64,000 nucleotides of DNA, taken from NCBI GenBank assembly GCA_963817885.1, contig CAWFQE010000004.1:294064-358063 (forward strand), in the 5' to 3' direction. Both the position numbers and the translations under genes were made by a program. Below the pieces are notes generated by a model, which saw nothing but the letters and a program-made list of their open reading frames with translations, had not been told where the DNA came from and did no database searches. Numbering within the stretch: the first letter of the stretch is position 1; every line of letters starts with the position of its first letter. This document shows positions 1 to 64,000 of this stretch, piece by piece. The DNA is from an uncultured Acidobacteriota bacterium (GTDB lineage: Bacteria; Acidobacteriota; Vicinamibacteria; Vicinamibacterales; JAKQTR01).

Positions 1-1
1 T

Positions 2-1255
2 TTCGTAGCGCCCGCTGAACTGCAGCCACGGATAGATCATGTAATCAGCCTGCGCGAAGAGGGAGTGGTAGCCGGGTGTCACTTCCTGCAGCGGCGCCGC
101 CGTGGCCTGGTCGAATTGCTGAAGCGTGTCGGTGCCGTGCAGGTAAACCCCGAACACGTTGAGGTCGCCGATGAACACGCTGGCGTAGATCCCGGTTCGC
201 AGGAAGTGCCGATCCTGCACGTTCACGTTGGTCCCATCTTCGGCGACCAGCGGGAAGTTGATGTCGCTGCCGTCGCCGTGGTACACGAACGCCCCCACGC
301 GCAGCGAGTCGTCGCGCCAGTTCTGGGACGGTACCGCCCTGTTGCCGTTGTAGCCGTCGAGCCCCATGCCGCCGATCTTCACGTCGAATCGCGCGTAGAG
401 GTCCTTGGCGCTGTTCCCGTCGAACCGCCCGTTCGGGCCCGGCGAGATGCCGTTGGCCAGCCCGGCGACCCACAAGGCGCGATGCTCGATGATCCCGTAG
501 GCCTCGATGCCCTGGACGTGCGCCGGCAGCGAGATCGGCGCCGGGCTCATGTCGCCGGCGAGCCCCGTGCCCCCCGCGAGTCCAATCGGGTTGTAGGCGA
601 ACAGCGTGTCGATGCCGGCGTCGGTCGCGATCCACATCTCCTGGAACCCGTCGGCGATGTTCGGCGCGAACTTGCCGATCCGGATGTGCAGCAGATCCTC
701 GGGGCCGAACGGAGAATCGAACTGGAACCGGGCGTGTTCGATCTCGATCGCCGCCGACGAATCGGGATTCTCCGACACGGTGAGCTCGGTGAAGAACGAC
801 GCGGAGTCCCCGAGTGTGCCCGCGCCGAACAGGTTCACTTCCTGTGGAAACTGCAGGTCGTTGCCAACCTTGGTGATGGTGCCATCCTCGTTGAGCGTCG
901 AGGTGTTCACGTCGGCGAACTTGACGTTCACGGCCAGCGGGACGGCGCCGGGGAGCTCGCCGGGCCACACGGCGTTCGGCCAGAGCCTCTTGTAGGCGGG
1001 GGCCCCGAGGCTGACCGGCTTCTCCTTCACCATGTCCTCGGATTCGTTCGGCATGTGATAGCCGCGCAGGCGGAACGCCTCGCCGAAGGCATTGAGCTTC
1101 GGGAAGATGCTGTGGCACGTCTGGCAGCTGGTCTGGTACTTGCGGGCGAAGGCGGGAACCGCCTCGGCTGAAGTCGCACAAAGCAGCAGGCCCCCGAGAA
1201 CGAGGGCCGCGGCCGAGCAGAAGATTCGATGAAGCAACACCGGACGCCAGTTCAT
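2..1255 (-). CDS. secreted protein with an N-terminal CxxCH haem-c motif and a long beta-rich region; the 3' end runs off the window
   Basis: My own minus-strand translation from the ATG at 1255-1253 gives MNWRPVLLHRIFCSAAALVLGGLLLCATSAEAVPAFARKYQTSCQTCHSIFPKLNAFGEAFRLRGYHM... It has a signal-peptide-like N-terminus and a single CQTCH, and stays open to position 2. It is absent from the ORF track because it has no stop. The listed 45..1313(-) and 65..1171(+) are other frames with Arg/Pro-rich junk composition. Confidence 0.6.
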   Translation of the reverse strand, partial: MNWRPVLLHRIFCSAAALVLGGLLLCATSAEAVPAFARKYQTSCQTCHSIFPKLNAFGEAFRLRGYHMPNESEDMVKEKPVSLGAPAYKRLWPNAVWPGELPGAVPLAVNVKFADVNTSTLNEDGTITKVGNDLQFPQEVNLFGAGTLGDSASFFTELTVSENPDSSAAIEIEHARFQFDSPFGPEDLLHIRIGKFAPNIADGFQEMWIATDAGIDTLFAYNPIGLAGGTGLAGDMSPAPISLPAHVQGIEAYGIIEHRALWVAGLANGISPGPNGRFDGNSAKDLYARFDVKIGGMGLDGYNGNRAVPSQNWRDDSLRVGAFVYHGDGSDINFPLVAEDGTNVNVQDRHFLRTGIYASVFIGDLNVFGVYLHGTDTLQQFDQATAAPLQEVTPGYHSLFAQADYMIYPWLQFSGRYE

Positions 1256-1308
1256 AGTCGGGTCCTATCGCAGGTGGTCCCAACAGGGACAGGGACATCG
1301 GTACACTG

Positions 1309-1324
1309 AGCAATAAGCTCGCCC
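1309..1324 (-). promoter_or_regulatory. candidate sigma-54 (-24/-12) promoter for the CxxCH gene
   Basis: The minus strand reads GGGCGAG-CTTA-TTGCT. The GG and TGC elements have the spacing of the TGGCACG-N4-TTGCW consensus. The site is about 50 nt upstream of the ATG at 1255 and directly downstream of a sigma-54 activator gene. Only 4 of 7 positions of the -24 box match. Confidence 0.35.
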
Positions 1325-1458
1325 TATTCGCACGCGCAGCCTGCCAGACGATAAGTTCAGCTGTGACTGTATGTTACGGATTGGTGCGGAGCGCCGGGCC
1401 CCGAGCGCCAAGATGAAGGCCTTGTAAGATAATCGGACATAGTACCGGCTTAATCAGA

Positions 1459-2860
1459 TCATGGCCGACGGAATGGCAGTGTCTTGATTCCGGACACATC
1501 GGAGGGCCCGCCAAGCAGTTCGAGCTTGCGGTAGAGCGTGTCGCGGGAGATACCCAGCAATTGTGCCGCCTGGCGCTTGTTGCCATGGGCCCGCTCGAGC
1601 GCTTCCCGGATGGCCCAGGCTTCCAGCTCGTCGAGGCGCACCGGCAGCACGGCCCGGCCGGCTTCAAGTTCCTCGGCGATGCCGCGGCGTCGCATCCACG
1701 CCCTGACCTGGTCCAGGCGGATGGTCGAGTGACCGGCCGGGAGCACGGCCGCGATGCCCTCGATCAGGTTCTCCAGCTCGCGCACGTTTCCCGGGAAACC
1801 GGTCCTCGGCCAGCAGATCGAGAGCCGCCTCGTCGATGCCGTCGATGGGAACTCCGCGCTCTCGCAGCCTGGCGAGGAACGCGTCGACCAGCAGCGGCAG
1901 GTCGTCGATTCGCGCCCGCAGCGGCGGGACGTCCAGCACGACGACCGACAGCCGGAAGAAGAGGTCCTGCCGGATGAGCCCGCGGCTCATCTCGACCAGC
2001 GTCCGGTTGGTGGCGGCGATGATCCGCACATCGACCCGGCGGCTGTCGAGGCCCCCGACCGGGCGGACTTCGCCGTCCTGCAGCACCCGCAGCAGCTTGG
2101 GCTGTGCCTCGGCCGGCAGCTCCGAGATCTCGTCGAGGAACAGCGTCCCGCCGTCGGCCGCGACGAACAGGCCCGCGTGGTCCTTGTGCGCGCCCGAGAA
2201 GGCGCCGCGCCGGTGTCCGAACAGTTCGCTCTCGAAGAGGTCACGCGGCAGCGCCGCGCAGTTGACGGGAACGAACGGCTTCGGCGCGCGCCGGCTGCTG
2301 GCGTGAATCGCCCGGGCAATCAGCTCCTTGCCCGTGCCGGTCTCGCCCGAGATGAGGATCGGCGTATCGTTGCGCGCCACGGCGGCGGCGCGGTCGAACA
2401 GCGGCTGCATGGACGCCGACCGGCTGACGATCCGATCGAAGGGGCCCGTCTCGAACGAGCCGTGCCTGGATCTGTCGAGCCGGCCATGGAGATCGGTCGC
2501 GTCGAGCAGCGCCGCAATCTCGGCGAGCAGGGCCTCGTCGGCATACGGAAGCGGGACGAAGTTCGCGGCGCCATGACGCATCACGTCGGTCGCGTGTGCC
2601 ACCGTCGCGTGGTCGCTCAGGAACAGCACCTTGAGATCGGGCCGGCGGGCCAGCACGGCGTCGAGCAGATTGAGCGCTAGCCGGTCCCAGGGGCCGGTGT
2701 CGGCCAGGAGCATCACGCGGAGGGACGGCCGGCGAACCAGCGAATTCAGGACCTCGAGCGGCAGCCCGGTTGTCGCAACCCAAGGCTGACTCGCCAGAAG
2801 TGCCGAGAGGCTGGTCCGCAGCTCATCATCCGCGGCGGCGATCGAAATCCGCGGTTCCAA
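1459..2860 (-). pseudogene. sigma-54-dependent response regulator (NtrC/Fis family), split by a 1-nt frameshift that may be an assembly indel
   Basis: ORFs 1664..2860 and 1459..1785 are one gene. It has a receiver-like N-terminus, an AAA+ core with GETGTGKE and GAFSGA (a GAFTGA variant), then ...DRFPG | [11 protein letters not shown]..., and a C-terminal Fis-type HTH (QAAQLLGISRDTLYRKL). The conserved [10 protein letters not shown] block is broken by one extra A: GGGAAACGTG is present where GGGAACGTG restores the frame (plus-strand TTT at 1787-1789). Confidence 0.85.
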
Positions 2861-3031
2861 GTACGGCCTCAGTACCCTTCCGGCAGGAGATCTTCAGACT
2901 ATCACGAGTGCCGGCCGGGCACGGCAAATGCGCAGGATCCGCCCCGTCCTGCGCACACCTCCACGCGGGTCTCGGCGTGGTCCCCGTCGGACCAGCGCTG
3001 AAGCCTGGTCTCCAGCCCCGAGCCTATGGCC

Positions 3032-3754
3032 TTACTTGACCGCGGGGGCGCTCGAGGCGTTGTGCGGAGCGAACTTCCGCAGGATGTCCACCAGATGACG
3101 GCCCGACTCCGGAATCGGGATCGACTCGTCGGTGAGGATGCGCCGCGCCGCGAACTGTCGCCCGTACAATTCCCGGTTGGCGTCATCGTCCGGGCGAAGC
3201 GATGTGCCCGCGAGCGAGATTCCCGCAAACAACCCGCGCGTGCGGGAGTAGCTCAGGATGTCGGCGCGGAACGTCGCGTTGGTCGCGGCCGTCGCCTCGC
3301 GGCCCTTCGGGCCTGCGGCCGCCGATGCGTTGGCCCCCAGCGTCACCTTGCTCTTGAGCAGCGCGTCGGCGCCGCGGCTGTTCATGACCAGGAGCACAAA
3401 GTCCGTCGCTTCGCCGCCGAGCTGCCAGCCGACGCTCACGCTCTCGAGCGTGTACATCGCCGGTGCGCCCCACGGCCCGTCGAACGCCTTGCCAGACCGG
3501 CAGACCATCGCACCCCTGCCGTAGCTGCCCCCGACGCCGACGGCCACCTTCACCGTCGACGGAATCACGATCACGCACTCGGCTTTGTCCAGCAGGTCGT
3601 GTGGAATGTCGTCCGGAATATTGAGGATCTCCTCCATCACGGTCCCGCAGTTGTCGAGCCGGTTCTGGACTTTGTCCGTCTCCTTGTTCTGAGCGCCGAG
3701 GACGGCCACACTGCCGACCAGGCATACGCTCAATGCGATCACATGTCGATCCAT
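3032..3754 (-). CDS. SYLF (Ysc84-like) lipid-binding domain protein, secreted or lipid-anchored
   Basis: This is ORF 3032..3838 trimmed to the ATG at 3754 (MDRHVIALSVCLVGSVAVLGAQ..., signal-like). The body VIVIPSTVKVAVGVGGSYGRGAMVCR...GWQLGGEATDFVLLVMN...FAGISLAGTSL matches my recollection of the SYLF/DUF500 family. Confidence 0.7.
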   Translation of the reverse strand: MDRHVIALSVCLVGSVAVLGAQNKETDKVQNRLDNCGTVMEEILNIPDDIPHDLLDKAECVIVIPSTVKVAVGVGGSYGRGAMVCRSGKAFDGPWGAPAMYTLESVSVGWQLGGEATDFVLLVMNSRGADALLKSKVTLGANASAAAGPKGREATAATNATFRADILSYSRTRGLFAGISLAGTSLRPDDDANRELYGRQFAARRILTDESIPIPESGRHLVDILRKFAPHNASSAPAVK

Positions 3755-4060
3755 TGCGTCACCTCGTTGGACTGCCGATGTCGAACCGGGACGTGCACGA
3801 CACGCCGCCGCCCGAGCCCCCGGGGATGGCGTGTGCACGGTGGAATCCGCGCGATGAGCAGGAGGTGGACCCCAGCCAGGATGGCATCGCTCCGGAGAGG
3901 TCCCAACCGCGCCATCCTCACATAATCGCAGCCCGTCGCGGGCGGATCAAGATGGGCTGCCGACGGATCGGCAGGCTCCCGCCGTTATAGGGATTTTGTG
4001 GGCGATTTCGAGCCCGGAAGGACGTGACAGCGCGTGGCGTTCTGTCGAGGGCGCGGGCGG

Positions 4061-4459
4061 TCAGTGCTCCCGGCCCTCGCCCCAGAAATTCAAGCTGCGG
4101 TCCAGGGCGTGTTCGCCGTACGAACGCACCCGCTCAGCCGTGATGAAGTAGCTGGCATGGCGTCCGAAGACCCGGGAGAAGGCCACGGTCCCCGTCGAAC
4201 CGCCCCTCGAACTGAATCGGATCTCCGCCAGGGCGGGATCGTGAGCGGACGTCAGGTCACAACTGCACACCGGGCAGCTGAACATGACGCTATCCTCGGG
4301 CCGCAGCCCGAACCCGTCGGGGATGACGACCTCGTAGTTGCCGGGCCGTGGGCTGAAGAGGAACAGCCCCGTCCGGCCGTTCGATTGTGCGCGCAGCACG
4401 ATCTTGGTGCTCGGGTTGAGTACGGCCTTGCAGTGCGGGCACAGATAGATGCGTTTCAT
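4061..4459 (-). CDS. hypothetical small protein with two CxxC pairs (zinc-ribbon-like)
   Basis: 132-aa ORF MKRIYLCPHCKAVL...FSCPVCSCDL... It has ordinary amino-acid composition, unlike the antisense junk ORFs, and an ATG start. It lies 60 nt downstream of ilvC on the same strand. I do not recognise a family. Confidence 0.5.
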   Translation of the reverse strand: MKRIYLCPHCKAVLNPSTKIVLRAQSNGRTGLFLFSPRPGNYEVVIPDGFGLRPEDSVMFSCPVCSCDLTSAHDPALAEIRFSSRGGSTGTVAFSRVFGRHASYFITAERVRSYGEHALDRSLNFWGEGREH

Positions 4460-4519
4460 CCTCGACCTGCCTTCTTCGCTGTACGACGAACGATGCCCCG
4501 CGGCCTCTTTCAGGGCGCC

Positions 4520-5539
4520 TCAGCTGGTCTGTGCGTCGGCGCCGACCGGCTTGAGGAACGGCATCAGCGCCCGGAGGCGCGCGCCGACCTGCTCGATGGT
4601 GTGCGTGCGCTCGTTCTCGCGCGCCTTCGTGAACCACGGTCGGCCCGTTTCGTTCTCCTCGATCCACCGTTTCGCGTAGGTGCCGTTGCGGATCTCGTCG
4701 AGCAGTCTTCTCATCTCCTGGCGCGTCGCATCCGTGACGATGCGCGGTCCGCCCGTGTAGTCTCCGTGCTCGGCGGTATCGCTGACCGAGTAGCGCATGT
4801 AGTTCAGGCCGCCCTGGTAGATGAGATCGACGATCAGCTTGAGCTCGTGGAGGCACTCGAAGTACGCGATCTCGGGCTGGTACCCGGCCTCGACCAGCGT
4901 CTCGAACCCCGCCTTGATGAGTGCGCTCACCCCGCCGCACAGGACCGCCTGCTCGCCGAACAGGTCCGTCTCGGTCTCTTCGGCGAAGGTCGTTTCGAGC
5001 ACGCCAGCCCGCGTGACGCCGATGCCCTTCGCGTACGACAGGGTCAAGGGCCGTGCCCGGCCGGACGGATCCTGATGGATGGCGAACAGGGCGGGGGTGC
5101 CGGCGCCTTCCACGTACAACTCCCTGACCCGGTGCCCGGGCGACTTCGGCGCCACCATGGACACGTCGACGTCGGGGCGAATCGCAATCGTGCCGAACCG
5201 GATATTGAAGCCGTGGGCGAACATCACGAGATTGCCCGCCGCGAGGTTCGGCTCGATCTCTTCACGGAAGACCTTCGGCTGCGAGGTGTCGGGTACCAGG
5301 ATCATGACGAGGTCCGCCCACTTCGCGATCTCGCGCACCTCGCCGACGTTCAGGCCGGCGGCCTGCGCCCTCTCTCGCGATCGGCTGGCGGCCGGCAGGC
5401 CGACCCGCACCTCGACACCGCTGTCGTGCAGGTTCAGCGCATGGGCGTGGCCCTGGGAGCCGTAGCCGATCACTCCGACTTTTCGGGCCCGGACCGCCGC
5501 CAGGTCGGCGGCATCGTCGTAATACATCCTCGCGACCAT
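4520..5539 (-). CDS. ilvC: ketol-acid reductoisomerase
   Basis: 339 aa with [32 protein letters not shown]...[10 protein letters not shown]...[17 protein letters not shown], the classic class-I IlvC signature. A purine-rich AAGGAA precedes the ATG. Confidence 0.95.
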
Positions 5540-5626
5540 TTCCTTTTTTCCCTTCTCACGCGCAGCGCAGGTTTCCCGTTCCGCCCTTCAGCGGAGATCG
5601 GCCGCACGACCCGCCCGCGCGTTGTT

Positions 5627-6181
5627 TCACACGGAGCACGAGATGGCAGCCGCGCCGAGCGCTGCCGGTTGAACGTTCCGTTCCGCCACGATCCGGCGGG
5701 CCGGCACCGAGCGGCGCGCCATCGCGACCTGCCCGGTCCTGACCATTTCGAGCACGCCGTACGGCCGCAGCACGTCGACCAGGCTGTCGATCTTCTCCGT
5801 GGTGCCGGTCGTCTCGACGACGAGCGATTCGGGGCCGACGTCGATGACGCGGGCGCGGTACACGTCCACCAGCTGCATCACGTGGGTCCGCGCCTCCCCG
5901 GCGGCCGCCACCTTGATGAGCGCCAGGTCCCGTGAGATCGACGGAAGCGCCGTGATGTTGTCGACGCGGCGGACCGGCACGAGCTTGTTCAGGTGCGCCT
6001 CGAGCCGGCGCGCGCCGTACTCGTCGGTCTCGACCACGACGGTCATCCGCGAGACGCCGGTCGTCTCGGTGTGACCGACGGTCAGCGACTCGATATTGAA
6101 CGCACGGCGGCGGAACAGCGACGCCACGCGGTTCAGCACGCCCGGCTTGTTGTCGACGTATACGGCGAAAGTTTGCAGCAT
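5627..6181 (-). CDS. ilvN: acetolactate synthase small (regulatory) subunit
   Basis: 184 aa, MLQTFAVYVDNKPGVLNRVASLFRRRAFNIESLTVGHTETTGVSRMTVVV, i.e. an ACT domain plus the IlvN C-terminal domain. The ATG at 6181 follows a TAG at 6184-6182. Confidence 0.9.
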   Translation of the reverse strand: MLQTFAVYVDNKPGVLNRVASLFRRRAFNIESLTVGHTETTGVSRMTVVVETDEYGARRLEAHLNKLVPVRRVDNITALPSISRDLALIKVAAAGEARTHVMQLVDVYRARVIDVGPESLVVETTGTTEKIDSLVDVLRPYGVLEMVRTGQVAMARRSVPARRIVAERNVQPAALGAAAISCSV

Positions 6182-7880
<1,699 letters not shown>

Positions 7881-7888
7881 CACGCCGC

Positions 7889-9550
7889 TCACCCCGTCAC
7901 CGCGCCGGTCGACGCCGACGAGACGAGGCGCGCGTACTTCCCGAGCACGCCGGTCGCATATCTCGGCGCGGGGCAACGCCAGGCTTCGAGCCGCGCGGGC
8001 AGGACCTCGGCGGCGCCTTCGAGCTCGAGCGTTCGCGCGGCGACGTCGATGACGATCACATCGCCGTCGCGGACCGCCGCGATGGGTCCTCCGCGGGAGG
8101 CTTCCGGCGACACATGTCCCACCATCAGGCCTCGGGTGGCGCCCGAAAACCGGCCGTCGGTGACCAGGGCCACCGTGTCGCCGAGGCCCGCACCCATGAG
8201 CGCTCCCGTGACGGCGAGCATCTCGCGCATGCCGGGGCCGCCGTTGGGGCCTTCGTATCGAATCACCACCACGTCGCCCGGCCTGACCTTCTGGCGCTGC
8301 ACGGCGTCGAACGCGGCTTCTTCGCTGTCGAACACGCGCGCAGGCCCGCGATGGTGGACCCGGCCGGTGCCCGAGACTTTCATGACCGCGCCCTCCGGCG
8401 CGAGGCTTCCGCGCAGGATGACGAGACCGCCCGACTTGCTCAGGGCCTGCCCGACGGGCCGCACGACCTGCTGGCCCGGCGTTTCGACCGCCTCTGCCGC
8501 CTCCTCGCCGATCGAACGGCCCGTCACCGTTGGCGCGGATCCATCGATGAAGCCCGCCTCGACCAGGCGCCTGGCGATGAGCGTGCTGCCGCCGGCCGCG
8601 TGCAGATCGGTCGCCACGAAACGGCCGGAGGGCTTGAGATCGGCCAGCAGGGGAACCTGTGAGCTGACGCGATCGATGTCCGAGAGTGACAGATCGACCC
8701 CGGCCTCGTGAGCGATGGCCGTGAGGTGCAGGACGGCGTTGGTCGATCCTCCCGTGGTCGCCACCGCCGCGATCGCGTGCTCGAGCGAACGGCGCGTGAT
8801 GATGTCCCGCGGGCGCCGGCCCTCGCGAACCAGCTGCATGACCTGCTCGCCGGCGCGGCGCGCCCGGCGGATCTTGGCCGGAGCGACGGCCGGCACGCTG
8901 CCGCTGCCGAGCGCGGCGATGCCGAGGAACTCGCACGCGATCGCCATCGTGTTCGCCGTGAACTGGCCGCCGCACGCGCCCGATCCGGGGCAGGCGGCCG
9001 ATTCCAGCCCGGAGAGATCGCCGTCACTCAACCGTCCGGCGGCGTGGGCGCCGACCGCCTCGAACACGTCCTGGACCGTCACGTCCGAATCGTTCCAGCG
9101 GCCGGGCTCGATCGATCCGCCGTAGATCACGAGGCCCGGGACGTTCAGCCGCGTGAGCGCCATCACCGCGGCGGGTATGGTCTTGTCGCAGCCGACCAGG
9201 ACGACCAGGCCGTCGAAGCCGTAGCCGCGGACCACCAGCTCGATCGAGTCGGCGATCACCTCGCGGCTGACGAGCGAGGTCCGCATGCCCTCGGTGCCCA
9301 TGGTGATGCCGTCGGAGATCGAGACCGTGTTGAACTCCATCGGCGTGCCGCCGGCGGCCCGGATCCCGTCCTTCACGTGCACGGCCAGGTCGCGCAGGTG
9401 AAAATTGCACGGACCGATCTCGATCCACGTGTTCGCCACGCCGATGAGGGGCTTCTTCAGGTCCGCGTCCGAGAAGCCCACGGCCTTGAGCATGGCCCGG
9501 GCCGGCGCCCGGTGCGGCCCCGTGGTCAGCGGATTGGCCCAATCGCTCAT
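7889..9550 (-). CDS. ilvD: dihydroxy-acid dehydratase
   Basis: ORF 7889..9709 trimmed to the ATG at 9550 ([26 protein letters not shown]...[16 protein letters not shown]...[14 protein letters not shown]...CDKTIPA...[15 protein letters not shown]). The start overlaps the pheA stop (ATGA at 9550-9547). Confidence 0.95.
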
Positions 9551-10392
9551 GATTCCACCCGCTCGGGCCGGGCCGCGCCTTCGCGCGCCCGCCCGTATGA
9601 GCCGAGCGTGCGCACCATCGGGGCGAACTCGGCAAGATGCGCCAGGGCCCGGGCGCACCGCAGGGTCTCGCTCGACGCGGCGAGATCCGCGTAGAAGAGG
9701 TACTCCCACGGGCGGCCCGGGATGGGCCGCGACTCGAGCTTGGTCAGGTCGATGTTGCGCAGCGCGAAGACGCTGAGCGCCTTGAAGAGCGCGCCCGGCT
9801 CGTTCGGCACCGAGAAGACGATGCTGGTCTTGTCGGCGGTCACCGTCTCGATCGGCCGCCGGCCGACGACCAGGAACCGCGTGATGTTGTCGTCGAAGTC
9901 CTGGATGGACGAGGCCAGGGGGACCAGGCCGAAGACCTCGCCCGCCCGCGCCGAGGCGATGGCCGCGGCGTCAGGCAGACCGGCCTCGGCGACCATCTTC
10001 GCGCTGCCCGCCGTGTCGTAGGTGGGGATGATGTCGACGCCGGTCAGCCCCCGCAGGTAGCGCTCGCACTGCGCGAGCGCCTGCGGATGGGAGTACACGC
10101 GCCGCAGGTTCGCGATGGTGGCGCCCTCAAGCGCCAGCATGTGATGGACCACCGGCAGCTCGATCTCCGCGACGATCGGGATCGCGTGCGCGACCAGCAG
10201 GTCGTAGTTCCGATGGATGCTGCCGCCGATCGAGTTCTCGATCGGCACGACGCCGTACTGCGCCGGCCCGAGGTCGGCGGCATCGAAGACCTCCTCGAAG
10301 GTCCGGCACGGCATCAGTGGCGCGTCGGCATCGAGCAGCCGCGCGGCCGCCTCGCTGAACGCGCCCGGCTCGCCCTGGTATGCGATTGGCAT
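9547..10392 (-). CDS. pheA: prephenate dehydratase
   Basis: 281 aa: [15 protein letters not shown]...[11 protein letters not shown]...[11 protein letters not shown]...TRFLVVG...TSIVF...[21 protein letters not shown] (PDT plus ACT domains). It has no chorismate mutase domain. Confidence 0.9.
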
Positions 10393-10570
10393 CGTATCGG
10401 CGATTAGACACGCCGCGGCCGTGGAAAATCAAATCAATAGATATTGGCAAATCATAAGAAAATACAATCTACGCGGTTCATCGCTGCGGGGGACGGGCTT
10501 TTGCCGCGAACCCCGGATCCGCGCGACCGATCCAGTGCGGCCCGCCCGGACCGCCCGGCCCCATCCGGTC

Positions 10571-10576
10571 TACAAT
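10571..10576 (+). promoter_or_regulatory. candidate -10 element (TACAAT) only 10 nt upstream of the leuC ATG
   Basis: The sequence is TACAAT-cgacacgcgc-ATG with no Shine-Dalgarno in between. That would give a leaderless or near-leaderless leuC mRNA. No convincing -35 is present. Confidence 0.3.
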
Positions 10577-10586
10577 CGACACGCGC

Positions 10587-12005
10587 ATGAGTTCAACACT
10601 GCTTCAGAAAGTGTGGGACCTCCACACCGTGCGGCGGCTGCGCAACGGGCAGACGCAGCTCCTCATCGGCCTGCACCTGGTGCACGAGGTGACCAGCCCG
10701 CAGGCGTTCGACATGCTGCGGCTGCGCGCCCGGCGCGTCGCCTTTCCCGGCCGCACCTTCGCGACCATCGACCACATCGTGCCCACCGGCGGGGAAGGAC
10801 GGCCGTATGCCGACGGGATGGCCGAGCAGATGGTCGTGGCGCTCGAGGGCAACTGCCGCGAGTTCGGCATCCCGCTCGTCGGCCCGGCCGGCGCCGAGCA
10901 GGGCATCGTCCACGTGATCGGCCCCGAACTGGGCCTGACGCAGCCCGGGATGACCATCGCGTGCGGCGACAGCCACACCTCCACGCACGGCGCGTTCGGA
11001 TCGGTCGCGTTCGGGATCGGGACCTCGCAGGTCCGCGATGTCCTGGCCTCGCAGTCGCTGGCCATGGAACCGCTGAAGGTCAGGCGGATCAACGTCACGG
11101 GCTCGCTTCGCGCAGGCGTGTACGCCAAGGACGTGGTGCTGGCCATCGTCCGCCGGCTCGGCGTGAACGGCGGCGTGGGCTTCGCGTACGAATACGGCGG
11201 CGCCATCGTCGATGCCATGGGGATGGACGAGCGCATGACCATCTGCAATATGTCGATCGAGGGCGGCGCGCGTGTCGGCTACGTCAATCCTGACGCCACG
11301 ACCTTCGAGTACCTGCGCGGCCGCCGCTTCGTGCCCGCCGGCGAGGCGTTCACTCGCGCGTGCGCCTGGTGGCAGTCGATGGCGTCGGACCCCGGCGCCT
11401 CCTACGAAGATGAGGTGGCCATCGACGGAGCCGGGCTCGGTCCCATCGTCACGTGGGGCATCAACCCCGGGCAGTCGGCCGCTGTCGGGGAGTGCCTGCC
11501 CGTTCCGGGCGAGCAGCCGCCCGAGGAGCGCGCCGCCATCGCCGAGGCGCTGGCGTTCATGGGATTCGAGGCGGGCGCGCGCGTCGCGGGCACGCGCATC
11601 GACGTGGCGTTCATCGGATCGTGCACCAATGGCCGCCTGTCCGACCTGCGCGAGGCCGCGCGGGTCGTGCGCGGGAGGCGGGTGGCGCGTCATGTGCGGG
11701 CCCTGGTGGTTCCAGGATCGCAGGCGGTGCGGCTGGCCGCGGAGCGGGAGGGGCTCCACGATGTCTTCCGGGAGGCCGGGTTCGAGTGGCGGGCCCCGGG
11801 CTGTTCCATGTGCCTGGCGATGAATCCTGACCGGCTGAGCGGCCGGGAACTGTGCGCGTCCTCGTCGAACCGCAATTTCAAGGGCCGCCAGGGCAGCCCG
11901 AACGGCCGGACGCTGCTGATGAGCCCGGCCATGGTGGCCGCGGCGGCGGTTGCCGGGGAAGTGACTGACGTGCGGGGCCTGCTGCCCGGGGAGGAGCACC
12001 AATGA
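10587..12005 (+). CDS. leuC: 3-isopropylmalate dehydratase large subunit
   Basis: 472 aa: LLQKVWDLH...[13 protein letters not shown]...CGDSHT.THGAFG...[11 protein letters not shown]...[10 protein letters not shown] (aconitase-family Fe-S ligands). Confidence 0.95.
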
Positions 12006-12625
12006 CGGCGTCATCCGATCCGCAGGTCGTCCGAATCGTGCGTGTCGCCGGCCGCGCGCTGCCGATGCGCGGTGACGACATCGACACCGACCGCATCATG
12101 CCTGCCCGGTTCCTGCGGGCTGTGACCTTTGCCGGCCTCGAGGCTCACCTGTTCGAAGATGATCGCCGGGCCGCTCGGGGCCAGGCCGCGACGCACCCCT
12201 TCGACGACCCGCGCTTCCGCGGCGCGAGCGTCCTCGTGGTGGGGCGCAACTTCGGATGCGGATCGTCACGCGAGCACGCCCCGCAGGCGATCGCGAGATC
12301 CGGTTGTCAGGCGATCGTCGGGGTGTCGTTTGGCGGGATCTTCCTGGGCAACGCGACCTCACTCGGCCTGCCGTGCGTGTCGATGGCGGCATCCGAGCTC
12401 GCCCGGCTGATGGACATGGTCGAAGAAGATCCCGCCACCGAGGTCAGCGTGGATCTCGAGGTGTCGCGCGTCGTAGCGGGACCGGCGGCATGGGCAGCGA
12501 CGCTGCCCGACTCGACGCGCCAGGCCTTCATGGACGGCTCGTGGGACGCCACCGCGGCGCTCACCTCCGACTTCCACGACGTAGAGGCCGCCGCGGCCCG
12601 CCTCCCGTACATCGTCGGTTTCTGA
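12002..12625 (+). CDS. leuD: 3-isopropylmalate dehydratase small subunit
   Basis: 207 aa with [14 protein letters not shown]...[19 protein letters not shown]. There is an ATGA overlap with leuC. Confidence 0.9.
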
Positions 12626-12649
12626 CGCCCCGGGCCCGCTTGCGCCCGG

Positions 12650-13582
12650 TCAGGCGCCTGCCGCCTCCAGCGGCGGGGCCGCCTTCGAACGGGCGCCTGG
12701 CGCCTGTCCCGTTTCCAGGGCCACTTCCAGGAAGCGCCGCGCGGCGTGCGACCGCTCGCCGGCCTTCCGGTACACGAGCCGCAGCTGGCGGCGCAGCTTC
12801 AGCTCGGGGACCCGCACCGCCACGAGGTCGCCGCGGGCGATCTCGGCGCCGGCACAGCGGCGCGGCAGGATGGAGACGCCCACGCCCATCGCCACCGCGC
12901 TCTTGATGGCATCGAGGCTCGGCAGCGACACCTTGATGTTCAGCTCTTCGTGGCGCTGCTCGTAGATCCGCAGGATCCGATCCCGGGCCGGAGAGGGATC
13001 GTTGTGCGCGACGATCGGCTGGCGGCCGACTTCGGCCATGTGCACCACACGGCGCTTGGCGAACGGGTGGCTGGCTGACACGAGCAGTACCAGGTCGTCG
13101 GTATCGATGACGATCGTGCCAAGGCCCCGCTCGGGCGGATGGAACGTCATCAGCCCGAAATCCAGGCTGCCCTGGGCCACCTCGACGCCGATGTGGCGGG
13201 CCTGCACGCGCCGGACATCGACGTGGACGCCGGGAGAATCCTGGCGGAACCGCGCGATGAGCCCGAGCAGGCTGTGGACCGTGCCGTCGTTGGCGCCGAT
13301 GAGGATGCGGCCGCGGCGCAGGTCGCGCAGCTCGCGGACCGCCGTGTCCGCCTCCTCGGCCAGGCGCATGAGCCGCTTGGCGTAGTCCTGGAGCACGTCG
13401 CCCGCCGGGGTCAGCCGCCCGTCCTTCGACGATCGATCGATCAGCCGTTCCCCCAGATCGTCCTCCAGCCGCCTCAGGGCCTGGCTGATGGCCGGCTGGG
13501 TCCGATGGAGCTTGCCGGCGGCCTTCGAGAAGCTTCGCTCGGCCGCGATGGTGAGAAAGACCTGCAGTTCGGAAAGGTTCAT
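12650..13582 (-). CDS. LysR-family transcriptional regulator
   Basis: ORF 12650..14209 trimmed to the ATG at 13582: MNLSELQVFLTIAAERSFSKAAGKLHRTQPAISQALRRLEDDLGERLIDR (LysR wHTH) plus a substrate-binding domain. The upstream part of the listed ORF is antisense to leuA and was discarded. Confidence 0.9.
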   Translation of the reverse strand: MNLSELQVFLTIAAERSFSKAAGKLHRTQPAISQALRRLEDDLGERLIDRSSKDGRLTPAGDVLQDYAKRLMRLAEEADTAVRELRDLRRGRILIGANDGTVHSLLGLIARFRQDSPGVHVDVRRVQARHIGVEVAQGSLDFGLMTFHPPERGLGTIVIDTDDLVLLVSASHPFAKRRVVHMAEVGRQPIVAHNDPSPARDRILRIYEQRHEELNIKVSLPSLDAIKSAVAMGVGVSILPRRCAGAEIARGDLVAVRVPELKLRRQLRLVYRKAGERSHAARRFLEVALETGQAPGARSKAAPPLEAAGA

Positions 13583-13694
13583 CGGCGCTCTGCCCTCCGT
13601 TCGGGCGATATTATCAGACATTATGGAATCGTAAGAACTATAACATTGAGCCGCCTCCCGTTCGGCGTCACACTGCCCGGACAGGAGGCTCCCG

Positions 13695-14948
13695 ATGGAT
13701 GGCAACCGGCTGACGATCTTCGACACCACGCTCAGGGACGGCGAACAGGCGCCCGGCTTCTCGATGCGCATCCACGAGAAGCTGCGGCTCGCCCGCCAGC
13801 TGGACAGCCTGGGCGTCGATGTCCTCGAAGCCGGGTTCCCCATCGCGTCGGATGACGACGCCGAGGCGGTCCGTGCCGTGGCGCTGGCCGTGCGGCGGCC
13901 CATCATCGCCGGTTTGGCCCGCGCCTGCCTCGGCGACATCGAACGGGCAGGCTGGGCGCTTCGCCCGGCCGCCCGATCCCGGATCCACACCTTCATCGCC
14001 ACCTCCGATCTGCATCTCAGCCGGAAGCTCAACATGACGCGCACGGCCTGCCTGGATGCCGCCACGAGTGCGGTCCGCCTGGCGCGCCGCTTCACCGACG
14101 ACGTCCAGTTCTCTGCGGAGGACGCCACCAGGAGCGATCTCGACTTCCTCTGCCGGGTCATCGAAGCGACCATCGACGCCGGAGCCACCACCATCAACCT
14201 TCCCGACACGGTGGGCTATTCGACGCCGGACGAAATCGAGCAGTTCTTCACGGCGGTTCTGACCCGCGTGCCCAACGCGTCGCGGGCCGTCTTCAGCACC
14301 CATTGTCACAACGACCTCGGGCTGGCCGTGGCCAACTCGCTGGCCGCCGCGCGAGCGGGGGTGAGGCAGGTCGAGTGCACCATCAACGGCATCGGTGAGC
14401 GGGCCGGCAACGCCTCACTCGAGGAGGTCGTCATGGCGATACGGGTTCGTTCTGATCGCCACCCGTACCCGACCGGCATCAACACCAAGTCTCTTTTCGC
14501 CACGAGCCAGCTGCTGACGGAAGTCACCGGCCAGGCCGTGCAGGCGAACAAGGCGATCGTCGGCCGTAACGCCTTCGCGCACGAGGCCGGCATCCATCAG
14601 GACGGCATCCTGAAGGATCGGCGCACCTACGAGATCATGCTGCCCGAGGACGTCGGCGTCCCGCAGACGACGCTCGTCCTCGGCAAGCACTCGGGCCGGC
14701 ACGCCGTCCAGAAGCGTTGTGAGTCGATGGGCGTCGCCTTGACCCGGCTCGAAGTCGACCGCGTCTACCGGAGCATGGTCGCGCTCGCCGATGTTCAGAA
14801 GGCGGTGACGGACCAGCAGTTGTGGACCATCGTCCACGAGGTGCAGATCGGGGAGGCCGGGTCACCCGCTGAAGCGGTGCCGGCGCCGCGGCCGGTCCGG
14901 CTGTCGAAGGTGAAGAACCGCGCCACCGAAATCGGTCACGGACTGTAG
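13695..14948 (+). CDS. leuA: 2-isopropylmalate synthase-family enzyme, short form (417 aa) lacking the C-terminal regulatory domain
   Basis: [15 protein letters not shown]...LEAGFPIAS...[10 protein letters not shown]...[20 protein letters not shown]...[18 protein letters not shown]...HEAGIHQDG (HMGL-like TIM barrel). The protein ends about 100 aa earlier than canonical LeuA, and leuB starts 18 nt later, so there is no room for the missing domain. Confidence 0.8.
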
Positions 14949-14965
14949 CGCAGAGGGTCGACGCC

Positions 14966-16069
14966 TTGAAACTCCAGATCGTCCTGCTGCCCGGCGATGG
15001 AATCGGGCCGGAAGTGGTCGATGGCGCGGTCACCGTGCTGAACGCGATCGCGAAACGTTTCGCGCATCAGCTCGAGACGAAGACCGAGGCTATCGGCGGC
15101 GCCGCGCTTCGTGACACCGGCTCGCCCCTGCCTGCCGCGACGCTCCAGTCCTGCCGGTCGGCGCGCGCCGTGCTGCTCGGAGCGGTCGGCGATCCCGCGT
15201 TCGACGCTGCGCCACGACATCTGCGGCCGGAGCAGGGGCTGCTCGCCCTGCGCAAGACGCTGGGTGTGTACGCGAACCTCCGGCCCGCGCGCATGTGGCC
15301 CGGCCTCGAAGATGCCGGGCCGCTGAAGTCTTCCCGCGTGGCGGGCACTGATCTCGTCTTTGTCCGTGAGCTGACCGGCGGCCTCTACTTCGGCGAGCCG
15401 AGAAGTCTCGCCGCCGACCTGTCGGAGGCGGTCAACACCCTGCGCTACTCGCGCACTGAAGTAGAGCGCGTGGCACGGGTGGCGTTCCGCCTGGCCGGCG
15501 GCCGCCGGCAATTCGTCACCTCGGTCGACAAGGCCAACGTCCTCGAGACGTCACAACTCTGGCGGGCAGTCGTCTCCGAGGTGGCACGGGACTACCCGGG
15601 AATCCGCCTCGAGCACATGTATGTCGACGCGTGCGCGATGGCCCTGGCGCTCGACCCGCGGCGCTTCGACGTCCTGCTGACGGAGAACCTGTTCGGAGAC
15701 ATCCTCTCCGATGAGGCCGGCGCGATCGTCGGATCACTTGGCCTGCTGCCCTCTGCGTCCATCGGCGACGGGACGGGCCTGTTCGAGCCCGTTCACGGAT
15801 CGGCTCCCACCCTGGCGGGCAGGGGAGTGGCCAATCCGATCGGCGCCATTCTCTCGGCCGCGATGATGCTTCGCGCAACCTTCGGGCTCGAAGCCGAGGC
15901 CCGCGCCATCGAGCTGGCCGTCGAGCGGGCCATTCAGTCCGGTGCGCGGACCATCGATCTGGTGGACCGGCCCGACGCTCCGTCAGTGGGCGGGCCGGCG
16001 CTCGCCAGGCTGATCGCAGACTCCATCCCGGACGCCGCGGCGACAGCCTCTCAATCGCGCACGTCGTAG
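14966..16069 (+). CDS. leuB: 3-isopropylmalate dehydrogenase
   Basis: 367 aa with a TTG start: KLQIVLLPGDGIGPEVV...LLGAVG...LRPEQGLLALRK.LGVYANLRP...VRELTGGLYFG...NLFGDILSDEA..GSLGLLPSAS. The last ~15 codons and the stop lie inside direct-repeat copy A. Confidence 0.9.
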   Translation: MKLQIVLLPGDGIGPEVVDGAVTVLNAIAKRFAHQLETKTEAIGGAALRDTGSPLPAATLQSCRSARAVLLGAVGDPAFDAAPRHLRPEQGLLALRKTLGVYANLRPARMWPGLEDAGPLKSSRVAGTDLVFVRELTGGLYFGEPRSLAADLSEAVNTLRYSRTEVERVARVAFRLAGGRRQFVTSVDKANVLETSQLWRAVVSEVARDYPGIRLEHMYVDACAMALALDPRRFDVLLTENLFGDILSDEAGAIVGSLGLLPSASIGDGTGLFEPVHGSAPTLAGRGVANPIGAILSAAMMLRATFGLEAEARAIELAVERAIQSGARTIDLVDRPDAPSVGGPALARLIADSIPDAAATASQSRTS

Positions 16070-17120
16070 ATGCGGATCTCCGGCTCCTGGCTTCCCCGGT
16101 GGGGGACTGCCAGGTACAGACGATTCTGCTGAGGTACATAAGATGACGCCGCAGTCTTCCTCGTCGGCGATGAAGGGCCCGGGCTCCTCTGCCGAGAGAC
16201 GACGGAGCGCCGCGGCGGCTACACGTACGGTTTCGACGTGGAGGCGCTCCGTGACGTCGCCGAGATACCCGCCAGCGAGGTTGACGACCAGCGGAATGCG
16301 CCGGCGCAGGATGTGCCCGATGACGAACTGGTCCCGGAACCGGAGGAACTCGCGGTCGACGCCGCCAATGCCGCCGACCGGGTCGTCCTCGAACGGGTCC
16401 ATGCCCGCCTGGTACTGAACGATGCCCGGCCTGACGCGGTCGAGCCAGTCGGGAAGCAGCCGAAGCGCGCGCCGGTATTCCGAGGCGTCATCGACCTCGT
16501 GCAATTCGACGTCGGGCGTATCGTCGGCTTCGGTCCAGCTCGAGCCGGAAATGTCGAACAGCCCGAAGCGCCGGTCGCCGCGAACGAGGTCCTGCGTCCC
16601 GTTGCCGTGGTGGGCGTCGAGGTCGACGATTCCGACCTTCGAGACCAGGCCGTCGTCCAGCAGCATCCTGCCGGCGCCTGCCAGGAAGTTGAACGTGCAG
16701 TAGCCGCAGCCGGACGCGAAGCCTGCGTGGTGGGCGCCCGACACCGGGTGCAGCACGAGCCCATCCCGCATGGCCAGGCGGCACGCGGCGGCGTGGCCGC
16801 TCCAGATCCTGGCGACCGACTCCGCAAAGGCCGGCGACCAGCGGAAGCCCTGCGACTCCGCCGTGCGGCGCGGAAGCCCCGTGCGGACCGCCTCGACATA
16901 AGCAGGGTCGTGGACCGACGCGATACTCGCCCAGGCCTGTTCGTGCGTGAATGGCGCCGATCTCGATCTCGATGAGGCGCTCGTCCAGCGCCAACTCGAC
17001 GACGCGCCGCTGCTTCGTCGTGCTGTTCGTGCTGGCGGCCTCGACGCAGTAGTTCTCGTCCCAAACCGTTGCGATCTTGTAGTTGTCCCCGGCACACCTC
17101 CTGTCTTTCTTCTCCTGCAT
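15983..17120 (-). pseudogene. histone-deacetylase-family (HDAC/AcuC-like) protein; it is frameshifted and its reading frame crosses the island boundary
   Basis: The N-terminus is in ORF 16488..17120 (KIATVWDENYCVEAA...LIEIEIGA). The rest is in ORF 15983..17095 (PFTHEQAWASIASVHDPAYVEAV...HPVSGAHHAGFASGCGYCTFN...VDLDAHHGNGTQD...YQAGMDPFEDDPVG...NLAGGY). The frame change is near 16953-16959. The ORF has no stop inside the island. It reads through repeat A and terminates at 15983, antisense to leuB. Confidence 0.8.
16024..16140. repeat. direct repeat copy A: an orphan duplicate of the 3' end of the beta-propeller gene
   Basis: By hand alignment it matches 19198..19315 with 8 mismatches and one 1-nt indel. 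The minus strand encodes YVPQQNRLYLAVPHRGSQEPEIRIYDVRD-stop with no gene body upstream. Confidence 0.9.
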
Positions 17121-17372
17121 TGTCCAACGAGGGTGTGACAGGGAAGGTCACGGCCTCGTCATCGGCGCACCGCGGCGCGTCGCGAGCAGACGACCGCGTA
17201 GCTCCGAAATGGGAATGGGGTTTCCATTCAGTCCGGTACCGTGCTCGAATCGCTCGAATCCACCGGCTTCAACAGCGAAGACGATTGGACCTGCGGAGCG
17301 GTGGAAATACCGTTCCAGTCGCTGAAAGGAACGCATTGGTTCGCCGACGAGGTCTCGAGGCGAGGTGGTGGG

Positions 17373-19030
17373 TCAGTTTGAATCGTCAGGTTCGCCGAAG
17401 GGCATGGGGCTTGTCTCCCTGACTGCCGGCAGCGCCTTCGGCGCCCGCTTGAATGTAACACTCGTCTGGGCCGGAGGCCGGTCAATGGACTTCCCGGTCA
17501 GCAGTTCTTCTACCGTGAGGATCTGCAACCGTGCATGCTTGCCCCAGGGTGACGTGTAGAAACCGGCGCTGGCGCATTCCTTTCGCATCGGGATGGTAGG
17601 TTCATCCATGCACAACAGGACACCGATTTCGGCCTTCTCGCGTTCGAGGACACCGCGAAGATCGCGCAGATGGGATACCGTGACGTGTCCGGCCTTCACC
17701 GACAGGATGATCTGCTTCGTCTTCGCGGTCTCGCCTTCGTGGAAGTAGATACGTCCGTCGATGCCCTTGTCCGCGCCTTTCTTCCCTTCAACAGGTCGAG
17801 CGCCGACCAGGCCGAGCGCCCACCACTGGAACTGATACGGATCGGCGGCGGCCAGGCTGCCGCGTCCGGCACGGAAACTGGCTCGCCGATGACCTGGTAC
17901 TTGGCGCGGCCGCCGAACGAATCCGTCAGCCGGCTCCTGATCAAGGTGATGGCGAGGTGCGTGATGTCGATGCCGATCCAGCGACGTTCGAGCTTCTGCG
18001 CCACCGCAATCGTGGTCCCACACCCGCAGAACGGGTCGAGCACGATGTCGCCTTCGTTGCTGCTGGCAGTGAGGATGCGCTCGAGCAGTGCTTCGGGCTT
18101 CTGCGTCGGGTAGCCGAGACGTTCGCCGCCAACGGGGTTAATCCGGTCGATGTCATCCCAGATGTCGGGAACGGTTTTTCCCTTCAGTTCTTCCCGATAC
18201 CGCTTGTACTGCGGCATCGTCCCCTTCTTGGGCCAGTAGATCCGCCCTTCTTTGTCGAGTTCATCCAGCTTCTCCACCGTGAACTTCCAGTGCATCCCCT
18301 TTGCGCCGGGATCGATCCCACGCCACGGCCTCCCGGAACTTCCATGACGAATACCGGCCGCGCACAGATTATCCCGCCAGTGGAGCCGGCCATCCCCATC
18401 GTCGAAGCGGTAGTACTTGTCTAGATAGGCAGGTTCGTAGTCGGTTCGAGGCGCATTCCACTGAACCCTGTCGGTCTTCGCGTAGTAGAGCAGAACATCA
18501 TGAATAGGCGAGAACTTCTTCGCGCTACTGTGGGCCGTTGTTCGTTTCCAAATGATCTCGTTGTGGTAGTTCGTCGGCCCGAACACGGCGTCCATGAGCA
18601 GCTTCAGGTAATGGCTCGCTGTTGGGTCGCAGTGGAGGTAGAGGCTCCCGGTCGGCTTCAGCACGCGGCGCAATTCCACGAGGCGCGGCGCCATCATGGC
18701 CAGGTACGCCATCATGTCGCTGTCGCCGAGCAGGCTCCGGAACGCCTGCATCGCCTGGGACACTTTGCCGCCAGTCTCGATCATCTCGACGCAGGCTCGT
18801 GCGGCGCTCTCGTCCCACCGCCAAGTATCCTCAAACGCCTTGATCTGGGACGCGGCCCGCGTGCCATCGTGCTCGGCGAACAGCACGTTGTAGCTGGCAT
18901 TCGAGTTGAAGGGCGGGTCGAGGTAGACGAGATCGACGCTCTCGCTGTCGACGTGTCGCCGAAGCACATCGAGGTTATCGCCGTAATACAGCAAGTTCAT
19001 GTCGGGCCGATTGTAGCTCGACTCAGGCAC
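17373..19030 (-). pseudogene. beta-class N6A/N4C DNA methyltransferase fused to a C-terminal PD-(D/E)xK (Mrr-like) nuclease domain; 1-nt frameshift
   Basis: ORF 17696..19030 carries motif IV (VDLVYLDPPFNSN) before motif I (IVLDPFCGCGTTIAVA). ORF 17373..18023 continues with ...DPYQFQWWALGLVGARPVEGKKGADKGIDGRIYF...ILSVKAGHV...REKAEIGVLL. The frames join at GEPVSVPDAAA | LAAADPYQFQWW if one C is added to GCAGCC-TGG (about 17851-17858). The likely true start is the ATG at 19000 (MNLLYYGDNLDVL). Confidence 0.85.
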
Positions 19031-19190
19031 GGTCGAGCAGACCGACGATTTCCGCGATTGTCCAGACGTGATCGGTGACGCCAGCTTCCATCGCCGGCGT
19101 CACGCGCAGGTTCTGGTGGACACAGCCGACGTTGTCATACGTGAAGTAGAGAGCTACTGCCGCGATGTCGTTCTCGATCTTCTTGCTGAA
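19023..19190 (-). mobile_element. C-terminal remnant (~55 codons) of an IS transposase gene
   Basis: My translation is FSKKIENDIAAVALYFTYDNVGCVHQNLRVTPAMEAGVTDHVWTIAEIVGLLDRA-stop. It resembles the conserved C-terminal tail (..SKK.EN...A..L.F..YNF.R.H..L..TPAM.AG..DHVW...E...LL) that I recall from IS1-like or related transposases. There is no N-terminal part and no inverted repeats. It sits directly against repeat copy B. Confidence 0.5.
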
Positions 19191-19197
19191 TGCGTTT

Positions 19198-19315
19198 CAT
19201 CCCCGGACGCTGCAGCCACAGCCTCTCAGTCGCGCACGTCGTAGATGCGGATCTCCGGCTTCTGGCTTCCCCGGTGGGGGACGGCCAGGTAGAGACGATT
19301 CTGCTGAGGCACATA
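19198..19315. repeat. direct repeat copy B: the functional 3' end of the beta-propeller gene plus 28 nt downstream
   Basis: See copy A. It covers the last 29 codons and the stop of the 19226..19909 gene. Confidence 0.9.
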
Positions 19316-19909
19316 CAGCGACGTGCGGGCCCCTGAGGCGGTAGGCACCTTCGCGATGCGGGTGAACTGGCCGGCGTCCCGCTGCCCAAAGACGTCCAGG
19401 AACCCCTCTCCGCAGCTGATGTACAGGCGCTTGCGCGCCGCATCGAAGAACAGATCGTCGGTGTCGCCGGAGATCTCGATGGCGCCGTTGCCGTGCGCGA
19501 CGTAGAGGCGCCTGGCGACTGCGTCGTAGCGGACATTATCCGCGTCTTCCGACAGCGGCACTTTGCGCTTCACTGAACCGTCGCTCGCGTCGAGAATGAC
19601 CAGGTCACCCGATTCGCCGTTGGCGACCGCGATCTGATCCAGCTCCGGCAAAGCCGCAATCCCCTGGGGCTCGTGGAAGCCGGACAGGCTCCGCGTGCGA
19701 GCGCCCTTCGCCAGGTCCAGCACTTCCACGGTGTCGTTTCCCAGAGCCGCGACGAAGAGCCGCTGGCGTGCGGCGTCAATCGCCAGATGATCGAAGCGGC
19801 CTTCCACACCGGACAGCTCGATCGTTTGCTTCAGCACGAGCGGGCCCTGCGCGGATGCGGTCTGAACCATCCCGACGGCCAGTATCGCCGCGCTCCATGA
19901 ATGTCGCAT
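19226..19909 (-). CDS. secreted beta-propeller repeat protein (YncE/YVTN-like)
   Basis: 227 aa with a signal peptide (MRHSWSAAILAVGMVQTASAQG). Repeated blocks of the type RLFVAALGNDTVEVLD, RLYVAHGNGAIE, RLYISCGEGFLDVF and RLYLAVPH are present. Confidence 0.7.
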   Translation of the reverse strand: MRHSWSAAILAVGMVQTASAQGPLVLKQTIELSGVEGRFDHLAIDAARQRLFVAALGNDTVEVLDLAKGARTRSLSGFHEPQGIAALPELDQIAVANGESGDLVILDASDGSVKRKVPLSEDADNVRYDAVARRLYVAHGNGAIEISGDTDDLFFDAARKRLYISCGEGFLDVFGQRDAGQFTRIAKVPTASGARTSLYVPQQNRLYLAVPHRGSQKPEIRIYDVRD

Positions 19910-20073
19910 GAATACCTCGCTGTCAGGTCACCCCCAGTTGACATCTCGCAGGCTGCATAGAGTTGAACAGGCCCCGGGTTGTGTCCGGGATCGTCGTTGG
20001 TTGCCACCATTCATCGTGAGCGGTGCCGAAGCCCCGACGAAACGCTCGCGTCACGTCAGCGCTGCGAAGCCGG

Positions 20074-20586
20074 CTACGGACGCATTCCGGACGTCTTGTC
20101 ACCCATGGCGTCGAGAGCCGCCTTGAGTGACCCCGCCAGGCGGGCGGCAGGTCCGCGACCCCAGAAATGGACGTACATCACCCGCGGGGATTCGCCGAGC
20201 AGGTGATTGTGGATGGCGGTCACGCCGAGTTGTTCCGCACGCAGCTTGCGGACGACGGGGAAGACTTCGTTTTCGGCGAGCGCCAGATCCCCGTGGGTGA
20301 CCGCTTCGGCACCGACCGCTTTGAACGCCGCCCAGCCGGTCAGCGCGAGACCCGGCCTGACCGCGACGCCGTCCACCGTGACGTGGAGATCTGAACGGGG
20401 GAAGGTGACTTTGTAGATCTCACCGCTCGATTGGCCCGTCTTGCCGATCGCGCGATCGATGGTCGCGGTATCGAGTCCGGCGGGCTGCGCGCCGCTGACC
20501 CGGATGGCCATGACGGCCATCGCCGTGACGGCGATGAGCGCCGACACCGCTACGGGCGTCGGGTGACGTGGGGGCTTGATCTTCAT
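20074..20586 (-). CDS. DUF1259 (LppY/LpqO-like) secreted protein
   Basis: 170 aa: ...GEIYKVTFPRSDLHVTVDGVAVRPGLALTGWAAF...THGDLALAENEVFPVVRKLRAEQLGVTAIHNHLLGESPRVMYVHFWG. This matches my recollection of DUF1259. Confidence 0.7.
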   Translation of the reverse strand: MKIKPPRHPTPVAVSALIAVTAMAVMAIRVSGAQPAGLDTATIDRAIGKTGQSSGEIYKVTFPRSDLHVTVDGVAVRPGLALTGWAAFKAVGAEAVTHGDLALAENEVFPVVRKLRAEQLGVTAIHNHLLGESPRVMYVHFWGRGPAARLAGSLKAALDAMGDKTSGMRP

Positions 20587-20589
20587 GCG

Positions 20590-21324
20590 CTACCGTCCTT
20601 TCGTCCTTCCTGTGCCTGGTCCCGGGCGCCGCCGCATTCGCCCTCTCGCGCCAGATGGTGCCGGCGCGCTCGTGAACGATCGGTACAGCGCCTCGAAGAC
20701 CACGATGCCGTGTTCGATGAGGTCCTTGTCGAGCGGGAACACCTGCCGCAGGCCATCGATCAATCGCCCGACGCCCGGCGCTTCCGCCACGTTGTACCGG
20801 GTCTCCTTCAGATCCAGGTCGTGGACGAGGTGGCCGAGCCTGGCGGCGGCCTGATCGGCGATGCCGAACCGCTCCAGGAGGGTCTCGTACGTGCAACAGC
20901 CGCCCTGGTGGCTGAACGCGACGTCGTACATGTCGAACGGCACCGCCTTCGATGACGGGGCGGGCTTGTCGCCAAACGCGAACCGGGCCGCGGGATCGAC
21001 GAATCGCCGGATCAGCCACGCCGAGGCCGATCGATCGATCCCGGGGCGAGGGCGCGTGAGCCAGGTCCTGCCGCGAAAGTCCTTCGGCTGCAGCACGCCG
21101 CCGGGGTCCGGCCGTTCGCGAAGCCCGGTCGCCGGTTCGGCCACCACGCGCTCCAGTTCGCTGAGCGCCGCGTGGGTCTCCTCCCGGCCTCCCGCGCCGA
21201 AGAAGTCGTTTGCGGCCACGCGCGCGAAGCGGTCGCGCACCTGCCGCACGGCCCGCTGCAGGCGCCGCCGATCGGTCCCCCGCATCGCGCCGGCCTGGGC
21301 CGCTCTCCGGGTCAGGGCCCGCAC
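20590..21324 (-). CDS. ChrB-domain (chromate-resistance-regulator-like) protein; the N-terminus is probably displaced by a 1-nt deletion in a homopolymer
   Basis: WLTRPRPGIDRSASAWLIRRFVDPAARFAF...AVPFDMYDVAFSHQGGCCTYETLLERFG is the ChrB C-terminal domain. The frame is open upstream to a TGA. An ATG at 21461 (MKADIPANRG) joins it if the C6 run at 21431-21436 is C7. No chrA transporter gene is nearby. Confidence 0.7.
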   Translation of the reverse strand: MRALTRRAAQAGAMRGTDRRRLQRAVRQVRDRFARVAANDFFGAGGREETHAALSELERVVAEPATGLRERPDPGGVLQPKDFRGRTWLTRPRPGIDRSASAWLIRRFVDPAARFAFGDKPAPSSKAVPFDMYDVAFSHQGGCCTYETLLERFGIADQAAARLGHLVHDLDLKETRYNVAEAPGVGRLIDGLRQVFPLDKDLIEHGIVVFEALYRSFTSAPAPSGARGRMRRRPGPGTGRTKGR

Positions 21325-21580
21325 ATCCTCCCGGATCGATTCGAAGAGGCGCTCGCGGTCCGAGCGGAAGGCCGCGACGAGGTCGTCGTGCGTGAAGGAG
21401 TCGATGGTGTCCGAGTCAACGACACTCGCTCCCCCCTGTTTGCCGGGATGTCAGCCTTCATCGATTCGAAGCCCTCGCGCGCCCGCGGAGAGTCCGGCCG
21501 CGCGCAAATGGCGCTCCTGACGAACGTCGCAGAAGGTGGTATTACTGTGTGTGCGCCCCCCGGCGAACTGGAGGCCTTCC

Positions 21581-23884
21581 ATGCACGCGCCGGAAGACAC
21601 GACGCCCCTGTCTCCATGGTGGAGGCACGGGGTCATCCTCGTGATGATTGCGGGCTTCGCAGTCCTGTCCTATCTCACGGTCCGCACCTACATCGACGCC
21701 CCGCCCATTCCAGCGCGCGTGGAGGACGAGGCCGGCCGCGCCCTGTTCACCTCGGCCGACGTCCTGCGCGGCCAGGAGGTGTTCCTCAAGTATGGCTTGA
21801 TGGAGCACGGGACGCTCTGGGGCCACGGCGCGTACCTTGGACCCGACTACAGCGCCGAAACGCTGCACCGGGCGGTCGAGATCGGCCGCGACGCGCTGGC
21901 GCAAGGACGGTACGGCCGGCCCTATGCGTGGCTCGAGACTGGAGCTGCCGCGGACATCGCCGACACGGTCCGGCGGACGCTCAAGGAGAACCGATTCGAT
22001 CCGGTGACAGGCACCCTTCGGTTCACCAGCATCCAGAGCGACGCCTACGCCGCATCGCGCCACGACTGGGGCGAATTCTTCTCGGGGCAGCAGGCGGCAG
22101 CCGGCTTGCCTCTCCACTACATCCGGGACGGCCGTGAGCTCAACGACCTCGCGACCTACTTCACCTGGGCCGCCTGGGCTGCGGTCACCGACCGGCCGGG
22201 GAAGAGCTACTCCTACACCAACAACTGGCCGTACGACCCGGACGCCGGCAACACGCCGAGCGGTCCGACGTACCTCTGGAGCGCGCTGAGCCTCATCACC
22301 CTGCTCGGCGGCCTCGGCACCGTCCTGTTCCTTGTCGGGCGATTCGACTACCTGGGCTGGCACGAAGCGTCGACGCCGGGCCACTCGCACGACAACTTGA
22401 TGAATTCCTGGCGGTGGACGCCAAGCCAGCGCATGACGGCCTGGTACTTCGCGGTCGTCACGATACTCTTTCTCGGACAGGCGCTGGTCGGTGGCGTGAT
22501 CGCGCATTACCGGGTCGAGCCGGGCGCCTTCTATGGCTTCGATTTGTCGAGCCTGCTTCCATTCAACCTGGCCAGAACGTGGCACCTGCAGCTGGGGATC
22601 TTCTGGATCGCCACCGCGTGGGTCGGCGGCGGACTGCTGCTCGCGCCGCTGGTCGGCGGGGCTGAACCGCGGGGCCAGCGGCCCGGCGCCGTCGTGCTGC
22701 TGGTCGCGCTGGCGGTCGTGGTGTTCGGCAGCCTGTTCGGCGAGTACCTGGGCATCAATGGCGCCCTTGGCAACGCGTGGTTCTGGCTGGGCCACCAGGG
22801 GTCCGAGTACCTGGACCTCGGGCGGTTCTGGCAGCTGCTGCTCGCGGCCGGCCTCGTGTTCTGGCTGGTGCTCATGTATCGGGCGCTGCGGCCCGTGATG
22901 GTTCGGGGCCATCGATCCGAGCTGGCGGCGTTGTTCCTGTACGCCGCCGCCGCGATCCCGGTGTTCTATCTGCCGGCCCTCTTCTTCGGACCCGACACGA
23001 ACTTCGCCGTGATCGACAACTGGCGTTTCTGGATCATTCACCTCTGGGTGGAAGGCTTCTTCGAGCTGTTCGCGACGGTGCTCGTCGCGGTGATCTTCCA
23101 CCTGCTGGGGCTCGTCACGGCCCGGACGGCCACGCGGGTCGTGTATCTCGACGCGATTCTCTACCTGGGCGGAGGCATCATCGGCACCGGGCACCACTGG
23201 TACTTCACGGGGCAGGGGACGCTGAACATGGCGCTGGCGGCGTCGTTTTCGGCGCTCGAAATCGTGCCGCTGACCCTGCTGACGCTGGACGCCTGGGATT
23301 TCGTCCGCCTGCGGCATCGCCGGTGCGAGGAATGCGGAGACGCGCTTGCGGGCCGTCACCGATGGACGATCAACTTCCTGATGGCGGTAGGCGTCTGGAA
23401 CTTCGTGGGCGCCGGCATCTTTGGATTCCTGATCAATCTGCCGATCGTGTCCTACTTCGAGGTGGGAACCGTCCTGACCCCGAACCATGGGCACGCGGCG
23501 CTGTTCGGCGTGTTCGGCATGCTCGCGCTCGCCGTGGTCGTGTTCGGTCTCCGGGCGCTCTCGTCGGAGGCCGCGTGGGGGCGCGTGGAGCGCCTGGTCA
23601 AGTGCGGTTTCTGGGGGCTCAACGTGGGGCTGGCCCTGATGATCGCGCTCGACCTGTTTCCGGCCGGCGTGCTGCAGTTGTGGGACTCGATCGCCAATGG
23701 ATACTGGCACGCCCGGCGGCTCGGCTTCACGATGAGCGGCACGTTCCACCGGCTCGAGTGGATTCGGCTGGCGGGAGACGGGATCTTCATCGTCGCCGGC
23801 GTCGTCCCGATGGTCCTGGCGACGCTGAGGATCGTGCTCGATCGGAGCACGCGGCGGCCATCTGCGCCCCAGCCGGAGGCGTGA
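21581..23884 (+). CDS. norB: quinol-dependent nitric oxide reductase (qNOR, NorZ-type single subunit)
   Basis: ORF 21536..23884 trimmed to the ATG at 21581, which is preceded by GGAGG. About 767 aa with the N-terminal extension typical of qNOR and a haem-copper-oxidase core: WIIHLWVEGFFELFAT, GTGHHWYF, PNHGHAALFGVFG. Confidence 0.9.
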   Translation: MHAPEDTTPLSPWWRHGVILVMIAGFAVLSYLTVRTYIDAPPIPARVEDEAGRALFTSADVLRGQEVFLKYGLMEHGTLWGHGAYLGPDYSAETLHRAVEIGRDALAQGRYGRPYAWLETGAAADIADTVRRTLKENRFDPVTGTLRFTSIQSDAYAASRHDWGEFFSGQQAAAGLPLHYIRDGRELNDLATYFTWAAWAAVTDRPGKSYSYTNNWPYDPDAGNTPSGPTYLWSALSLITLLGGLGTVLFLVGRFDYLGWHEASTPGHSHDNLMNSWRWTPSQRMTAWYFAVVTILFLGQALVGGVIAHYRVEPGAFYGFDLSSLLPFNLARTWHLQLGIFWIATAWVGGGLLLAPLVGGAEPRGQRPGAVVLLVALAVVVFGSLFGEYLGINGALGNAWFWLGHQGSEYLDLGRFWQLLLAAGLVFWLVLMYRALRPVMVRGHRSELAALFLYAAAAIPVFYLPALFFGPDTNFAVIDNWRFWIIHLWVEGFFELFATVLVAVIFHLLGLVTARTATRVVYLDAILYLGGGIIGTGHHWYFTGQGTLNMALAASFSALEIVPLTLLTLDAWDFVRLRHRRCEECGDALAGRHRWTINFLMAVGVWNFVGAGIFGFLINLPIVSYFEVGTVLTPNHGHAALFGVFGMLALAVVVFGLRALSSEAAWGRVERLVKCGFWGLNVGLALMIALDLFPAGVLQLWDSIANGYWHARRLGFTMSGTFHRLEWIRLAGDGIFIVAGVVPMVLATLRIVLDRSTRRPSAPQPEA

Positions 23885-23940
23885 CGGGCGGCGCCCTCGA
23901 CCGCCACGGGGGAACGCCCGCGGACGAGGACCGTTCGACT

Positions 23941-23978
23941 ATCGGGCGAGGGCCGGCCGAGGCTGGCCCCCGCCCGAT
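23941..23978. terminator. GC-rich hairpin between the convergent norB and DUF2231 genes
   Basis: ATCGGGCGAGGGCC - 10-nt loop - GGCCCCCGCCCGAT. This is a 14-bp stem with one mismatch and no U-tract. Confidence 0.35.
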
Positions 23979-23983
23979 CGACC

Positions 23984-24586
23984 TCAGCGCGCGTCCCGGC
24001 CGTCCCCCGTGTGCCCCGCGCTCTCGTTCTGAGCACGTTCGACCGGCCGGACCTCGCGATCCGTTGACGGCGCAGTCGGCGCCGCGGGCCCGGCCGCTGC
24101 GGGCGGGATGAACGCGTGCACGCCGAGCTGGTGGACGAGCATTCCGCCCTGGTGCGCGACGTTGGCGACCAGCACGGCGGAGGCCGCGAACGCCAGGAGG
24201 AAGACCCCGTTGGTCACGACCCGGTACGCCGGGCGGGCGAGGTTCTTGAACCATCGCGGAGCCGCAAGCGCCACGGCGTAGAGCACGGTCAGCACCGTGA
24301 GCAGCGTGCGAGCGGTCTCAGCCAGTTCCGAGTGGCGCTCGAGCACGCGGTTGATCGCGTCGGTCCGCGTGGCCAGCTCCGCTGCCGCTTCGCCGGTCCC
24401 GACCGCCACGAACGCGGCGGCCGTGCTGATCGCCAGCAGGACCAGCGCCGAGACCGAGAACAGCGCGGCGTGCCTGGGCACGATCAGGCTGAGGACCAGG
24501 AAGAGCGGTGCGACGAACACCAGCGCGATCGGAAAGTGAATCACCAGGGGATGGAGTCCATCCCAGCCCGGCCAGGGAGGCAGCAT
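23984..24586 (-). CDS. DUF2231 integral membrane protein
   Basis: 200 aa: LHPLVIHFPIALVFVAPLFLVL..., four predicted TM helices. It starts 3 nt after the rubrerythrin stop. Confidence 0.7.
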   Translation of the reverse strand: MLPPWPGWDGLHPLVIHFPIALVFVAPLFLVLSLIVPRHAALFSVSALVLLAISTAAAFVAVGTGEAAAELATRTDAINRVLERHSELAETARTLLTVLTVLYAVALAAPRWFKNLARPAYRVVTNGVFLLAFAASAVLVANVAHQGGMLVHQLGVHAFIPPAAAGPAAPTAPSTDREVRPVERAQNESAGHTGDGRDAR

Positions 24587-24589
24587 GGG

Positions 24590-25225
24590 CTAGCTCACTT
24601 TCAGGTACTTCTCGGAGGCCGTGAAGCAGACCGGGCACTTGGTGAAATCCACCACCGTGACCGTCTTCCCGCACACCGGGCAGACGTAGAAGGTTTTCGC
24701 CGCCTTCCAGCCCTGGAGATTGTTCGACGCTTCGGTATACAGCTTCGCGTGCTCGCCCTCGGCGCTGATCGCGAAGTTGAACGACCTCAGCGCATCCTTG
24801 TTGCCGCTGGCCTTGGCCTCGGCGATGAACTCCGGGTACATCGTGTCGCGTTCGTAGGTCTCGCCGGCGATGGCGGCCTTGAGATTGTCGGCGGTCGCCT
24901 TGATCTCGGGCAGCTTGATGTCGGCCTTCGGCGTGCCGCCGAGCTTCTTGATGACCTCGCCGTGGTTGAAGGCGTGAGCCTGTTCGGCCCTGGCCGCCGC
25001 GCGGAACAGCGCCGCCGCGCCCGCGAAGCCCTCCTGATCAGCCTTCTTCGCGAACTCGGCGTACTTCGCGTTCGCGTTGGACTCGCCGTTGAACGCGGCC
25101 ATCAGGTTGTCGAGCGTCGTGCCCGCCGCAGGTGTTGCGGCCAGTGCGGCGCCGGCGAACCACGTGCCGGCGACGAGCACTGCCAGGGCCACCACCACCA
25201 CGCGCCAAATGCTCCTTCGATTCAT
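24590..25225 (-). CDS. rubrerythrin with an N-terminal export (Tat-like) signal
   Basis: ORF 24590..25294 trimmed to the ATG at 25225: MNRRSIWRVVVVALAVLVAGTWFAGAALA-ATPAAG. It has two E...ExxH di-iron pairs (ESNANAKY...AEQAHA; ETYERD...AEGEHAKLY) and a C-terminal rubredoxin-like CPVC...CPVC. Confidence 0.85.
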   Translation of the reverse strand: MNRRSIWRVVVVALAVLVAGTWFAGAALAATPAAGTTLDNLMAAFNGESNANAKYAEFAKKADQEGFAGAAALFRAAARAEQAHAFNHGEVIKKLGGTPKADIKLPEIKATADNLKAAIAGETYERDTMYPEFIAEAKASGNKDALRSFNFAISAEGEHAKLYTEASNNLQGWKAAKTFYVCPVCGKTVTVVDFTKCPVCFTASEKYLKVS

Positions 25226-25636
25226 CACGCCATCCCTCCCCCTGCAACTGATGTGAGCACCAGGGGCGGACCCGCCGCCGGCCCGCGACAGCACGGCTGT
25301 CGCCAGGTGCGAAGGCGATCATCCCGTCCCACCGTTGAGACACCCGAGAGCTGACCATGTCGCGAATCGGTCGGCCGGAGACGGCTTCAGCGCGAGGACC
25401 AATGTGCTGAGGAGGCAAGTCGACGCGTCAGCACCCGCAACAGCCGGAGGGCACCGGTCGATCGATGCGAAAGGGGGGCCGCGCTCCGTTGCCCTGGAGC
25501 GGTGAAGCCATTTTCCTGAAATGTGTGGTATCTCGTCAATATTGGGCCCGAGACCGGCGAAGATCCCGTCACCCGGGACCGCAGCGGTTCTTGTGCGCCT
25601 CGCGACGCCCGCGGGCCTCTTCCAAGACCTGATCGC

Positions 25637-28325
25637 TTACCTCAGGCGTTCGGCCAGAACGATGTCGCCGGACCAGCGGATGTGCCCGATGATGAGCGAC
25701 GATCCGTCGCGCGACCACGTGACGCCACGCATGGAGACCCCGGTCGGCAGGTCGATCAGCTTCATGAACGGCATGGCGCCGCCCGGGGTCACGATCCAGA
25801 TCGTGGCAGTCTGGTTGCCAGGCAGCGACACAGCCGCGAGCCGACGACCGTCCGGCGACCACGATAGAAACCCGTTCGACAGCTGCTGGGGTGCGTCGGG
25901 CACGCTCGAAGGTCGAGGGCGGCCCTCGTGATTCACGAGGCGCAGGTAGGTTCCGACCCCAGGGTGGGGTTCGAGATAGGCGATCACGTCATCTCGTGGA
26001 CGACCAGGCCGGCGCGAATCCCCCGGCAGGCGTCGGCAGCCGTGTAGCGGTCTCCCGTCGGCCACCGAGGCTGTCATCAAGGCGGGTGCCGCGCCGCCGG
26101 GTACCGCGTAGACCAGCGTTCGCCCGTCGGGGGACCAGCCGACGGTGTCGATGACGTCGGCGAGTCGTGACCAGTCGTGGCGAGCCTCCGTCGACGTTCA
26201 CGATCCAGATGCCTCGCCGTTCCACCCCGGTCCGAGACGAAGGCCACCTGCTGACCGTCCGGCGAATACGCGGGTCGTTCGTCGATCGCCGGTCCCGACG
26301 TCAGCGGCACCGGCTGTGAGAGGTCGGCGCTGCGCGATCCAGATGTTGCGGTTGCCGGTCCGCGACGAGCTGAACGCGACGCGCGTGCCGTCGGGCGATC
26401 GAGAGGGATCGAGATCGCCCGAGAATCCGTCGGTCAACGGCTCCAGCGCCGCCGGATGGTCAAAGGCGACCGGGACACGGTCCAGCGCCTGCTGGACGTC
26501 GATGACCGTCGCGACCAGGCGCCGGCCGTCCCGCGCAGACCGACGGTTCGCCGGTACTCGCCGACTCCGGTGGTCAGGCGCACGTCTCGGCCGGTGCGGA
26601 GATCGCGCCAGAAGAGGTTCAGGTCGACGCCGTCGGGGTTGGCGGCATAGAACAGACCGTGGCCGTCCGCGCTCGGAAACGGATTGACCGCGCGTCGGGC
26701 GGTGCGCACGACCGGCTCGATCGGCCCCCCGGAGGCGGGCACCCGGAAGATCTCGGTCGGCTCCGCGTTGAGGCTCTGGAAACCGAAGTTGAAGTAGACA
26801 TACCGGCCGTCAGGCGACCACCTCATCCAGTGGGCATGGCGCCCACCCTGCGCGGGCGACGAGCTCGTGCGGGTTCTGGCCGTCCGCGTCTGCAATCAGT
26901 ACCGCGTCACCAGCCGACCCGCCTGCCCGCATGAACGCGATGCGCGTGCCGTCGGGCGACCAGCGCAGCCCCTGCTCGGCCGTGCGCAGCAGTTTGCGCG
27001 GCACGCCGCCGAGCGGCGCGGGCACGACCCAGCTCGACATCTGCGGCGCGCGTGACGCCGGGAGGTCCGCCGGCAAATGCGATCAGTGTGCCGTCCGGCG
27101 AAATGTCCAGGCCCCCGATGATGTCCTGCGACTGCACATCCAATCCGGCCGACGCCGTGAGATTCGCCGCACCGCCGCCGTCGATGAATTTCACCCAGAC
27201 GTCGGTCGGACCGCGCGCGTTCGACAGGTAGGCGACCCACTTGCCGTCGGGCGAGATGGCGGCGCCGAACTCGTGCGCTGGCGTCGAGACCAGCCGGATC
27301 ACACGATCGAAGGTCGGCGCCGCGGGTGCCACGCGCAGCCACAGGACCAGCAGCCCGAACGCCAGCATCACCGCTGCGCCGGCGCAAGCTGCGGCGATCG
27401 CACGCCGCCACGACGCGGGCGCAGCCGCCGGGCGCTTGTCGGCGCCTGCCGCTCCATTCGTCGGCGGCGGCGACAGCATCTCCTCGAGTTCGATGCGCGC
27501 ATCGCCGATGTCGCGAAGACGGCGGCGCGCATCCTTCTGAAGACATCGCCGCAGCAGATCCCTGATGCCCGGCGGCGAGGGTGGCGGCAGAGCGCCCAGG
27601 TCCGGTTCGCGCTGAAGGAGATTCGCGAGCGTTTCGGCCGTGCTGTCGCCCGCAAACGCGGAATGACCCGTGAGCATCTCGAACAGCACGCAGCCAAACG
27701 CCCAGATGTCGGTCCGGCGGTCCACCGGGCGGCCGCGCGACTGTTCCGGACTCATATACGCCGCGGTGCCGAGAATGACGCCCGACTGGGTGCCTGTCCC
27801 GGTAATCGTCGGTGAATTCTGGATGTCTACCCGCGACGCCTCGCTTGCGTAGACCTTTGCGAGGCCGAAGTCGAGCACCTTCACCGTGCCGTCAGAGCGC
27901 ACCTTGATGTTGGCGGGCTTCAAGTCGCGGTGGATGATGCCTTGCTCGTGGGCTGCCTCGAGCGCCTCCGCAACCTGTACCGCGATCGCCAACGCCTCGT
28001 CAGGAACCATCGGGCCGCTCGAGATCCGTTCGGCGAGCGTCGGACCGTCAACGAGCTCCATGACCAGCGCTCGCACGCCGTTGGCCTCTTCCAGGCCGTA
28101 GAGCGACGCGATGTGAGGATGGTTGAGGGAGGCGAGCACCTGCGCCTCGCGCTCGAAACGCCGAAGGTGATCCCGATCGCGCGTCAGCGCTTCAGGGAGG
28201 ATCTTGAGCGCGACGTCGCGCTGCAGCCGGGCGTCACGGCCGCGATACACCTCGCCCATTCCGCCCGCCCCGAGCGAGCCTCTGACTTCATACGGCCCCA
28301 GCCGAGTCCCCGGCGCTAGCGGCAC
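25637..28325 (-). pseudogene. Ser/Thr protein kinase with a TM helix and a PD40/TolB-like beta-propeller; the propeller part is broken by at least 8 frame changes
   Basis: ORF 26907..28325 holds an intact kinase ([32 protein letters not shown]), a TM helix (AIAAACAGAAVMLAFGLLVLWL) and the first SPDG repeat. The remaining repeats (WSPDGTRIAF, WSPDGRYVYF, SPDGTRVAFSS, YSPDGQQVAFVS, WSPDGRTLVY, WSPDGRRLAAVS, WSRDGSSLII) are scattered over ORFs 26810..27076, 26434..26895, 26198..26437, 26077..26310, 25989..26225 and 25637..26080 in all three frames. Confidence 0.85.
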
Positions 28326-28457
28326 GGCTCCATCCTCGTGCTATGTTGGACGCACAATCCTGCTCACAGGTCTCCGCCGCCATGGCACCGAGCGTTTCCA
28401 TGAAGATTCCGGGAACGCGGCGCCCCGGCGTTGCGGACCGCGTCGTCGGGGATTCCC

Positions 28458-29288
28458 ATGTCGCGACCGGCCATCCGCGATCGGTGGCTGATTTCGTTCG
28501 CCGCGTTCCTGCGTTCGGTCGGCATCGGCATGACTGGCGTGCTGCTTGGTGTCTACCTGGCGCAGGCGCGCTACCCGGCCGTTCAGATCGGCATCATCAC
28601 GGCGGCAGGGCTCGCCGGCAACGTCCTGGCCCTGATTCCCGTCACGTTCCGCGGAGACAGCCTCGGCCGGCGCCGGGTGCTGGTCGGACTCTCGGTGCTC
28701 TCGGCGGCCGGCGGGGCAGCGATGGCGGCCGGCTAAGGGGTCGGCACGCTGACCTTCGTCAGTTTCTTCGGGCTGATGAACGGCATGGGGCGCGACTGCG
28801 GGCCGGCGTGCGCCCTGGAACAGGCGCTGCTGCCGGGGCTGGTGCCGTCGTCGCGCCGGACATGGGCCTTCGCCCAGTACAACGTCGTGCAGGACGCGGG
28901 CCACGCCATCGGGTCGCTCTGCGGTGCACTCCCGTTCATCCTCCGTTCGCTTCTCGGTGCCGACCTCCTCGCCTCGTACCGCTGGGCGTTCCTCGTCTAC
29001 GCGCTCATCAACCTTGCCGCCGCCGCGGTCTACGCGACGCTTTCCAGCCAGAGTGAAGTCCGGACCGCGGGCCCCGCCGGGATTGCCGCGGCGCCCTCGC
29101 TCTCGCCCCACTCCCGGAGAGTCGTCACGAAGCTCTGCGCCCTGTTCGGCATCGATAGCCTTGGAGGAGGGTTCCTGGGCGGCGCGATCAAGATCGCCTA
29201 CGAGCTCCTGCTGTATGGGTCGTTCCGCCAGCTCAAGCCGCCCGAGGAAGAGGGGTCGGGACGGATTTCAGAACAAGGCGATCCGTGA
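28458..29288 (+). pseudogene. MFS transporter remnant with an in-frame TAA and an internal deletion
   Basis: ORFs 28431..28736 and 28776..29288 are in the same frame, separated by a TAA at 28734-28736 (...AAMAAG-stop-GVGTLTFVSFFGLMNGMGRD...). After ...LFGIDSLGGGFLG the sequence jumps to what looks like the family's C-terminal tail (GAIKIAYELLLYGSFRQLKPPEEE). About five TM helices therefore seem to be missing. Confidence 0.65.
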
Positions 29289-30005
29289 TTACGGAACTGT
29301 GTGTAGGTGCTCTGCGGTCGTGTCTTCCTCGACCACTCGAGGCAACTGGCGACACCGACCGGGCCCTCGTCCCCCAGACCGCCACTTGAGTGCACGCGCC
29401 GTGCGGCTTCGCCACTCAACTGACCCAAAGTGCCGGCCAAGTCGTATGGCGTCTCGAATCTGGCTCAGAGCTTGGGACGGCTCAGGAACGTTGAGCTGTT
29501 CGGGCCAGTCGTCGGGTCGCGGGACCGGCCACGGGGCGAGTTCTGGTCTCCCTGCTTCGGCCCTTGAGCGCGAAGCGCTCGACCACGGCCAGTCCTCAGC
29601 GCTGGCTGCCAGACGGGCGCGCAACGGGTTGCGCTCGACATAACGGCACACCCGCAGAAAATGGAAATCGTTCTGCACTGCGATTGCCTTGAATCGCCCC
29701 TGATAAACGGCTCCTCGGCCGACGCTTCCCTTCCCCGTGCGCCACTGCTGTGCATGCGTCGCCGTCAAGCGCATCATGAACCGCGACAACCCGTTGTCGT
29801 CACCGGGCCACAGGACAAGATGCCAGTGGTTCGGCATGAGCGTGTAGGCAAGCAACCTCATTGGGATCTCGCGAGAGGTATCCCTCAGCAGACGAAGGAA
29901 GTGCTCGTAATCGCTGCTCTGCTCGAATGGCACCAAGCCTTGCACGGCTCGATTGAGGACGTGGAAGACAATCTGCCCCGAGGCTCGTCGTGGACGTCTG
30001 GGCAT
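29289..30005 (-). CDS. REP-associated tyrosine transposase (RAYT; IS200-like Y1 HUH transposase)
   Basis: 238 aa: FHVLNRAV...DYEHFLRLL......LLAYTLMPNHWHLVLWP (HUH motif) ...VYQGRFKAIAVQND.HFLRVCRYVERNPLRA (catalytic-Tyr helix). No IS200-type terminal hairpins or REPs lie within 300 nt. Confidence 0.8.
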   Translation of the reverse strand: MPRRPRRASGQIVFHVLNRAVQGLVPFEQSSDYEHFLRLLRDTSREIPMRLLAYTLMPNHWHLVLWPGDDNGLSRFMMRLTATHAQQWRTGKGSVGRGAVYQGRFKAIAVQNDFHFLRVCRYVERNPLRARLAASAEDWPWSSASRSRAEAGRPELAPWPVPRPDDWPEQLNVPEPSQALSQIRDAIRLGRHFGSVEWRSRTARALKWRSGGRGPGRCRQLPRVVEEDTTAEHLHTVP

Positions 30006-30338
30006 TTGACACAGGGGGCTTCGCGATTAGCGACGCCGCCGCGCGACTCTGGACGTCGACGATGCAAGATGGCCGCCGCGGCGGGCCGCGGTTCATGTTC
30101 GGCACACCCCAGCGTTTGTCGGGGATCCTCCTTAATCGTCGGACGAGAGTGGCAAGAACTGCCACCCAGTCAACCAGATCTGGTCGCAGAGACTTAGAGT
30201 GGAGTGGCCGTCGAGTAGCCAGCGACGCGTACAAAACCGTCAGTTTCTATTGACCCGACAGCAAATTCGTCCCGACCCCTGGACCTGACGGCTGGACACT
30301 GACGGCAATGTACGACAGGATTAGTAGGGGAGCCGCCC

Positions 30339-31493
30339 ATGCACATCGTTGTCCCGAGAGAGACGTCCCCTCCTGACGCCCGGGTCGCCCTCGTCCCGGA
30401 GTCCTGCAAGAAGCTCATCCAGGCCGGTTACACGGTTTCGATCGAGGCGGAGGCCGGCGCCGCCGCCGGATTTGCGGACGCCGCGTACCTGGAGCTTGGC
30501 GTCCAGGTGGATCCCGACGGGACCAGACTCCTGAGTGCGGCCGATCTCGTGCTCAAGGTGAACGCGCCCGGAACCCGCGGATCTCCACGAGACGAGTCCG
30601 CAGCGATGCGACCGGACGCGACATACGTCGGGTCGCTGATGCCGCTGCGAAACCTCGGCGTTGTCCGCGCGCTCGCCGACGCCCGGGTCACCTCGTTTTC
30701 GACCGACGCGATCCCGCGAACGACCCGCGCCCAGGCGATGGACACGCTGTCGTCGATGGCCAGCCTCACCGGCTACAAGGGCGTGCTGCTGGCGGCGGTC
30801 GAGCTCAATCGCTATTTCCCGATGCTGATGACGGCGGCGGGCATGGTGCCCCCCGCCAAGGTGTTCGTGATCGGGGCCGGCGTGGCCGGTCTCCAGGCGA
30901 TCGCGACGGCCCGGCGGCTCGGCGCGAACGTCGTGGCCACTGACGTGCGGCCCGAGGTCAAGGAGCAGATCGAAAGCGTCGGCGCCAAGTACGTCGGCAT
31001 CCAGCTCGCCGAGAGCGCGGCCGCCGGCGGCGGGTACGCGCGCGAGCTGTCGCAGGAGGACCAGCGGCGCCAGACGCAGCTGCTGATCGAGGAGTGCGCG
31101 AAGGTCGACGTGGTCGTCACGACCGCGCTCATCGGCGGGGTCTTCGCGCCGCGCATCATCACCGCCGACACCGTCCGGAGCATGAAACCCGGCTCGATCA
31201 TCGTCGATCTCGCGGCGGACGGCGGCGGGAACTGCGAGCTGTCGAAACCGGGCGAGACGGTGCGGGTCAACGGCGTCACGATTCTCGCGCCGCTGAACGT
31301 GCCCGCGACGCTGCCGTTTCACGCCAGCCTGATGTTCTCGCGCAACCTGACGGCCTTCGTGCTGGCGTTCACGAAGGACGGGGCCTTCCAGTTCGATCTC
31401 AACGACGACATTCAACGCGGCGCGCTCATCACCCACCAGGGCGAGGTGACCAACGAGCGCGTCCGCGCGGCATTGCAGAAGGTGACGCCATGA
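30339..31493 (+). CDS. pntA: NAD(P) transhydrogenase subunit alpha, part 1 (dI)
   Basis: 384 aa: MHIVVPRET...ARVALVPE...AGYTVSIEAEAG...VIGAGVAGLQAIATARRLGA.V...D (alanine-dehydrogenase-like fold). Confidence 0.9.
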   Translation: MHIVVPRETSPPDARVALVPESCKKLIQAGYTVSIEAEAGAAAGFADAAYLELGVQVDPDGTRLLSAADLVLKVNAPGTRGSPRDESAAMRPDATYVGSLMPLRNLGVVRALADARVTSFSTDAIPRTTRAQAMDTLSSMASLTGYKGVLLAAVELNRYFPMLMTAAGMVPPAKVFVIGAGVAGLQAIATARRLGANVVATDVRPEVKEQIESVGAKYVGIQLAESAAAGGGYARELSQEDQRRQTQLLIEECAKVDVVVTTALIGGVFAPRIITADTVRSMKPGSIIVDLAADGGGNCELSKPGETVRVNGVTILAPLNVPATLPFHASLMFSRNLTAFVLAFTKDGAFQFDLNDDIQRGALITHQGEVTNERVRAALQKVTP

Positions 31494-31798
31494 CCACCGA
31501 CGCCTGGGCCACTCTCTACGTCTTCGTGCTGGCGACCATCATCGGGCTGGGCGTCATCCGGCGGGTGTCGCGCCTGCTGCACACGCCGCTGATGTCCCTG
31601 ACCAACGCGATCTCGGCCATCGCCGTGATGGGCGCGATCATCGTGACCGGCGGCGATTTCCCGCTCCGGATCCGCGTGCTCGGCGCCGTTGCGCTCTTCG
31701 CCTCGATGACCAACATCGTCAGCGGGTTCCTCATCACGGACCGGATGCTGAGGATGTTCAAGACCGACACCAAGCACAGCGACGGGCGGCCGTCATGA
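31490..31798 (+). CDS. pntA: NAD(P) transhydrogenase subunit alpha, part 2 (membrane)
   Basis: 102 aa from the ATG at 31490, with an ATGA overlap with the previous gene: ...HTPLMSLTNAISAIAVMGAII...SMTNIVSGFLITDRML. Confidence 0.85.
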   Translation: MTTDAWATLYVFVLATIIGLGVIRRVSRLLHTPLMSLTNAISAIAVMGAIIVTGGDFPLRIRVLGAVALFASMTNIVSGFLITDRMLRMFKTDTKHSDGRPS

Positions 31799-33204
31799 TG
31801 TTCGGGATCAGCCAGTTCGTCTACATCATCGCAACCACGCTGTTCATCTTCGCGCTGCACTGGATGAACACGCCGGCGACGGCGCGCAAGGGCGTCTACG
31901 CGGGCGTGGCGGCGACGACCCTGGCGGTGCTGGTGACGTGGATCCAGCCCGGCGTGATCCACCACGTCTGGATCGTGCTCGCGATCCTGGCCGGGTTCAT
32001 TGTCGGCGTGCCGTTGTCGCGGGTGCCGCTGACGGCGGTGCCCCAGCGGACGGCGCTCTCACACGCCTTCGGCGGCCTGGCAGCGGGCCTGGTCGGTACG
32101 GCCGAGTTCCATCTCGGCCTGATGGAGGGCCCCGAGAACCTGACGCCGTTCCGCGTGACCGCCCTGCTGGCCGAGGTGATCCTCGGGTTCCTCACCTTCA
32201 CCGGCAGCCTGATGGCGGCCGGGAAGCTGCAGGAAGTGAAATGGATTCCGCAGCGGCCGGTGACCTACCCGCTGCAGAACGTGGGGAATTTCCTGCTCAT
32301 GGGGGTCGCCGTCGCGATGGGCGCCCTGGTGGTCATCCAGCCGACCGCGCCGTACGCGCCGGCGATGTTTGCGGCCGTGATCGTCATCGCGCTCCTGTTC
32401 GGCGTGCTGCTGATCATCCCGATTGGGGGCGCCGACATGCCGACCGTGATCGCCATCCTGAACTCGTATGCGGGGCTGTCGGCCGTCGCCATGGGGTTCG
32501 TGTTCGACAACAAGCTGCTCATCACGGCGGGTGCGCTGGACGGCTCGAGCGGCCTGATCCTGGCGATCATCATGTGCAAGGCGATGAATCGCTCCTTCAC
32601 CAACGTGCTCTTCGGCGCGTTCGGCAAGGTGCAGCATGTTGCCGCCGGGGGCGTGGAGCGCGTCTACAAGGAAGAGACCATTGAAGGGGCGGGGCAGATT
32701 CTGGAGCAGGCGAATCTGGTGGTGATCGTGCCGGGCTACGGCATGGCTGTCGCGCAGGCGCAGCACAAGGTGCGCGAGCTGTACGACCAGCTCATCAAGC
32801 GAGGCATCGCCGTGAAGTTCGCGATCCACCCGGTCGCGGGACGCATGCCGGGCCACATGAACGTGCTGCTGGCGGAGGCCGACATCCCGTACTCGGACCT
32901 GGTCGAAATGGGCGACATCAATCCCGACATGCCGCAGTGCGACGTGGCGATCCTCGTCGGCGCCAACGATGTGGTCAATCCCGCCGCCCGGACCGACAAG
33001 ACGAGCCCGATCTACGGCATGCCCATCATCGAGGCGGACAAGGCGCGGCTCGTGTTCGCGATCAAGCGTTCGAAGAACCCGGGGTTCGCCGGGATCGACA
33101 ACGAGCTGTATTTCGCCGATCGCACGTGGATGCTCTTCGGCGACGCAAAAGCAGTCGTGGGCGGCCTCGTCAAGCAGCTCGCCGGCGAATCGGGGATGCA
33201 CTGA
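31795..33204 (+). CDS. pntB: NAD(P) transhydrogenase subunit beta
   Basis: 469 aa with an ATGA overlap: ...GGADMPTVIAILNSYAGLS...VPGYGMAVAQAQH...HPVAGRMPGHMNVLLAEA...GANDVVNP. Confidence 0.9.
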   Translation: MMFGISQFVYIIATTLFIFALHWMNTPATARKGVYAGVAATTLAVLVTWIQPGVIHHVWIVLAILAGFIVGVPLSRVPLTAVPQRTALSHAFGGLAAGLVGTAEFHLGLMEGPENLTPFRVTALLAEVILGFLTFTGSLMAAGKLQEVKWIPQRPVTYPLQNVGNFLLMGVAVAMGALVVIQPTAPYAPAMFAAVIVIALLFGVLLIIPIGGADMPTVIAILNSYAGLSAVAMGFVFDNKLLITAGALDGSSGLILAIIMCKAMNRSFTNVLFGAFGKVQHVAAGGVERVYKEETIEGAGQILEQANLVVIVPGYGMAVAQAQHKVRELYDQLIKRGIAVKFAIHPVAGRMPGHMNVLLAEADIPYSDLVEMGDINPDMPQCDVAILVGANDVVNPAARTDKTSPIYGMPIIEADKARLVFAIKRSKNPGFAGIDNELYFADRTWMLFGDAKAVVGGLVKQLAGESGMH

Positions 33205-33395
33205 GAAACAGGCTCGAGGATTAGGGCTCGAGGCTTAACGCTTGAGGCCAGGGGTTCGAGGCCCGCGATCGACCCGGGGTCTGAAGACCCCGGGCTACAT
33301 CAGAACGAAGACCCGGCGTACGGCGGGTTCGCGTCCGATGTAGGGCGGCTCTTTAGAGCCGCCGGACTCGCCGGGTCTGAAGACCCGGGCTCCCT
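33205..33395. repeat. cluster of REP-like palindromes (BIME-like) plus four ~14-nt YTYGAGGC-type direct repeats
   Basis: Four GGCTCGAGG / GCTTGAGGC / GTTCGAGGC cores lie at 33211-33263. A perfect hairpin CCCGGGGTCT-GA-AGACCCCGGG (33273-33294) is followed by CTAC, which is GTAG on the minus strand. A plus-strand GTAG (33340-33343) is followed by the perfect hairpin GGCGGCTCT-TT-AGAGCCGCC (33344-33363). A further hairpin CCGGGTCT-GA-AGACCCGG lies at 33371-33388. Confidence 0.8.
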
Positions 33396-33466
33396 GGGTC
33401 AAACGGATGGCAGGTCCCGGATGCAAGGCCGGACCGAAGAGTCGGCGCGAGCGGCGACGACGCTCG

Positions 33467-34702
33467 CTACTTCTCCAGCAGCCCCGCCATCTTCTTCCAG
33501 TCGATCTGGTTCGCAATCTCGACGGTCCCCTTGCATCCGCCCGGCCATGATCGCGCGACCTCGTCGGGGCCCTTCAGGACCTTTTCGCACGAGGAGAGAT
33601 TGGCGACGACGATCATCTGAATAGCCGATGGCGGCAGCTTGTTGTCGAACAGGCCGAAATCAACCTCGACGATCCGGCGGCATCCGGCGGTCCCATCCGG
33701 CACCATCTTGAAGGCCCACCGATCCGCCTTGAGAAGGTAGCCGGTTACGCACGCGGGCATCTTGCGTGCCTGCGGCGTGAGGGCCGCCGCCATGGCTTCC
33801 GCATCCGCAAGCGCCTGTTTCGGCCCGAAGTACCACTTGTGATCAGGGTTGGACTGGCTCGGGGATGCCTCGCCCTTCAGTGTCTCGAGCTGACGACGGT
33901 AAGACTCGTCCAGGCCGCGCGCCTCGGCTTCGCCGTTGGCCCGGGCGCGCGCCGCGTCGATCGCCTTCTGGCGACTGGCCTGGGCGTCCGCGCTGTTGGC
34001 CTGGTCGTAAGTCTTCCTGGCGGCAACCAGGCGAGCCTCGGCCTGCGTCGCGTCGGCGCGCTTTTCGTCGAGGTACTTCGGGAGGAAGCGTTCCGCCGAG
34101 ATGGGTTTCCACAACGAGGCTCCACCCTTGGTGACGACGAGCATGTCGTACGGCCGGTAGAAGCGGAGCCCGTTGAAATTGTCGGACGGCGGCTCGATCC
34201 AGAACTCGCCCTCGTCGTCGGACCACGTCTTCCGCATGAACACCGGATCGCGGTAGCCCGATGCATCCAGCGCGCGGTAGGGATCGTTGATGTGGAACGA
34301 CAGTCCCTGGTTCGCGAACGCCGTCTTGACGGCCGGATCGGTCGGCGACCGCAGGAAGTCCATGAAGGCGAGGTCCACGGTGTACGAGTTGGCCGTCACG
34401 TGCTTGGCGACCGGCGGGTCGGCCGAATTCAAGGTCCCCGTGAATCGGACGTCGTACCCGAGGGGCGGATTCAGGAGGGGCACCGCCTTGACGACGTCGA
34501 CGAGCTTCTGCATGTTGGCCTCGATCGCCGTCAGATCGGGCGTCGCCGGTTTGTAGGTGGCCATTTCCTTCGCGGAGCGAATGAAGTTCCACGGCCAGAT
34601 TCGGCCCGGGCCCAATTGGGGCACGGCGCTCTGGGCCAGCGCACTCGCGCCAAGCGCGCACATCCACAAGGCGGTTCCAGAAAGGACTCTTCGCATGGGC
34701 AT
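33467..34702 (-). CDS. hypothetical secreted protein with a central Ala/Arg/Gln-rich helical segment
   Basis: 411-aa ORF with a signal peptide (MRRVLSGTALWMCALGASALAQS) and ordinary composition. I do not recognise a family. Confidence 0.55.
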   Translation of the reverse strand: MPMRRVLSGTALWMCALGASALAQSAVPQLGPGRIWPWNFIRSAKEMATYKPATPDLTAIEANMQKLVDVVKAVPLLNPPLGYDVRFTGTLNSADPPVAKHVTANSYTVDLAFMDFLRSPTDPAVKTAFANQGLSFHINDPYRALDASGYRDPVFMRKTWSDDEGEFWIEPPSDNFNGLRFYRPYDMLVVTKGGASLWKPISAERFLPKYLDEKRADATQAEARLVAARKTYDQANSADAQASRQKAIDAARARANGEAEARGLDESYRRQLETLKGEASPSQSNPDHKWYFGPKQALADAEAMAAALTPQARKMPACVTGYLLKADRWAFKMVPDGTAGCRRIVEVDFGLFDNKLPPSAIQMIVVANLSSCEKVLKGPDEVARSWPGGCKGTVEIANQIDWKKMAGLLEK

Positions 34703-35033
34703 TCACCGCGGTTGAAGGGGATGAGGTCCGGATGATTACGACTGCCCGGATCGATCGACGAGGCGGGATTGCACGGCCTCGCTGACACACGGCGATCGGG
34801 CAGACGCAGGGCAGCCGAATTATATCCCGGTGTGCCACGCCCCCGCATCACGTGCCGCTCTCGCGACGGGATCGTCCGGCTGATCGCCAACCGCGGGGGC
34901 GCTCGATCATCCGCCTCCCCCCGCCCGCGTCGTTCCCGCTCGGCCCCGGCGTGCGCTTCTCAGGACAATGGCGGCTGAATCGTACGAAATCGTCAATAAT
35001 CGTGTACCCCGACCGGACAAATGAGGTTCTGAA

Positions 35034-35471
35034 TTGACAAAAGCTCCCATCGCCCGCCATAAGAGTGAGTCAGCGCTGTACCGCCTGCCCGAGGCTGCCG
35101 GGTTGCTCAGCGTCAGTGTGCCGACGCTGAAACAGTGGATCCTCGATGGGAAACTCCGCTCGGTCAAGACGCCGGGCGGCCATCATCGGCTCCCCCGTAC
35201 CGAGATCGATCGTCTCGGCGGTGTGAAGCGTCGTCCGGCCGGTTCGCCCGGCGCCGACGCGCTCTCCGCCATCAGCGGCCGCAACAAGCTGCTCGGGACG
35301 GTCAGCCGCGTCAGGTACGGCGGGTTGCTGGCCGAAGTCACCATCTCGATCGAGGGCCAGCAGCTCACGGCCATCATCACGCGCGAGTCGTGCCGGGCGA
35401 TGGGGCTGAAGGCGGGCATGGCAGCCTTCGGCCTGGTGAAGGCGACGGCCGTGATGGTCATTCGTGCCTGA
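35034..35471 (+). CDS. HTH (excisionase/MerR-like) plus TOBE/Mop-domain regulator (ModE-like C-terminus)
   Basis: 145 aa with a TTG start: LYRLPEAAGLLSVSVPTLKQWILDGKLRSVKTPGGHHRL (HTH_17-like), then SGRNKLLGTVSRVRYGGLLAEVTISIEGQQLTAIITRESCRAMGLKAGMAAFGLVKATAVMV (TOBE/Mop fold). Confidence 0.75.
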   Translation: MTKAPIARHKSESALYRLPEAAGLLSVSVPTLKQWILDGKLRSVKTPGGHHRLPRTEIDRLGGVKRRPAGSPGADALSAISGRNKLLGTVSRVRYGGLLAEVTISIEGQQLTAIITRESCRAMGLKAGMAAFGLVKATAVMVIRA

Positions 35472-35490
35472 TGTCGGGGAGTGTTGATCC

Positions 35491-38400
35491 ATGTCGCGTG
35501 TCTGGCGTCGGTTCGCTGTGCTATCGGTGACGATCCTGACTCTGCTGGCCGGTCGCGCCGTCGGCGCCCAGACATCCGGCGCGACACTCCTCGGCACGGT
35601 CAGCGACGGCAGTCGGTCCGTCGTCTCGGCGGCGAAGGTGACAGCCGCCAACCAGGACACTGGCCTGACGCGCGCATGCGCGTCCGGCGCCGACGGCGGA
35701 TTCGTCCTGCCCAACCTCGCGCCCGGCCGGTATCGCCTGACGGTGGACGCCCCGGGTTTCCGGACGTCGGTCGCCTCCGGGATCGTCCTGGAGGCTGATC
35801 AGACACGCCGACTGGATGTTCGACTTCAACTTGGCACGGTCAGGCAGGAGATCACGGTCGCCGCCAGCCTGCCGCTCATCCATACCGAGACGCCGGCAAA
35901 GTCGGAGGTCGTGCCCAACCTGCTGGTGACGGCGCTCCCGCTCGACGGCCGCAACTACCTCGACCTGGTGCTGCTGGTGCCCGGCGTCTACCGGCGCGTC
36001 GGTGAGGACGACGGCGACGGCGTCGCGACCAACGGGACCCGGTCGGACGCGACCGCCTTTGCGCTCGACGGCCTGGTGAACCGCTCCGATCGCAACGGCA
36101 ATTCGGGCGTGGCGGTGCCGCTCGATGCGGTGCGCGAATTCAGCGTCGAGACGTCGACCTATTCCGCCGAGTACGGCCGCAATGCGGGCGCCCAGGTGAA
36201 CGTGGTGTCGAAGTCCGGGGCCAACCGGTTCAGCCGGAACCGTCTACGACTACGCGCGCGACGACCGCCTCGACGCCCGGGACTACTTCGCGCCTCCCGG
36301 CGAGCGCCCGACGCTCAGGCGCCAGCAAGGGGGCGGCACCCTCGGTGGCCCTGTCTGGCGGGACCACACGTTCTTCTTCGGCGCCTACGAGCAGCTGCAC
36401 GAGCGCCGCTCCGAGGCGGCGAACACGACCGCGCCGAACGCAGCCTGGCTTTCCGGCGACTTTCGCAACGTACGCGGCGCAGGGCCCGATGGGATCTGGG
36501 GGAACGCCGACGACACCAATCGCATTCTCGATCCCGTCACGCGCCAGGAATTCGCCACGCCGAACCTCATTCCGATCGCGATGTTCAACGCGGTGTCGCG
36601 TCAGATTCTTCCGTTCATCCCGGCCGCCAACCTCCCTGGCGCGCTCGATGGATACGCCGCGCAGGGAATCTCTCAGGACGACCGACGTCAGTTCCTCGCC
36701 AGGCTCGACCATCGGCTGCTCGCGAACACGAACCTCTCGGTCCGATGGGCGCGCAGCACGGGCGCCGGGATCGACCCGTTTCCGTCGCAACGCGTGTTCT
36801 ATCCGGGCTTCGGCCGCAGCACCGATCAGACCGTGGATTCATTCGCGTTCTCCGGCGTGACCTCGATCGGCGGGCGCTGGCTCAACCAGATCAGGGTCGG
36901 GTCGCTCCGCCAGCATGTCGAAACACAGGGCGACCAGCACGGCACCAACTATGTCGGCCAGTTCGGCCTGCCGGGATTGTCACAGGATCCGTCCGTGTGG
37001 GGCTACCCGACCATCCGGATCGACGGGTTCGGGGAGTTCGGCGATCGGCCCAACGACCCGTCGACCTATACCCTGACGACCATCCAGGCGGTCGATGCCA
37101 TCACCTGGACACCCGATCGCCACACGATCAAGGCCGGAGTGAACGTGATCCACTCCGGCTACGTCGAGCAGGATCTGCGGGGCATACGCGGCGACTTCCG
37201 GTTTCGCGGCCGCGCCACCAACGTGACCGGCCAGACCTCGAGCGGATTCCGATCCTTCGCGGATTTCCTGCTCGGCTACATCGACCAGAGTCAGCGGCAA
37301 CTGGGATCCGACCCGGCGCGCCTGACGGGATGGCAGACGGCGTTCTTCCTCCAGGACGACTGGCGAATCCTCCCGTCGCTGACGCTGAACCTCGGGCTGC
37401 GATACGAGCGCCAGACGCCGCTTCGCGAACGCGCCAATCGGCTCGCCAACTTCGTGCCCGCGCTGGGGGCCGTCGTCCTCTCCGGTGATTCGCGCTTTCC
37501 CGCGTCGCTCATCGAGGCAGACACGCACGACATCGGTCCGCGCGCAGGCTTCGCCTGGAGGCCGTCGGGCGACGGGCGGACGGTGATTCGCGGCGGCGCC
37601 GGCCTCTACTACAGCCTCGAGCAATTCAACGTCACCCGCCAGCAGCTGGCCGTCAGTTACCCGTTCGTCCAGCGCGAGCAATTCACGCGAACCACCGATC
37701 CGCGCACGGCAATCACGTTCAGCGATCCGTTTCCGGCCGGTCGCGCAGCCGTCCAGGGCATCAATCAGCCGTTCGGCATGGCGGTCAATTACCGGACGCC
37801 GCAGATTGCGCAGTTCAATCTGACCGTTGAGCGGCAGCTGGGAGCGGGGACCGCGATCGAAGCGGGGTACATCGGATCGCGCGGACGCCATCTTGGCCGG
37901 CGCTACAACCTGAACCAGCCCATCCCGGCGGGATTGGGCCCCGGCGGCGCGCTCATCACCACGGTCCCGTACCCGGCGTTTGCCGACATCCAGTTCCAGG
38001 ACCAGACGGGCACCTCCAGCTACAACGCCCTTCAGGTGTCGGCGCGACGCCGCGCCGCCACCGGGTTGACCCTGATTGCGTCGTATACGCTGGGGAAGGC
38101 CACCGACCTGGGTTCGACCAGCACCGGCAACCTGTCGAACGTCTCGACCTCGGGGACGCAGAAAGCGCCTCAGGACATCTACAACATGTCTGCCGAGCTC
38201 GGACGGTCCGACTTCGATCGGCGGCATCAGTTCAACGTGGCGTTCGCGTATGAGCTGCCATTCGGCGCCGGCAGGCGGTGGCTGGCGCACGCCGCACCCG
38301 TCGTCGACGCGATCGTGGGCGACTGGCAGGTCAGTGGAATCATCACGCTGCTGTCCGGACGGCCGTTCACCCGTACAATATGCAGCCGGAGATTTCGCGA

Positions 38401-38756
38401 CCGAGCGGCCGGACCAGGTGTCGGATCCCACGTCCGGCGTGCCGCCCGGCCTCTGGTTCAACCCGGCGGCGTTCGCGCGGCCGGTCGCGACGCCGGCCAA
38501 ACCGAACCTGTACGGCAACGCGGGGCGCAACAGCCTCACCGGCCCGGATTACCAGACGGTTGACGTGTCGGCCGTCAAGTCGATCAGGATCCGGCGCACC
38601 GTGATTGTCCAGTTACGGCTCGAGGCGTTCAACCTGCTCAATCGCGCGAATTTCCAGGTTCCGGTGTTCCTGCTCGATCGCACCGACGTCGGACGTCTCA
38701 CCGCGACAGCGGGCAGCGCGCGCGAGTTGCAGTTCGCCGCCCGGATTGGATTCTGA
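35491..38756 (+). pseudogene. TonB-dependent outer-membrane receptor with a carboxypeptidase-regulatory-like N-domain; two 1-nt frameshifts
   Basis: Frame 1 (35491 to about 36235) reads ...GTVSDGSRSVVSAAKVTAANQDTGLTR...ADGGFVLPNLAPGRYRLTV...NGTRSD...VSKSGANRFS. Frame 2 (to about 38372) reads GTVYDYARDDRLDARDYF...TFFFGAYE...LSGRPFT. Frame 3 (to 38756) reads VQYAAGDFATERPDQVSDP...GNAGRNSLTGPDYQTVDVS..K......LRLEAFNLLNRANF...ARELQFAARIGF, the C-terminal TonB-receptor signature. The shifts are at CC (36233-36237) and CCC (38370-38372). Confidence 0.85.
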
Positions 38757-38799
38757 TCGTGACGCGAAAGGGCAGATTGGCGGACGCCGCAAGGGAGAG

Positions 38800-39429
38800 A
38801 TGATGCTATCTGGCGCGTTCAGCGTTCACAACGGCCTGGTCACCGCGAGGAGAATTCCGGCCTTCGGTCGGGCGGGTTCGCGCATCTCGGCCGCCGAGGT
38901 CGCGATCCTGCTGCTCGCCGGTATAGTGGCGGCCTGTGCGACCGCGTTCATCCGCCTGGGACTCAGGATTCCCGGGCACGCGATCGTGCTGGCCGTGGTG
39001 CCGATGGCCCTGGGCATGGCGCTCGTTCCCCGCCGTCTCGGCGGGATGATCATGGGCGGCGGCGCATTTGCGACCGCATCCGCCCTGAGCGTGGCCGGCG
39101 TGGCCAGCTACGGCACGGGCGCGATGACGAGCCTATGCCTGACCGGGCCGTTCATGGACGTGGCGCTCGCGGGCGCCGCGTCGGGCTGGCGGCTCTACGC
39201 GGGCCTGGTGGCGGCGGGGCTGGCGACCAACCTGGTTTCGTTCCTGCAGCGTGCGGGCAGCAAGCTGCTGGACCTGGACAAGCCCGGCACCCGGCTGTTT
39301 GCGGAATGGTGGCCGCAGGCGATCGTGACCTACACGCTGTCCGGCGCCGTCGCAGGCCTGCTCGGCGCGCTGCTCTGGTTCCAGTTCCGTGGCCGGCCGG
39401 CTGCCGCGAAGAAGGACCCGCCGGCGTGA
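38800..39429 (+). CDS. hypothetical integral membrane protein (about 6 TM helices)
   Basis: ORF 38605..39429 trimmed to the ATG at 38800, which is preceded by AAGGGAGAG. It has six hydrophobic stretches (e.g. VAILLLAGIVAACATAFI, AIVLAVVPMALGMALV, TYTLSGAVAGLLGALLWFQF). The stop overlaps the next gene's GTG. Confidence 0.6.
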   Translation: MMLSGAFSVHNGLVTARRIPAFGRAGSRISAAEVAILLLAGIVAACATAFIRLGLRIPGHAIVLAVVPMALGMALVPRRLGGMIMGGGAFATASALSVAGVASYGTGAMTSLCLTGPFMDVALAGAASGWRLYAGLVAAGLATNLVSFLQRAGSKLLDLDKPGTRLFAEWWPQAIVTYTLSGAVAGLLGALLWFQFRGRPAAAKKDPPA

Positions 39430-40142
39430 TCTACATCGGCATCGACGACACCGACATCGCCGGTTCGCCGGGGACCAATCAGCTGGCACGGGCCATCGTC
39501 GCGGATATCGGGCCGGCGGCGGCGGATTCCATGATCTGCCGTCATCAACTCCTGGTCGATCCGCGCGTGCCCTACACGAGCAAGAACGGATCGGCGTCGA
39601 TTAGCCTGCCACGCCTTGCGGAACGCGCCATCCCCGACCTCGTGCGCTCGGTCCGGGCCGTCATGCGGGGTTGGTTCATCGAGGGCAGCGATCCGGGACT
39701 GTGCGTCGCATCGGAAGTGTCGACCGACGTGCAGGCCTTCGCCCGGGTGTGCCAGACCGATGTGGTCACGCAGGACGAAGCCAGAAGCGTGGCCGCGCGC
39801 GCGGGCGTCCAGCTCGAGGGCCTGGGCGGCACCGATCAGGGAATCATCGGCGCACTGGCTGCGGTCGGCCACATCGCCGGCGGCAACGACGGGCGCGTCG
39901 TCCATCTGGCCTGGTGGCCGTACCCGGACCAGTTCAACGGACTTCAGGATATCGAAGCGATTCGGACGCGCGGCGTTGACGAAGTCCGGCGGCTCGACAC
40001 CAACGCGCTCATCGAACGCGGCGCGGTGGACGTCGGGAAGCGCTTGCGTCCGAACCTCCGCGGATCACGCGTCGTCCTGTTCGTCGAAGACGCGGTGGAC
40101 GAGGGCGGACAGCCGGGCCTCAGGGCGGTCAAGCTCACTTAG
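39426..40142 (+). CDS. hypothetical cytoplasmic protein resembling the N-terminal kinase-like catalytic domain of archaeal TiaS
   Basis: 238 aa from the GTG at 39426 (GTGA overlap). It contains VIYIGIDDTDIAGSPGTNQLA ... DPRVPYTSKNGSASI ... GTDQGIIGALAAVGH. The similarity to TiaS blocks is from memory and has not been searched. Confidence 0.5.
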   Translation: MIYIGIDDTDIAGSPGTNQLARAIVADIGPAAADSMICRHQLLVDPRVPYTSKNGSASISLPRLAERAIPDLVRSVRAVMRGWFIEGSDPGLCVASEVSTDVQAFARVCQTDVVTQDEARSVAARAGVQLEGLGGTDQGIIGALAAVGHIAGGNDGRVVHLAWWPYPDQFNGLQDIEAIRTRGVDEVRRLDTNALIERGAVDVGKRLRPNLRGSRVVLFVEDAVDEGGQPGLRAVKLT

Positions 40143-40184
40143 GCTGGCGGCTGGCGGCTGGCGGCTTGAGACTGGTGGCTGGCG
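40143..40184. repeat. heptad tandem repeat GCTGGCG x6 (two degenerate units) directly after a stop codon
   Basis: The sequence is GCTGGCG GCTGGCG GCTGGCG GCTTGAG ACTGGTG GCTGGCG. The same heptad follows the M16 peptidase stop at 60322-60335. Confidence 0.75.
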
Positions 40185-40233
40185 CCGACTGCGTACCTGC
40201 GGTGCTGTGGCGTGCCAAGGGCTGGGGGTGGAT

Positions 40234-40722
40234 ATGAAGAGAACAGCAAGGATGGCGACGACGATCCGCGCCTTTGGATGGACGGTGTGCGCCGTGCTGT
40301 TGCTCGTGGCAGGCATCGCATCGGCTCTGCCCGTCCCGCAGCCCGAGAAGGCCCTGCCGGCACCCGTGTTGTCAGCGTTTCGGAAGGCTTATCCGGGCGC
40401 GAGCATCACCGCGGCGTCCAGCCGCTCCGCGAACGCGAAGACAGAATATGTCGTATCCAGCGTGGACAAGGGCCGCACGCGAAATCTGGTTTACGCGCAG
40501 GACGGTACGCCGCTCGAAGTCAGTGAACAGACCGCCGAAAACGAACTGCCCGGACCGGTCCGGTCCGCCTACAAGACCCATCCGCGGGCCATCTTTGTCA
40601 AAGCCGAGAAGGTCACCCGCGGAACCATCGTCCAGTACGTCCTGGAGCTGAAGGGGACCCGCAAGACGCACATGGTCGTCGAGCCGGGCGGGAAGGTGCT
40701 GGTCTTCGACGCTTCCAAGTAG
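40234..40722 (+). CDS. PepSY-like small secreted protein
   Basis: ORF 39616..40722 trimmed to the ATG at 40234. It has a signal peptide (MKRTARMATTIRAFGWTVCAVLLLVAGIASA) and two LP.PV..AF/AY modules (LPAPVLSAFRKAYPGASI; LPGPVRSAYKTHPRAIF). Confidence 0.6.
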   Translation: MKRTARMATTIRAFGWTVCAVLLLVAGIASALPVPQPEKALPAPVLSAFRKAYPGASITAASSRSANAKTEYVVSSVDKGRTRNLVYAQDGTPLEVSEQTAENELPGPVRSAYKTHPRAIFVKAEKVTRGTIVQYVLELKGTRKTHMVVEPGGKVLVFDASK

Positions 40723-41098
40723 CAGCAGGGTGCAGCTCCCCCAGCGAGTCTACGACGGGTGGGTGTCGATGCGCCGACGTTGTCCTTCCGGGGGGCAGAC
40801 TTCCGTCGAAAAGTCTCGCGCCGGAGTTTCCCACACCACTGAGTTCGGCACGGCGTGTCGTATTTTCGATGACACATCTGGCTGAAGCGCCGCGTAGGCA
40901 CTGCTTCGTCCGAGTCAGGTCGGGACTCTCGTACTACGGCTGCGGGACGTCTCTCCTATTACAGCCCGCGACGGGCTGGCGTATTCATATTCCCCGACGC
41001 CGCCGTCTTTCCTATTGACCGCCACGTGCGGAGGACGACGTGAGTCCTGCGACGCGTTGCGCGGCTTCAGTGGCACGGATCGACGGCAGTGGTTCTTT

Positions 41099-41120
41099 GG
41101 AACGGGAGGCCAACCGTTCC
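41099..41120 (+). promoter_or_regulatory. perfect dyad GGAACGG-N8-CCGTTCC just upstream of the multicopper oxidase RBS
   Basis: A 7-bp inverted repeat lies 8 nt before GAGGAGGGG and the ATG at 41145. It could be an operator or a 5'-UTR hairpin. It matches no regulator motif I know. Confidence 0.25.
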
Positions 41121-41144
41121 GTTTCAGCGAGGAGGGGATGGGTC

Positions 41145-43367
41145 ATGGGAATTACGAGACGGCGGTTCGTCATGACGTCCGCGATGGCCGGCGTCGGGGT
41201 GCTGGCCGCCCGCAAGCTCGCCTGGGCGTTTGGAAACTCGCCCACGGCCATCCGCAAGTTCATCAGGCGGCTTCCGTCGCTCGGCCTGAATCCGCTTGGC
41301 GCGAACGAGGACGGCCTGTACATCCCCGTGGCACAGCCGGTGCCGAGGGTGATCGCCGGACCGCGCGGCTCCTACAAGGTCGACTACTACAAGTTCCAGA
41401 TGGCGCCGTATACGCAGCAACTCCACTGCGACATCCCCGGCGCCACCAGGTTCATTGGTTACCAGGACATCACAGGCGGGAAGGCGCCCGACGCGAAGTA
41501 CCTGGGCGGCGTCATCATCGCGAAGAAGGGAACCCCGGTCCAGGCCACGTTCGTCAACAACATGCCGGCCACTCACATCCTGCCGGTCGATGAGACCGAG
41601 CCGATTTCCGGAGTTGGCTACGGCCTGCCGAATCGCGCCGCGGTCCATCTCCACGGCGGCGAGGTGCCGTGGATCAGCGACGGCGGGCCATTCGACTGGT
41701 TCAGCTCAGACAACCGCGTCGGCTCGAGCTTCTGCAACGACAGTATCCCTGGAGCGCTGATCGGTCCCAATACGGCCGAGTACTACTACCCGATGAACCA
41801 AAGCGCCCGGCTGATGTGGTACCACGACCACGCCTTTGGCATCACTCGGATCAACGCGTACGCTGGTCTGGCGTCGGCGTTTCTCATCGTCGACGATGTC
41901 GAAGAGGCGCTGATCAACCTGCGCGTCCTGCCGTCGCTTCCGGGCTACCTCCGCTACGGAATCCCGCTCGTCATCCAGGACAAGACATTCTGGGACCCAG
42001 CCGCCGATCCAGGCTACCCCGCCTCTGGGGCAACTGCCGGCGACCTCTGGTATCCGTGGCAATACGAGTCGAGCCGCTGGAGCATAGGGCCCTTCGACGC
42101 GGGCAAGGACCCCGGGGGCGTGCCCGTGTCCTCGGTCCCGGAGTTCTTCTCGGACACCGTGCTCGTCAACGGATGTCCCTACCCGTACCTCCCGGTGGAG
42201 CCGCGACACTATCGTTTCCGGATCCTGAACGGCAGCCAGGGTCGCTTCTACAACCTGCAACTGTATTACGAGAGCAGCCTCACGCCCGGAGAGGCGGACC
42301 TCACGAATCTCCACGTGCCGCGTATCATCCAGATCGGGACCGAGGGCGGGTTCCTGCGGTTCCCGGCGGCGCTCAACAACCCGCCGGCGCGGATCGGCTA
42401 CGACGTGACCGGCACGCCCGACACGAACCCCACCTACGGGAATGCGATCCGCTACAATCTCCTGCTCGCGCCTGGCGAACGAGTGGACGTAATCATTGAC
42501 TTCTCCAGCTGCCCGGTCGGATCGAAACTGCTCCTCTTCAACGACGCACCGGCGCCGTTCCCGGGTGGCGATGAGATCAACGACTACGTTACCGGCGCGG
42601 GCATCGGTGACACCACCGGCACGACTGGCCCTGGGCTGGGCCCGAACACGCAGACGATCATGCAGTTCCGTGTGAGCCCGTTCAATACGCTCGGCCAGGG
42701 CACGAAGGCCGATCCTCCCATGCTGGACCTTCTCGAGAAGCTGGCGGTTGCCAGGGCCGGGGCCGTGAATCCGCTCCCGGCAGTCGAGCAGTTCGTGCTG
42801 AGCGCACTCCGGAGGGCCGGCGTGAAGGAGCGCTGGGTCTCCCTGAACGAGGACTATGACGAGTACGGCCGGCTCCTGCAGCGGCTGGGCACGCTCACCT
42901 CGACGACTGACATACAGGGCGGTGGCGGCAAGTGGCTCGGCATGCCGCTCGAGGCCGCACCCACCGAGATCGGCAATGAAGGCGATCTCGAGGTCTGGCA
43001 CGTTGTCAATACGACGGCCGACTCGCACCCGATGCACTTCCACCTCGTGAACGTCCAGGTACTCCAGCGGCAGGTGTTCGACAACATCAACTTCGTACCG
43101 GGGCAGGCGCCGGCCCTGATTGGAAAGCCGCGGCCGTGCGATGCCAACGAGAACGGGTGGAAGGAGACGGTCCGGATGAACCCGAGCGAGGTCACCTCGG
43201 TGGTCATGCGGATCAAGCTGCCCAAGGTCCCGTTCGACGTGCCGAACAGCCCGCGGCTCGCGGCGTTCACGCCGCCCATCAACGGTGCCGAATATGTCTG
43301 GCACTGCCACATTCTCGAGCATGAGGAGCACGACATGATGCGGCCGTTCGTCGTCATCCCGAAGTAG
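41145..43367 (+). CDS. Tat-exported multicopper oxidase (CotA/bilirubin-oxidase-like)
   Basis: ORF 41040..43367 trimmed to the ATG at 41145: MGITRRRFVMTSAMAGVGVLAA (twin-arginine). All four copper motifs are present: VHLHGG, WYHDHA, HPMHFHL, HCHILEHEEHDMM. Confidence 0.9.
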   Translation: MGITRRRFVMTSAMAGVGVLAARKLAWAFGNSPTAIRKFIRRLPSLGLNPLGANEDGLYIPVAQPVPRVIAGPRGSYKVDYYKFQMAPYTQQLHCDIPGATRFIGYQDITGGKAPDAKYLGGVIIAKKGTPVQATFVNNMPATHILPVDETEPISGVGYGLPNRAAVHLHGGEVPWISDGGPFDWFSSDNRVGSSFCNDSIPGALIGPNTAEYYYPMNQSARLMWYHDHAFGITRINAYAGLASAFLIVDDVEEALINLRVLPSLPGYLRYGIPLVIQDKTFWDPAADPGYPASGATAGDLWYPWQYESSRWSIGPFDAGKDPGGVPVSSVPEFFSDTVLVNGCPYPYLPVEPRHYRFRILNGSQGRFYNLQLYYESSLTPGEADLTNLHVPRIIQIGTEGGFLRFPAALNNPPARIGYDVTGTPDTNPTYGNAIRYNLLLAPGERVDVIIDFSSCPVGSKLLLFNDAPAPFPGGDEINDYVTGAGIGDTTGTTGPGLGPNTQTIMQFRVSPFNTLGQGTKADPPMLDLLEKLAVARAGAVNPLPAVEQFVLSALRRAGVKERWVSLNEDYDEYGRLLQRLGTLTSTTDIQGGGGKWLGMPLEAAPTEIGNEGDLEVWHVVNTTADSHPMHFHLVNVQVLQRQVFDNINFVPGQAPALIGKPRPCDANENGWKETVRMNPSEVTSVVMRIKLPKVPFDVPNSPRLAAFTPPINGAEYVWHCHILEHEEHDMMRPFVVIPK

Positions 43368-43401
43368 CGCGAGGAGGACGGCGCCCGCATCACGGACCGC
43401 A

Positions 43402-43435
43402 GGCCCCGCGAGTTTCGGCTCGCGGGGCCTTTTCG
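43402..43435 (+). terminator. Rho-independent terminator after the multicopper oxidase gene
   Basis: GGCCCCGCGAG - TTTCGG - CTCGCGGGGCC is a perfect 11-bp stem. It is followed by TTTTCG and lies 35 nt after the stop. Confidence 0.8.
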
Positions 43436-43559
43436 ATCTGGTCCGTCGCCTTGCGGCTGGAACGGGAGCAGGGCTCGTCGTAGACTATCGCTCGATTGGC
43501 GGAGAGGCGCGCGGACGGGCCGCTTGGATGGGGCCAGCGCCCCAAGGTTGGAGTCCACC

Positions 43560-45602
43560 ATGAAGAGGGCATGGGCCGTCGGCCTCGTGGTCGCGCTCGT
43601 CGCGGGCGCGTTCCTGGCTGGCACCTGGGTGAGCTGGCAGACCTCCGGCCGGGGCAGGCCGCCGGGGGCGCGCAAGATCCTTCACTGGGTGGACCCGATG
43701 CACCCGTCGTACAAGTCTGACAAGCCGGGCATTGCCCCGGACTGCGGCATGCAGCTCGAACCGGTCTATGCGGACGAGGCTCCGCCGGCCTCCGGGGGGG
43801 CCATCCCTGCAGGTGCGTTGAAGGTGACAGCCGAGCGCCAGCAGACGATCGGCGTCACCACGGGCGTCGTCGAGCGCGCGTCGATGCGGAGGGCACTTCG
43901 CACCGTGGGGCGCGTCGCGCCAGACGAAAATCGCGTCTACCGGCTGCTGACGACCATCGACGGGTGGGTCAAGGACGTCTACGGCGGACAGACGGGCGCC
44001 ATCGTGTCCGAGAACCAGTTGCTCCTGACCTTCTACAGCCGGGAGTTCCTCTCCGCGCAGGCGGCATACTTCTATGCCCTGGACTCGCGCGATCGGTTCC
44101 ACGCCGCCGGCAATGACAGCCCGAACCAGCTCTCGCAGATCGAGAACCAGATCCGGACCTCCGCCGAGACGCTCCAGGCACTCGGGATGGACTCCGTCCA
44201 GCTGGCCGAGATCTCCAGGACGCGGAAGGCGGCCACCGATATCGCGTTGCGGTCTCCCACCAACGGCTACATCGTGTCGCGCAGCGTGTACCCGCGCCAG
44301 CGCTTCGATCGCGGAGTCGAGCTCTACCGAATCGTGGACATCAGCCGCGTGTGGGTGCTGGCGGACGTGTTCGAGAGCGACGCCCAGTACCTGCACCCGG
44401 GGGCCGGCGCGCGGGTGTCCTTTCCGTACCAGGCGCGCGGCCCGATTCAGGCCCGTGTGAGCGATGCGCTGCCTCAATTCGACCCGGCGACGCGCACGCT
44501 GAAAGCCAGGCTCGAAGCCGAGAACCCCTCCTATCTACTCAGGCCTGACATGCTCGTGGATGTCTCGCTGGACATCACGCTGCCGGAGGCCGTGACCGTG
44601 TCCGCCGATGCCGTCGTCGATTCCGGCGACAGGAAGACGGTGTTCGTCGATCGTGGGAGCGGCTACTTCGAGGCGCGCCGGGTCGAAACCGGCTGGCAGT
44701 TCGACGACCGAATCGAGATCGTCAAGGGACTGATGCCCGGTGAGCGCATCGTGCTCTCCGGCAATTTCCTGCTCGATTCGGAGAGCCGGATGAAGATGGC
44801 CGCGATGGGGATCTCCCTGCCGGACACCGATCCGGTCTGTGGCATGGACGTCGACCAGGGCAAGGCCAGGGCGGCGGGCCGCGTGGCCTCGTCCCGCGGC
44901 CGGACCTACTACTTCTGCTCGGACGAGTGCCGGAAGCGCTTCGAGACGGCGCCGGCGAAGTTCGTGGTGGAGGCTGGCCGGCCGGCTGTTCCTCCGGTCC
45001 CTCCCGCGGTGTTTCCGCGCCCGCCCGCGGCCTCGCCGGATAGTGATGCCGACGACGCGCGCGGGTCCGCGTTTCCCCAGCTGCCACGACAGCGCGGCAT
45101 GGGGGGACGCACCACGCGGCCACGATCGCTGGCCGGCGCGGACCAGCCAGTGATCCCGCCGCCGCCGGTCGACGCCGTCGAGTCGATCCCGCACACGCCG
45201 CCTGGCATGCCGCTCGGAGTCGCGCTGAAAGCGAGCATGGATCCGGTGTCTCGCATCATGGTGGACCACGAGTCGGCAACCGCAGCGGGATTGACGCTCG
45301 AACACGCGGGGAAGACCTACTTCTTCGTGTCCAAGGCGAGCAAGGACCAGTTCGCGACGCAGCCGGACCTCTACGTGGACCAGACGGCGGCGGCGGCCAC
45401 ACCGCCCTCCGCGCCTGTGGCCGCATCGAAGGCGCCGCAGGCGGCCGCCCCGGCGCAGGACCCGATCTGTCGCAAGGAGGTCGATCCGAAGGCGGCCGCC
45501 GCAGCCGGGCTCACGAGCGACTACAGGGGCAAGCGCTACTACTTCTGTTCCACCGTCTGCAAGAAGAAGTTCGACATGGAGCCGGGGAAGTACATCAAGT
45601 AG
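43560..45602 (+). CDS. CusB-like heavy-metal efflux membrane-fusion protein with a C-terminal triple YHS/TRASH-type extension
   Basis: ORF 43524..45602 trimmed to the ATG at 43560. It has an N-terminal metal-binding box HWVDPMHPSYKSDKPGIAPDCGMQLEPVY and an MFP barrel/hairpin core. Three YHS-like modules follow: DPVCGMDV...YYFCSDECRKRF; DPVSRIMV...YFFVSKASKDQF, which has lost the Cys residues; and DPICRKEV...YYFCSTVCKKKF. Confidence 0.8.
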   Translation: MKRAWAVGLVVALVAGAFLAGTWVSWQTSGRGRPPGARKILHWVDPMHPSYKSDKPGIAPDCGMQLEPVYADEAPPASGGAIPAGALKVTAERQQTIGVTTGVVERASMRRALRTVGRVAPDENRVYRLLTTIDGWVKDVYGGQTGAIVSENQLLLTFYSREFLSAQAAYFYALDSRDRFHAAGNDSPNQLSQIENQIRTSAETLQALGMDSVQLAEISRTRKAATDIALRSPTNGYIVSRSVYPRQRFDRGVELYRIVDISRVWVLADVFESDAQYLHPGAGARVSFPYQARGPIQARVSDALPQFDPATRTLKARLEAENPSYLLRPDMLVDVSLDITLPEAVTVSADAVVDSGDRKTVFVDRGSGYFEARRVETGWQFDDRIEIVKGLMPGERIVLSGNFLLDSESRMKMAAMGISLPDTDPVCGMDVDQGKARAAGRVASSRGRTYYFCSDECRKRFETAPAKFVVEAGRPAVPPVPPAVFPRPPAASPDSDADDARGSAFPQLPRQRGMGGRTTRPRSLAGADQPVIPPPPVDAVESIPHTPPGMPLGVALKASMDPVSRIMVDHESATAAGLTLEHAGKTYFFVSKASKDQFATQPDLYVDQTAAAATPPSAPVAASKAPQAAAPAQDPICRKEVDPKAAAAAGLTSDYRGKRYYFCSTVCKKKFDMEPGKYIK

Positions 45603-45723
45603 CCACCTCGAGCCGCCCAAGATCGACCGCGTCATCGACTGGCTCGAAGCACTCGAGTCGAAGGCGCCGGTCCGATGATCCTCTCCCCAGGTGCGCGCCC
45701 CGGGTCCCGCGGCACCGCCCTCG

Positions 45724-46821
45724 CTATCTGCCGCCGGCGGGCCGGCCCACTTTCAAGCTCGAGATGTCCATCAGGTACATGAAGAGCGAGCGCTCGCCTG
45801 GCTTCGCCCCGCGCGACGACGAGAAGCCCATCCAATGACCGTCGGGAGAGATCGCGGGGAAGCCGTCGAACGCCTCGTTGAACGTGAGCTGGCGCTGCTC
45901 GCCGCTCACCATGTCCATCATGAAGATCTCGAAGTTGCGCGGCGGCAGGAACTTGACGAACACGAAGTGCCGGCCATCCGGCGCGGGAAACGGCGCCCAG
46001 TTGGTGCCGGGCTCGTGGGTGATCTGGGTCAGGCCGGTGCCATCGGGCTTGATCGTGAAGATGGTCATGGGCATGCCGCGCTGGCCCTGATCCTGGATCT
46101 TCCACGCACGGTAGATGATGCTCTTCCCGTCCGGCATCCACTGCGCGCCGCCCTCCTGCCACTCCGGGGTGTGCGTGATCTGGAAGAGCTCGCTCCCATC
46201 GGGCCGCATCCGGTACAAGTCGAGCTTGCCGTCGACCTGCCGTGCGAACAGGATCCACTTGCCGTCGGGTGACACCGTCACTTCCGCGTCGTAGACCTTG
46301 TTATTCGTCATCCGCACGAGGTGGCTGCCGTCGAGATCCGAGGTGTAGAGTTCGGCGCCTTTCGGATAGTCGTTGGCGTCGGAATAGTTGCCGGGCGGCA
46401 GATCGAGCCAGTCGCGGGTCGAGGTCCAGATGATTTTCTTGCCGTCCGGATAGTAGAACGAGCACGCGTCGGCGCCCTTGTCGTTGATGCGCCGGACATT
46501 CGTCCCGTCGATGTTGAACGTGTAGACCTGGAAGTTCGTGTCGCCGGGAAGCTTCGCGTTGCAGATCATGCTCCGGCTGTCGGGTGAGAAGTACCCCTCG
46601 GCCGCCTCGCCGGGTATCGGGACCTTCGTAATCGGGAGTTCCTGCCCGGCCGCCGCCGGCGCGGCCTGCGCCGCCTGACTGGCCGGCGCCTGCGCGGCCC
46701 GAGCCCGTCCGGCCGCGCCCGACTCCTGTGACGCTCCACGGACCGGCCCGACCGCGACGCCAAGGGCGACGACGGCAACTGCCGTCAGGATCCAGCGAAC
46801 GCTCGACACGAAGTGATTCAC
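45724..46821 (-). CDS. secreted PD40/TolB-like beta-propeller protein
   Basis: 365 aa with a signal peptide, an Ala/Gln-rich linker, and repeats FSPDSRSM, YYPDGKKIIW, VSPDGKWILF, MRPDGSEL, WMPDGKSIIY, IKPDGTGL, PAPDGRHFVF, ISPDGHWMGF. Confidence 0.8.
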   Translation of the reverse strand: MNHFVSSVRWILTAVAVVALGVAVGPVRGASQESGAAGRARAAQAPASQAAQAAPAAAGQELPITKVPIPGEAAEGYFSPDSRSMICNAKLPGDTNFQVYTFNIDGTNVRRINDKGADACSFYYPDGKKIIWTSTRDWLDLPPGNYSDANDYPKGAELYTSDLDGSHLVRMTNNKVYDAEVTVSPDGKWILFARQVDGKLDLYRMRPDGSELFQITHTPEWQEGGAQWMPDGKSIIYRAWKIQDQGQRGMPMTIFTIKPDGTGLTQITHEPGTNWAPFPAPDGRHFVFVKFLPPRNFEIFMMDMVSGEQRQLTFNEAFDGFPAISPDGHWMGFSSSRGAKPGERSLFMYLMDISSLKVGRPAGGR

Positions 46822-46994
46822 TGTCGTTCCCTCCTGTTGACCGGTCCCGCTCGATCGCGCAATCGGGTGGTCTGACCCGCGCGCAGGAAAGCCGAGGCTC
46901 GACTATGACGACCGGGCCGAATTGGTGTCAATTGTGGATCCGGTTGCGGTTGTGGCGCCATCCTCGACTACAATCCCACACCACGAGGTTACTG

Positions 46995-49900
46995 ATGAAT
47001 CGTCACGCCATGCCGACACGAGTGTTTCTCGGATTGCTGATTGCCGCCATTCCCGTGCTGTTGAGCGCTGACCAGGCCAGGCAGGCCCGCCCTGGGAAGC
47101 TGACCGAGGCCGACCTGGCAACCGCCAAGCCGGGCCGCGATCCCGGGCAGCCAATAGACGAGGAGTACACGAAGAAGATCAAGGAATACACCACCGAGAC
47201 CTTCTTCCTCTCGCCGGTCATCGACTACCTGCCGGCCTCGAAGACCGTGCCGACGCCGAAGGCCATCCTGGGCGACATCGCCGGCGCACCGGGCAAGCTG
47301 CCGTATTCGAAGGAAGTGCACGACTACATGCGGCTGCTCGCGAAATCGACGCCGCGCGCGAAGGTCTACACGATCGGCACGACCGAAGAGGGCCGCGAGA
47401 TGATCGCGGTGGCGGTCGCCTCCGAGGCGTTGATCGCGAAGCTCGATCAGAACAAGGCCGACCTGGCGAAGCTGGCCGACCCGCGCACCATCAAGATGGA
47501 CGACGCGGTGGCTGATGCGATCGCCAAGAGGGCAGCGCCCGTCTACTACGTCACCGGCGCGATTCACTCGACGGAGGCTGGGGCGCCGACGGCGCTGATG
47601 GAACTGGCCTACCGCCTGGCCGTCGACGAGAGCCCCTACATCCGCAACATCCGCGAGCACGTGATCACCCTGATCACGCCCGTGGTCGAGCCCGACGGCC
47701 GCGACCGCGTGGTTGACGTGTACAAGTGGAAGAAGGCGCATCCGACCGACACGCCGCCCGCCGCGGTCTACTCCGGGCACTACGTCGGCCACGACAACAA
47801 CCGCGACGCGATGGGCCTGACGCTCAAGCTGTCGCAGAACGTGCTGAACACGTACCTGGGCTGGAAGGCGCAGGTGCTGCACGACCTGCACGAGTCGGGA
47901 TCGTTCCTCTACGACAACACGGTTGGCAACGGTCCGTACAACGCGTGGCTCGACCCGATCCTGACCAACGAGTGGCACCTCATCGGCTGGAACAATGTCA
48001 ACGAAATGACCCGCATGGGCATGCCCGGCGTCTACGCGTGGGGCACGTTCGACACCTGGTCGCCCGGCTACCTGATGTTCTTCGCGGCGCTGCACAACGG
48101 CGTCAGCCGGCTCTACGAGACGTTCGGCAACGGCGGGAGCGCCGATACCGAGGAACGGACACTGTCGGCCAACGAAACCACGCGCACCTGGTTCCGGCAG
48201 AATCCGCCGATCGGCCGGGTCCGCTGGTCGCTGCGGAACAACAACAACTACGAGGAGACGGGCATCATCGTCTCGCTCAACTACTTTGCGAACAACCGGA
48301 TCTACTTCCTGCGCAACTTCTACGAGAAGAGCAAGCGGTCGATCCTCAAGCCGACGGTCGAGGGGCCTGCGGCCTACGTCCTGTCGGCATCGGATCCGCG
48401 CTCTGCCACGCAGGCCGAGTTGCTGCGCGTGCTGCAGAAACAGGGCGTTGAGATCTCGCGCGCCACCGCGGCGTTCACGGTCACCATGCCGGTGCGCCAG
48501 CCGGCATCGGGCGGGCGCGGCGGACGCGGCGGGCGCGGAGCAGGCACCGGCGGCCAGGCCGCCCCGGCAACGGGCGAGGCTGAAGGCCGCGGAGCAGCGC
48601 CGCAGGCGCCGGCCGAACAGGCCCCGAAGCCTCCCTCCACCCAGCCCCGCGAGTTCCCGGCCGGGAGCTACATCATCAGGATGGACCAGCCCTACTCGCG
48701 GATTGCGGACGCGCTGCTCGACTACCAGTACTGGGCGCCCAACGACGCGCAGAGCCGCCCGTACGACGACACCGGCTGGACCTTCCCGGAGGGCTTCGGC
48801 GTGCAGGCGGTCCGCGTGACCGACGTGAAAGTGCTCGACGCGAAGATGGAGCCGGTGAAGGGTGATGTGACGGCGCCGGGAGGCGTCACGGGCACGGGCA
48901 CGATCTTCGCCATCAACCACAACGCGGACAACGCGCTCATCACGCTGCGCTATCAGCTCAAGAGCGCCGACATCCAGATCGCCGAGGAGCCGTTCGAGTC
49001 GGGCGGGACCAAGTTCGCGCGCGGCTCGTTCATCGTCAGGAACGTGGCGCAGGCGGATCTGGACAAGGCGACCGCCGCGCTTGGCCTGAAGGCGATCGCG
49101 CTCGATGCGGCGCCCACGGTCAAGGCGCATCCGGCACGGGCGGCCCGGGTGGCCATTCTCCATCAGTGGAGCAGCACCCAGACGGAAGGCTGGTGGCGCC
49201 AGGCGTTCGACCTCTACGGGGTGCCCTACGACTACATCGACCCGGAGACGGTGCGGAAGACGGCGAACCTGCGCGACAAGTGGGACGTGATCGTGTTCGG
49301 TCCGGGAGGCGGGCAGGGCGCGGTTGAAGGAACGCCGCTCTGGAAGAACCCGATCCCGTGGAAGAACTCGCCCGAGATGCCGAATGTCGGGACGTGGGCG
49401 CAGACCGACGACACCCGAATCGGCATGGGGCTCGAAGGGGTGATTCACCTCCGCGAGTTCGTCGCCGCCGGCGGCGTCTACATCGGCTCGAACAGCTCGG
49501 CGGATTTCGCCGTCACCAGCAACTTCGGCTACGGCGTCGGCTACGCCCGCGCCGCCTCGACCACGCGCGTGGTGGGATCGCTGCTGAGGACGAGGATCGC
49601 CGATGAGACGAGCCCGATCGTCTACGGCGTGCAGGACAACCTCGCGATGTACAGCAACAGCGGCGACTACTTCACCGTGTCGGCGACGGCGGGCGGGGGC
49701 GGTCGCGGGGGCGGTGGTGCGGCTGCGGGTGCGCCAGGCGGTGGCCGCGGCGGCGCCGGCGGCAGCACCCGGCCGACCGGCCGGGGCACGCCGGACGATC
49801 CGGATGTGGTGCAGGGCCGGCCAGCCGACGAAGGAACCGGCATGAAGCCGGTGCCGGAGCGGCCGACGGTTCAGCCGTGGCAGTACGCGCTGCCGACCGA

Positions 49901-50192
49901 CGAGCAGCTCAAGACCAACCCGCCGAACATCATTCCGCCGCAGTTCCGCCCGCGCGTGGCGCTGCGCTTCGACGCGCAGGCCAGCCTGCTCGTGTCGGGC
50001 CTGCTCGACGGAGGATCGGACATCGCCCAGCGGCCGGTCGTGGTCGACATGCCGGTCAGCAAGGGCCACGTCGTGCTGTTCGCCAACAACCCCATCTACC
50101 GGGGCGAGACGATCGGCAGCTACTTCCTGGTGTTCAACACGATCCTGAACTTCGACAACCTGAACGCAGGACGAAAGCTCGACCAGAAATAG
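46995..50192 (+). CDS. large secreted M14-family metallocarboxypeptidase-like protein with two Gly/Arg-rich inserts
   Basis: ORF 46728..50192 trimmed to the ATG at 46995 (MNRHAMPTRVFLGLLIAAIPVLLSA). Zn-ligand contexts are GAIHSTEAGAP and LHDLHESGS. Low-complexity inserts are ASGGRGGRGGRGAGTGG (about 48.50-48.65 kb) and ATAGGGGRGGGGAAAGAPGGGRGGAGG (about 49.68-49.80 kb). Confidence 0.75.
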   Translation: MNRHAMPTRVFLGLLIAAIPVLLSADQARQARPGKLTEADLATAKPGRDPGQPIDEEYTKKIKEYTTETFFLSPVIDYLPASKTVPTPKAILGDIAGAPGKLPYSKEVHDYMRLLAKSTPRAKVYTIGTTEEGREMIAVAVASEALIAKLDQNKADLAKLADPRTIKMDDAVADAIAKRAAPVYYVTGAIHSTEAGAPTALMELAYRLAVDESPYIRNIREHVITLITPVVEPDGRDRVVDVYKWKKAHPTDTPPAAVYSGHYVGHDNNRDAMGLTLKLSQNVLNTYLGWKAQVLHDLHESGSFLYDNTVGNGPYNAWLDPILTNEWHLIGWNNVNEMTRMGMPGVYAWGTFDTWSPGYLMFFAALHNGVSRLYETFGNGGSADTEERTLSANETTRTWFRQNPPIGRVRWSLRNNNNYEETGIIVSLNYFANNRIYFLRNFYEKSKRSILKPTVEGPAAYVLSASDPRSATQAELLRVLQKQGVEISRATAAFTVTMPVRQPASGGRGGRGGRGAGTGGQAAPATGEAEGRGAAPQAPAEQAPKPPSTQPREFPAGSYIIRMDQPYSRIADALLDYQYWAPNDAQSRPYDDTGWTFPEGFGVQAVRVTDVKVLDAKMEPVKGDVTAPGGVTGTGTIFAINHNADNALITLRYQLKSADIQIAEEPFESGGTKFARGSFIVRNVAQADLDKATAALGLKAIALDAAPTVKAHPARAARVAILHQWSSTQTEGWWRQAFDLYGVPYDYIDPETVRKTANLRDKWDVIVFGPGGGQGAVEGTPLWKNPIPWKNSPEMPNVGTWAQTDDTRIGMGLEGVIHLREFVAAGGVYIGSNSSADFAVTSNFGYGVGYARAASTTRVVGSLLRTRIADETSPIVYGVQDNLAMYSNSGDYFTVSATAGGGGRGGGGAAAGAPGGGRGGAGGSTRPTGRGTPDDPDVVQGRPADEGTGMKPVPERPTVQPWQYALPTDEQLKTNPPNIIPPQFRPRVALRFDAQASLLVSGLLDGGSDIAQRPVVVDMPVSKGHVVLFANNPIYRGETIGSYFLVFNTILNFDNLNAGRKLDQK

Positions 50193-50315
50193 CGCCCGCC
50201 TTCGGGCCCTCGTCGTCCGCGTTCTCGAATTGCCGCCAGCCCGGTTGCGGGCTGGCGGCGAGGCTCCCGCGCCGCAGATCCCAGAACATCCCGAAACTGA
50301 AGCGACGGGCCGTCG

Positions 50316-51575
50316 CTACGGGACGATCGGGGCCGCCTCGCCGGCCGGCGCGATCGCCGTGCCGCGCACGTGCCGCGAGACCAGCACGAAGATCACCAGC
50401 GCCGCCACTCCGACCAACGCCTCGGTGTAGAGCATCACGCTGGTCGACCAGCGGTCGTGCGCCCAGCCGACCGCGCGCAGCATGCCCAGGCTGAACAGCG
50501 TGTTGAGCGCGAAGAAGAGGTTGATCTTGGTTGCCGCCGCCCGCTCGCCGATGATGGACAGGACGAGCCCGGTGAACGATGCGGCGACCATGCCGAGCGT
50601 GAACGTGTAGAAGAGCGTGGAGACCGCGTAGCCCGCCGACGTGCGCGGCGACCACGCGATCGCGACGCATGCGGCCAGGCCAAGGCCGCACGCAATGGCA
50701 TACGCGGCGTTCTTCGGGACGCGATCCGCCAGTCGCCCGCCCGCGAAACATCCGGCAACGATCGCGATTCCGCCTCCCAGGCCGAGCACCGTGGATACCA
50801 CGTCTGCCGAGGCATGGAATTCCTGGCCGATGGCGCCGAACAGGAACTCCGCCGCGCCGGTCCCGATCGGCAGAATCGCGAGGATCAGCGCCAGCCGTCC
50901 CGCGCGCGCCCGCATGATGACGCTCAATTCCCTCCAGGCATCTTTCACGCGGGCGCCCACTGTGGCGTTCACCAGGCCGCGCGGAGGCTCCTCGAGCCCG
51001 ACAAGCGGCAGCGCGCACGCGATGACCACCAGCGCGAGCACCGCCCCGCCCATCCACGGCGCCGGCAGGTGCACGACCAGAGAGAGCCCCAGGCCGCCGC
51101 CGGCGGTCTGGCCGAACTGATTGCCCGACTGGAACCAGCCTGCCGCGCGGCCCCGCATCCCGACCGGCGTGTTGTGGGCCATCAGCCCTTCGGTGGCGAA
51201 GGCGATGAAGGTCGCCGCGACGGTCGTCATCAAGGTCAGCGTCGACAAAAGCGGCGCGGTCGCCCTCGAAACGGGAATCATCGTCATCGCCACCAGCCCG
51301 ATCGCAACCAGCGAGACGGCGATCAGGTACCAGGACTTCCGCGACAGCGTGTAGTCGCCTATGGGCGCCCACAGGAACTTCCATCCGCTGGCGAGGAACG
51401 TCATGCCGACGATGGCCGCAACCTCGGACACGCCAAGGCCGGACCGGCTGCCGAGGTAGCCGAGCGCCACCGAGGGGAATCCGATGGCCAGGCCGAGCGG
51501 GAAGTACAGGACCGCCCAGACCCAAGGGTGAGGCGTGATCCGCACGGATATTGACTGAGGGAATGCGGGGGGCAT
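50316..51575 (-). CDS. MFS transporter (AmpG/PAT-like)
   Basis: 419 aa, about 12 TM helices, with ...GWKFLWAPIGDY... Confidence 0.75.
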   Translation of the reverse strand: MPPAFPQSISVRITPHPWVWAVLYFPLGLAIGFPSVALGYLGSRSGLGVSEVAAIVGMTFLASGWKFLWAPIGDYTLSRKSWYLIAVSLVAIGLVAMTMIPVSRATAPLLSTLTLMTTVAATFIAFATEGLMAHNTPVGMRGRAAGWFQSGNQFGQTAGGGLGLSLVVHLPAPWMGGAVLALVVIACALPLVGLEEPPRGLVNATVGARVKDAWRELSVIMRARAGRLALILAILPIGTGAAEFLFGAIGQEFHASADVVSTVLGLGGGIAIVAGCFAGGRLADRVPKNAAYAIACGLGLAACVAIAWSPRTSAGYAVSTLFYTFTLGMVAASFTGLVLSIIGERAAATKINLFFALNTLFSLGMLRAVGWAHDRWSTSVMLYTEALVGVAALVIFVLVSRHVRGTAIAPAGEAAPIVP

Positions 51576-51593
51576 GGTTCGGACGACTATAAA

Positions 51594-53532
51594 CTATCTG
51601 GGTTCCTGACCAGCCTGCTCCAGTCGAGCCAGTTCCGCCAGCGCGAGCGAGTACTCGTTGAAGTTCCTGGAACCGCGGTCTCTGACCCACCGGAAATGCG
51701 CAAGGGCCTGCTCGCGGCGACCCGCGAACCCGTCATGGAATCCGACGTAGATATGGGCCTCCGTCAGCTCTCCGATCTCTTTCGCGAGGCGCACCAGCTC
51801 GTCGTCAACCAGCCGGCCCTGGAAGAAGTCGAGCACTTTCTCGGTCCATGATCCACGTTCGATGACCGCCCGCGCCTGTTCGAGGACCGGAACGGCTTCG
51901 GCGGCCTCGCCCATGCGCCGGCAGGCCATTGCGGCGAGGAAGGCCATGGAGGGTGCGGCTTCGTGCCCCCATCCTGCGCGCTGCAGAAACGCGAGGGCGT
52001 CACGCAGGGCCGAGGCGTCCTTGCCCAGCCGGAAGGCGACGTACGCGCGTCGCTGGTGGTAGGCCGGGTTGGGATCCAGCTGGAGCAGCGTCGACATGGC
52101 GGCGTCTGCCTGTGCCGGGCGATCAGCCAGAGATGCCGCGAGCGCCAGCGACCACCAGGCATACGGTGATTGCCCGTTGAGAACGGTTGCCCGTTCGGCT
52201 GCCTGAAGGGCTTCGGCCGCCAGGCCTGATTCGGCGAGCACGGTCGCGAGGTAAATGTGCGCCGCCGCGTTGCCGCTGTCCGTCCGGGCGAGGTCGCGCA
52301 GCAGGGTCAATGCGTCGCTGCCGCGGCCCTGTTGAAGCCGAAGCAGGGCGAGCGAGAGTCGCGCCGACGCCAATGACGGATCACGCGCGAGCAGCGCAGC
52401 CAGCCGCCTCTCCGCATCGAAGGTCGCGCCCGCGCGCACCAGCAGGTCCGCCTGCAGCGACTCGGCGTCCGATTCGGTCATGCGCTCGGGCGCGCCAATG
52501 GCGTCGGTCACCATCGCCGGCCTGTTCAGGACGAGGGCCGGGAACGCGAAGCCATGAAGGTACAGCTGGAGTTCCCGCTCGAGATCGTCGTAGCCGCACG
52601 CGAAGGCCGACTGGAACGCCTGTTCGATCGAGAGTCCGCGCTGCAGCGCGACGATGTAGTCGCCAAGTGCGTTCCGGCGCTTTCCATGGTTGCCGAGCGA
52701 CAGGTAGTGCACCAGGGCCCAGGATTGCGCGTAGAAACGCTCAGTGTCGGTTTCGTTCTGGAAGATCCGGACAGCGCCCTGTGGCGAGAGCATCCGCTCG
52801 AGAGGCAGCAACGACGCTCTGCGCAGAACCTTCAGGCGGTCGGAGGGAGCAGACCCGATGACGATGCGGTTGGTTTCGATCTTCAGGGTCGAGTAATACT
52901 CCGACAGCCCCTCGTCCAGCCAGCGGGGCATATCGTGGAGATTGCGGTGCAGGATGTAGTGGGTGAATTCGTGGAAGATCACGGTGCGCCCGAAGTCGGC
53001 GCCGTCGCCCGGCGCGACGGTCACCATGTAGATCATGCCGGGCGTTTCCGTGAAATAGCCGGCGACGTTCTCCGAGCGCTTGCCGCTCGCGTCTCGTGGC
53101 TGGAACTTCGTGAAGGCGTCCCAGTCCTTGAAGACCACAACCGTTGACGGCACGGGCGCCGTGAGGCGGATCGACGGGAACATCTCCAGGAAGGCCCACC
53201 GGAATGCTTCGAGCTGTCCCAGCAGGTTGCGTAAGGGTGCCGGCGTCGGCATTGCCTGAGGCGATGAAGTGGGCCGACCGCGCGCGTTTCCAGTCTTTGC
53301 TGAGCACGCTGGCGGCCGCGCCGTCCTCTTGCCTCGTCGCAGGAGCGTCTCCGGGCGCCGCCTGGCCGCTCCAGGGCCCAGAGCCCTGGTGCGAACCTGC
53401 GGGCGGCCTCGCTGTGGCAGGCCCGCCTGCTGAGGCCCCGGGAACGCCGGACTGAAGAACAGCCACGAGCAGGACGAGCGCCGGGATATTTCGCACACAA
53501 AGACCGGGTCGAATGAAGCTGGGACCGATCAT
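51594..53532 (-). pseudogene. secreted MA-clan metallopeptidase-like (HExxH, DUF1570-like) protein with C-terminal TPR repeats; 1-nt frameshift
   Basis: The N-terminus is in ORF 52741..53574 from the ATG at 53532 (MIGPSFIRPGLCVRNIPALVLLVAVL...WKRARSAHFIASGNADAGT). The remainder is in ORF 51594..53498 (LRNLLGQLEAFRWAF...VIFHEFTHYILH...DEGLSEYY... then TPR-like helices). The join needs one C fewer in CCC (plus-strand GGG at 53235-53237). Confidence 0.75.
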
Positions 53533-53646
53533 GTGAGCCTCGTGCAGGGTGGCAGACCGGGGGGATTCTAGCACGGAGCCTTCAGCCAGTATTCCTGACC
53601 GGGCGTCCAGCCGACCGGGCGTCCGCTGGCGGGCAGGCGGTGAGGT

Positions 53647-54459
53647 TCAGGAGTCCGGCGTCGTCGGCTGACAGGTCGCCTGGCGGGCAAGGGCGTCGGC
53701 GGTGTGGCGAGCGCGCCGGCGGCTTGCGGAGTACAGGTCCCCGACCCGCGCCCAGACCGCCGCGGCGAACTCGTTGGAATCCGCCCAGGCCGAGGGATCC
53801 ATTGCCTCGCCGATCGTCACCGCCACAGGGCGATGGAAGTTGACGCGATCCATCGACTTGGGGACGACATTGATGGTGCCGTCGATTCCGACCGGAACGA
53901 CCCGAAGCCCGCGCCCGTGAGCGGCCCTGATCGCCGCCGGGTACCACTTCTTGCGAAGCTCGCCGTCGTCGGAGCGCGTGCCTTCCGGAAAGAGCACCAC
54001 CGCCGTCGATTCGGCGCACATGCGGAGAAGCTGGTTGAGCGCCCGCTGGCGGCTCGCCTGGTTCGAGCGGTCCACGAAGATCGACCCGCCGGCGTAGGTG
54101 CCCCAGCCCAGCACGGGCAGCCACTTGACGAAGCTCTTCGCGAGAAAGGCGGCCGTCTCGAGCGTCTCCATCAGCACGATGATGTCGGCCCAGCTCTGGT
54201 GATTGCTGACGTAGATGTGGCCGCGGGAGGGCGTTGGCAGGTGCTCCCGGCCTTCGAGCGAGAGCTCGATCCTGACGATGTGGCGCCGGCAGAAGCGCGC
54301 CCAGGGCACCATGACGTGCATGCGGCGGATGCGATCCTCGCGTCCGAACCGGCGCATGAAGATCATGGTCAGCGGGACGGGCAGCGTGCCGGGCACCGCT
54401 GCCAGCAGGCAGGCCAGAATCGTTGCGAACAATTCCATCCGACGCCAGGTCGATCCCAT
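53647..54459 (-). CDS. lysophospholipid / 1-acyl-sn-glycerol-3-phosphate acyltransferase family protein
   Basis: 270 aa with the HX4D box VSNHQSWADI and FPEGTRS. It lies 9 nt downstream of the ABC gene. Confidence 0.8.
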   Translation of the reverse strand: MGSTWRRMELFATILACLLAAVPGTLPVPLTMIFMRRFGREDRIRRMHVMVPWARFCRRHIVRIELSLEGREHLPTPSRGHIYVSNHQSWADIIVLMETLETAAFLAKSFVKWLPVLGWGTYAGGSIFVDRSNQASRQRALNQLLRMCAESTAVVLFPEGTRSDDGELRKKWYPAAIRAAHGRGLRVVPVGIDGTINVVPKSMDRVNFHRPVAVTIGEAMDPSAWADSNEFAAAVWARVGDLYSASRRRARHTADALARQATCQPTTPDS

Positions 54460-54468
54460 GCCGGCTCC

Positions 54469-56187
54469 CTACACGTCGAAGACGGTCCAGCCCTTTTCGA
54501 GCTCGATCTGCATGTCGCAGGTCGCGAGCGTGTCCAGGCGATGCGCGATCATGAACGTGGTGCGGCCCTGCATCAGGCGCTGCATCGCCTCGATGATGAC
54601 CGCCTCGGTCTTCACGTCCACCGAGCTGGTCGGCTCGTCGAGGATGAGCACCGGCGCATCCTTGAGGAACGCCCGTGCGAGCGAGACCCGCTGGCGTTCG
54701 CCGCCGGAGAGCCGCATCCCGCGCTCGCCGACCGGCGTGTCGAAGCCGTCGGGCAGCGCCATGATGAAATCGTACGCGTTCGCCAGGCGGGCCGCCTCGA
54801 CGATCTCCTGCCTGGTCGCGCCCTCCCGCCCGTAGGCGATGTTCTCGCCGATGCTCGTCGAGAAGAGCACCGGCTCCTGCAGCACGATCGCGAACTGGCG
54901 CCGCAGGTCGACCAGGTGATACTCGCGCAGGTCGATGTCATCGAGCAGGATCATGCCGTCGGTCGGGTCGTAGAACCGCATCAGCAGGCCCATCAGCGTG
55001 GTCTTGCCGGCGCCGGTCGCGCCGCGAATGCCGACGCGGGTCCCTGGCGGCGCGCCGAACGAGACGCGGTGGAGCACCGGCTTGTCGGTCCCGTAGGCGA
55101 ACGATACGTCGAGGAACAGCAGGTTCCCTTTGGATCTCGTGATCCGCCGCGCGTCCGGGCGTTCGACCACTTCGGGCAGCTCGTCGAGCAGGGCGAAGGC
55201 TCGCTCGGCGCTGGCGAGCGCCGCCTGGAGATCGACCGTCTTGCGGCTGAGCGTCTTGAGCGGCTTGTAGATCTGCTGCAGATAGGCCATGACCAGCAGC
55301 AGGCTGCCGAGGCTGATTCGCCCGGCGCGCACCTGCATCATCCCGATCATGAGCGCCGCGGCACTTCCGGCGGCCATCACGATGCCGACCAGCACGTCGA
55401 AGGTGCCCTGCATCGCGGCGACCTCGAGCTCCCGGCTGAGACGCTTGGAGGACTGGTCCAGGAACCGATCGTTCTCCCGATCCTCGCGTCCGAATGCCTT
55501 GACCACCCGGACGGCCGCGAGCACCTCCTGCACGACATTCATCGTCGAGCTGTCGAGGCGCTTGATCTCCTTCCAGCTCCGGCGCAGCCGCGGCCCCATG
55601 GTTCTCGTCAACACGAAGAGGACCGGGCTGACCGATATCGCGACGACCGCCAGCGGCATGTCGATGCGCATCGTGACGTAGATCATCCCGATGAGCGTCA
55701 GGGAGGCCCCAAGAAGCGGGATCAGGCCGTCGAGGATGACGCGCTGCACCGACTGCGCGTCGTACTGTATGCGGTAGGTGGAGTCGGACGCACCCCGGGT
55801 GTCGTGGTAGGTCAGCGACAGGCGCTGGGCGTGGCGGAACAGATGCGAACGGAAATCCTGCGCCAGCTTCTCGCCGGTGTAGGTTTCGAGCATCGCGTCC
55901 CACATGTCGAGCAGGGAGCCGAGCAAGGAGGTCGCCAGCATCAGCGCTGCCGCGATGCCCAGCAGCACGGCCGGCGAATCGGTCATGCCGTGCGGAACCA
56001 TCGCGTGAAGCCACCCGGGCACCGGGTGATCGCCGGCCACGTTGTCGACGGCAATCTTGATCGGCAGCGGGGTGAGGAGGGCGAGAGGCGTCCCCAGCAT
56101 CTGAAGGACGAATATCCCCGACACCTGCATCCAGTACGGACGCGCGTAGCCGCCGAGTCGCCGATACAAGCTCATCTGCCGGTGCAT
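54469..56187 (-). CDS. ABC transporter, fused permease/ATPase (MsbA-like exporter)
   Basis: 572 aa: an N-terminal 6-TM ABC membrane domain, Walker A GATGAGKTT, the signature LSGGERQR and Walker B ILILDEPTS. Confidence 0.9.
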   Translation of the reverse strand: MHRQMSLYRRLGGYARPYWMQVSGIFVLQMLGTPLALLTPLPIKIAVDNVAGDHPVPGWLHAMVPHGMTDSPAVLLGIAAALMLATSLLGSLLDMWDAMLETYTGEKLAQDFRSHLFRHAQRLSLTYHDTRGASDSTYRIQYDAQSVQRVILDGLIPLLGASLTLIGMIYVTMRIDMPLAVVAISVSPVLFVLTRTMGPRLRRSWKEIKRLDSSTMNVVQEVLAAVRVVKAFGREDRENDRFLDQSSKRLSRELEVAAMQGTFDVLVGIVMAAGSAAALMIGMMQVRAGRISLGSLLLVMAYLQQIYKPLKTLSRKTVDLQAALASAERAFALLDELPEVVERPDARRITRSKGNLLFLDVSFAYGTDKPVLHRVSFGAPPGTRVGIRGATGAGKTTLMGLLMRFYDPTDGMILLDDIDLREYHLVDLRRQFAIVLQEPVLFSTSIGENIAYGREGATRQEIVEAARLANAYDFIMALPDGFDTPVGERGMRLSGGERQRVSLARAFLKDAPVLILDEPTSSVDVKTEAVIIEAMQRLMQGRTTFMIAHRLDTLATCDMQIELEKGWTVFDV

Positions 56188-56350
56188 TGAAGGTCCGTCT
56201 GCCTCAGGATGTCGACGCGGGCGGGCGTTTCCGTGCAGAACCCGCGGGTTCTCCGGGCTCGGACGACGGCCCCGTCGACGCTCGCCAGCCTACCATCCGG
56301 GCGGCGAAAAAGCACCCGTTCCGACGGGTCCCTCGCCGCGCCAGGCGACT

Positions 56351-57091
56351 TCAGCCCGCAGGCTTCCTGCCGAGCGCCACCACCGTCAGACCGAAGGGGA
56401 GCCCGGTGCGGGCAACCAGCGGCGCTTCCGCCGCCAGGACGGCCCTCAGCGGGCCGTTGAACACGCCGGTGCCGATCGTCAGGTCCGACTGTTCCTGCGG
56501 CGGGATGACCCGTTCGAGCATGCGCTTGGCCGCGGCGATCGGGAACAGGAGGCAGTTCGCGTAGCTCAGGTGCTCCGATTCGAGGCCGGCCTTCCGGAAT
56601 CGCTCGCGCATCTCCCCGGTGGTGTACCGGTGGCGGATATGAACCGCTTCGTCGTGCCGCCCGCGCAGCCAGTCGTAGGCCGGCAGGCGCAACAGCACCC
56701 GCCCGCCCGGTGCGAGCACACGGGCGAATTCCCTCAACGCGACCATGTCGTCCTCGACCGCACGCTCGCACAGCACGTCGAAGCTGACGATGAGGTCGAA
56801 CGACGAGTCCGGGAACGGGAGCGCCATCACCGAGGCCCGGGCGAGGCGGTCGAGTTGCCGCTTCCGGCAGAACCGCAGCGCCTCGGGCGAGAAATCGAAT
56901 CCCACGACCGATCCGTAGCCGGACAGGTACTCCATGACGGCGCCGGTTCCGCATCCCGCATCCAGGATCCGGAGGTTGCGCCCTCGCCCGACTGCGCGAT
57001 CGAGCACGGCCTGCGTGATCGCGGTCATGCCGCCGTACCACCAGTGGCCGTTCTCGGCCTTGTACATCACCTCGTATTCTTCGAGGTTCAT
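56351..57091 (-). CDS. class I SAM-dependent methyltransferase
   Basis: Only the last 246 codons of the listed 1059-aa ORF 56351..59530 are credible: MNLEEYEVMYKAENGHWWY...ILDAGCGTGAVMEYL...LAPGGRVLL. The rest is antisense to the M16 gene. Confidence 0.8.
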   Translation of the reverse strand: MNLEEYEVMYKAENGHWWYGGMTAITQAVLDRAVGRGRNLRILDAGCGTGAVMEYLSGYGSVVGFDFSPEALRFCRKRQLDRLARASVMALPFPDSSFDLIVSFDVLCERAVEDDMVALREFARVLAPGGRVLLRLPAYDWLRGRHDEAVHIRHRYTTGEMRERFRKAGLESEHLSYANCLLFPIAAAKRMLERVIPPQEQSDLTIGTGVFNGPLRAVLAAEAPLVARTGLPFGLTVVALGRKPAG

Positions 57092-57475
57092 TCGCCGGTT
57101 TCCCCCGTCATCGATTGCCGGCCCGAGTCTCGCCCCGAGCCGCGGCGCGAGGTCGCTCAGGCGGCGCCCGAGCGACACCGGGCGACCCATCATAGCAGCA
57201 GGCGGTTTCTGCACGATCCGAGGCGGGCCCGCGATCGGGCGGCCCCGGCCGTGGCCCGCCAGTGGCCCCAGCCATGTGGCCCCAGCGATGTTGCGTCTGC
57301 CTGGCGCTCTCGCTATCCTGTTCGGCGGCGCTTCCTTCATCCCGTCTCCCGGGGCCCCCGAAGGATCACCGGACGCGCGTCTTGCTCGATCGGACGGCGT
57401 CGCCCGTCCGGCCTGGGACCGCCGCTCGCCCAGGCGCGGTCGCCGGAGTCTGGTACCGAAGGGGAGGAACGATTC

Positions 57476-60319
57476 ATGACCACCCGCAGATTCGCCCTCG
57501 TTGGCCTTGTCGTGCTGGCGCTCGTGCCCATGCTGAGCCTGGTATCCGCGCAGCAGAGCCCTGGAGGGGTCCAGGCCCAGCAGCCCGCGCTGACAACGAC
57601 CCTGCCCGCCGATCCCCAGGTGACCGTCGGACGGTTTGCCAACGGGCTGCGATACTACATTCGCGTGAACAGGAAGCCCGAGAATCGCGCCGAGCTGCGC
57701 CTGGTGGTCAACGCCGGATCGGTGCTCGAGGACAACGACCAGCAGGGCCTCGCCCACATGGTCGAGCACATGGCCTTCAACGGGACGAAGCACTTCGCCA
57801 AGCAGGAGATCGTCTCCTTCATGGAATCGATCGGCATGAGGTTCGGCCCGAGCCTCAACGCGTTCACCAGCTTCGACGAGACGGTCTACATGCTGCAGGT
57901 CCCGACCGACAAGCCCGACGTGCTCGACAAGTCGATGCTGATCCTCGAGGACTGGGCGCACAACCTCTCCTTCGATCCCGCCGAGATCGACAAGGAGCGC
58001 GGGGTCATCGTCGAGGAATGGCGGCTGGGCCGCGGCGCCAACGCCAGGATGCAGGACAAGCAGTTCCCGGTCCTCTTCAAGGGGTCGCGCTACGCCGAGC
58101 GCCTGCCGATCGGCAAGAAGGAGATCATCGAAACCTTCAAATACGATCGGCTGAAGGCGTTCTACGCCGACTGGTACCGGCCGGACCTGATGGCGGTCAT
58201 TGCGGTCGGTGATTTCGACAAGGCCGCGATCGAGGGCCTGATCAAGACGCACTTCGCGTCTCTTCCGGCCGCGGCGGCGCCGAAACCCAGGCCGACCTTC
58301 GACGTGCCGGACCACGCCGAAACGCTCTACACCGTGGCCACCGACAAGGAAGCGACGATGACGGCGGTGGCGGTCTACAACCTGCTCCCGGTGCGTGACC
58401 CCACGACGGTCGGCGCCTACCGGCAGCAGATCGTCGAACAGCTCCTGACCGGTATGCTGAGCCGGCGGCTCGGCGAACTCGCGCAGAAGGCCGATCCGCC
58501 GTTCCTGTTCGCCGGCGGTGGCCGCGGGTCCTTCGTGCGCTCGAAGGACGTGTCGGCGCTGAACGCCGCGGTCAAGGACGGCGGCGTCGAGCGGGGCCTC
58601 GACGCCCTGCTCGTGGAGGGCGACCGGATCGCGCGGTTCGGGTTCACCGCGACGGAACTCGACCGCCAGAAGCGCGACGTGCTGCGGCAGATGGAGCGGA
58701 CCTTCGACGAGCGGGACAAACAGGAATCGTCGACCTTCGCGTCGGAATACATCAGGAACTTCACGCAGCGCGAGCCCTTCCCCGGAATTGCCTACGAGTT
58801 CGCGCTGTACCAGCGTTTCGTGCCCGAGATCACGCTCGAAGAGATCAACGCCCTCGGCAAGACGTGGATGAGCGACAAGAGCCGGGTCGTCATGGTTCAG
58901 GCCCCGGAGAAGACAGGCGTGGCCGTGCCGGACGACGCGAAGCTCGCGACGGTCATCAAGGATGCCGCCGGCAGGACCATCACGCCGTACGTCGACACGG
59001 TGACCGGCCAGAAGCTGATGAACACGCTGCCGGAGCCCGGGAAGATCGTCAAGATCACGACCAAGGACCCCTACGGCATCACCGAGTGGGATCTGTCCAA
59101 CGGCGCGAAGGTCGTCCTCAAACCCACCTCGTTCAAGCAGGACGAGATCGTGTTCAGGGCCACCGCCCCGGGCGGCACTTCGCTCGCCGGCGACGCCGAC
59201 TACATCCCGGCGATGACCGCGGCGCAGGTGATATCGGCGGGGGGGATCGGCACGTTCTCGGCCGTCGAGCTGCCGAAGGTCCTCTCGGGCAAGGCCGCCT
59301 CCGTCAGGCCGATCATCGGCGAGCTGGAAGAGGGCCTGATGGGCAGCGCGTCGCCGAAGGATCTCGAGACGCTGTTCCAGCTCATCAACATGACCTTCAC
59401 GCAGCCGCGCGCCGATCCGACGATCTTCGGGATCCTGACGTCGCAGATGAAGACCATGCTCGCCAATCAGGAGGCCAGCCCGGGCTACGCCTTCAACGTG
59501 GCGCTGCAGACCACGCTCTACCAGAACCACTTGCGGGCGCTTCCGCTGACCGCGGCGGCCGTCGACCGGATGAGCCTCGAGAAATCGCTCGCCTTCTACA
59601 AGGATCGGTTCGCCGACGCGAGCGACTTCACGTTCGTGTTCGTCGGGACGTTCGAGCTCGACAGCATGAAGCCGTTCGTCGAGCGGTATCTCGCCTCGCT
59701 GCCGTCACTGCACCGGAACGAGAAGTGGAAGAACATCGGCATGGCCCCGGTCACGGGCGTGGTGCCGAAAGTCGTCAAGAAGGGGGTCGAACCCCAGAGC
59801 CAGGTCGGCATCGTGTTCTCGGGGCCGATGAAGTACAACCGCGACCAGCGCGTGGCCATCCGGGCGCTCGGGATGGTGCTCGACACGAAGCTGCGGGAAT
59901 CGCTGCGGGAAGACCTGAGCGGCACCTACGGGGTCTCCGTCACGCCGGGCTACATGCAGATTCCCGAGGAGCGGTACACCTTCTCGATCCGGTTCGGCTG
60001 CAATCCGACGCGCACCGACGAGCTGGTGAAAGCGGTGTTCAAGGAGATCGCCGCGCTCAAGGCCGACGGGCCGACCGAGAAGCAGGTGAGCGACGTGCGG
60101 GAGGCGCTCGGCAGGGAGTTCGAGACCAACACCAAGCAGAACAACTACCTGCTGACGCAGATCTACCTCAGGTACCAGGTGCCGTCCGACCTCGGAGAGT
60201 TCTTCACGCTGGGGGATTTCTACAAGACAGGTGTGACGACGGCGCTCATTCACGATGCCGCGCGCACCTATCTCAACACCGACAACTACGTGCAGGTAAC
60301 GCTGTTACCGGAGAAGTAA
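57476..60319 (+). CDS. secreted M16-family (pitrilysin-like) zinc peptidase, two-module
   Basis: ORF 56570..60319 trimmed to the ATG at 57476 (MTTRRFALVGLVVLALVPMLSLVSAQ). It has the inverted zinc motif GLAHMVEHMAFNGT (HxxEH) and downstream E residues. 947 aa, consistent with active plus inactive M16 halves duplicated. Confidence 0.85.
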   Translation: MTTRRFALVGLVVLALVPMLSLVSAQQSPGGVQAQQPALTTTLPADPQVTVGRFANGLRYYIRVNRKPENRAELRLVVNAGSVLEDNDQQGLAHMVEHMAFNGTKHFAKQEIVSFMESIGMRFGPSLNAFTSFDETVYMLQVPTDKPDVLDKSMLILEDWAHNLSFDPAEIDKERGVIVEEWRLGRGANARMQDKQFPVLFKGSRYAERLPIGKKEIIETFKYDRLKAFYADWYRPDLMAVIAVGDFDKAAIEGLIKTHFASLPAAAAPKPRPTFDVPDHAETLYTVATDKEATMTAVAVYNLLPVRDPTTVGAYRQQIVEQLLTGMLSRRLGELAQKADPPFLFAGGGRGSFVRSKDVSALNAAVKDGGVERGLDALLVEGDRIARFGFTATELDRQKRDVLRQMERTFDERDKQESSTFASEYIRNFTQREPFPGIAYEFALYQRFVPEITLEEINALGKTWMSDKSRVVMVQAPEKTGVAVPDDAKLATVIKDAAGRTITPYVDTVTGQKLMNTLPEPGKIVKITTKDPYGITEWDLSNGAKVVLKPTSFKQDEIVFRATAPGGTSLAGDADYIPAMTAAQVISAGGIGTFSAVELPKVLSGKAASVRPIIGELEEGLMGSASPKDLETLFQLINMTFTQPRADPTIFGILTSQMKTMLANQEASPGYAFNVALQTTLYQNHLRALPLTAAAVDRMSLEKSLAFYKDRFADASDFTFVFVGTFELDSMKPFVERYLASLPSLHRNEKWKNIGMAPVTGVVPKVVKKGVEPQSQVGIVFSGPMKYNRDQRVAIRALGMVLDTKLRESLREDLSGTYGVSVTPGYMQIPEERYTFSIRFGCNPTRTDELVKAVFKEIAALKADGPTEKQVSDVREALGREFETNTKQNNYLLTQIYLRYQVPSDLGEFFTLGDFYKTGVTTALIHDAARTYLNTDNYVQVTLLPEK

Positions 60320-60568
60320 CGGCTGGCGGCTGGCGGCGTAGCGGCTGGCGGCGTGACGGATGGCGGCGTGACGGATGCGACGGATGTAGCCCGGGGTCTT
60401 CAGGCCGGCGGCTGGCGGCGTGACGGATGCGACGGATGTAGCCCGGGGTCTTCAGGCCGGCGGCTGGCGGCGCGGCGGATGTGACGGATGTAGCCCGGGG
60501 TCTTCAGGCCGGCGGCTGGCGGCGCGGCGGATGTGACGGATGTAGCCCGGGGTCTTCAGACCCCGGGT
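60320..60568. repeat. GCTGGCG heptads followed by a 4 x 52-bp tandem array of GTAG-headed REP-like units
   Basis: Units start at 60361, 60413, 60465 and 60517. U1 equals U2, and U3 equals U4 up to position ~40. The unit is TGGCGGCGTGACGGATGCGACGGATGTAGCCCGGGGTCTTCAGGCCGGCGGC. The last unit ends in the perfect hairpin CCCGGGGTCT-TC-AGACCCCGGG (60546-60567), preceded by GTAG (60542-60545). The 31-mer GATGTAGCCCGGGGTCTTCAGACCCCGGGTC recurs inverted at 33271-33301. Confidence 0.9.
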
Positions 60569-60615
60569 CCTGAAGAGCCGCCCTCCACCGCCTCGGCGTG
60601 GCGGCTGGACCTGCT

Positions 60616-61746
60616 TCAGGCCAGCTGCCGCCCGCGCAGCCGCAACGCGAGGGCGATCTCGATGATGGCGCAGATGGTGACCACGCGGGACATCATGAAC
60701 AGGCGGTAGGGCTCGCGGCCCATGACGTCCCAGAGGGTCAGGGCCATGATCGCCAGGCACGCCACGAGCAGCCATTGCAGCGGCCGGCGAAAATCATCGA
60801 TCCGGTCGATGAGCAGCATGATGACCGGGGTGGACACCAGTAAGACGTAGTCCCAGCCCTGCGGCGACACCAGCGGGATGAGAAAGAGCAGGAGCCCGGC
60901 GTCGAGGTACTCCGGCGCCGGGACGTTCGCCGACCTGACGAACGCGCGCGCGCAGGCTCCGAGCAGGATGAGCGTCAGCGCAAGCGTCAGCCAGCTCGCT
61001 GCCGGGCCGACGCCGAACCACGACGCGAACATGCCCGCGATCGACGTGTTGTCCTGGCCAATCAGGTTGGGCGCGGTCGAGCGGGTGACGGTCTCGAACC
61101 AGCCGCGCAGCAGATCCACGTTGCCCGCAAGGCCGTAACGCACCGCCGGCAGCAGCAGGGCGAGGACAATCACAACGAGATAGGCGCCCGCGGCCCTGAA
61201 CCGGCGCCGCAGCAGCAGGTAGGGCAGAAACAGCACAGCGTAGGGCTTGACGATCGTCGCCGCGGCCAGCAGGGCGCCGGAGGCGAGGTCGCGGCCCTTC
61301 CACCATTGGGCGACGGCCAGCAGGACGACCACCGCGAGCAGGATATTGCTCTGGCCGAGCCCGATCTCCCGGATATAGAACTTCCCCATGGCGAGCGTCG
61401 TGAAGCCCGCGAGGGAGAGCACCGTGTGCCGCCGGCCTGGCAGCAGCGCGAGCGAGCGGTTGACGAGCAGGATCACGAGCGCGAGCGACAGGCCGAGCCA
61501 TACCGCCCTGGCGGCAACCGGCGGCAACTGACTGATGGGCGCGATGAGCAGGGCGAAGGCGGGGAAGTACTTGAATTGCCAGTGGCCGTCCTCGGTGCGG
61601 TAAAGGGGCTCGCCGGCGGCTGCGCGGACTCCCGCCACGCGATAGACCTCGAAGTCGTACATCTGGTGCTTCAGCCTGACTTCGAAGACGATTGCGGCGG
61701 CAAGAAACAGGGCGGCGACGCCAATCCACGCGAGACGGTTCTTCAT
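60616..61746 (-). CDS. GT87/DUF2029-family membrane glycosyltransferase
   Basis: ORF 60616..61896 trimmed to the ATG at 61746 (MKNRLAWIGVAALFLAAAIVF). The motif DFEVYRVAG..AAAGEPLY......FKYFPAFALLIAP is present, followed by about 9 more TM helices. Confidence 0.7.
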   Translation of the reverse strand: MKNRLAWIGVAALFLAAAIVFEVRLKHQMYDFEVYRVAGVRAAAGEPLYRTEDGHWQFKYFPAFALLIAPISQLPPVAARAVWLGLSLALVILLVNRSLALLPGRRHTVLSLAGFTTLAMGKFYIREIGLGQSNILLAVVVLLAVAQWWKGRDLASGALLAAATIVKPYAVLFLPYLLLRRRFRAAGAYLVVIVLALLLPAVRYGLAGNVDLLRGWFETVTRSTAPNLIGQDNTSIAGMFASWFGVGPAASWLTLALTLILLGACARAFVRSANVPAPEYLDAGLLLFLIPLVSPQGWDYVLLVSTPVIMLLIDRIDDFRRPLQWLLVACLAIMALTLWDVMGREPYRLFMMSRVVTICAIIEIALALRLRGRQLA

Positions 61747-62033
61747 ACGGACAAGACGGGACGATATCACGCCGCTCCGGCCCGCCGCCACGGTCCGGGC
61801 GCCTGGAACTCGAAGCGGCAAGACGCAGGGCCTGCCCGGCGCTGCCGGATCGACACGCAACACCATGGGGCGTCTGCTCGGCGGCCTCGACGTCAACGAT
61901 GAGAAGGGGACAATCTATACGAGCTAAGCCTGGGGACATTTCTAACGAGCGTTGACCGTCTCGGCGCGCGCCCTGGCATCGCGAGAGTGATTGCCCTACA
62001 ATCCGACTGTCCGACCGCCCCCGAGGAAGGAAC

Positions 62034-62957
62034 TTGCCGAGGATCGCGACCCGGCTCCTCATCGTCACATCGCTGGTCCTGCTGACACCGGGTGCGCCGA
62101 TCGCGGCCCGCGACGCGGCCCCCTGGCCCGTCGATGCTCCTCAGGCCGGCGGCGGAAGAGCCCTCGGCTCCATCCTGTCTCGAGCCACCGACTATGTCAG
62201 CAGGTCGCTGCAGACCCTGTCGGCGGTGGTGTGCGAAGAACACCACGTTCAGCGACTGGAGCGGAGGGACGTATCGCCGATGTACGGCTACGTGTCAGGG
62301 CTGGCGATCCAGGTGACCGAACGGACGCTGGTGTCGGACTATCTGCTCGTGCAGCTCCCTGGTGCCGCAGGCTGGCTGCCGTTTCGGGACGTGTACGCCG
62401 TCGACGGCAAGCCCGTGCGGGACCGTTCGGATCGGCTCGCCAGGCTCTTCATCGAACCGCACGCCGACCGGCTGAAGCAGGCCGAGCTCATCAGGGTCGA
62501 GAGCAGCCGGTACAACATCGGCGTCGACCGCGACACCAATGTTCCGACATTCGCGCTCCAGTTTCTTCTACCTGATGTGCGCAGCCGTTTTACGTTCCGG
62601 ACGAGAGGCCGCGAGACAGTAGACGGGTCTGAATGCGACGTGGTGGAGTACGAGGAAACGGCGCGTCCGACCATGATCAGGAGCGCGAGCGGCGAGGATG
62701 TGCCGGCTGCCGGGCAATTCTGGATCGAAGACCCGACAGGCGTTGTCATCAGGTCGCGGATCGACACCAGGCTTGGCGACCAGAAGAGGCGGATCGACGT
62801 CACCTTCGGCCGGGACTCGAACCTCGGCCTGGCGGTCCCCATCGCGATGGACGAACGCTACACCGGACCGTTGGAAACGCTCACCTCCCGAGCCACGTAT
62901 TCGAATTTCCGGCGATTCCAGGTCCTGACCACCGAGGAAATCAAGAAGCGTCCCTGA
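62034..62957 (+). CDS. hypothetical secreted protein
   Basis: 307 aa with a TTG start preceded by GAGGAAGG and a signal-like N-terminus (RIATRLLIVTSLVLLTPGAPIAA). Composition is ordinary. I do not recognise a family. Confidence 0.5.
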   Translation: MPRIATRLLIVTSLVLLTPGAPIAARDAAPWPVDAPQAGGGRALGSILSRATDYVSRSLQTLSAVVCEEHHVQRLERRDVSPMYGYVSGLAIQVTERTLVSDYLLVQLPGAAGWLPFRDVYAVDGKPVRDRSDRLARLFIEPHADRLKQAELIRVESSRYNIGVDRDTNVPTFALQFLLPDVRSRFTFRTRGRETVDGSECDVVEYEETARPTMIRSASGEDVPAAGQFWIEDPTGVVIRSRIDTRLGDQKRRIDVTFGRDSNLGLAVPIAMDERYTGPLETLTSRATYSNFRRFQVLTTEEIKKRP

Positions 62958-63432
62958 CCGCCCCGTTCGATCGGGTGGCATCCGGCACGGCACTCCCATC
63001 TGCCCGCCCTCTGTGCCAGCAGCGTCCGGATCTCCGCTGGCCTTCCCCGCGTCTATTCGATTATCATTAGAATGTAGAGCCAATTACTCTGATTTCACGG
63101 ACAGCGTGTGGGGCCAATCCGAGGGCTGAGATGTCGGGCAGAAGCCGTCCTGTGCCGCCGGTATGGTCAACTCCGTGGCACGCAGGGCTGTCCCAACCCG
63201 GCGGGCGTGATTGACTGGCGTTGCTGCCCGACCAGAACCCAAAGGCGCGACAATGCGCGACAGATGCCTGAGACCGACCCGCTCGTTTCCCAAGCCGACT
63301 TTCAATGCTGAAGCAAGGCCCGCGCACCCGCGCGGCGGGAAGCCTGCGCCCGGATTGGTTCCCGTCCGCCCCGAGTTCGTCAGTGCCTCCAGTTTCGCGC
63401 CGGGCGCCGGACAGGCTTCCGCCGGGAGGCTG

Positions 63433-63999
63433 ATGCCCGTGCTCGGACTGGCCTTGGCGCTGGGCGCCATGTACGCCTGCGGCGGCCGCTCGGCTGCCGC
63501 CGCCCACGCGGCGCCGCCGCCTACCCTGGTGGAGGTCGCCGAGATTCGGGAGACGCCGGTCGAAGACGCGTCCGAATACATGGCGACGGTCGAATCGCTC
63601 TCCTCGACGGCCGTCAAGCCGGAGGTCAGCGGCGTCGTCACCAGGGTGCTCGTGAAGTCCGGTGACCGCGTTCGCCCCGGCGCACCGCTCTTCCAGATCG
63701 ACCCGAGCCGCCAGGAGGCGAGCGTGTCGAGCCAGGACGCCGCCCGGGCCGCCCAGGAAGCGGCGGCGACCTTCGCCAAGCAGCAGCTGGATCGCGCGCA
63801 CACGCTGTTCGCCGCCGGGGCGTCCAGCCAGCAGGAGCTCGAGCAGGCGCAGGCGAACTACGACTCCGCCATGGCGCAGCTGACCGCGCTCAAGGCCCGC
63901 CTGCAACAGGAGCGGGTGACCCTCCAGTACTACGAGGTCCGGTCCCAGGCGGCAGGCACGGTCGGCGACGTGCCAATCCGCGTCGGGACGCATGTCACG
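63433..63999 (+). CDS. efflux-pump membrane-fusion (periplasmic adaptor) lipoprotein; the 3' end is off the window
   Basis: My own translation from the ATG at 63433 (preceded by GGGAGG) is MPVLGLALALGAMYACGGRS (lipobox) ...VEVAEIRETPVEDASEYMATVESLSSTAVKPEVSGVVTRVLVKSGDRVRPGAPLFQIDP...QQELEQAQANYDSAMAQL..LKARL...YYEVRSQAAGTVGDV. It is not in the ORF track because it has no stop. Confidence 0.8.
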   Translation, partial: MPVLGLALALGAMYACGGRSAAAAHAAPPPTLVEVAEIRETPVEDASEYMATVESLSSTAVKPEVSGVVTRVLVKSGDRVRPGAPLFQIDPSRQEASVSSQDAARAAQEAAATFAKQQLDRAHTLFAAGASSQQELEQAQANYDSAMAQLTALKARLQQERVTLQYYEVRSQAAGTVGDVPIRVGTHVT

Positions 64000-64000
64000 T

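Follow-up and report, generated by a model that had tools for sequence, protein, structure and literature searches.

Genes and repeats between leuB and the propeller cluster

We analysed a 64-kb window (the whole 64,000-nt stretch of DNA), in which an insert at 16141–19197 is bracketed by two directly repeated copies, A and B, of the overlapping ends of leuB and a beta-propeller gene. The features are as follows:

14966–16069, plus strand: leuB (3-isopropylmalate dehydrogenase), closest homologue 77% identical
16024–16140: repeat copy A ('A-type', 117 nt), with the leuB tail on the plus strand and an orphan propeller 3′ fragment on the minus strand
16142–17155, minus strand: HDAC-like segment (PF00850, Pfam E = 1.3e-26), the gene plus 35 nt upstream
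17156–17330: low-GC spacer of ~170 nt, beginning where similarity to soil contig L090 ends (17155)
17373–19001, minus strand: N6/N4 DNA methyltransferase with a C-terminal Mrr-like or inactive-REase-like domain (Pfam)
19030–19197, minus strand: 3′ fragment of an IS1-family transposase (NAFSKK...LLDRA and stop), last 56 codons
19198–19315: repeat copy B ('B-type', 118 nt), with a leuB-tail relic and the true propeller 3′ end
19226–19909, minus strand: YncE-like beta-propeller gene, reading frame open
20074–20586, minus strand: DUF1529 gene, one domain (Pfam)
20590–21324, minus strand: gene for a ChrB_C-only protein (Pfam)

Copies A and B differ by eight substitutions and one 1-nt indel, as the initial annotation had aligned them by hand, and its count of 3,057 nt between them is likewise correct. 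The repeat search returned 16027–16140 against 19202–19315 at 93% identity across 114 ungapped nt, and MAFFT lengthens the pair to 16024/19198, with the indel at CATCC-CGG versus CATCCCCGG. Past either border, local alignment detected no similarity (scores equalled those of shuffled sequences), and the window repeat searches gave no inverted-repeat partner of the left edge. With a tandem array at 60.3 kb set aside, the window contains no other long dispersed repeat. On the minus strand, copy A is indeed the orphan propeller fragment described previously, 29 codons with a stop at 16051–16053, encoding YVPQQNRLYLAVPHRGSQEPEIRIYDVRD; the copy B peptide is identical save for E → K, copy A carrying E where K is invariant in a 10-sequence alignment. 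On the plus strand both copies preserve PDAAATASQSRTS and its stop codon. In copy A, as the annotation had also noticed, this is the end of leuB; the last 13 codons and the stop form a lineage-specific tail. leuB on one side and the propeller gene on the other both still have closed reading frames.

Copy B had been taken for the end of a real propeller gene. It is the true 3′ end, but the gene itself has cleanly lost 100 residues, in frame, relative to nine aligned homologues, with a junction near 19470 and the alignment gap between ...GNGAI and EISGDT...; nearly all of the ~120 best database matches are ~325–350 aa long, and the window protein has 227 aa. Its upstream partners, the DUF1529 and ChrB_C genes (20074–21324), are the remains of a chromate-resistance-like cluster travelling with the propeller gene. 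Across 80 genome loci and L081, many phyla carry the chrB/DUF1529/propeller cluster, in no case beside leuB, and we therefore consider it to be transferred horizontally. At 49 other loci, the sequence following the propeller gene does not preserve the ~27 nt that lie 3′ of the stop here.

We used short-read Logan contigs from other runs, belonging to two studies, as independent evidence for the assembly. The leuB/copy A junction is spanned by X5, the copy A/HDAC junction by X2, X3 and X6 at 97–98% identity, and the stretch from the transposase fragment through copy B into the propeller gene by X1 (19195–19367, 100% identity). A-type and B-type alleles are each confirmed separately. Mis-assembly of the metagenome-assembled genome, which could have produced the duplication or the insert and which the initial annotation had named as a way in which its reading might fail, is thus largely refuted, and we assign it a negligible probability: contigs of two studies reproduce all three joins and bear copy-specific alleles. 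Several genes in the window do look broken, and two 1-nt indels are not shared by related reads, so that the local consensus may be imperfect. In the HDAC-like gene an extra nucleotide at 16964, absent from X2 and L090, shifts the frame; the methyltransferase reading frame is split by one missing nucleotide near 17858, after which X4 has an extra G. Since neither frameshift occurs in related environmental sequences, both may be assembly errors.

Divergence of the copies and the left edge of the repeat

The A/B substitutions lie at 16036, 16039, 16042, 16054, 16086, 16108, 16117 and 16135, and seven of the eight are silent changes at third codon positions (P ~3e-4 under random substitution; P = 0.024 if one copy of each half drifted freely). 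The earlier statement that both copies diverged while coding is therefore upheld. Outside the propeller part of the repeat there are three differences, and these keep the phase of third codon positions. Compared with A-type copies of other runs (X2/X3 over 16047–16140, X5 over 16027–16108, X6 over 16029–16140), copy B differs consistently at six sites, every one of them a third codon position; among themselves, the A-type copies disagree at the E/K site 16086 and at site 16135. The silent bias argues that the copies accumulated their changes as coding DNA, each in its own lineage, and were joined later; together with the six fixed differences it indicates that A and B are orthologue-like alleles, derived from two lineages and not from a duplication that diverged in place. 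The outermost differences stand 9 nt from the ungapped left border (16027) and 5 nt from the right one. It is therefore unlikely that one copy was later replaced through homologous recombination, and the incoming DNA must have brought a complete bounded copy with it.

Similarity of leuB to its homologues stops at 16027, as determined by tblastn, by C-terminus alignment and by DNA alignment of the leuB ends of relatives. At this left edge, C[A/G]TCC(N)CGGACGC adjoins three unrelated partner sequences: (i) leuB codon ~354 in the window and X5, (ii) the transposase interior in the window and X1, and (iii) a 39-nt flank of unrecognised source in X6, from another metagenome, a partner supported by a single 201-nt contig of depth 2. 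The first bases of the edge are similar to the native last leuB codons of relatives, for example TCCGTCCGAG. By analogy, a fixed junction with changing partners looks like the behaviour of an att core. The initial annotation had proposed an element that targets a gene 3′ end. A foreign insert between diverged gene-end copies is indeed present, but the propeller interior does not serve as the recombination border; the border behaving like a recombination site is instead the left edge, among the last leuB codons, where conserved leuB ends and three partners meet.

Composition of the insert

Three unrelated segments, each of a single gene, make up the mosaic insert: the HDAC-like gene, the methyltransferase fusion and the transposase 3′ end. 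The part at 17101–19197 has a GC content of 0.607, the lowest of any 2.1-kb stretch in the window (median 0.675), and the HDAC part at 16141–17100 is host-like at 0.686. Two earlier counts of 34/60 G+C (17101–17160 and 18181–18240) are exact, and the lower GC they suggested holds for 17.1–19.2 kb but not for the HDAC segment. This segment shares 88.8% DNA identity over 1,007 nt with L090, the flanks of which are unrelated, and a scan of viral contigs returned five relatives, all distant; it looks chromosomal in origin. C-terminal alignments show that the last ~10 codons of the gene are missing. The spacer at 17156–17330 has no similarity in any locus compared, and blastn matches of the island to viral and metagenome loci begin only at ~17369–17434.

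The methyltransferase fusion matches PF01555 (E = 1.1e-45), PF22722 (E = 2.1e-7) and PF04471 (E = 3.1e-4). Intact fusions of 518–573 aa are common in viral and metagenome contigs, and the two closest viral relatives have a tyrosine integrase ~1 kb away and repressor-type genes alongside. The suggestion that intact relatives of the island genes might accompany an integrase thus came true in phage-like contigs for this one cargo gene. The ~40 nt past its stop (17335–17372) bear a weak likeness to a motif conserved in loci L173 and L204, where a full-length transposase lies directly upstream of the fusion homologue. The transposase remnant noticed earlier is genuine and of the IS1 family (tblastn against annotated IS1-family transposases, E = 2e-11). 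It ends exactly at 19197/19198; an intact gene in contig X8 runs on past 19197, and the 5′ part is absent throughout the window. Insertion sequences with passenger genes are termed 'transporter IS'. The transposase and methyltransferase/REase-like genes of L173 and L204, which overlap by 4 nt, recall such an arrangement, and the window keeps their order and strand. The window differs in retaining only the last 56 transposase codons, and most methyltransferase relatives lack a transposase neighbour; terminal inverted repeats could not be demonstrated in this comparison.

Both inner borders cut genes, the HDAC-like gene lacking its last codons and the transposase ending at codon ~264, with possible microhomologies of 3–6 nt (GTC(G) at the HDAC joint, GG.TGA at the transposase joint). 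The description of the island genes as all damaged therefore stands for these two truncations but may not extend to the frameshifts. Neither the insert nor the rest of the 64-kb window contains an integrase, an excisionase or any other element gene, which confirms and widens the remark that no integrase is left. The insert is a stump rather than a clean element.

Origin of the insert

The repeat, the coding-type divergence of its copies, the truncated genes of the mosaic and the three left-edge partners are established. We favour, with confidence and doubt in equal measure, the reading that 16141–19197 is what remains of an integrative element that has decayed and lost its integrase, lying between attL-like and attR-like ~117-bp copies. 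A related lineage would have supplied the leuB/propeller gene-end segment carried on a circular DNA, and a reciprocal (Campbell-type) exchange between this copy and the chromosomal one would have taken place at the left edge or close to it, in the last leuB codons, so that the element-borne copy A would end leuB and the propeller gene would retain the chromosomal copy B. Later decay would have stripped the integrase and most of the element, leaving the 3′-clipped HDAC-like gene, the methyltransferase/REase-like gene and the tail of its companion IS1-family transposase. We infer the site-specific recombinase as maker of the joint, the order of decay events and which copy arrived with the element. 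This reading is favoured because the repeat is genuine and sharply bounded, occurs nowhere else in the window and is found with both copies in independent runs; because the A/B differences are orthologue-like and silent; because the left edge is fixed with three different partners; because the insert holds the lowest-GC 2.1 kb of the window; because the methyltransferase fusion is abundant in phage-like contigs and near tyrosine integrases in the closest two; and because leuB and the propeller gene stay closed, as expected if the element supplies a substitute gene end. It is disfavoured by the lack of any element gene in 64 kb, by the third left partner being one shallow contig, by the chromosomal look of the HDAC segment and by the company of the methyltransferase, which here, like its homologues in L173 and L204, is linked to an IS1-family transposase instead of to phage genes. 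The gene-cutting inner borders with their microhomologies fit illegitimate joints better than natural element ends, and therefore at least two later deletions halting at the repeats are needed. Database and metagenome searches found no empty site, circular junction or second genome in which leuB adjoins the propeller gene, which also weighs against it; the ancestral adjacency predicted by the initial annotation could not be demonstrated, the closest database sequences (leuB 77%, propeller 78%) being too distant.

Insertion by recombination without an integrase, RecA-dependent or by homology-facilitated illegitimate recombination, is the main alternative, one that we take seriously but think rather unlikely. 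Either a circle bearing ~117 bp of a relative's gene-end segment entered by a RecA-dependent single crossover, or homology in leuB or the propeller gene anchored one end and the other was joined illegitimately; the repeats would then represent the tract of homology, and the illegitimate joints would be the places where genes are cut off at the inner borders. The borders inside genes, the microhomologies, the mosaic content and the lack of an integrase all agree with this, and a relative's copy is needed anyway for the orthologue-like silent divergence. A single crossover would also yield a ~117-bp repeat of 93% identity: in E. coli conjugation, single crossovers gave 109–950 bp duplications flanking the inserted DNA (PMC3240628). 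As here, a direct duplication of at least ~110 bp surrounds inserted DNA and stops where circle/chromosome homology stops, but there the homology was identical and engineered, whereas here the alleles are diverged and one border is common to three contexts. Homology-facilitated illegitimate recombination leaves orphaned 3′ gene ends in T6SS effector/immunity arrays and Rhs loci and is reported to be rare (PMC5361080), which speaks against its action here. The likeness lies in an orphan fragment beside newly arrived DNA, in donors that are relatives and in the possible combination of one homologous and one illegitimate side; unlike those loci, ours has no array and no toxin/immunity logic, and its insert is flanked by a direct repeat made up of displaced fragment and retained end. 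Moreover, random illegitimate joints should not reuse a border, as the left edge with its three partners is reused, and the differences near both borders require an incoming complete bounded copy.

We regard as improbable that the left edge is the end of a mobile module carrying the propeller/chromate-resistance-like cluster, with copy B the end of a resident module that landed in an IS1-like transposase gene and copy A a 117-nt stump of an earlier module in the leuB end, later mostly deleted. The horizontal transfer of the cluster, the end of leuB conservation at the left edge and the differing sequences abutting it are in keeping with such a module, but the transposase 5′ part is nowhere beyond it in the window, the edge has no inverted-repeat partner, the nucleotides after the propeller stop are not conserved at the 49 other loci, and third-position phasing of the three non-propeller differences is unexpected for a non-coding module end. 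More improbable still is duplication in place, in which template switching or staggered breaks would have inserted a foreign fragment and thereby duplicated 117 bp of target, and the copies would have diverged in situ. Inner borders within genes, short microhomologies and closed flanking genes suit it; however, with half of each copy non-coding, ~47% third-position changes are expected against the observed 7/8, the six fixed differences are all at third positions, and the third left partner is not explained.

Among known systems, the cis-mobilisable elements (CIMEs) of streptococci are integrase-less decayed integrative elements flanked by att repeats. The preferred reading, a decayed integrative element, shares with them direct repeats that duplicate a gene 3′ end around foreign DNA, target genes that remain closed, the lack of a recombinase gene inside and one border that recurs with different partners. 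It differs in that both inner borders truncate genes, the repeats are 7% divergent in an orthologue-like pattern, and the repeat covers the region where two convergent protein genes overlap at their ends, not a tRNA gene; furthermore, we know of no helper element with an att site matching that of the islet. Islands with a displaced gene-end fragment are what Islander and TIGER map. Both island-mapping tools have been described (PMC9580842, PMC7426155). The whole structure is most likely an ordinary kind of genome scar.

The duplicated gene end and its two alleles

The repeat finder returned an ungapped match of 114 nt at 93% identity between positions 16027-16140 and 19202-19315, and alignment with MAFFT extends the repeat back to 16024 and 19198 with one 1-nt indel (CATCC-CGG vs CATCCCCGG), giving a copy A of 117 nt at the end of leuB and a copy B of 118 nt at the end of the propeller gene. 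Eight substitutions separate the copies (16036, 16039, 16042, 16054, 16086, 16108, 16117 and 16135). The initial annotation, made from the sequence alone, had placed the repeat at 16024 and 19198 with 8 mismatches and one 1-nt indel, which the MAFFT alignment confirms. Its counts of 3,057 nt between the copies and of 29 codons, the stop and 28 nt in copy B are exact, and its value of 34/60 G+C is correct for both samples that it took. On the minus strand, copy A encodes YVPQQNRLYLAVPHRGSQEPEIRIYDVRD followed by a stop and copy B the same peptide with K for E; on the plus strand both copies encode PDAAATASQSRTS and a stop. Apart from a tandem array near 60.3 kb, this is the sole long dispersed repeat across the 64 kb, and neither a third copy nor an inverted partner of the repeat edge was found within the window. 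Local alignments detect no similarity outside the repeat borders, scoring at the level of shuffled sequences, so that the repeat is sharply bounded. Palindromes lie in copy A (CGCCGCGGCG, 16033-16042) and in copy B (GCTGCAGC, 19209-19216), and the differences at 16036 and 16039, two of three in the vicinity, alter both palindrome halves jointly with symmetry kept, a compensatory look that is not significant. The tandem array (60305-60562) has a 52-nt period, and a perfect 31-nt inverted pair with a GC-rich hairpin inside and the look of REP elements occupies 33271-33301 and 60539-60569, 27 kb apart.

We compared the locus with short-read contigs from eight public soil or sediment runs of two studies (X1 to X8), which hold fragments of it. 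The junction between copy A and the HDAC-like gene is crossed by contigs of X2, X3 and X6 at 97–98% identity, the junction between leuB and copy A by a contig of X5, and a contig of X1 reproduces 19195-19367 at 100% identity, and so runs from the final nucleotides of the transposase fragment through copy B into the propeller gene. A-type and B-type alleles were each recovered separately in independent runs. Contigs of X3 also cover most of the insert, and therefore at least two strains ~2–3% apart carry it. That the duplication is an artefact of assembly, a check called for by the initial annotation, is thus scarcely credible, as both the junctions and the copy-specific alleles recur in the contigs of other runs.

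Judged in the frame that covers each site, seven of the eight substitutions are silent, and silent changes make up 24% of all possible single changes (P about 3e-4 for the observed bias). Had the repeat arisen in place, each copy would have had one non-coding half ever since, and ~47% third-position changes would be expected; the observed seven of eight give P = 0.024. When A-type copies from other runs, each spanning most or all of the repeat, are added, six A/B differences are fixed, all of them third positions, and the E/K site and 16135 vary among the A-type copies. This silent-biased, third-position pattern identifies the copies as orthologue-like alleles of two lineages. The differences come to 9 nt from the ungapped left border (16027) and to 5 nt from the right border, and the incoming DNA therefore already held a complete, bounded copy. 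Copy B carries the K that is invariant in ten aligned propeller sequences, and the orphan stop codon is gone from the A-type copy of X5, which also bears a non-silent change; copy A is now the relaxed copy.

Composition of the insert

All genes of the insert lie on the minus strand, as does the propeller gene.

Features between the two copies (window positions)
16142-17155, minus strand: HDAC-like gene (PF00850); Pfam 94.1 bits, cut-off 27.9, profile positions 10-293 of 298
17156-17330: spacer of ~170 nt; no match among the loci compared
17373-19001, minus strand: N6/N4 DNA methyltransferase with an Mrr-like or inactive-REase-like domain (Pfam)
19030-19197, minus strand: last 56 codons of an IS1-family transposase; rest absent

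The HDAC-like gene is 88.8% identical over 1,007 nt of DNA to a JGI soil contig (L090, GC 0.68). This similarity is limited to the gene and 35 nt upstream, and the neighbours of the gene in L090 are absent from the window. The match ends ~10 codons before the L090 stop, at the copy A border, so that ~10 codons of the C-terminus are missing. Phage cargo was considered as a source of the gene and rejected, the scan of viral contigs giving only five distant relatives. The initial annotation had proposed a lower G+C content for the insert. A windowed calculation bears this out for 17101-19197, the lowest 2.1-kb stretch of the window (0.607 vs a window median of 0.675), but not for the HDAC part, which is host-like at 0.686. 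The compositionally foreign part is two thirds of the insert only. A search of the insert and of all main ORFs in the 64 kb revealed no integrase or other element gene, and tRNA and Rfam scans of the window gave no matches.

The methyltransferase carries the motifs DPPF and FCGCGTT, and its read-through protein scores 156.8 bits for PF01555 (cut-off 26.7), 31.3 for PF22722 (cut-off 27) and 21.3 for PF04471 (cut-off 21). Intact fusions of 518–573 aa are abundant in IMG/VR contigs and metagenomes, the best methyltransferase identity being 68–77%, and the C-terminal domain has 76 matches among 80 viral loci (tblastn). In the two closest viral loci (L091, L092) the methyltransferase lies ~1 kb from a tyrosine integrase and beside repressor-type regulators; in the closest metagenome locus it is found next to TIR and DUF2971 genes. 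Searching with two integrases (tblastn) found the adjacency in 6 of 80 loci, and we therefore claim it for the two closest loci only. The expectation that intact versions of the insert genes would accompany an integrase is borne out for the methyltransferase in these two loci; a wider association could not be shown.

The transposase and the methyltransferase recur together elsewhere. In L173 a full transposase gene of 320 aa lies directly 5′ of the same methyltransferase gene with a 4-nt overlap, L204, an unrelated metagenome contig, is alike, and in L091 and L240 an IS1-family transposase lies at most 3 kb from the methyltransferase.

Transposase–methyltransferase loci (locus positions)
L173: 1812-4432
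L204: 105-1939
L091: 11708-12506
L240: 4458-5318

In a contig of X8 the intact transposase gene continues beyond the position equivalent to 19197 (…MSMRRFARLT/NAFSKK…), which shows that the transposase DNA of the window stops exactly at the copy B border; the 5′ part is absent elsewhere in the window. The window thus has no complete IS1-family transposase gene. The best candidate terminal inverted repeat around the transposase and methyltransferase of L173 scores at shuffle level and is not significant, and a motif of ~40 nt after the methyltransferase stop is common to L173 and L204 and weak in the window. The pair may be an insertion sequence with a passenger gene.

The insert genes had been described as damaged. 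This stands for the cut ends of the HDAC-like and transposase genes, but inside the HDAC-like gene and the methyltransferase the sole lesions are indels of one nucleotide, and these two frameshifts are uncertain: the one extra nucleotide at 16964 is absent from a contig of X2 and from L090, and the nucleotide missing near 17858, which splits the methyltransferase ORF, is present in a contig of X4. Other split-looking genes lie at 25637-30197 and 35491-38563 (a Ser/Thr kinase with PD40 repeats, an MFS transporter and a TonB-dependent-receptor-like gene, the last with at least two frame changes), and the ilv/leu genes at 4.5–16 kb are intact. Either this stretch is rich in pseudogenes or the consensus is locally wrong.

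The leuB and propeller ends and the borders of the insert

The leuB gene stands in a conserved leuC-leuD-lysR-leuA-leuB block, and the closest leuB contigs (71–75%) share its upstream synteny. In the nearest relatives (71–77% identity) a leuB of 356 aa is followed by a LigB-family gene that is absent from the window. Similarity to their leuB stops at 16027, and the 13-residue tail that lies within the repeat is lineage-specific, the first bases of the repeat resembling the last leuB codons of relatives. Stress and metal genes are frequent 3′ of leuB: beside the chromate-like cluster, 21536-25294 holds a NorB-type nitric-oxide-reductase-like gene (782 aa), a DUF2231 membrane protein and a rubrerythrin, and 41–45.6 kb holds a copper-efflux-like HlyD/YHS protein and a multicopper oxidase.

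The propeller gene (19226-19909) is a clear but incomplete YncE-like homologue, 78% identical to its homologue P0002. Its score for the seven-bladed YncE-type model NF052280 is 26.7 bits (cut-off 400), and it falls short of the full length of about 326–340 aa: nearly all of the ~120 best homologues have 325–350 aa, and the window ORF has 227 aa. The initial annotation had taken copy B as the real end of the gene; the gene itself is internally deleted and 100 residues short of aligned homologues. The loss is clean and in frame (...YVAHGNGAI / EISGDTDD..., junction near 19468-19473), leaves the frame open and amounts to about two blades. Its partners (20074-21324) also look shortened, DUF1529 having one domain vs two in L081, a locus with the same cluster, and ChrB its C-terminal domain only.

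In other genomes, from several phyla, the propeller gene is accompanied by chrB, DUF1529 and in some cases chrA, and it never adjoins leuB. Clusters of this kind occur in Acidobacteriota, Verrucomicrobiota, Chthonomonadaceae, Binatia and others (loci L001-L082), a distribution which suggests that the cluster may have spread horizontally. Neither leuB nor leuA was found in 80 genome loci with propeller homologues, the closest propeller contigs sit in other contexts, and the sequence 3′ of the propeller stop is not conserved in other genomes. The proposal that leuB and the propeller gene ancestrally overlapped in convergent orientation is plausible; the arrangement is seen in no available genome. 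The nearest available relatives are distant (at most 77% identity for leuB and 78% for the propeller); the labels of the nearest homologues point to a probable origin in Acidobacteriota, and an exact-protein look-up returned no identical leuB or propeller protein on record.

The inner borders of the insert are joints within the HDAC and transposase genes, with possible microhomologies of 3–6 nt, a feature that points to an illegitimate joining step at one time or another. At the last leuB codons, the left edge has three partners: leuB (window, X5), the transposase interior (window, X1) and a 39-nt flank seen in one X6 contig of 201 nt at depth 2, aligned to 16029-16190. This flank (GTGAAGGAGATCGCCACTTAGCCAGGAATATTTCGTCCT) has 49% GC, is unlike anything in the window and stays open when read in the leuB-tail frame (EGDRHLARNISSS-DAAAT…), and at 39 nt it is too short to name. 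A leuB end and a transposase were tried as its identity without significant similarity, a weak in-frame 'LAR' resemblance being judged uninterpretable. A fixed junction with three partners, the third from that depth-2 contig, is what an att core or element end would produce, and random breaks would not. The recombination border, which the initial annotation had placed in the 3′ end of the propeller gene, is instead active at the leuB end. No empty site or circle was found in the eight low-coverage runs, degenerate patterns of the junction matched nothing in metagenome or viral contigs, and the core motif C[A/G]TCC(N)CGGACGC gave chance-like matches only in the loci compared, with no helper element carrying it such as would serve a cis-mobilisable element.

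Recombination models and their meaning

The feature is of a known kind, a small decayed islet between duplicated gene ends, and every viable model requires reciprocal or one-sided recombination that imported a relative's gene-end segment. With moderate confidence we prefer a site-specific (att-like) recombination whose product later decayed to an integrase-less stump, because the left edge recurs, part of the insert is foreign in composition, an integrase lies near the closest methyltransferase relatives and both flanking frames are kept. Of the hallmarks of att sites, the locus has bounded direct repeats, a junction with different partners (the third known from the one X6 contig) and differing composition; an integrase gene inside is lacking. 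The integrative element originally proposed is thus retained in its repeat, its foreign insert and its general idea, but what is present is a truncated mosaic without integrase whose active border lies at leuB. The main rival, a RecA-dependent single crossover or homology-facilitated illegitimate recombination, accounts better for the truncated genes at the inner borders and has experimental precedents, in single-crossover duplications of 109–950 bp (PMC3240628) and in the orphaned 3′ gene ends left by homology-facilitated illegitimate recombination (PMC5361080); we nevertheless consider it rather unlikely.

A mobile propeller module, of which the repeat edge would be the end, is improbable: beyond the propeller cluster the window lacks the 5′ part of the transposase, the edge has no inverted partner in the window, and conservation 3′ of the propeller stop is missing in other genomes. 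Duplication in place is more improbable still, given the excess of third-position changes, which extends to all six fixed differences. A bolder and doubtful extension of the att-like reading would make the left edge a live attachment core, at which a yet-unseen integrase of soil Acidobacteriota moves integrase-less cargo between hosts, with leuB gaining a substitute tail (…DAAATASQSRTS and a stop). If so, X6 would show the same cargo at the leuB end of another host, or beside a second element stacked there.

The locus is of practical value mainly as a caution. Silent-site divergence in a short repeat indicates that one copy came from a relative and does not reveal the enzyme behind the joint, genes that look 'damaged' in a metagenome-assembled genome may reflect consensus errors, and the target gene here, intact at first sight, has an internal deletion. 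An IS1-family transposase repeatedly paired with a methyltransferase–REase-like gene is a modest lead for cataloguers of passenger-carrying insertion sequences. If the favoured att-like recombination is correct, the locus would be another small islet that has lost its integrase and persists as a passenger behind a housekeeping gene, here from a lineage of poorly studied soil bacteria.
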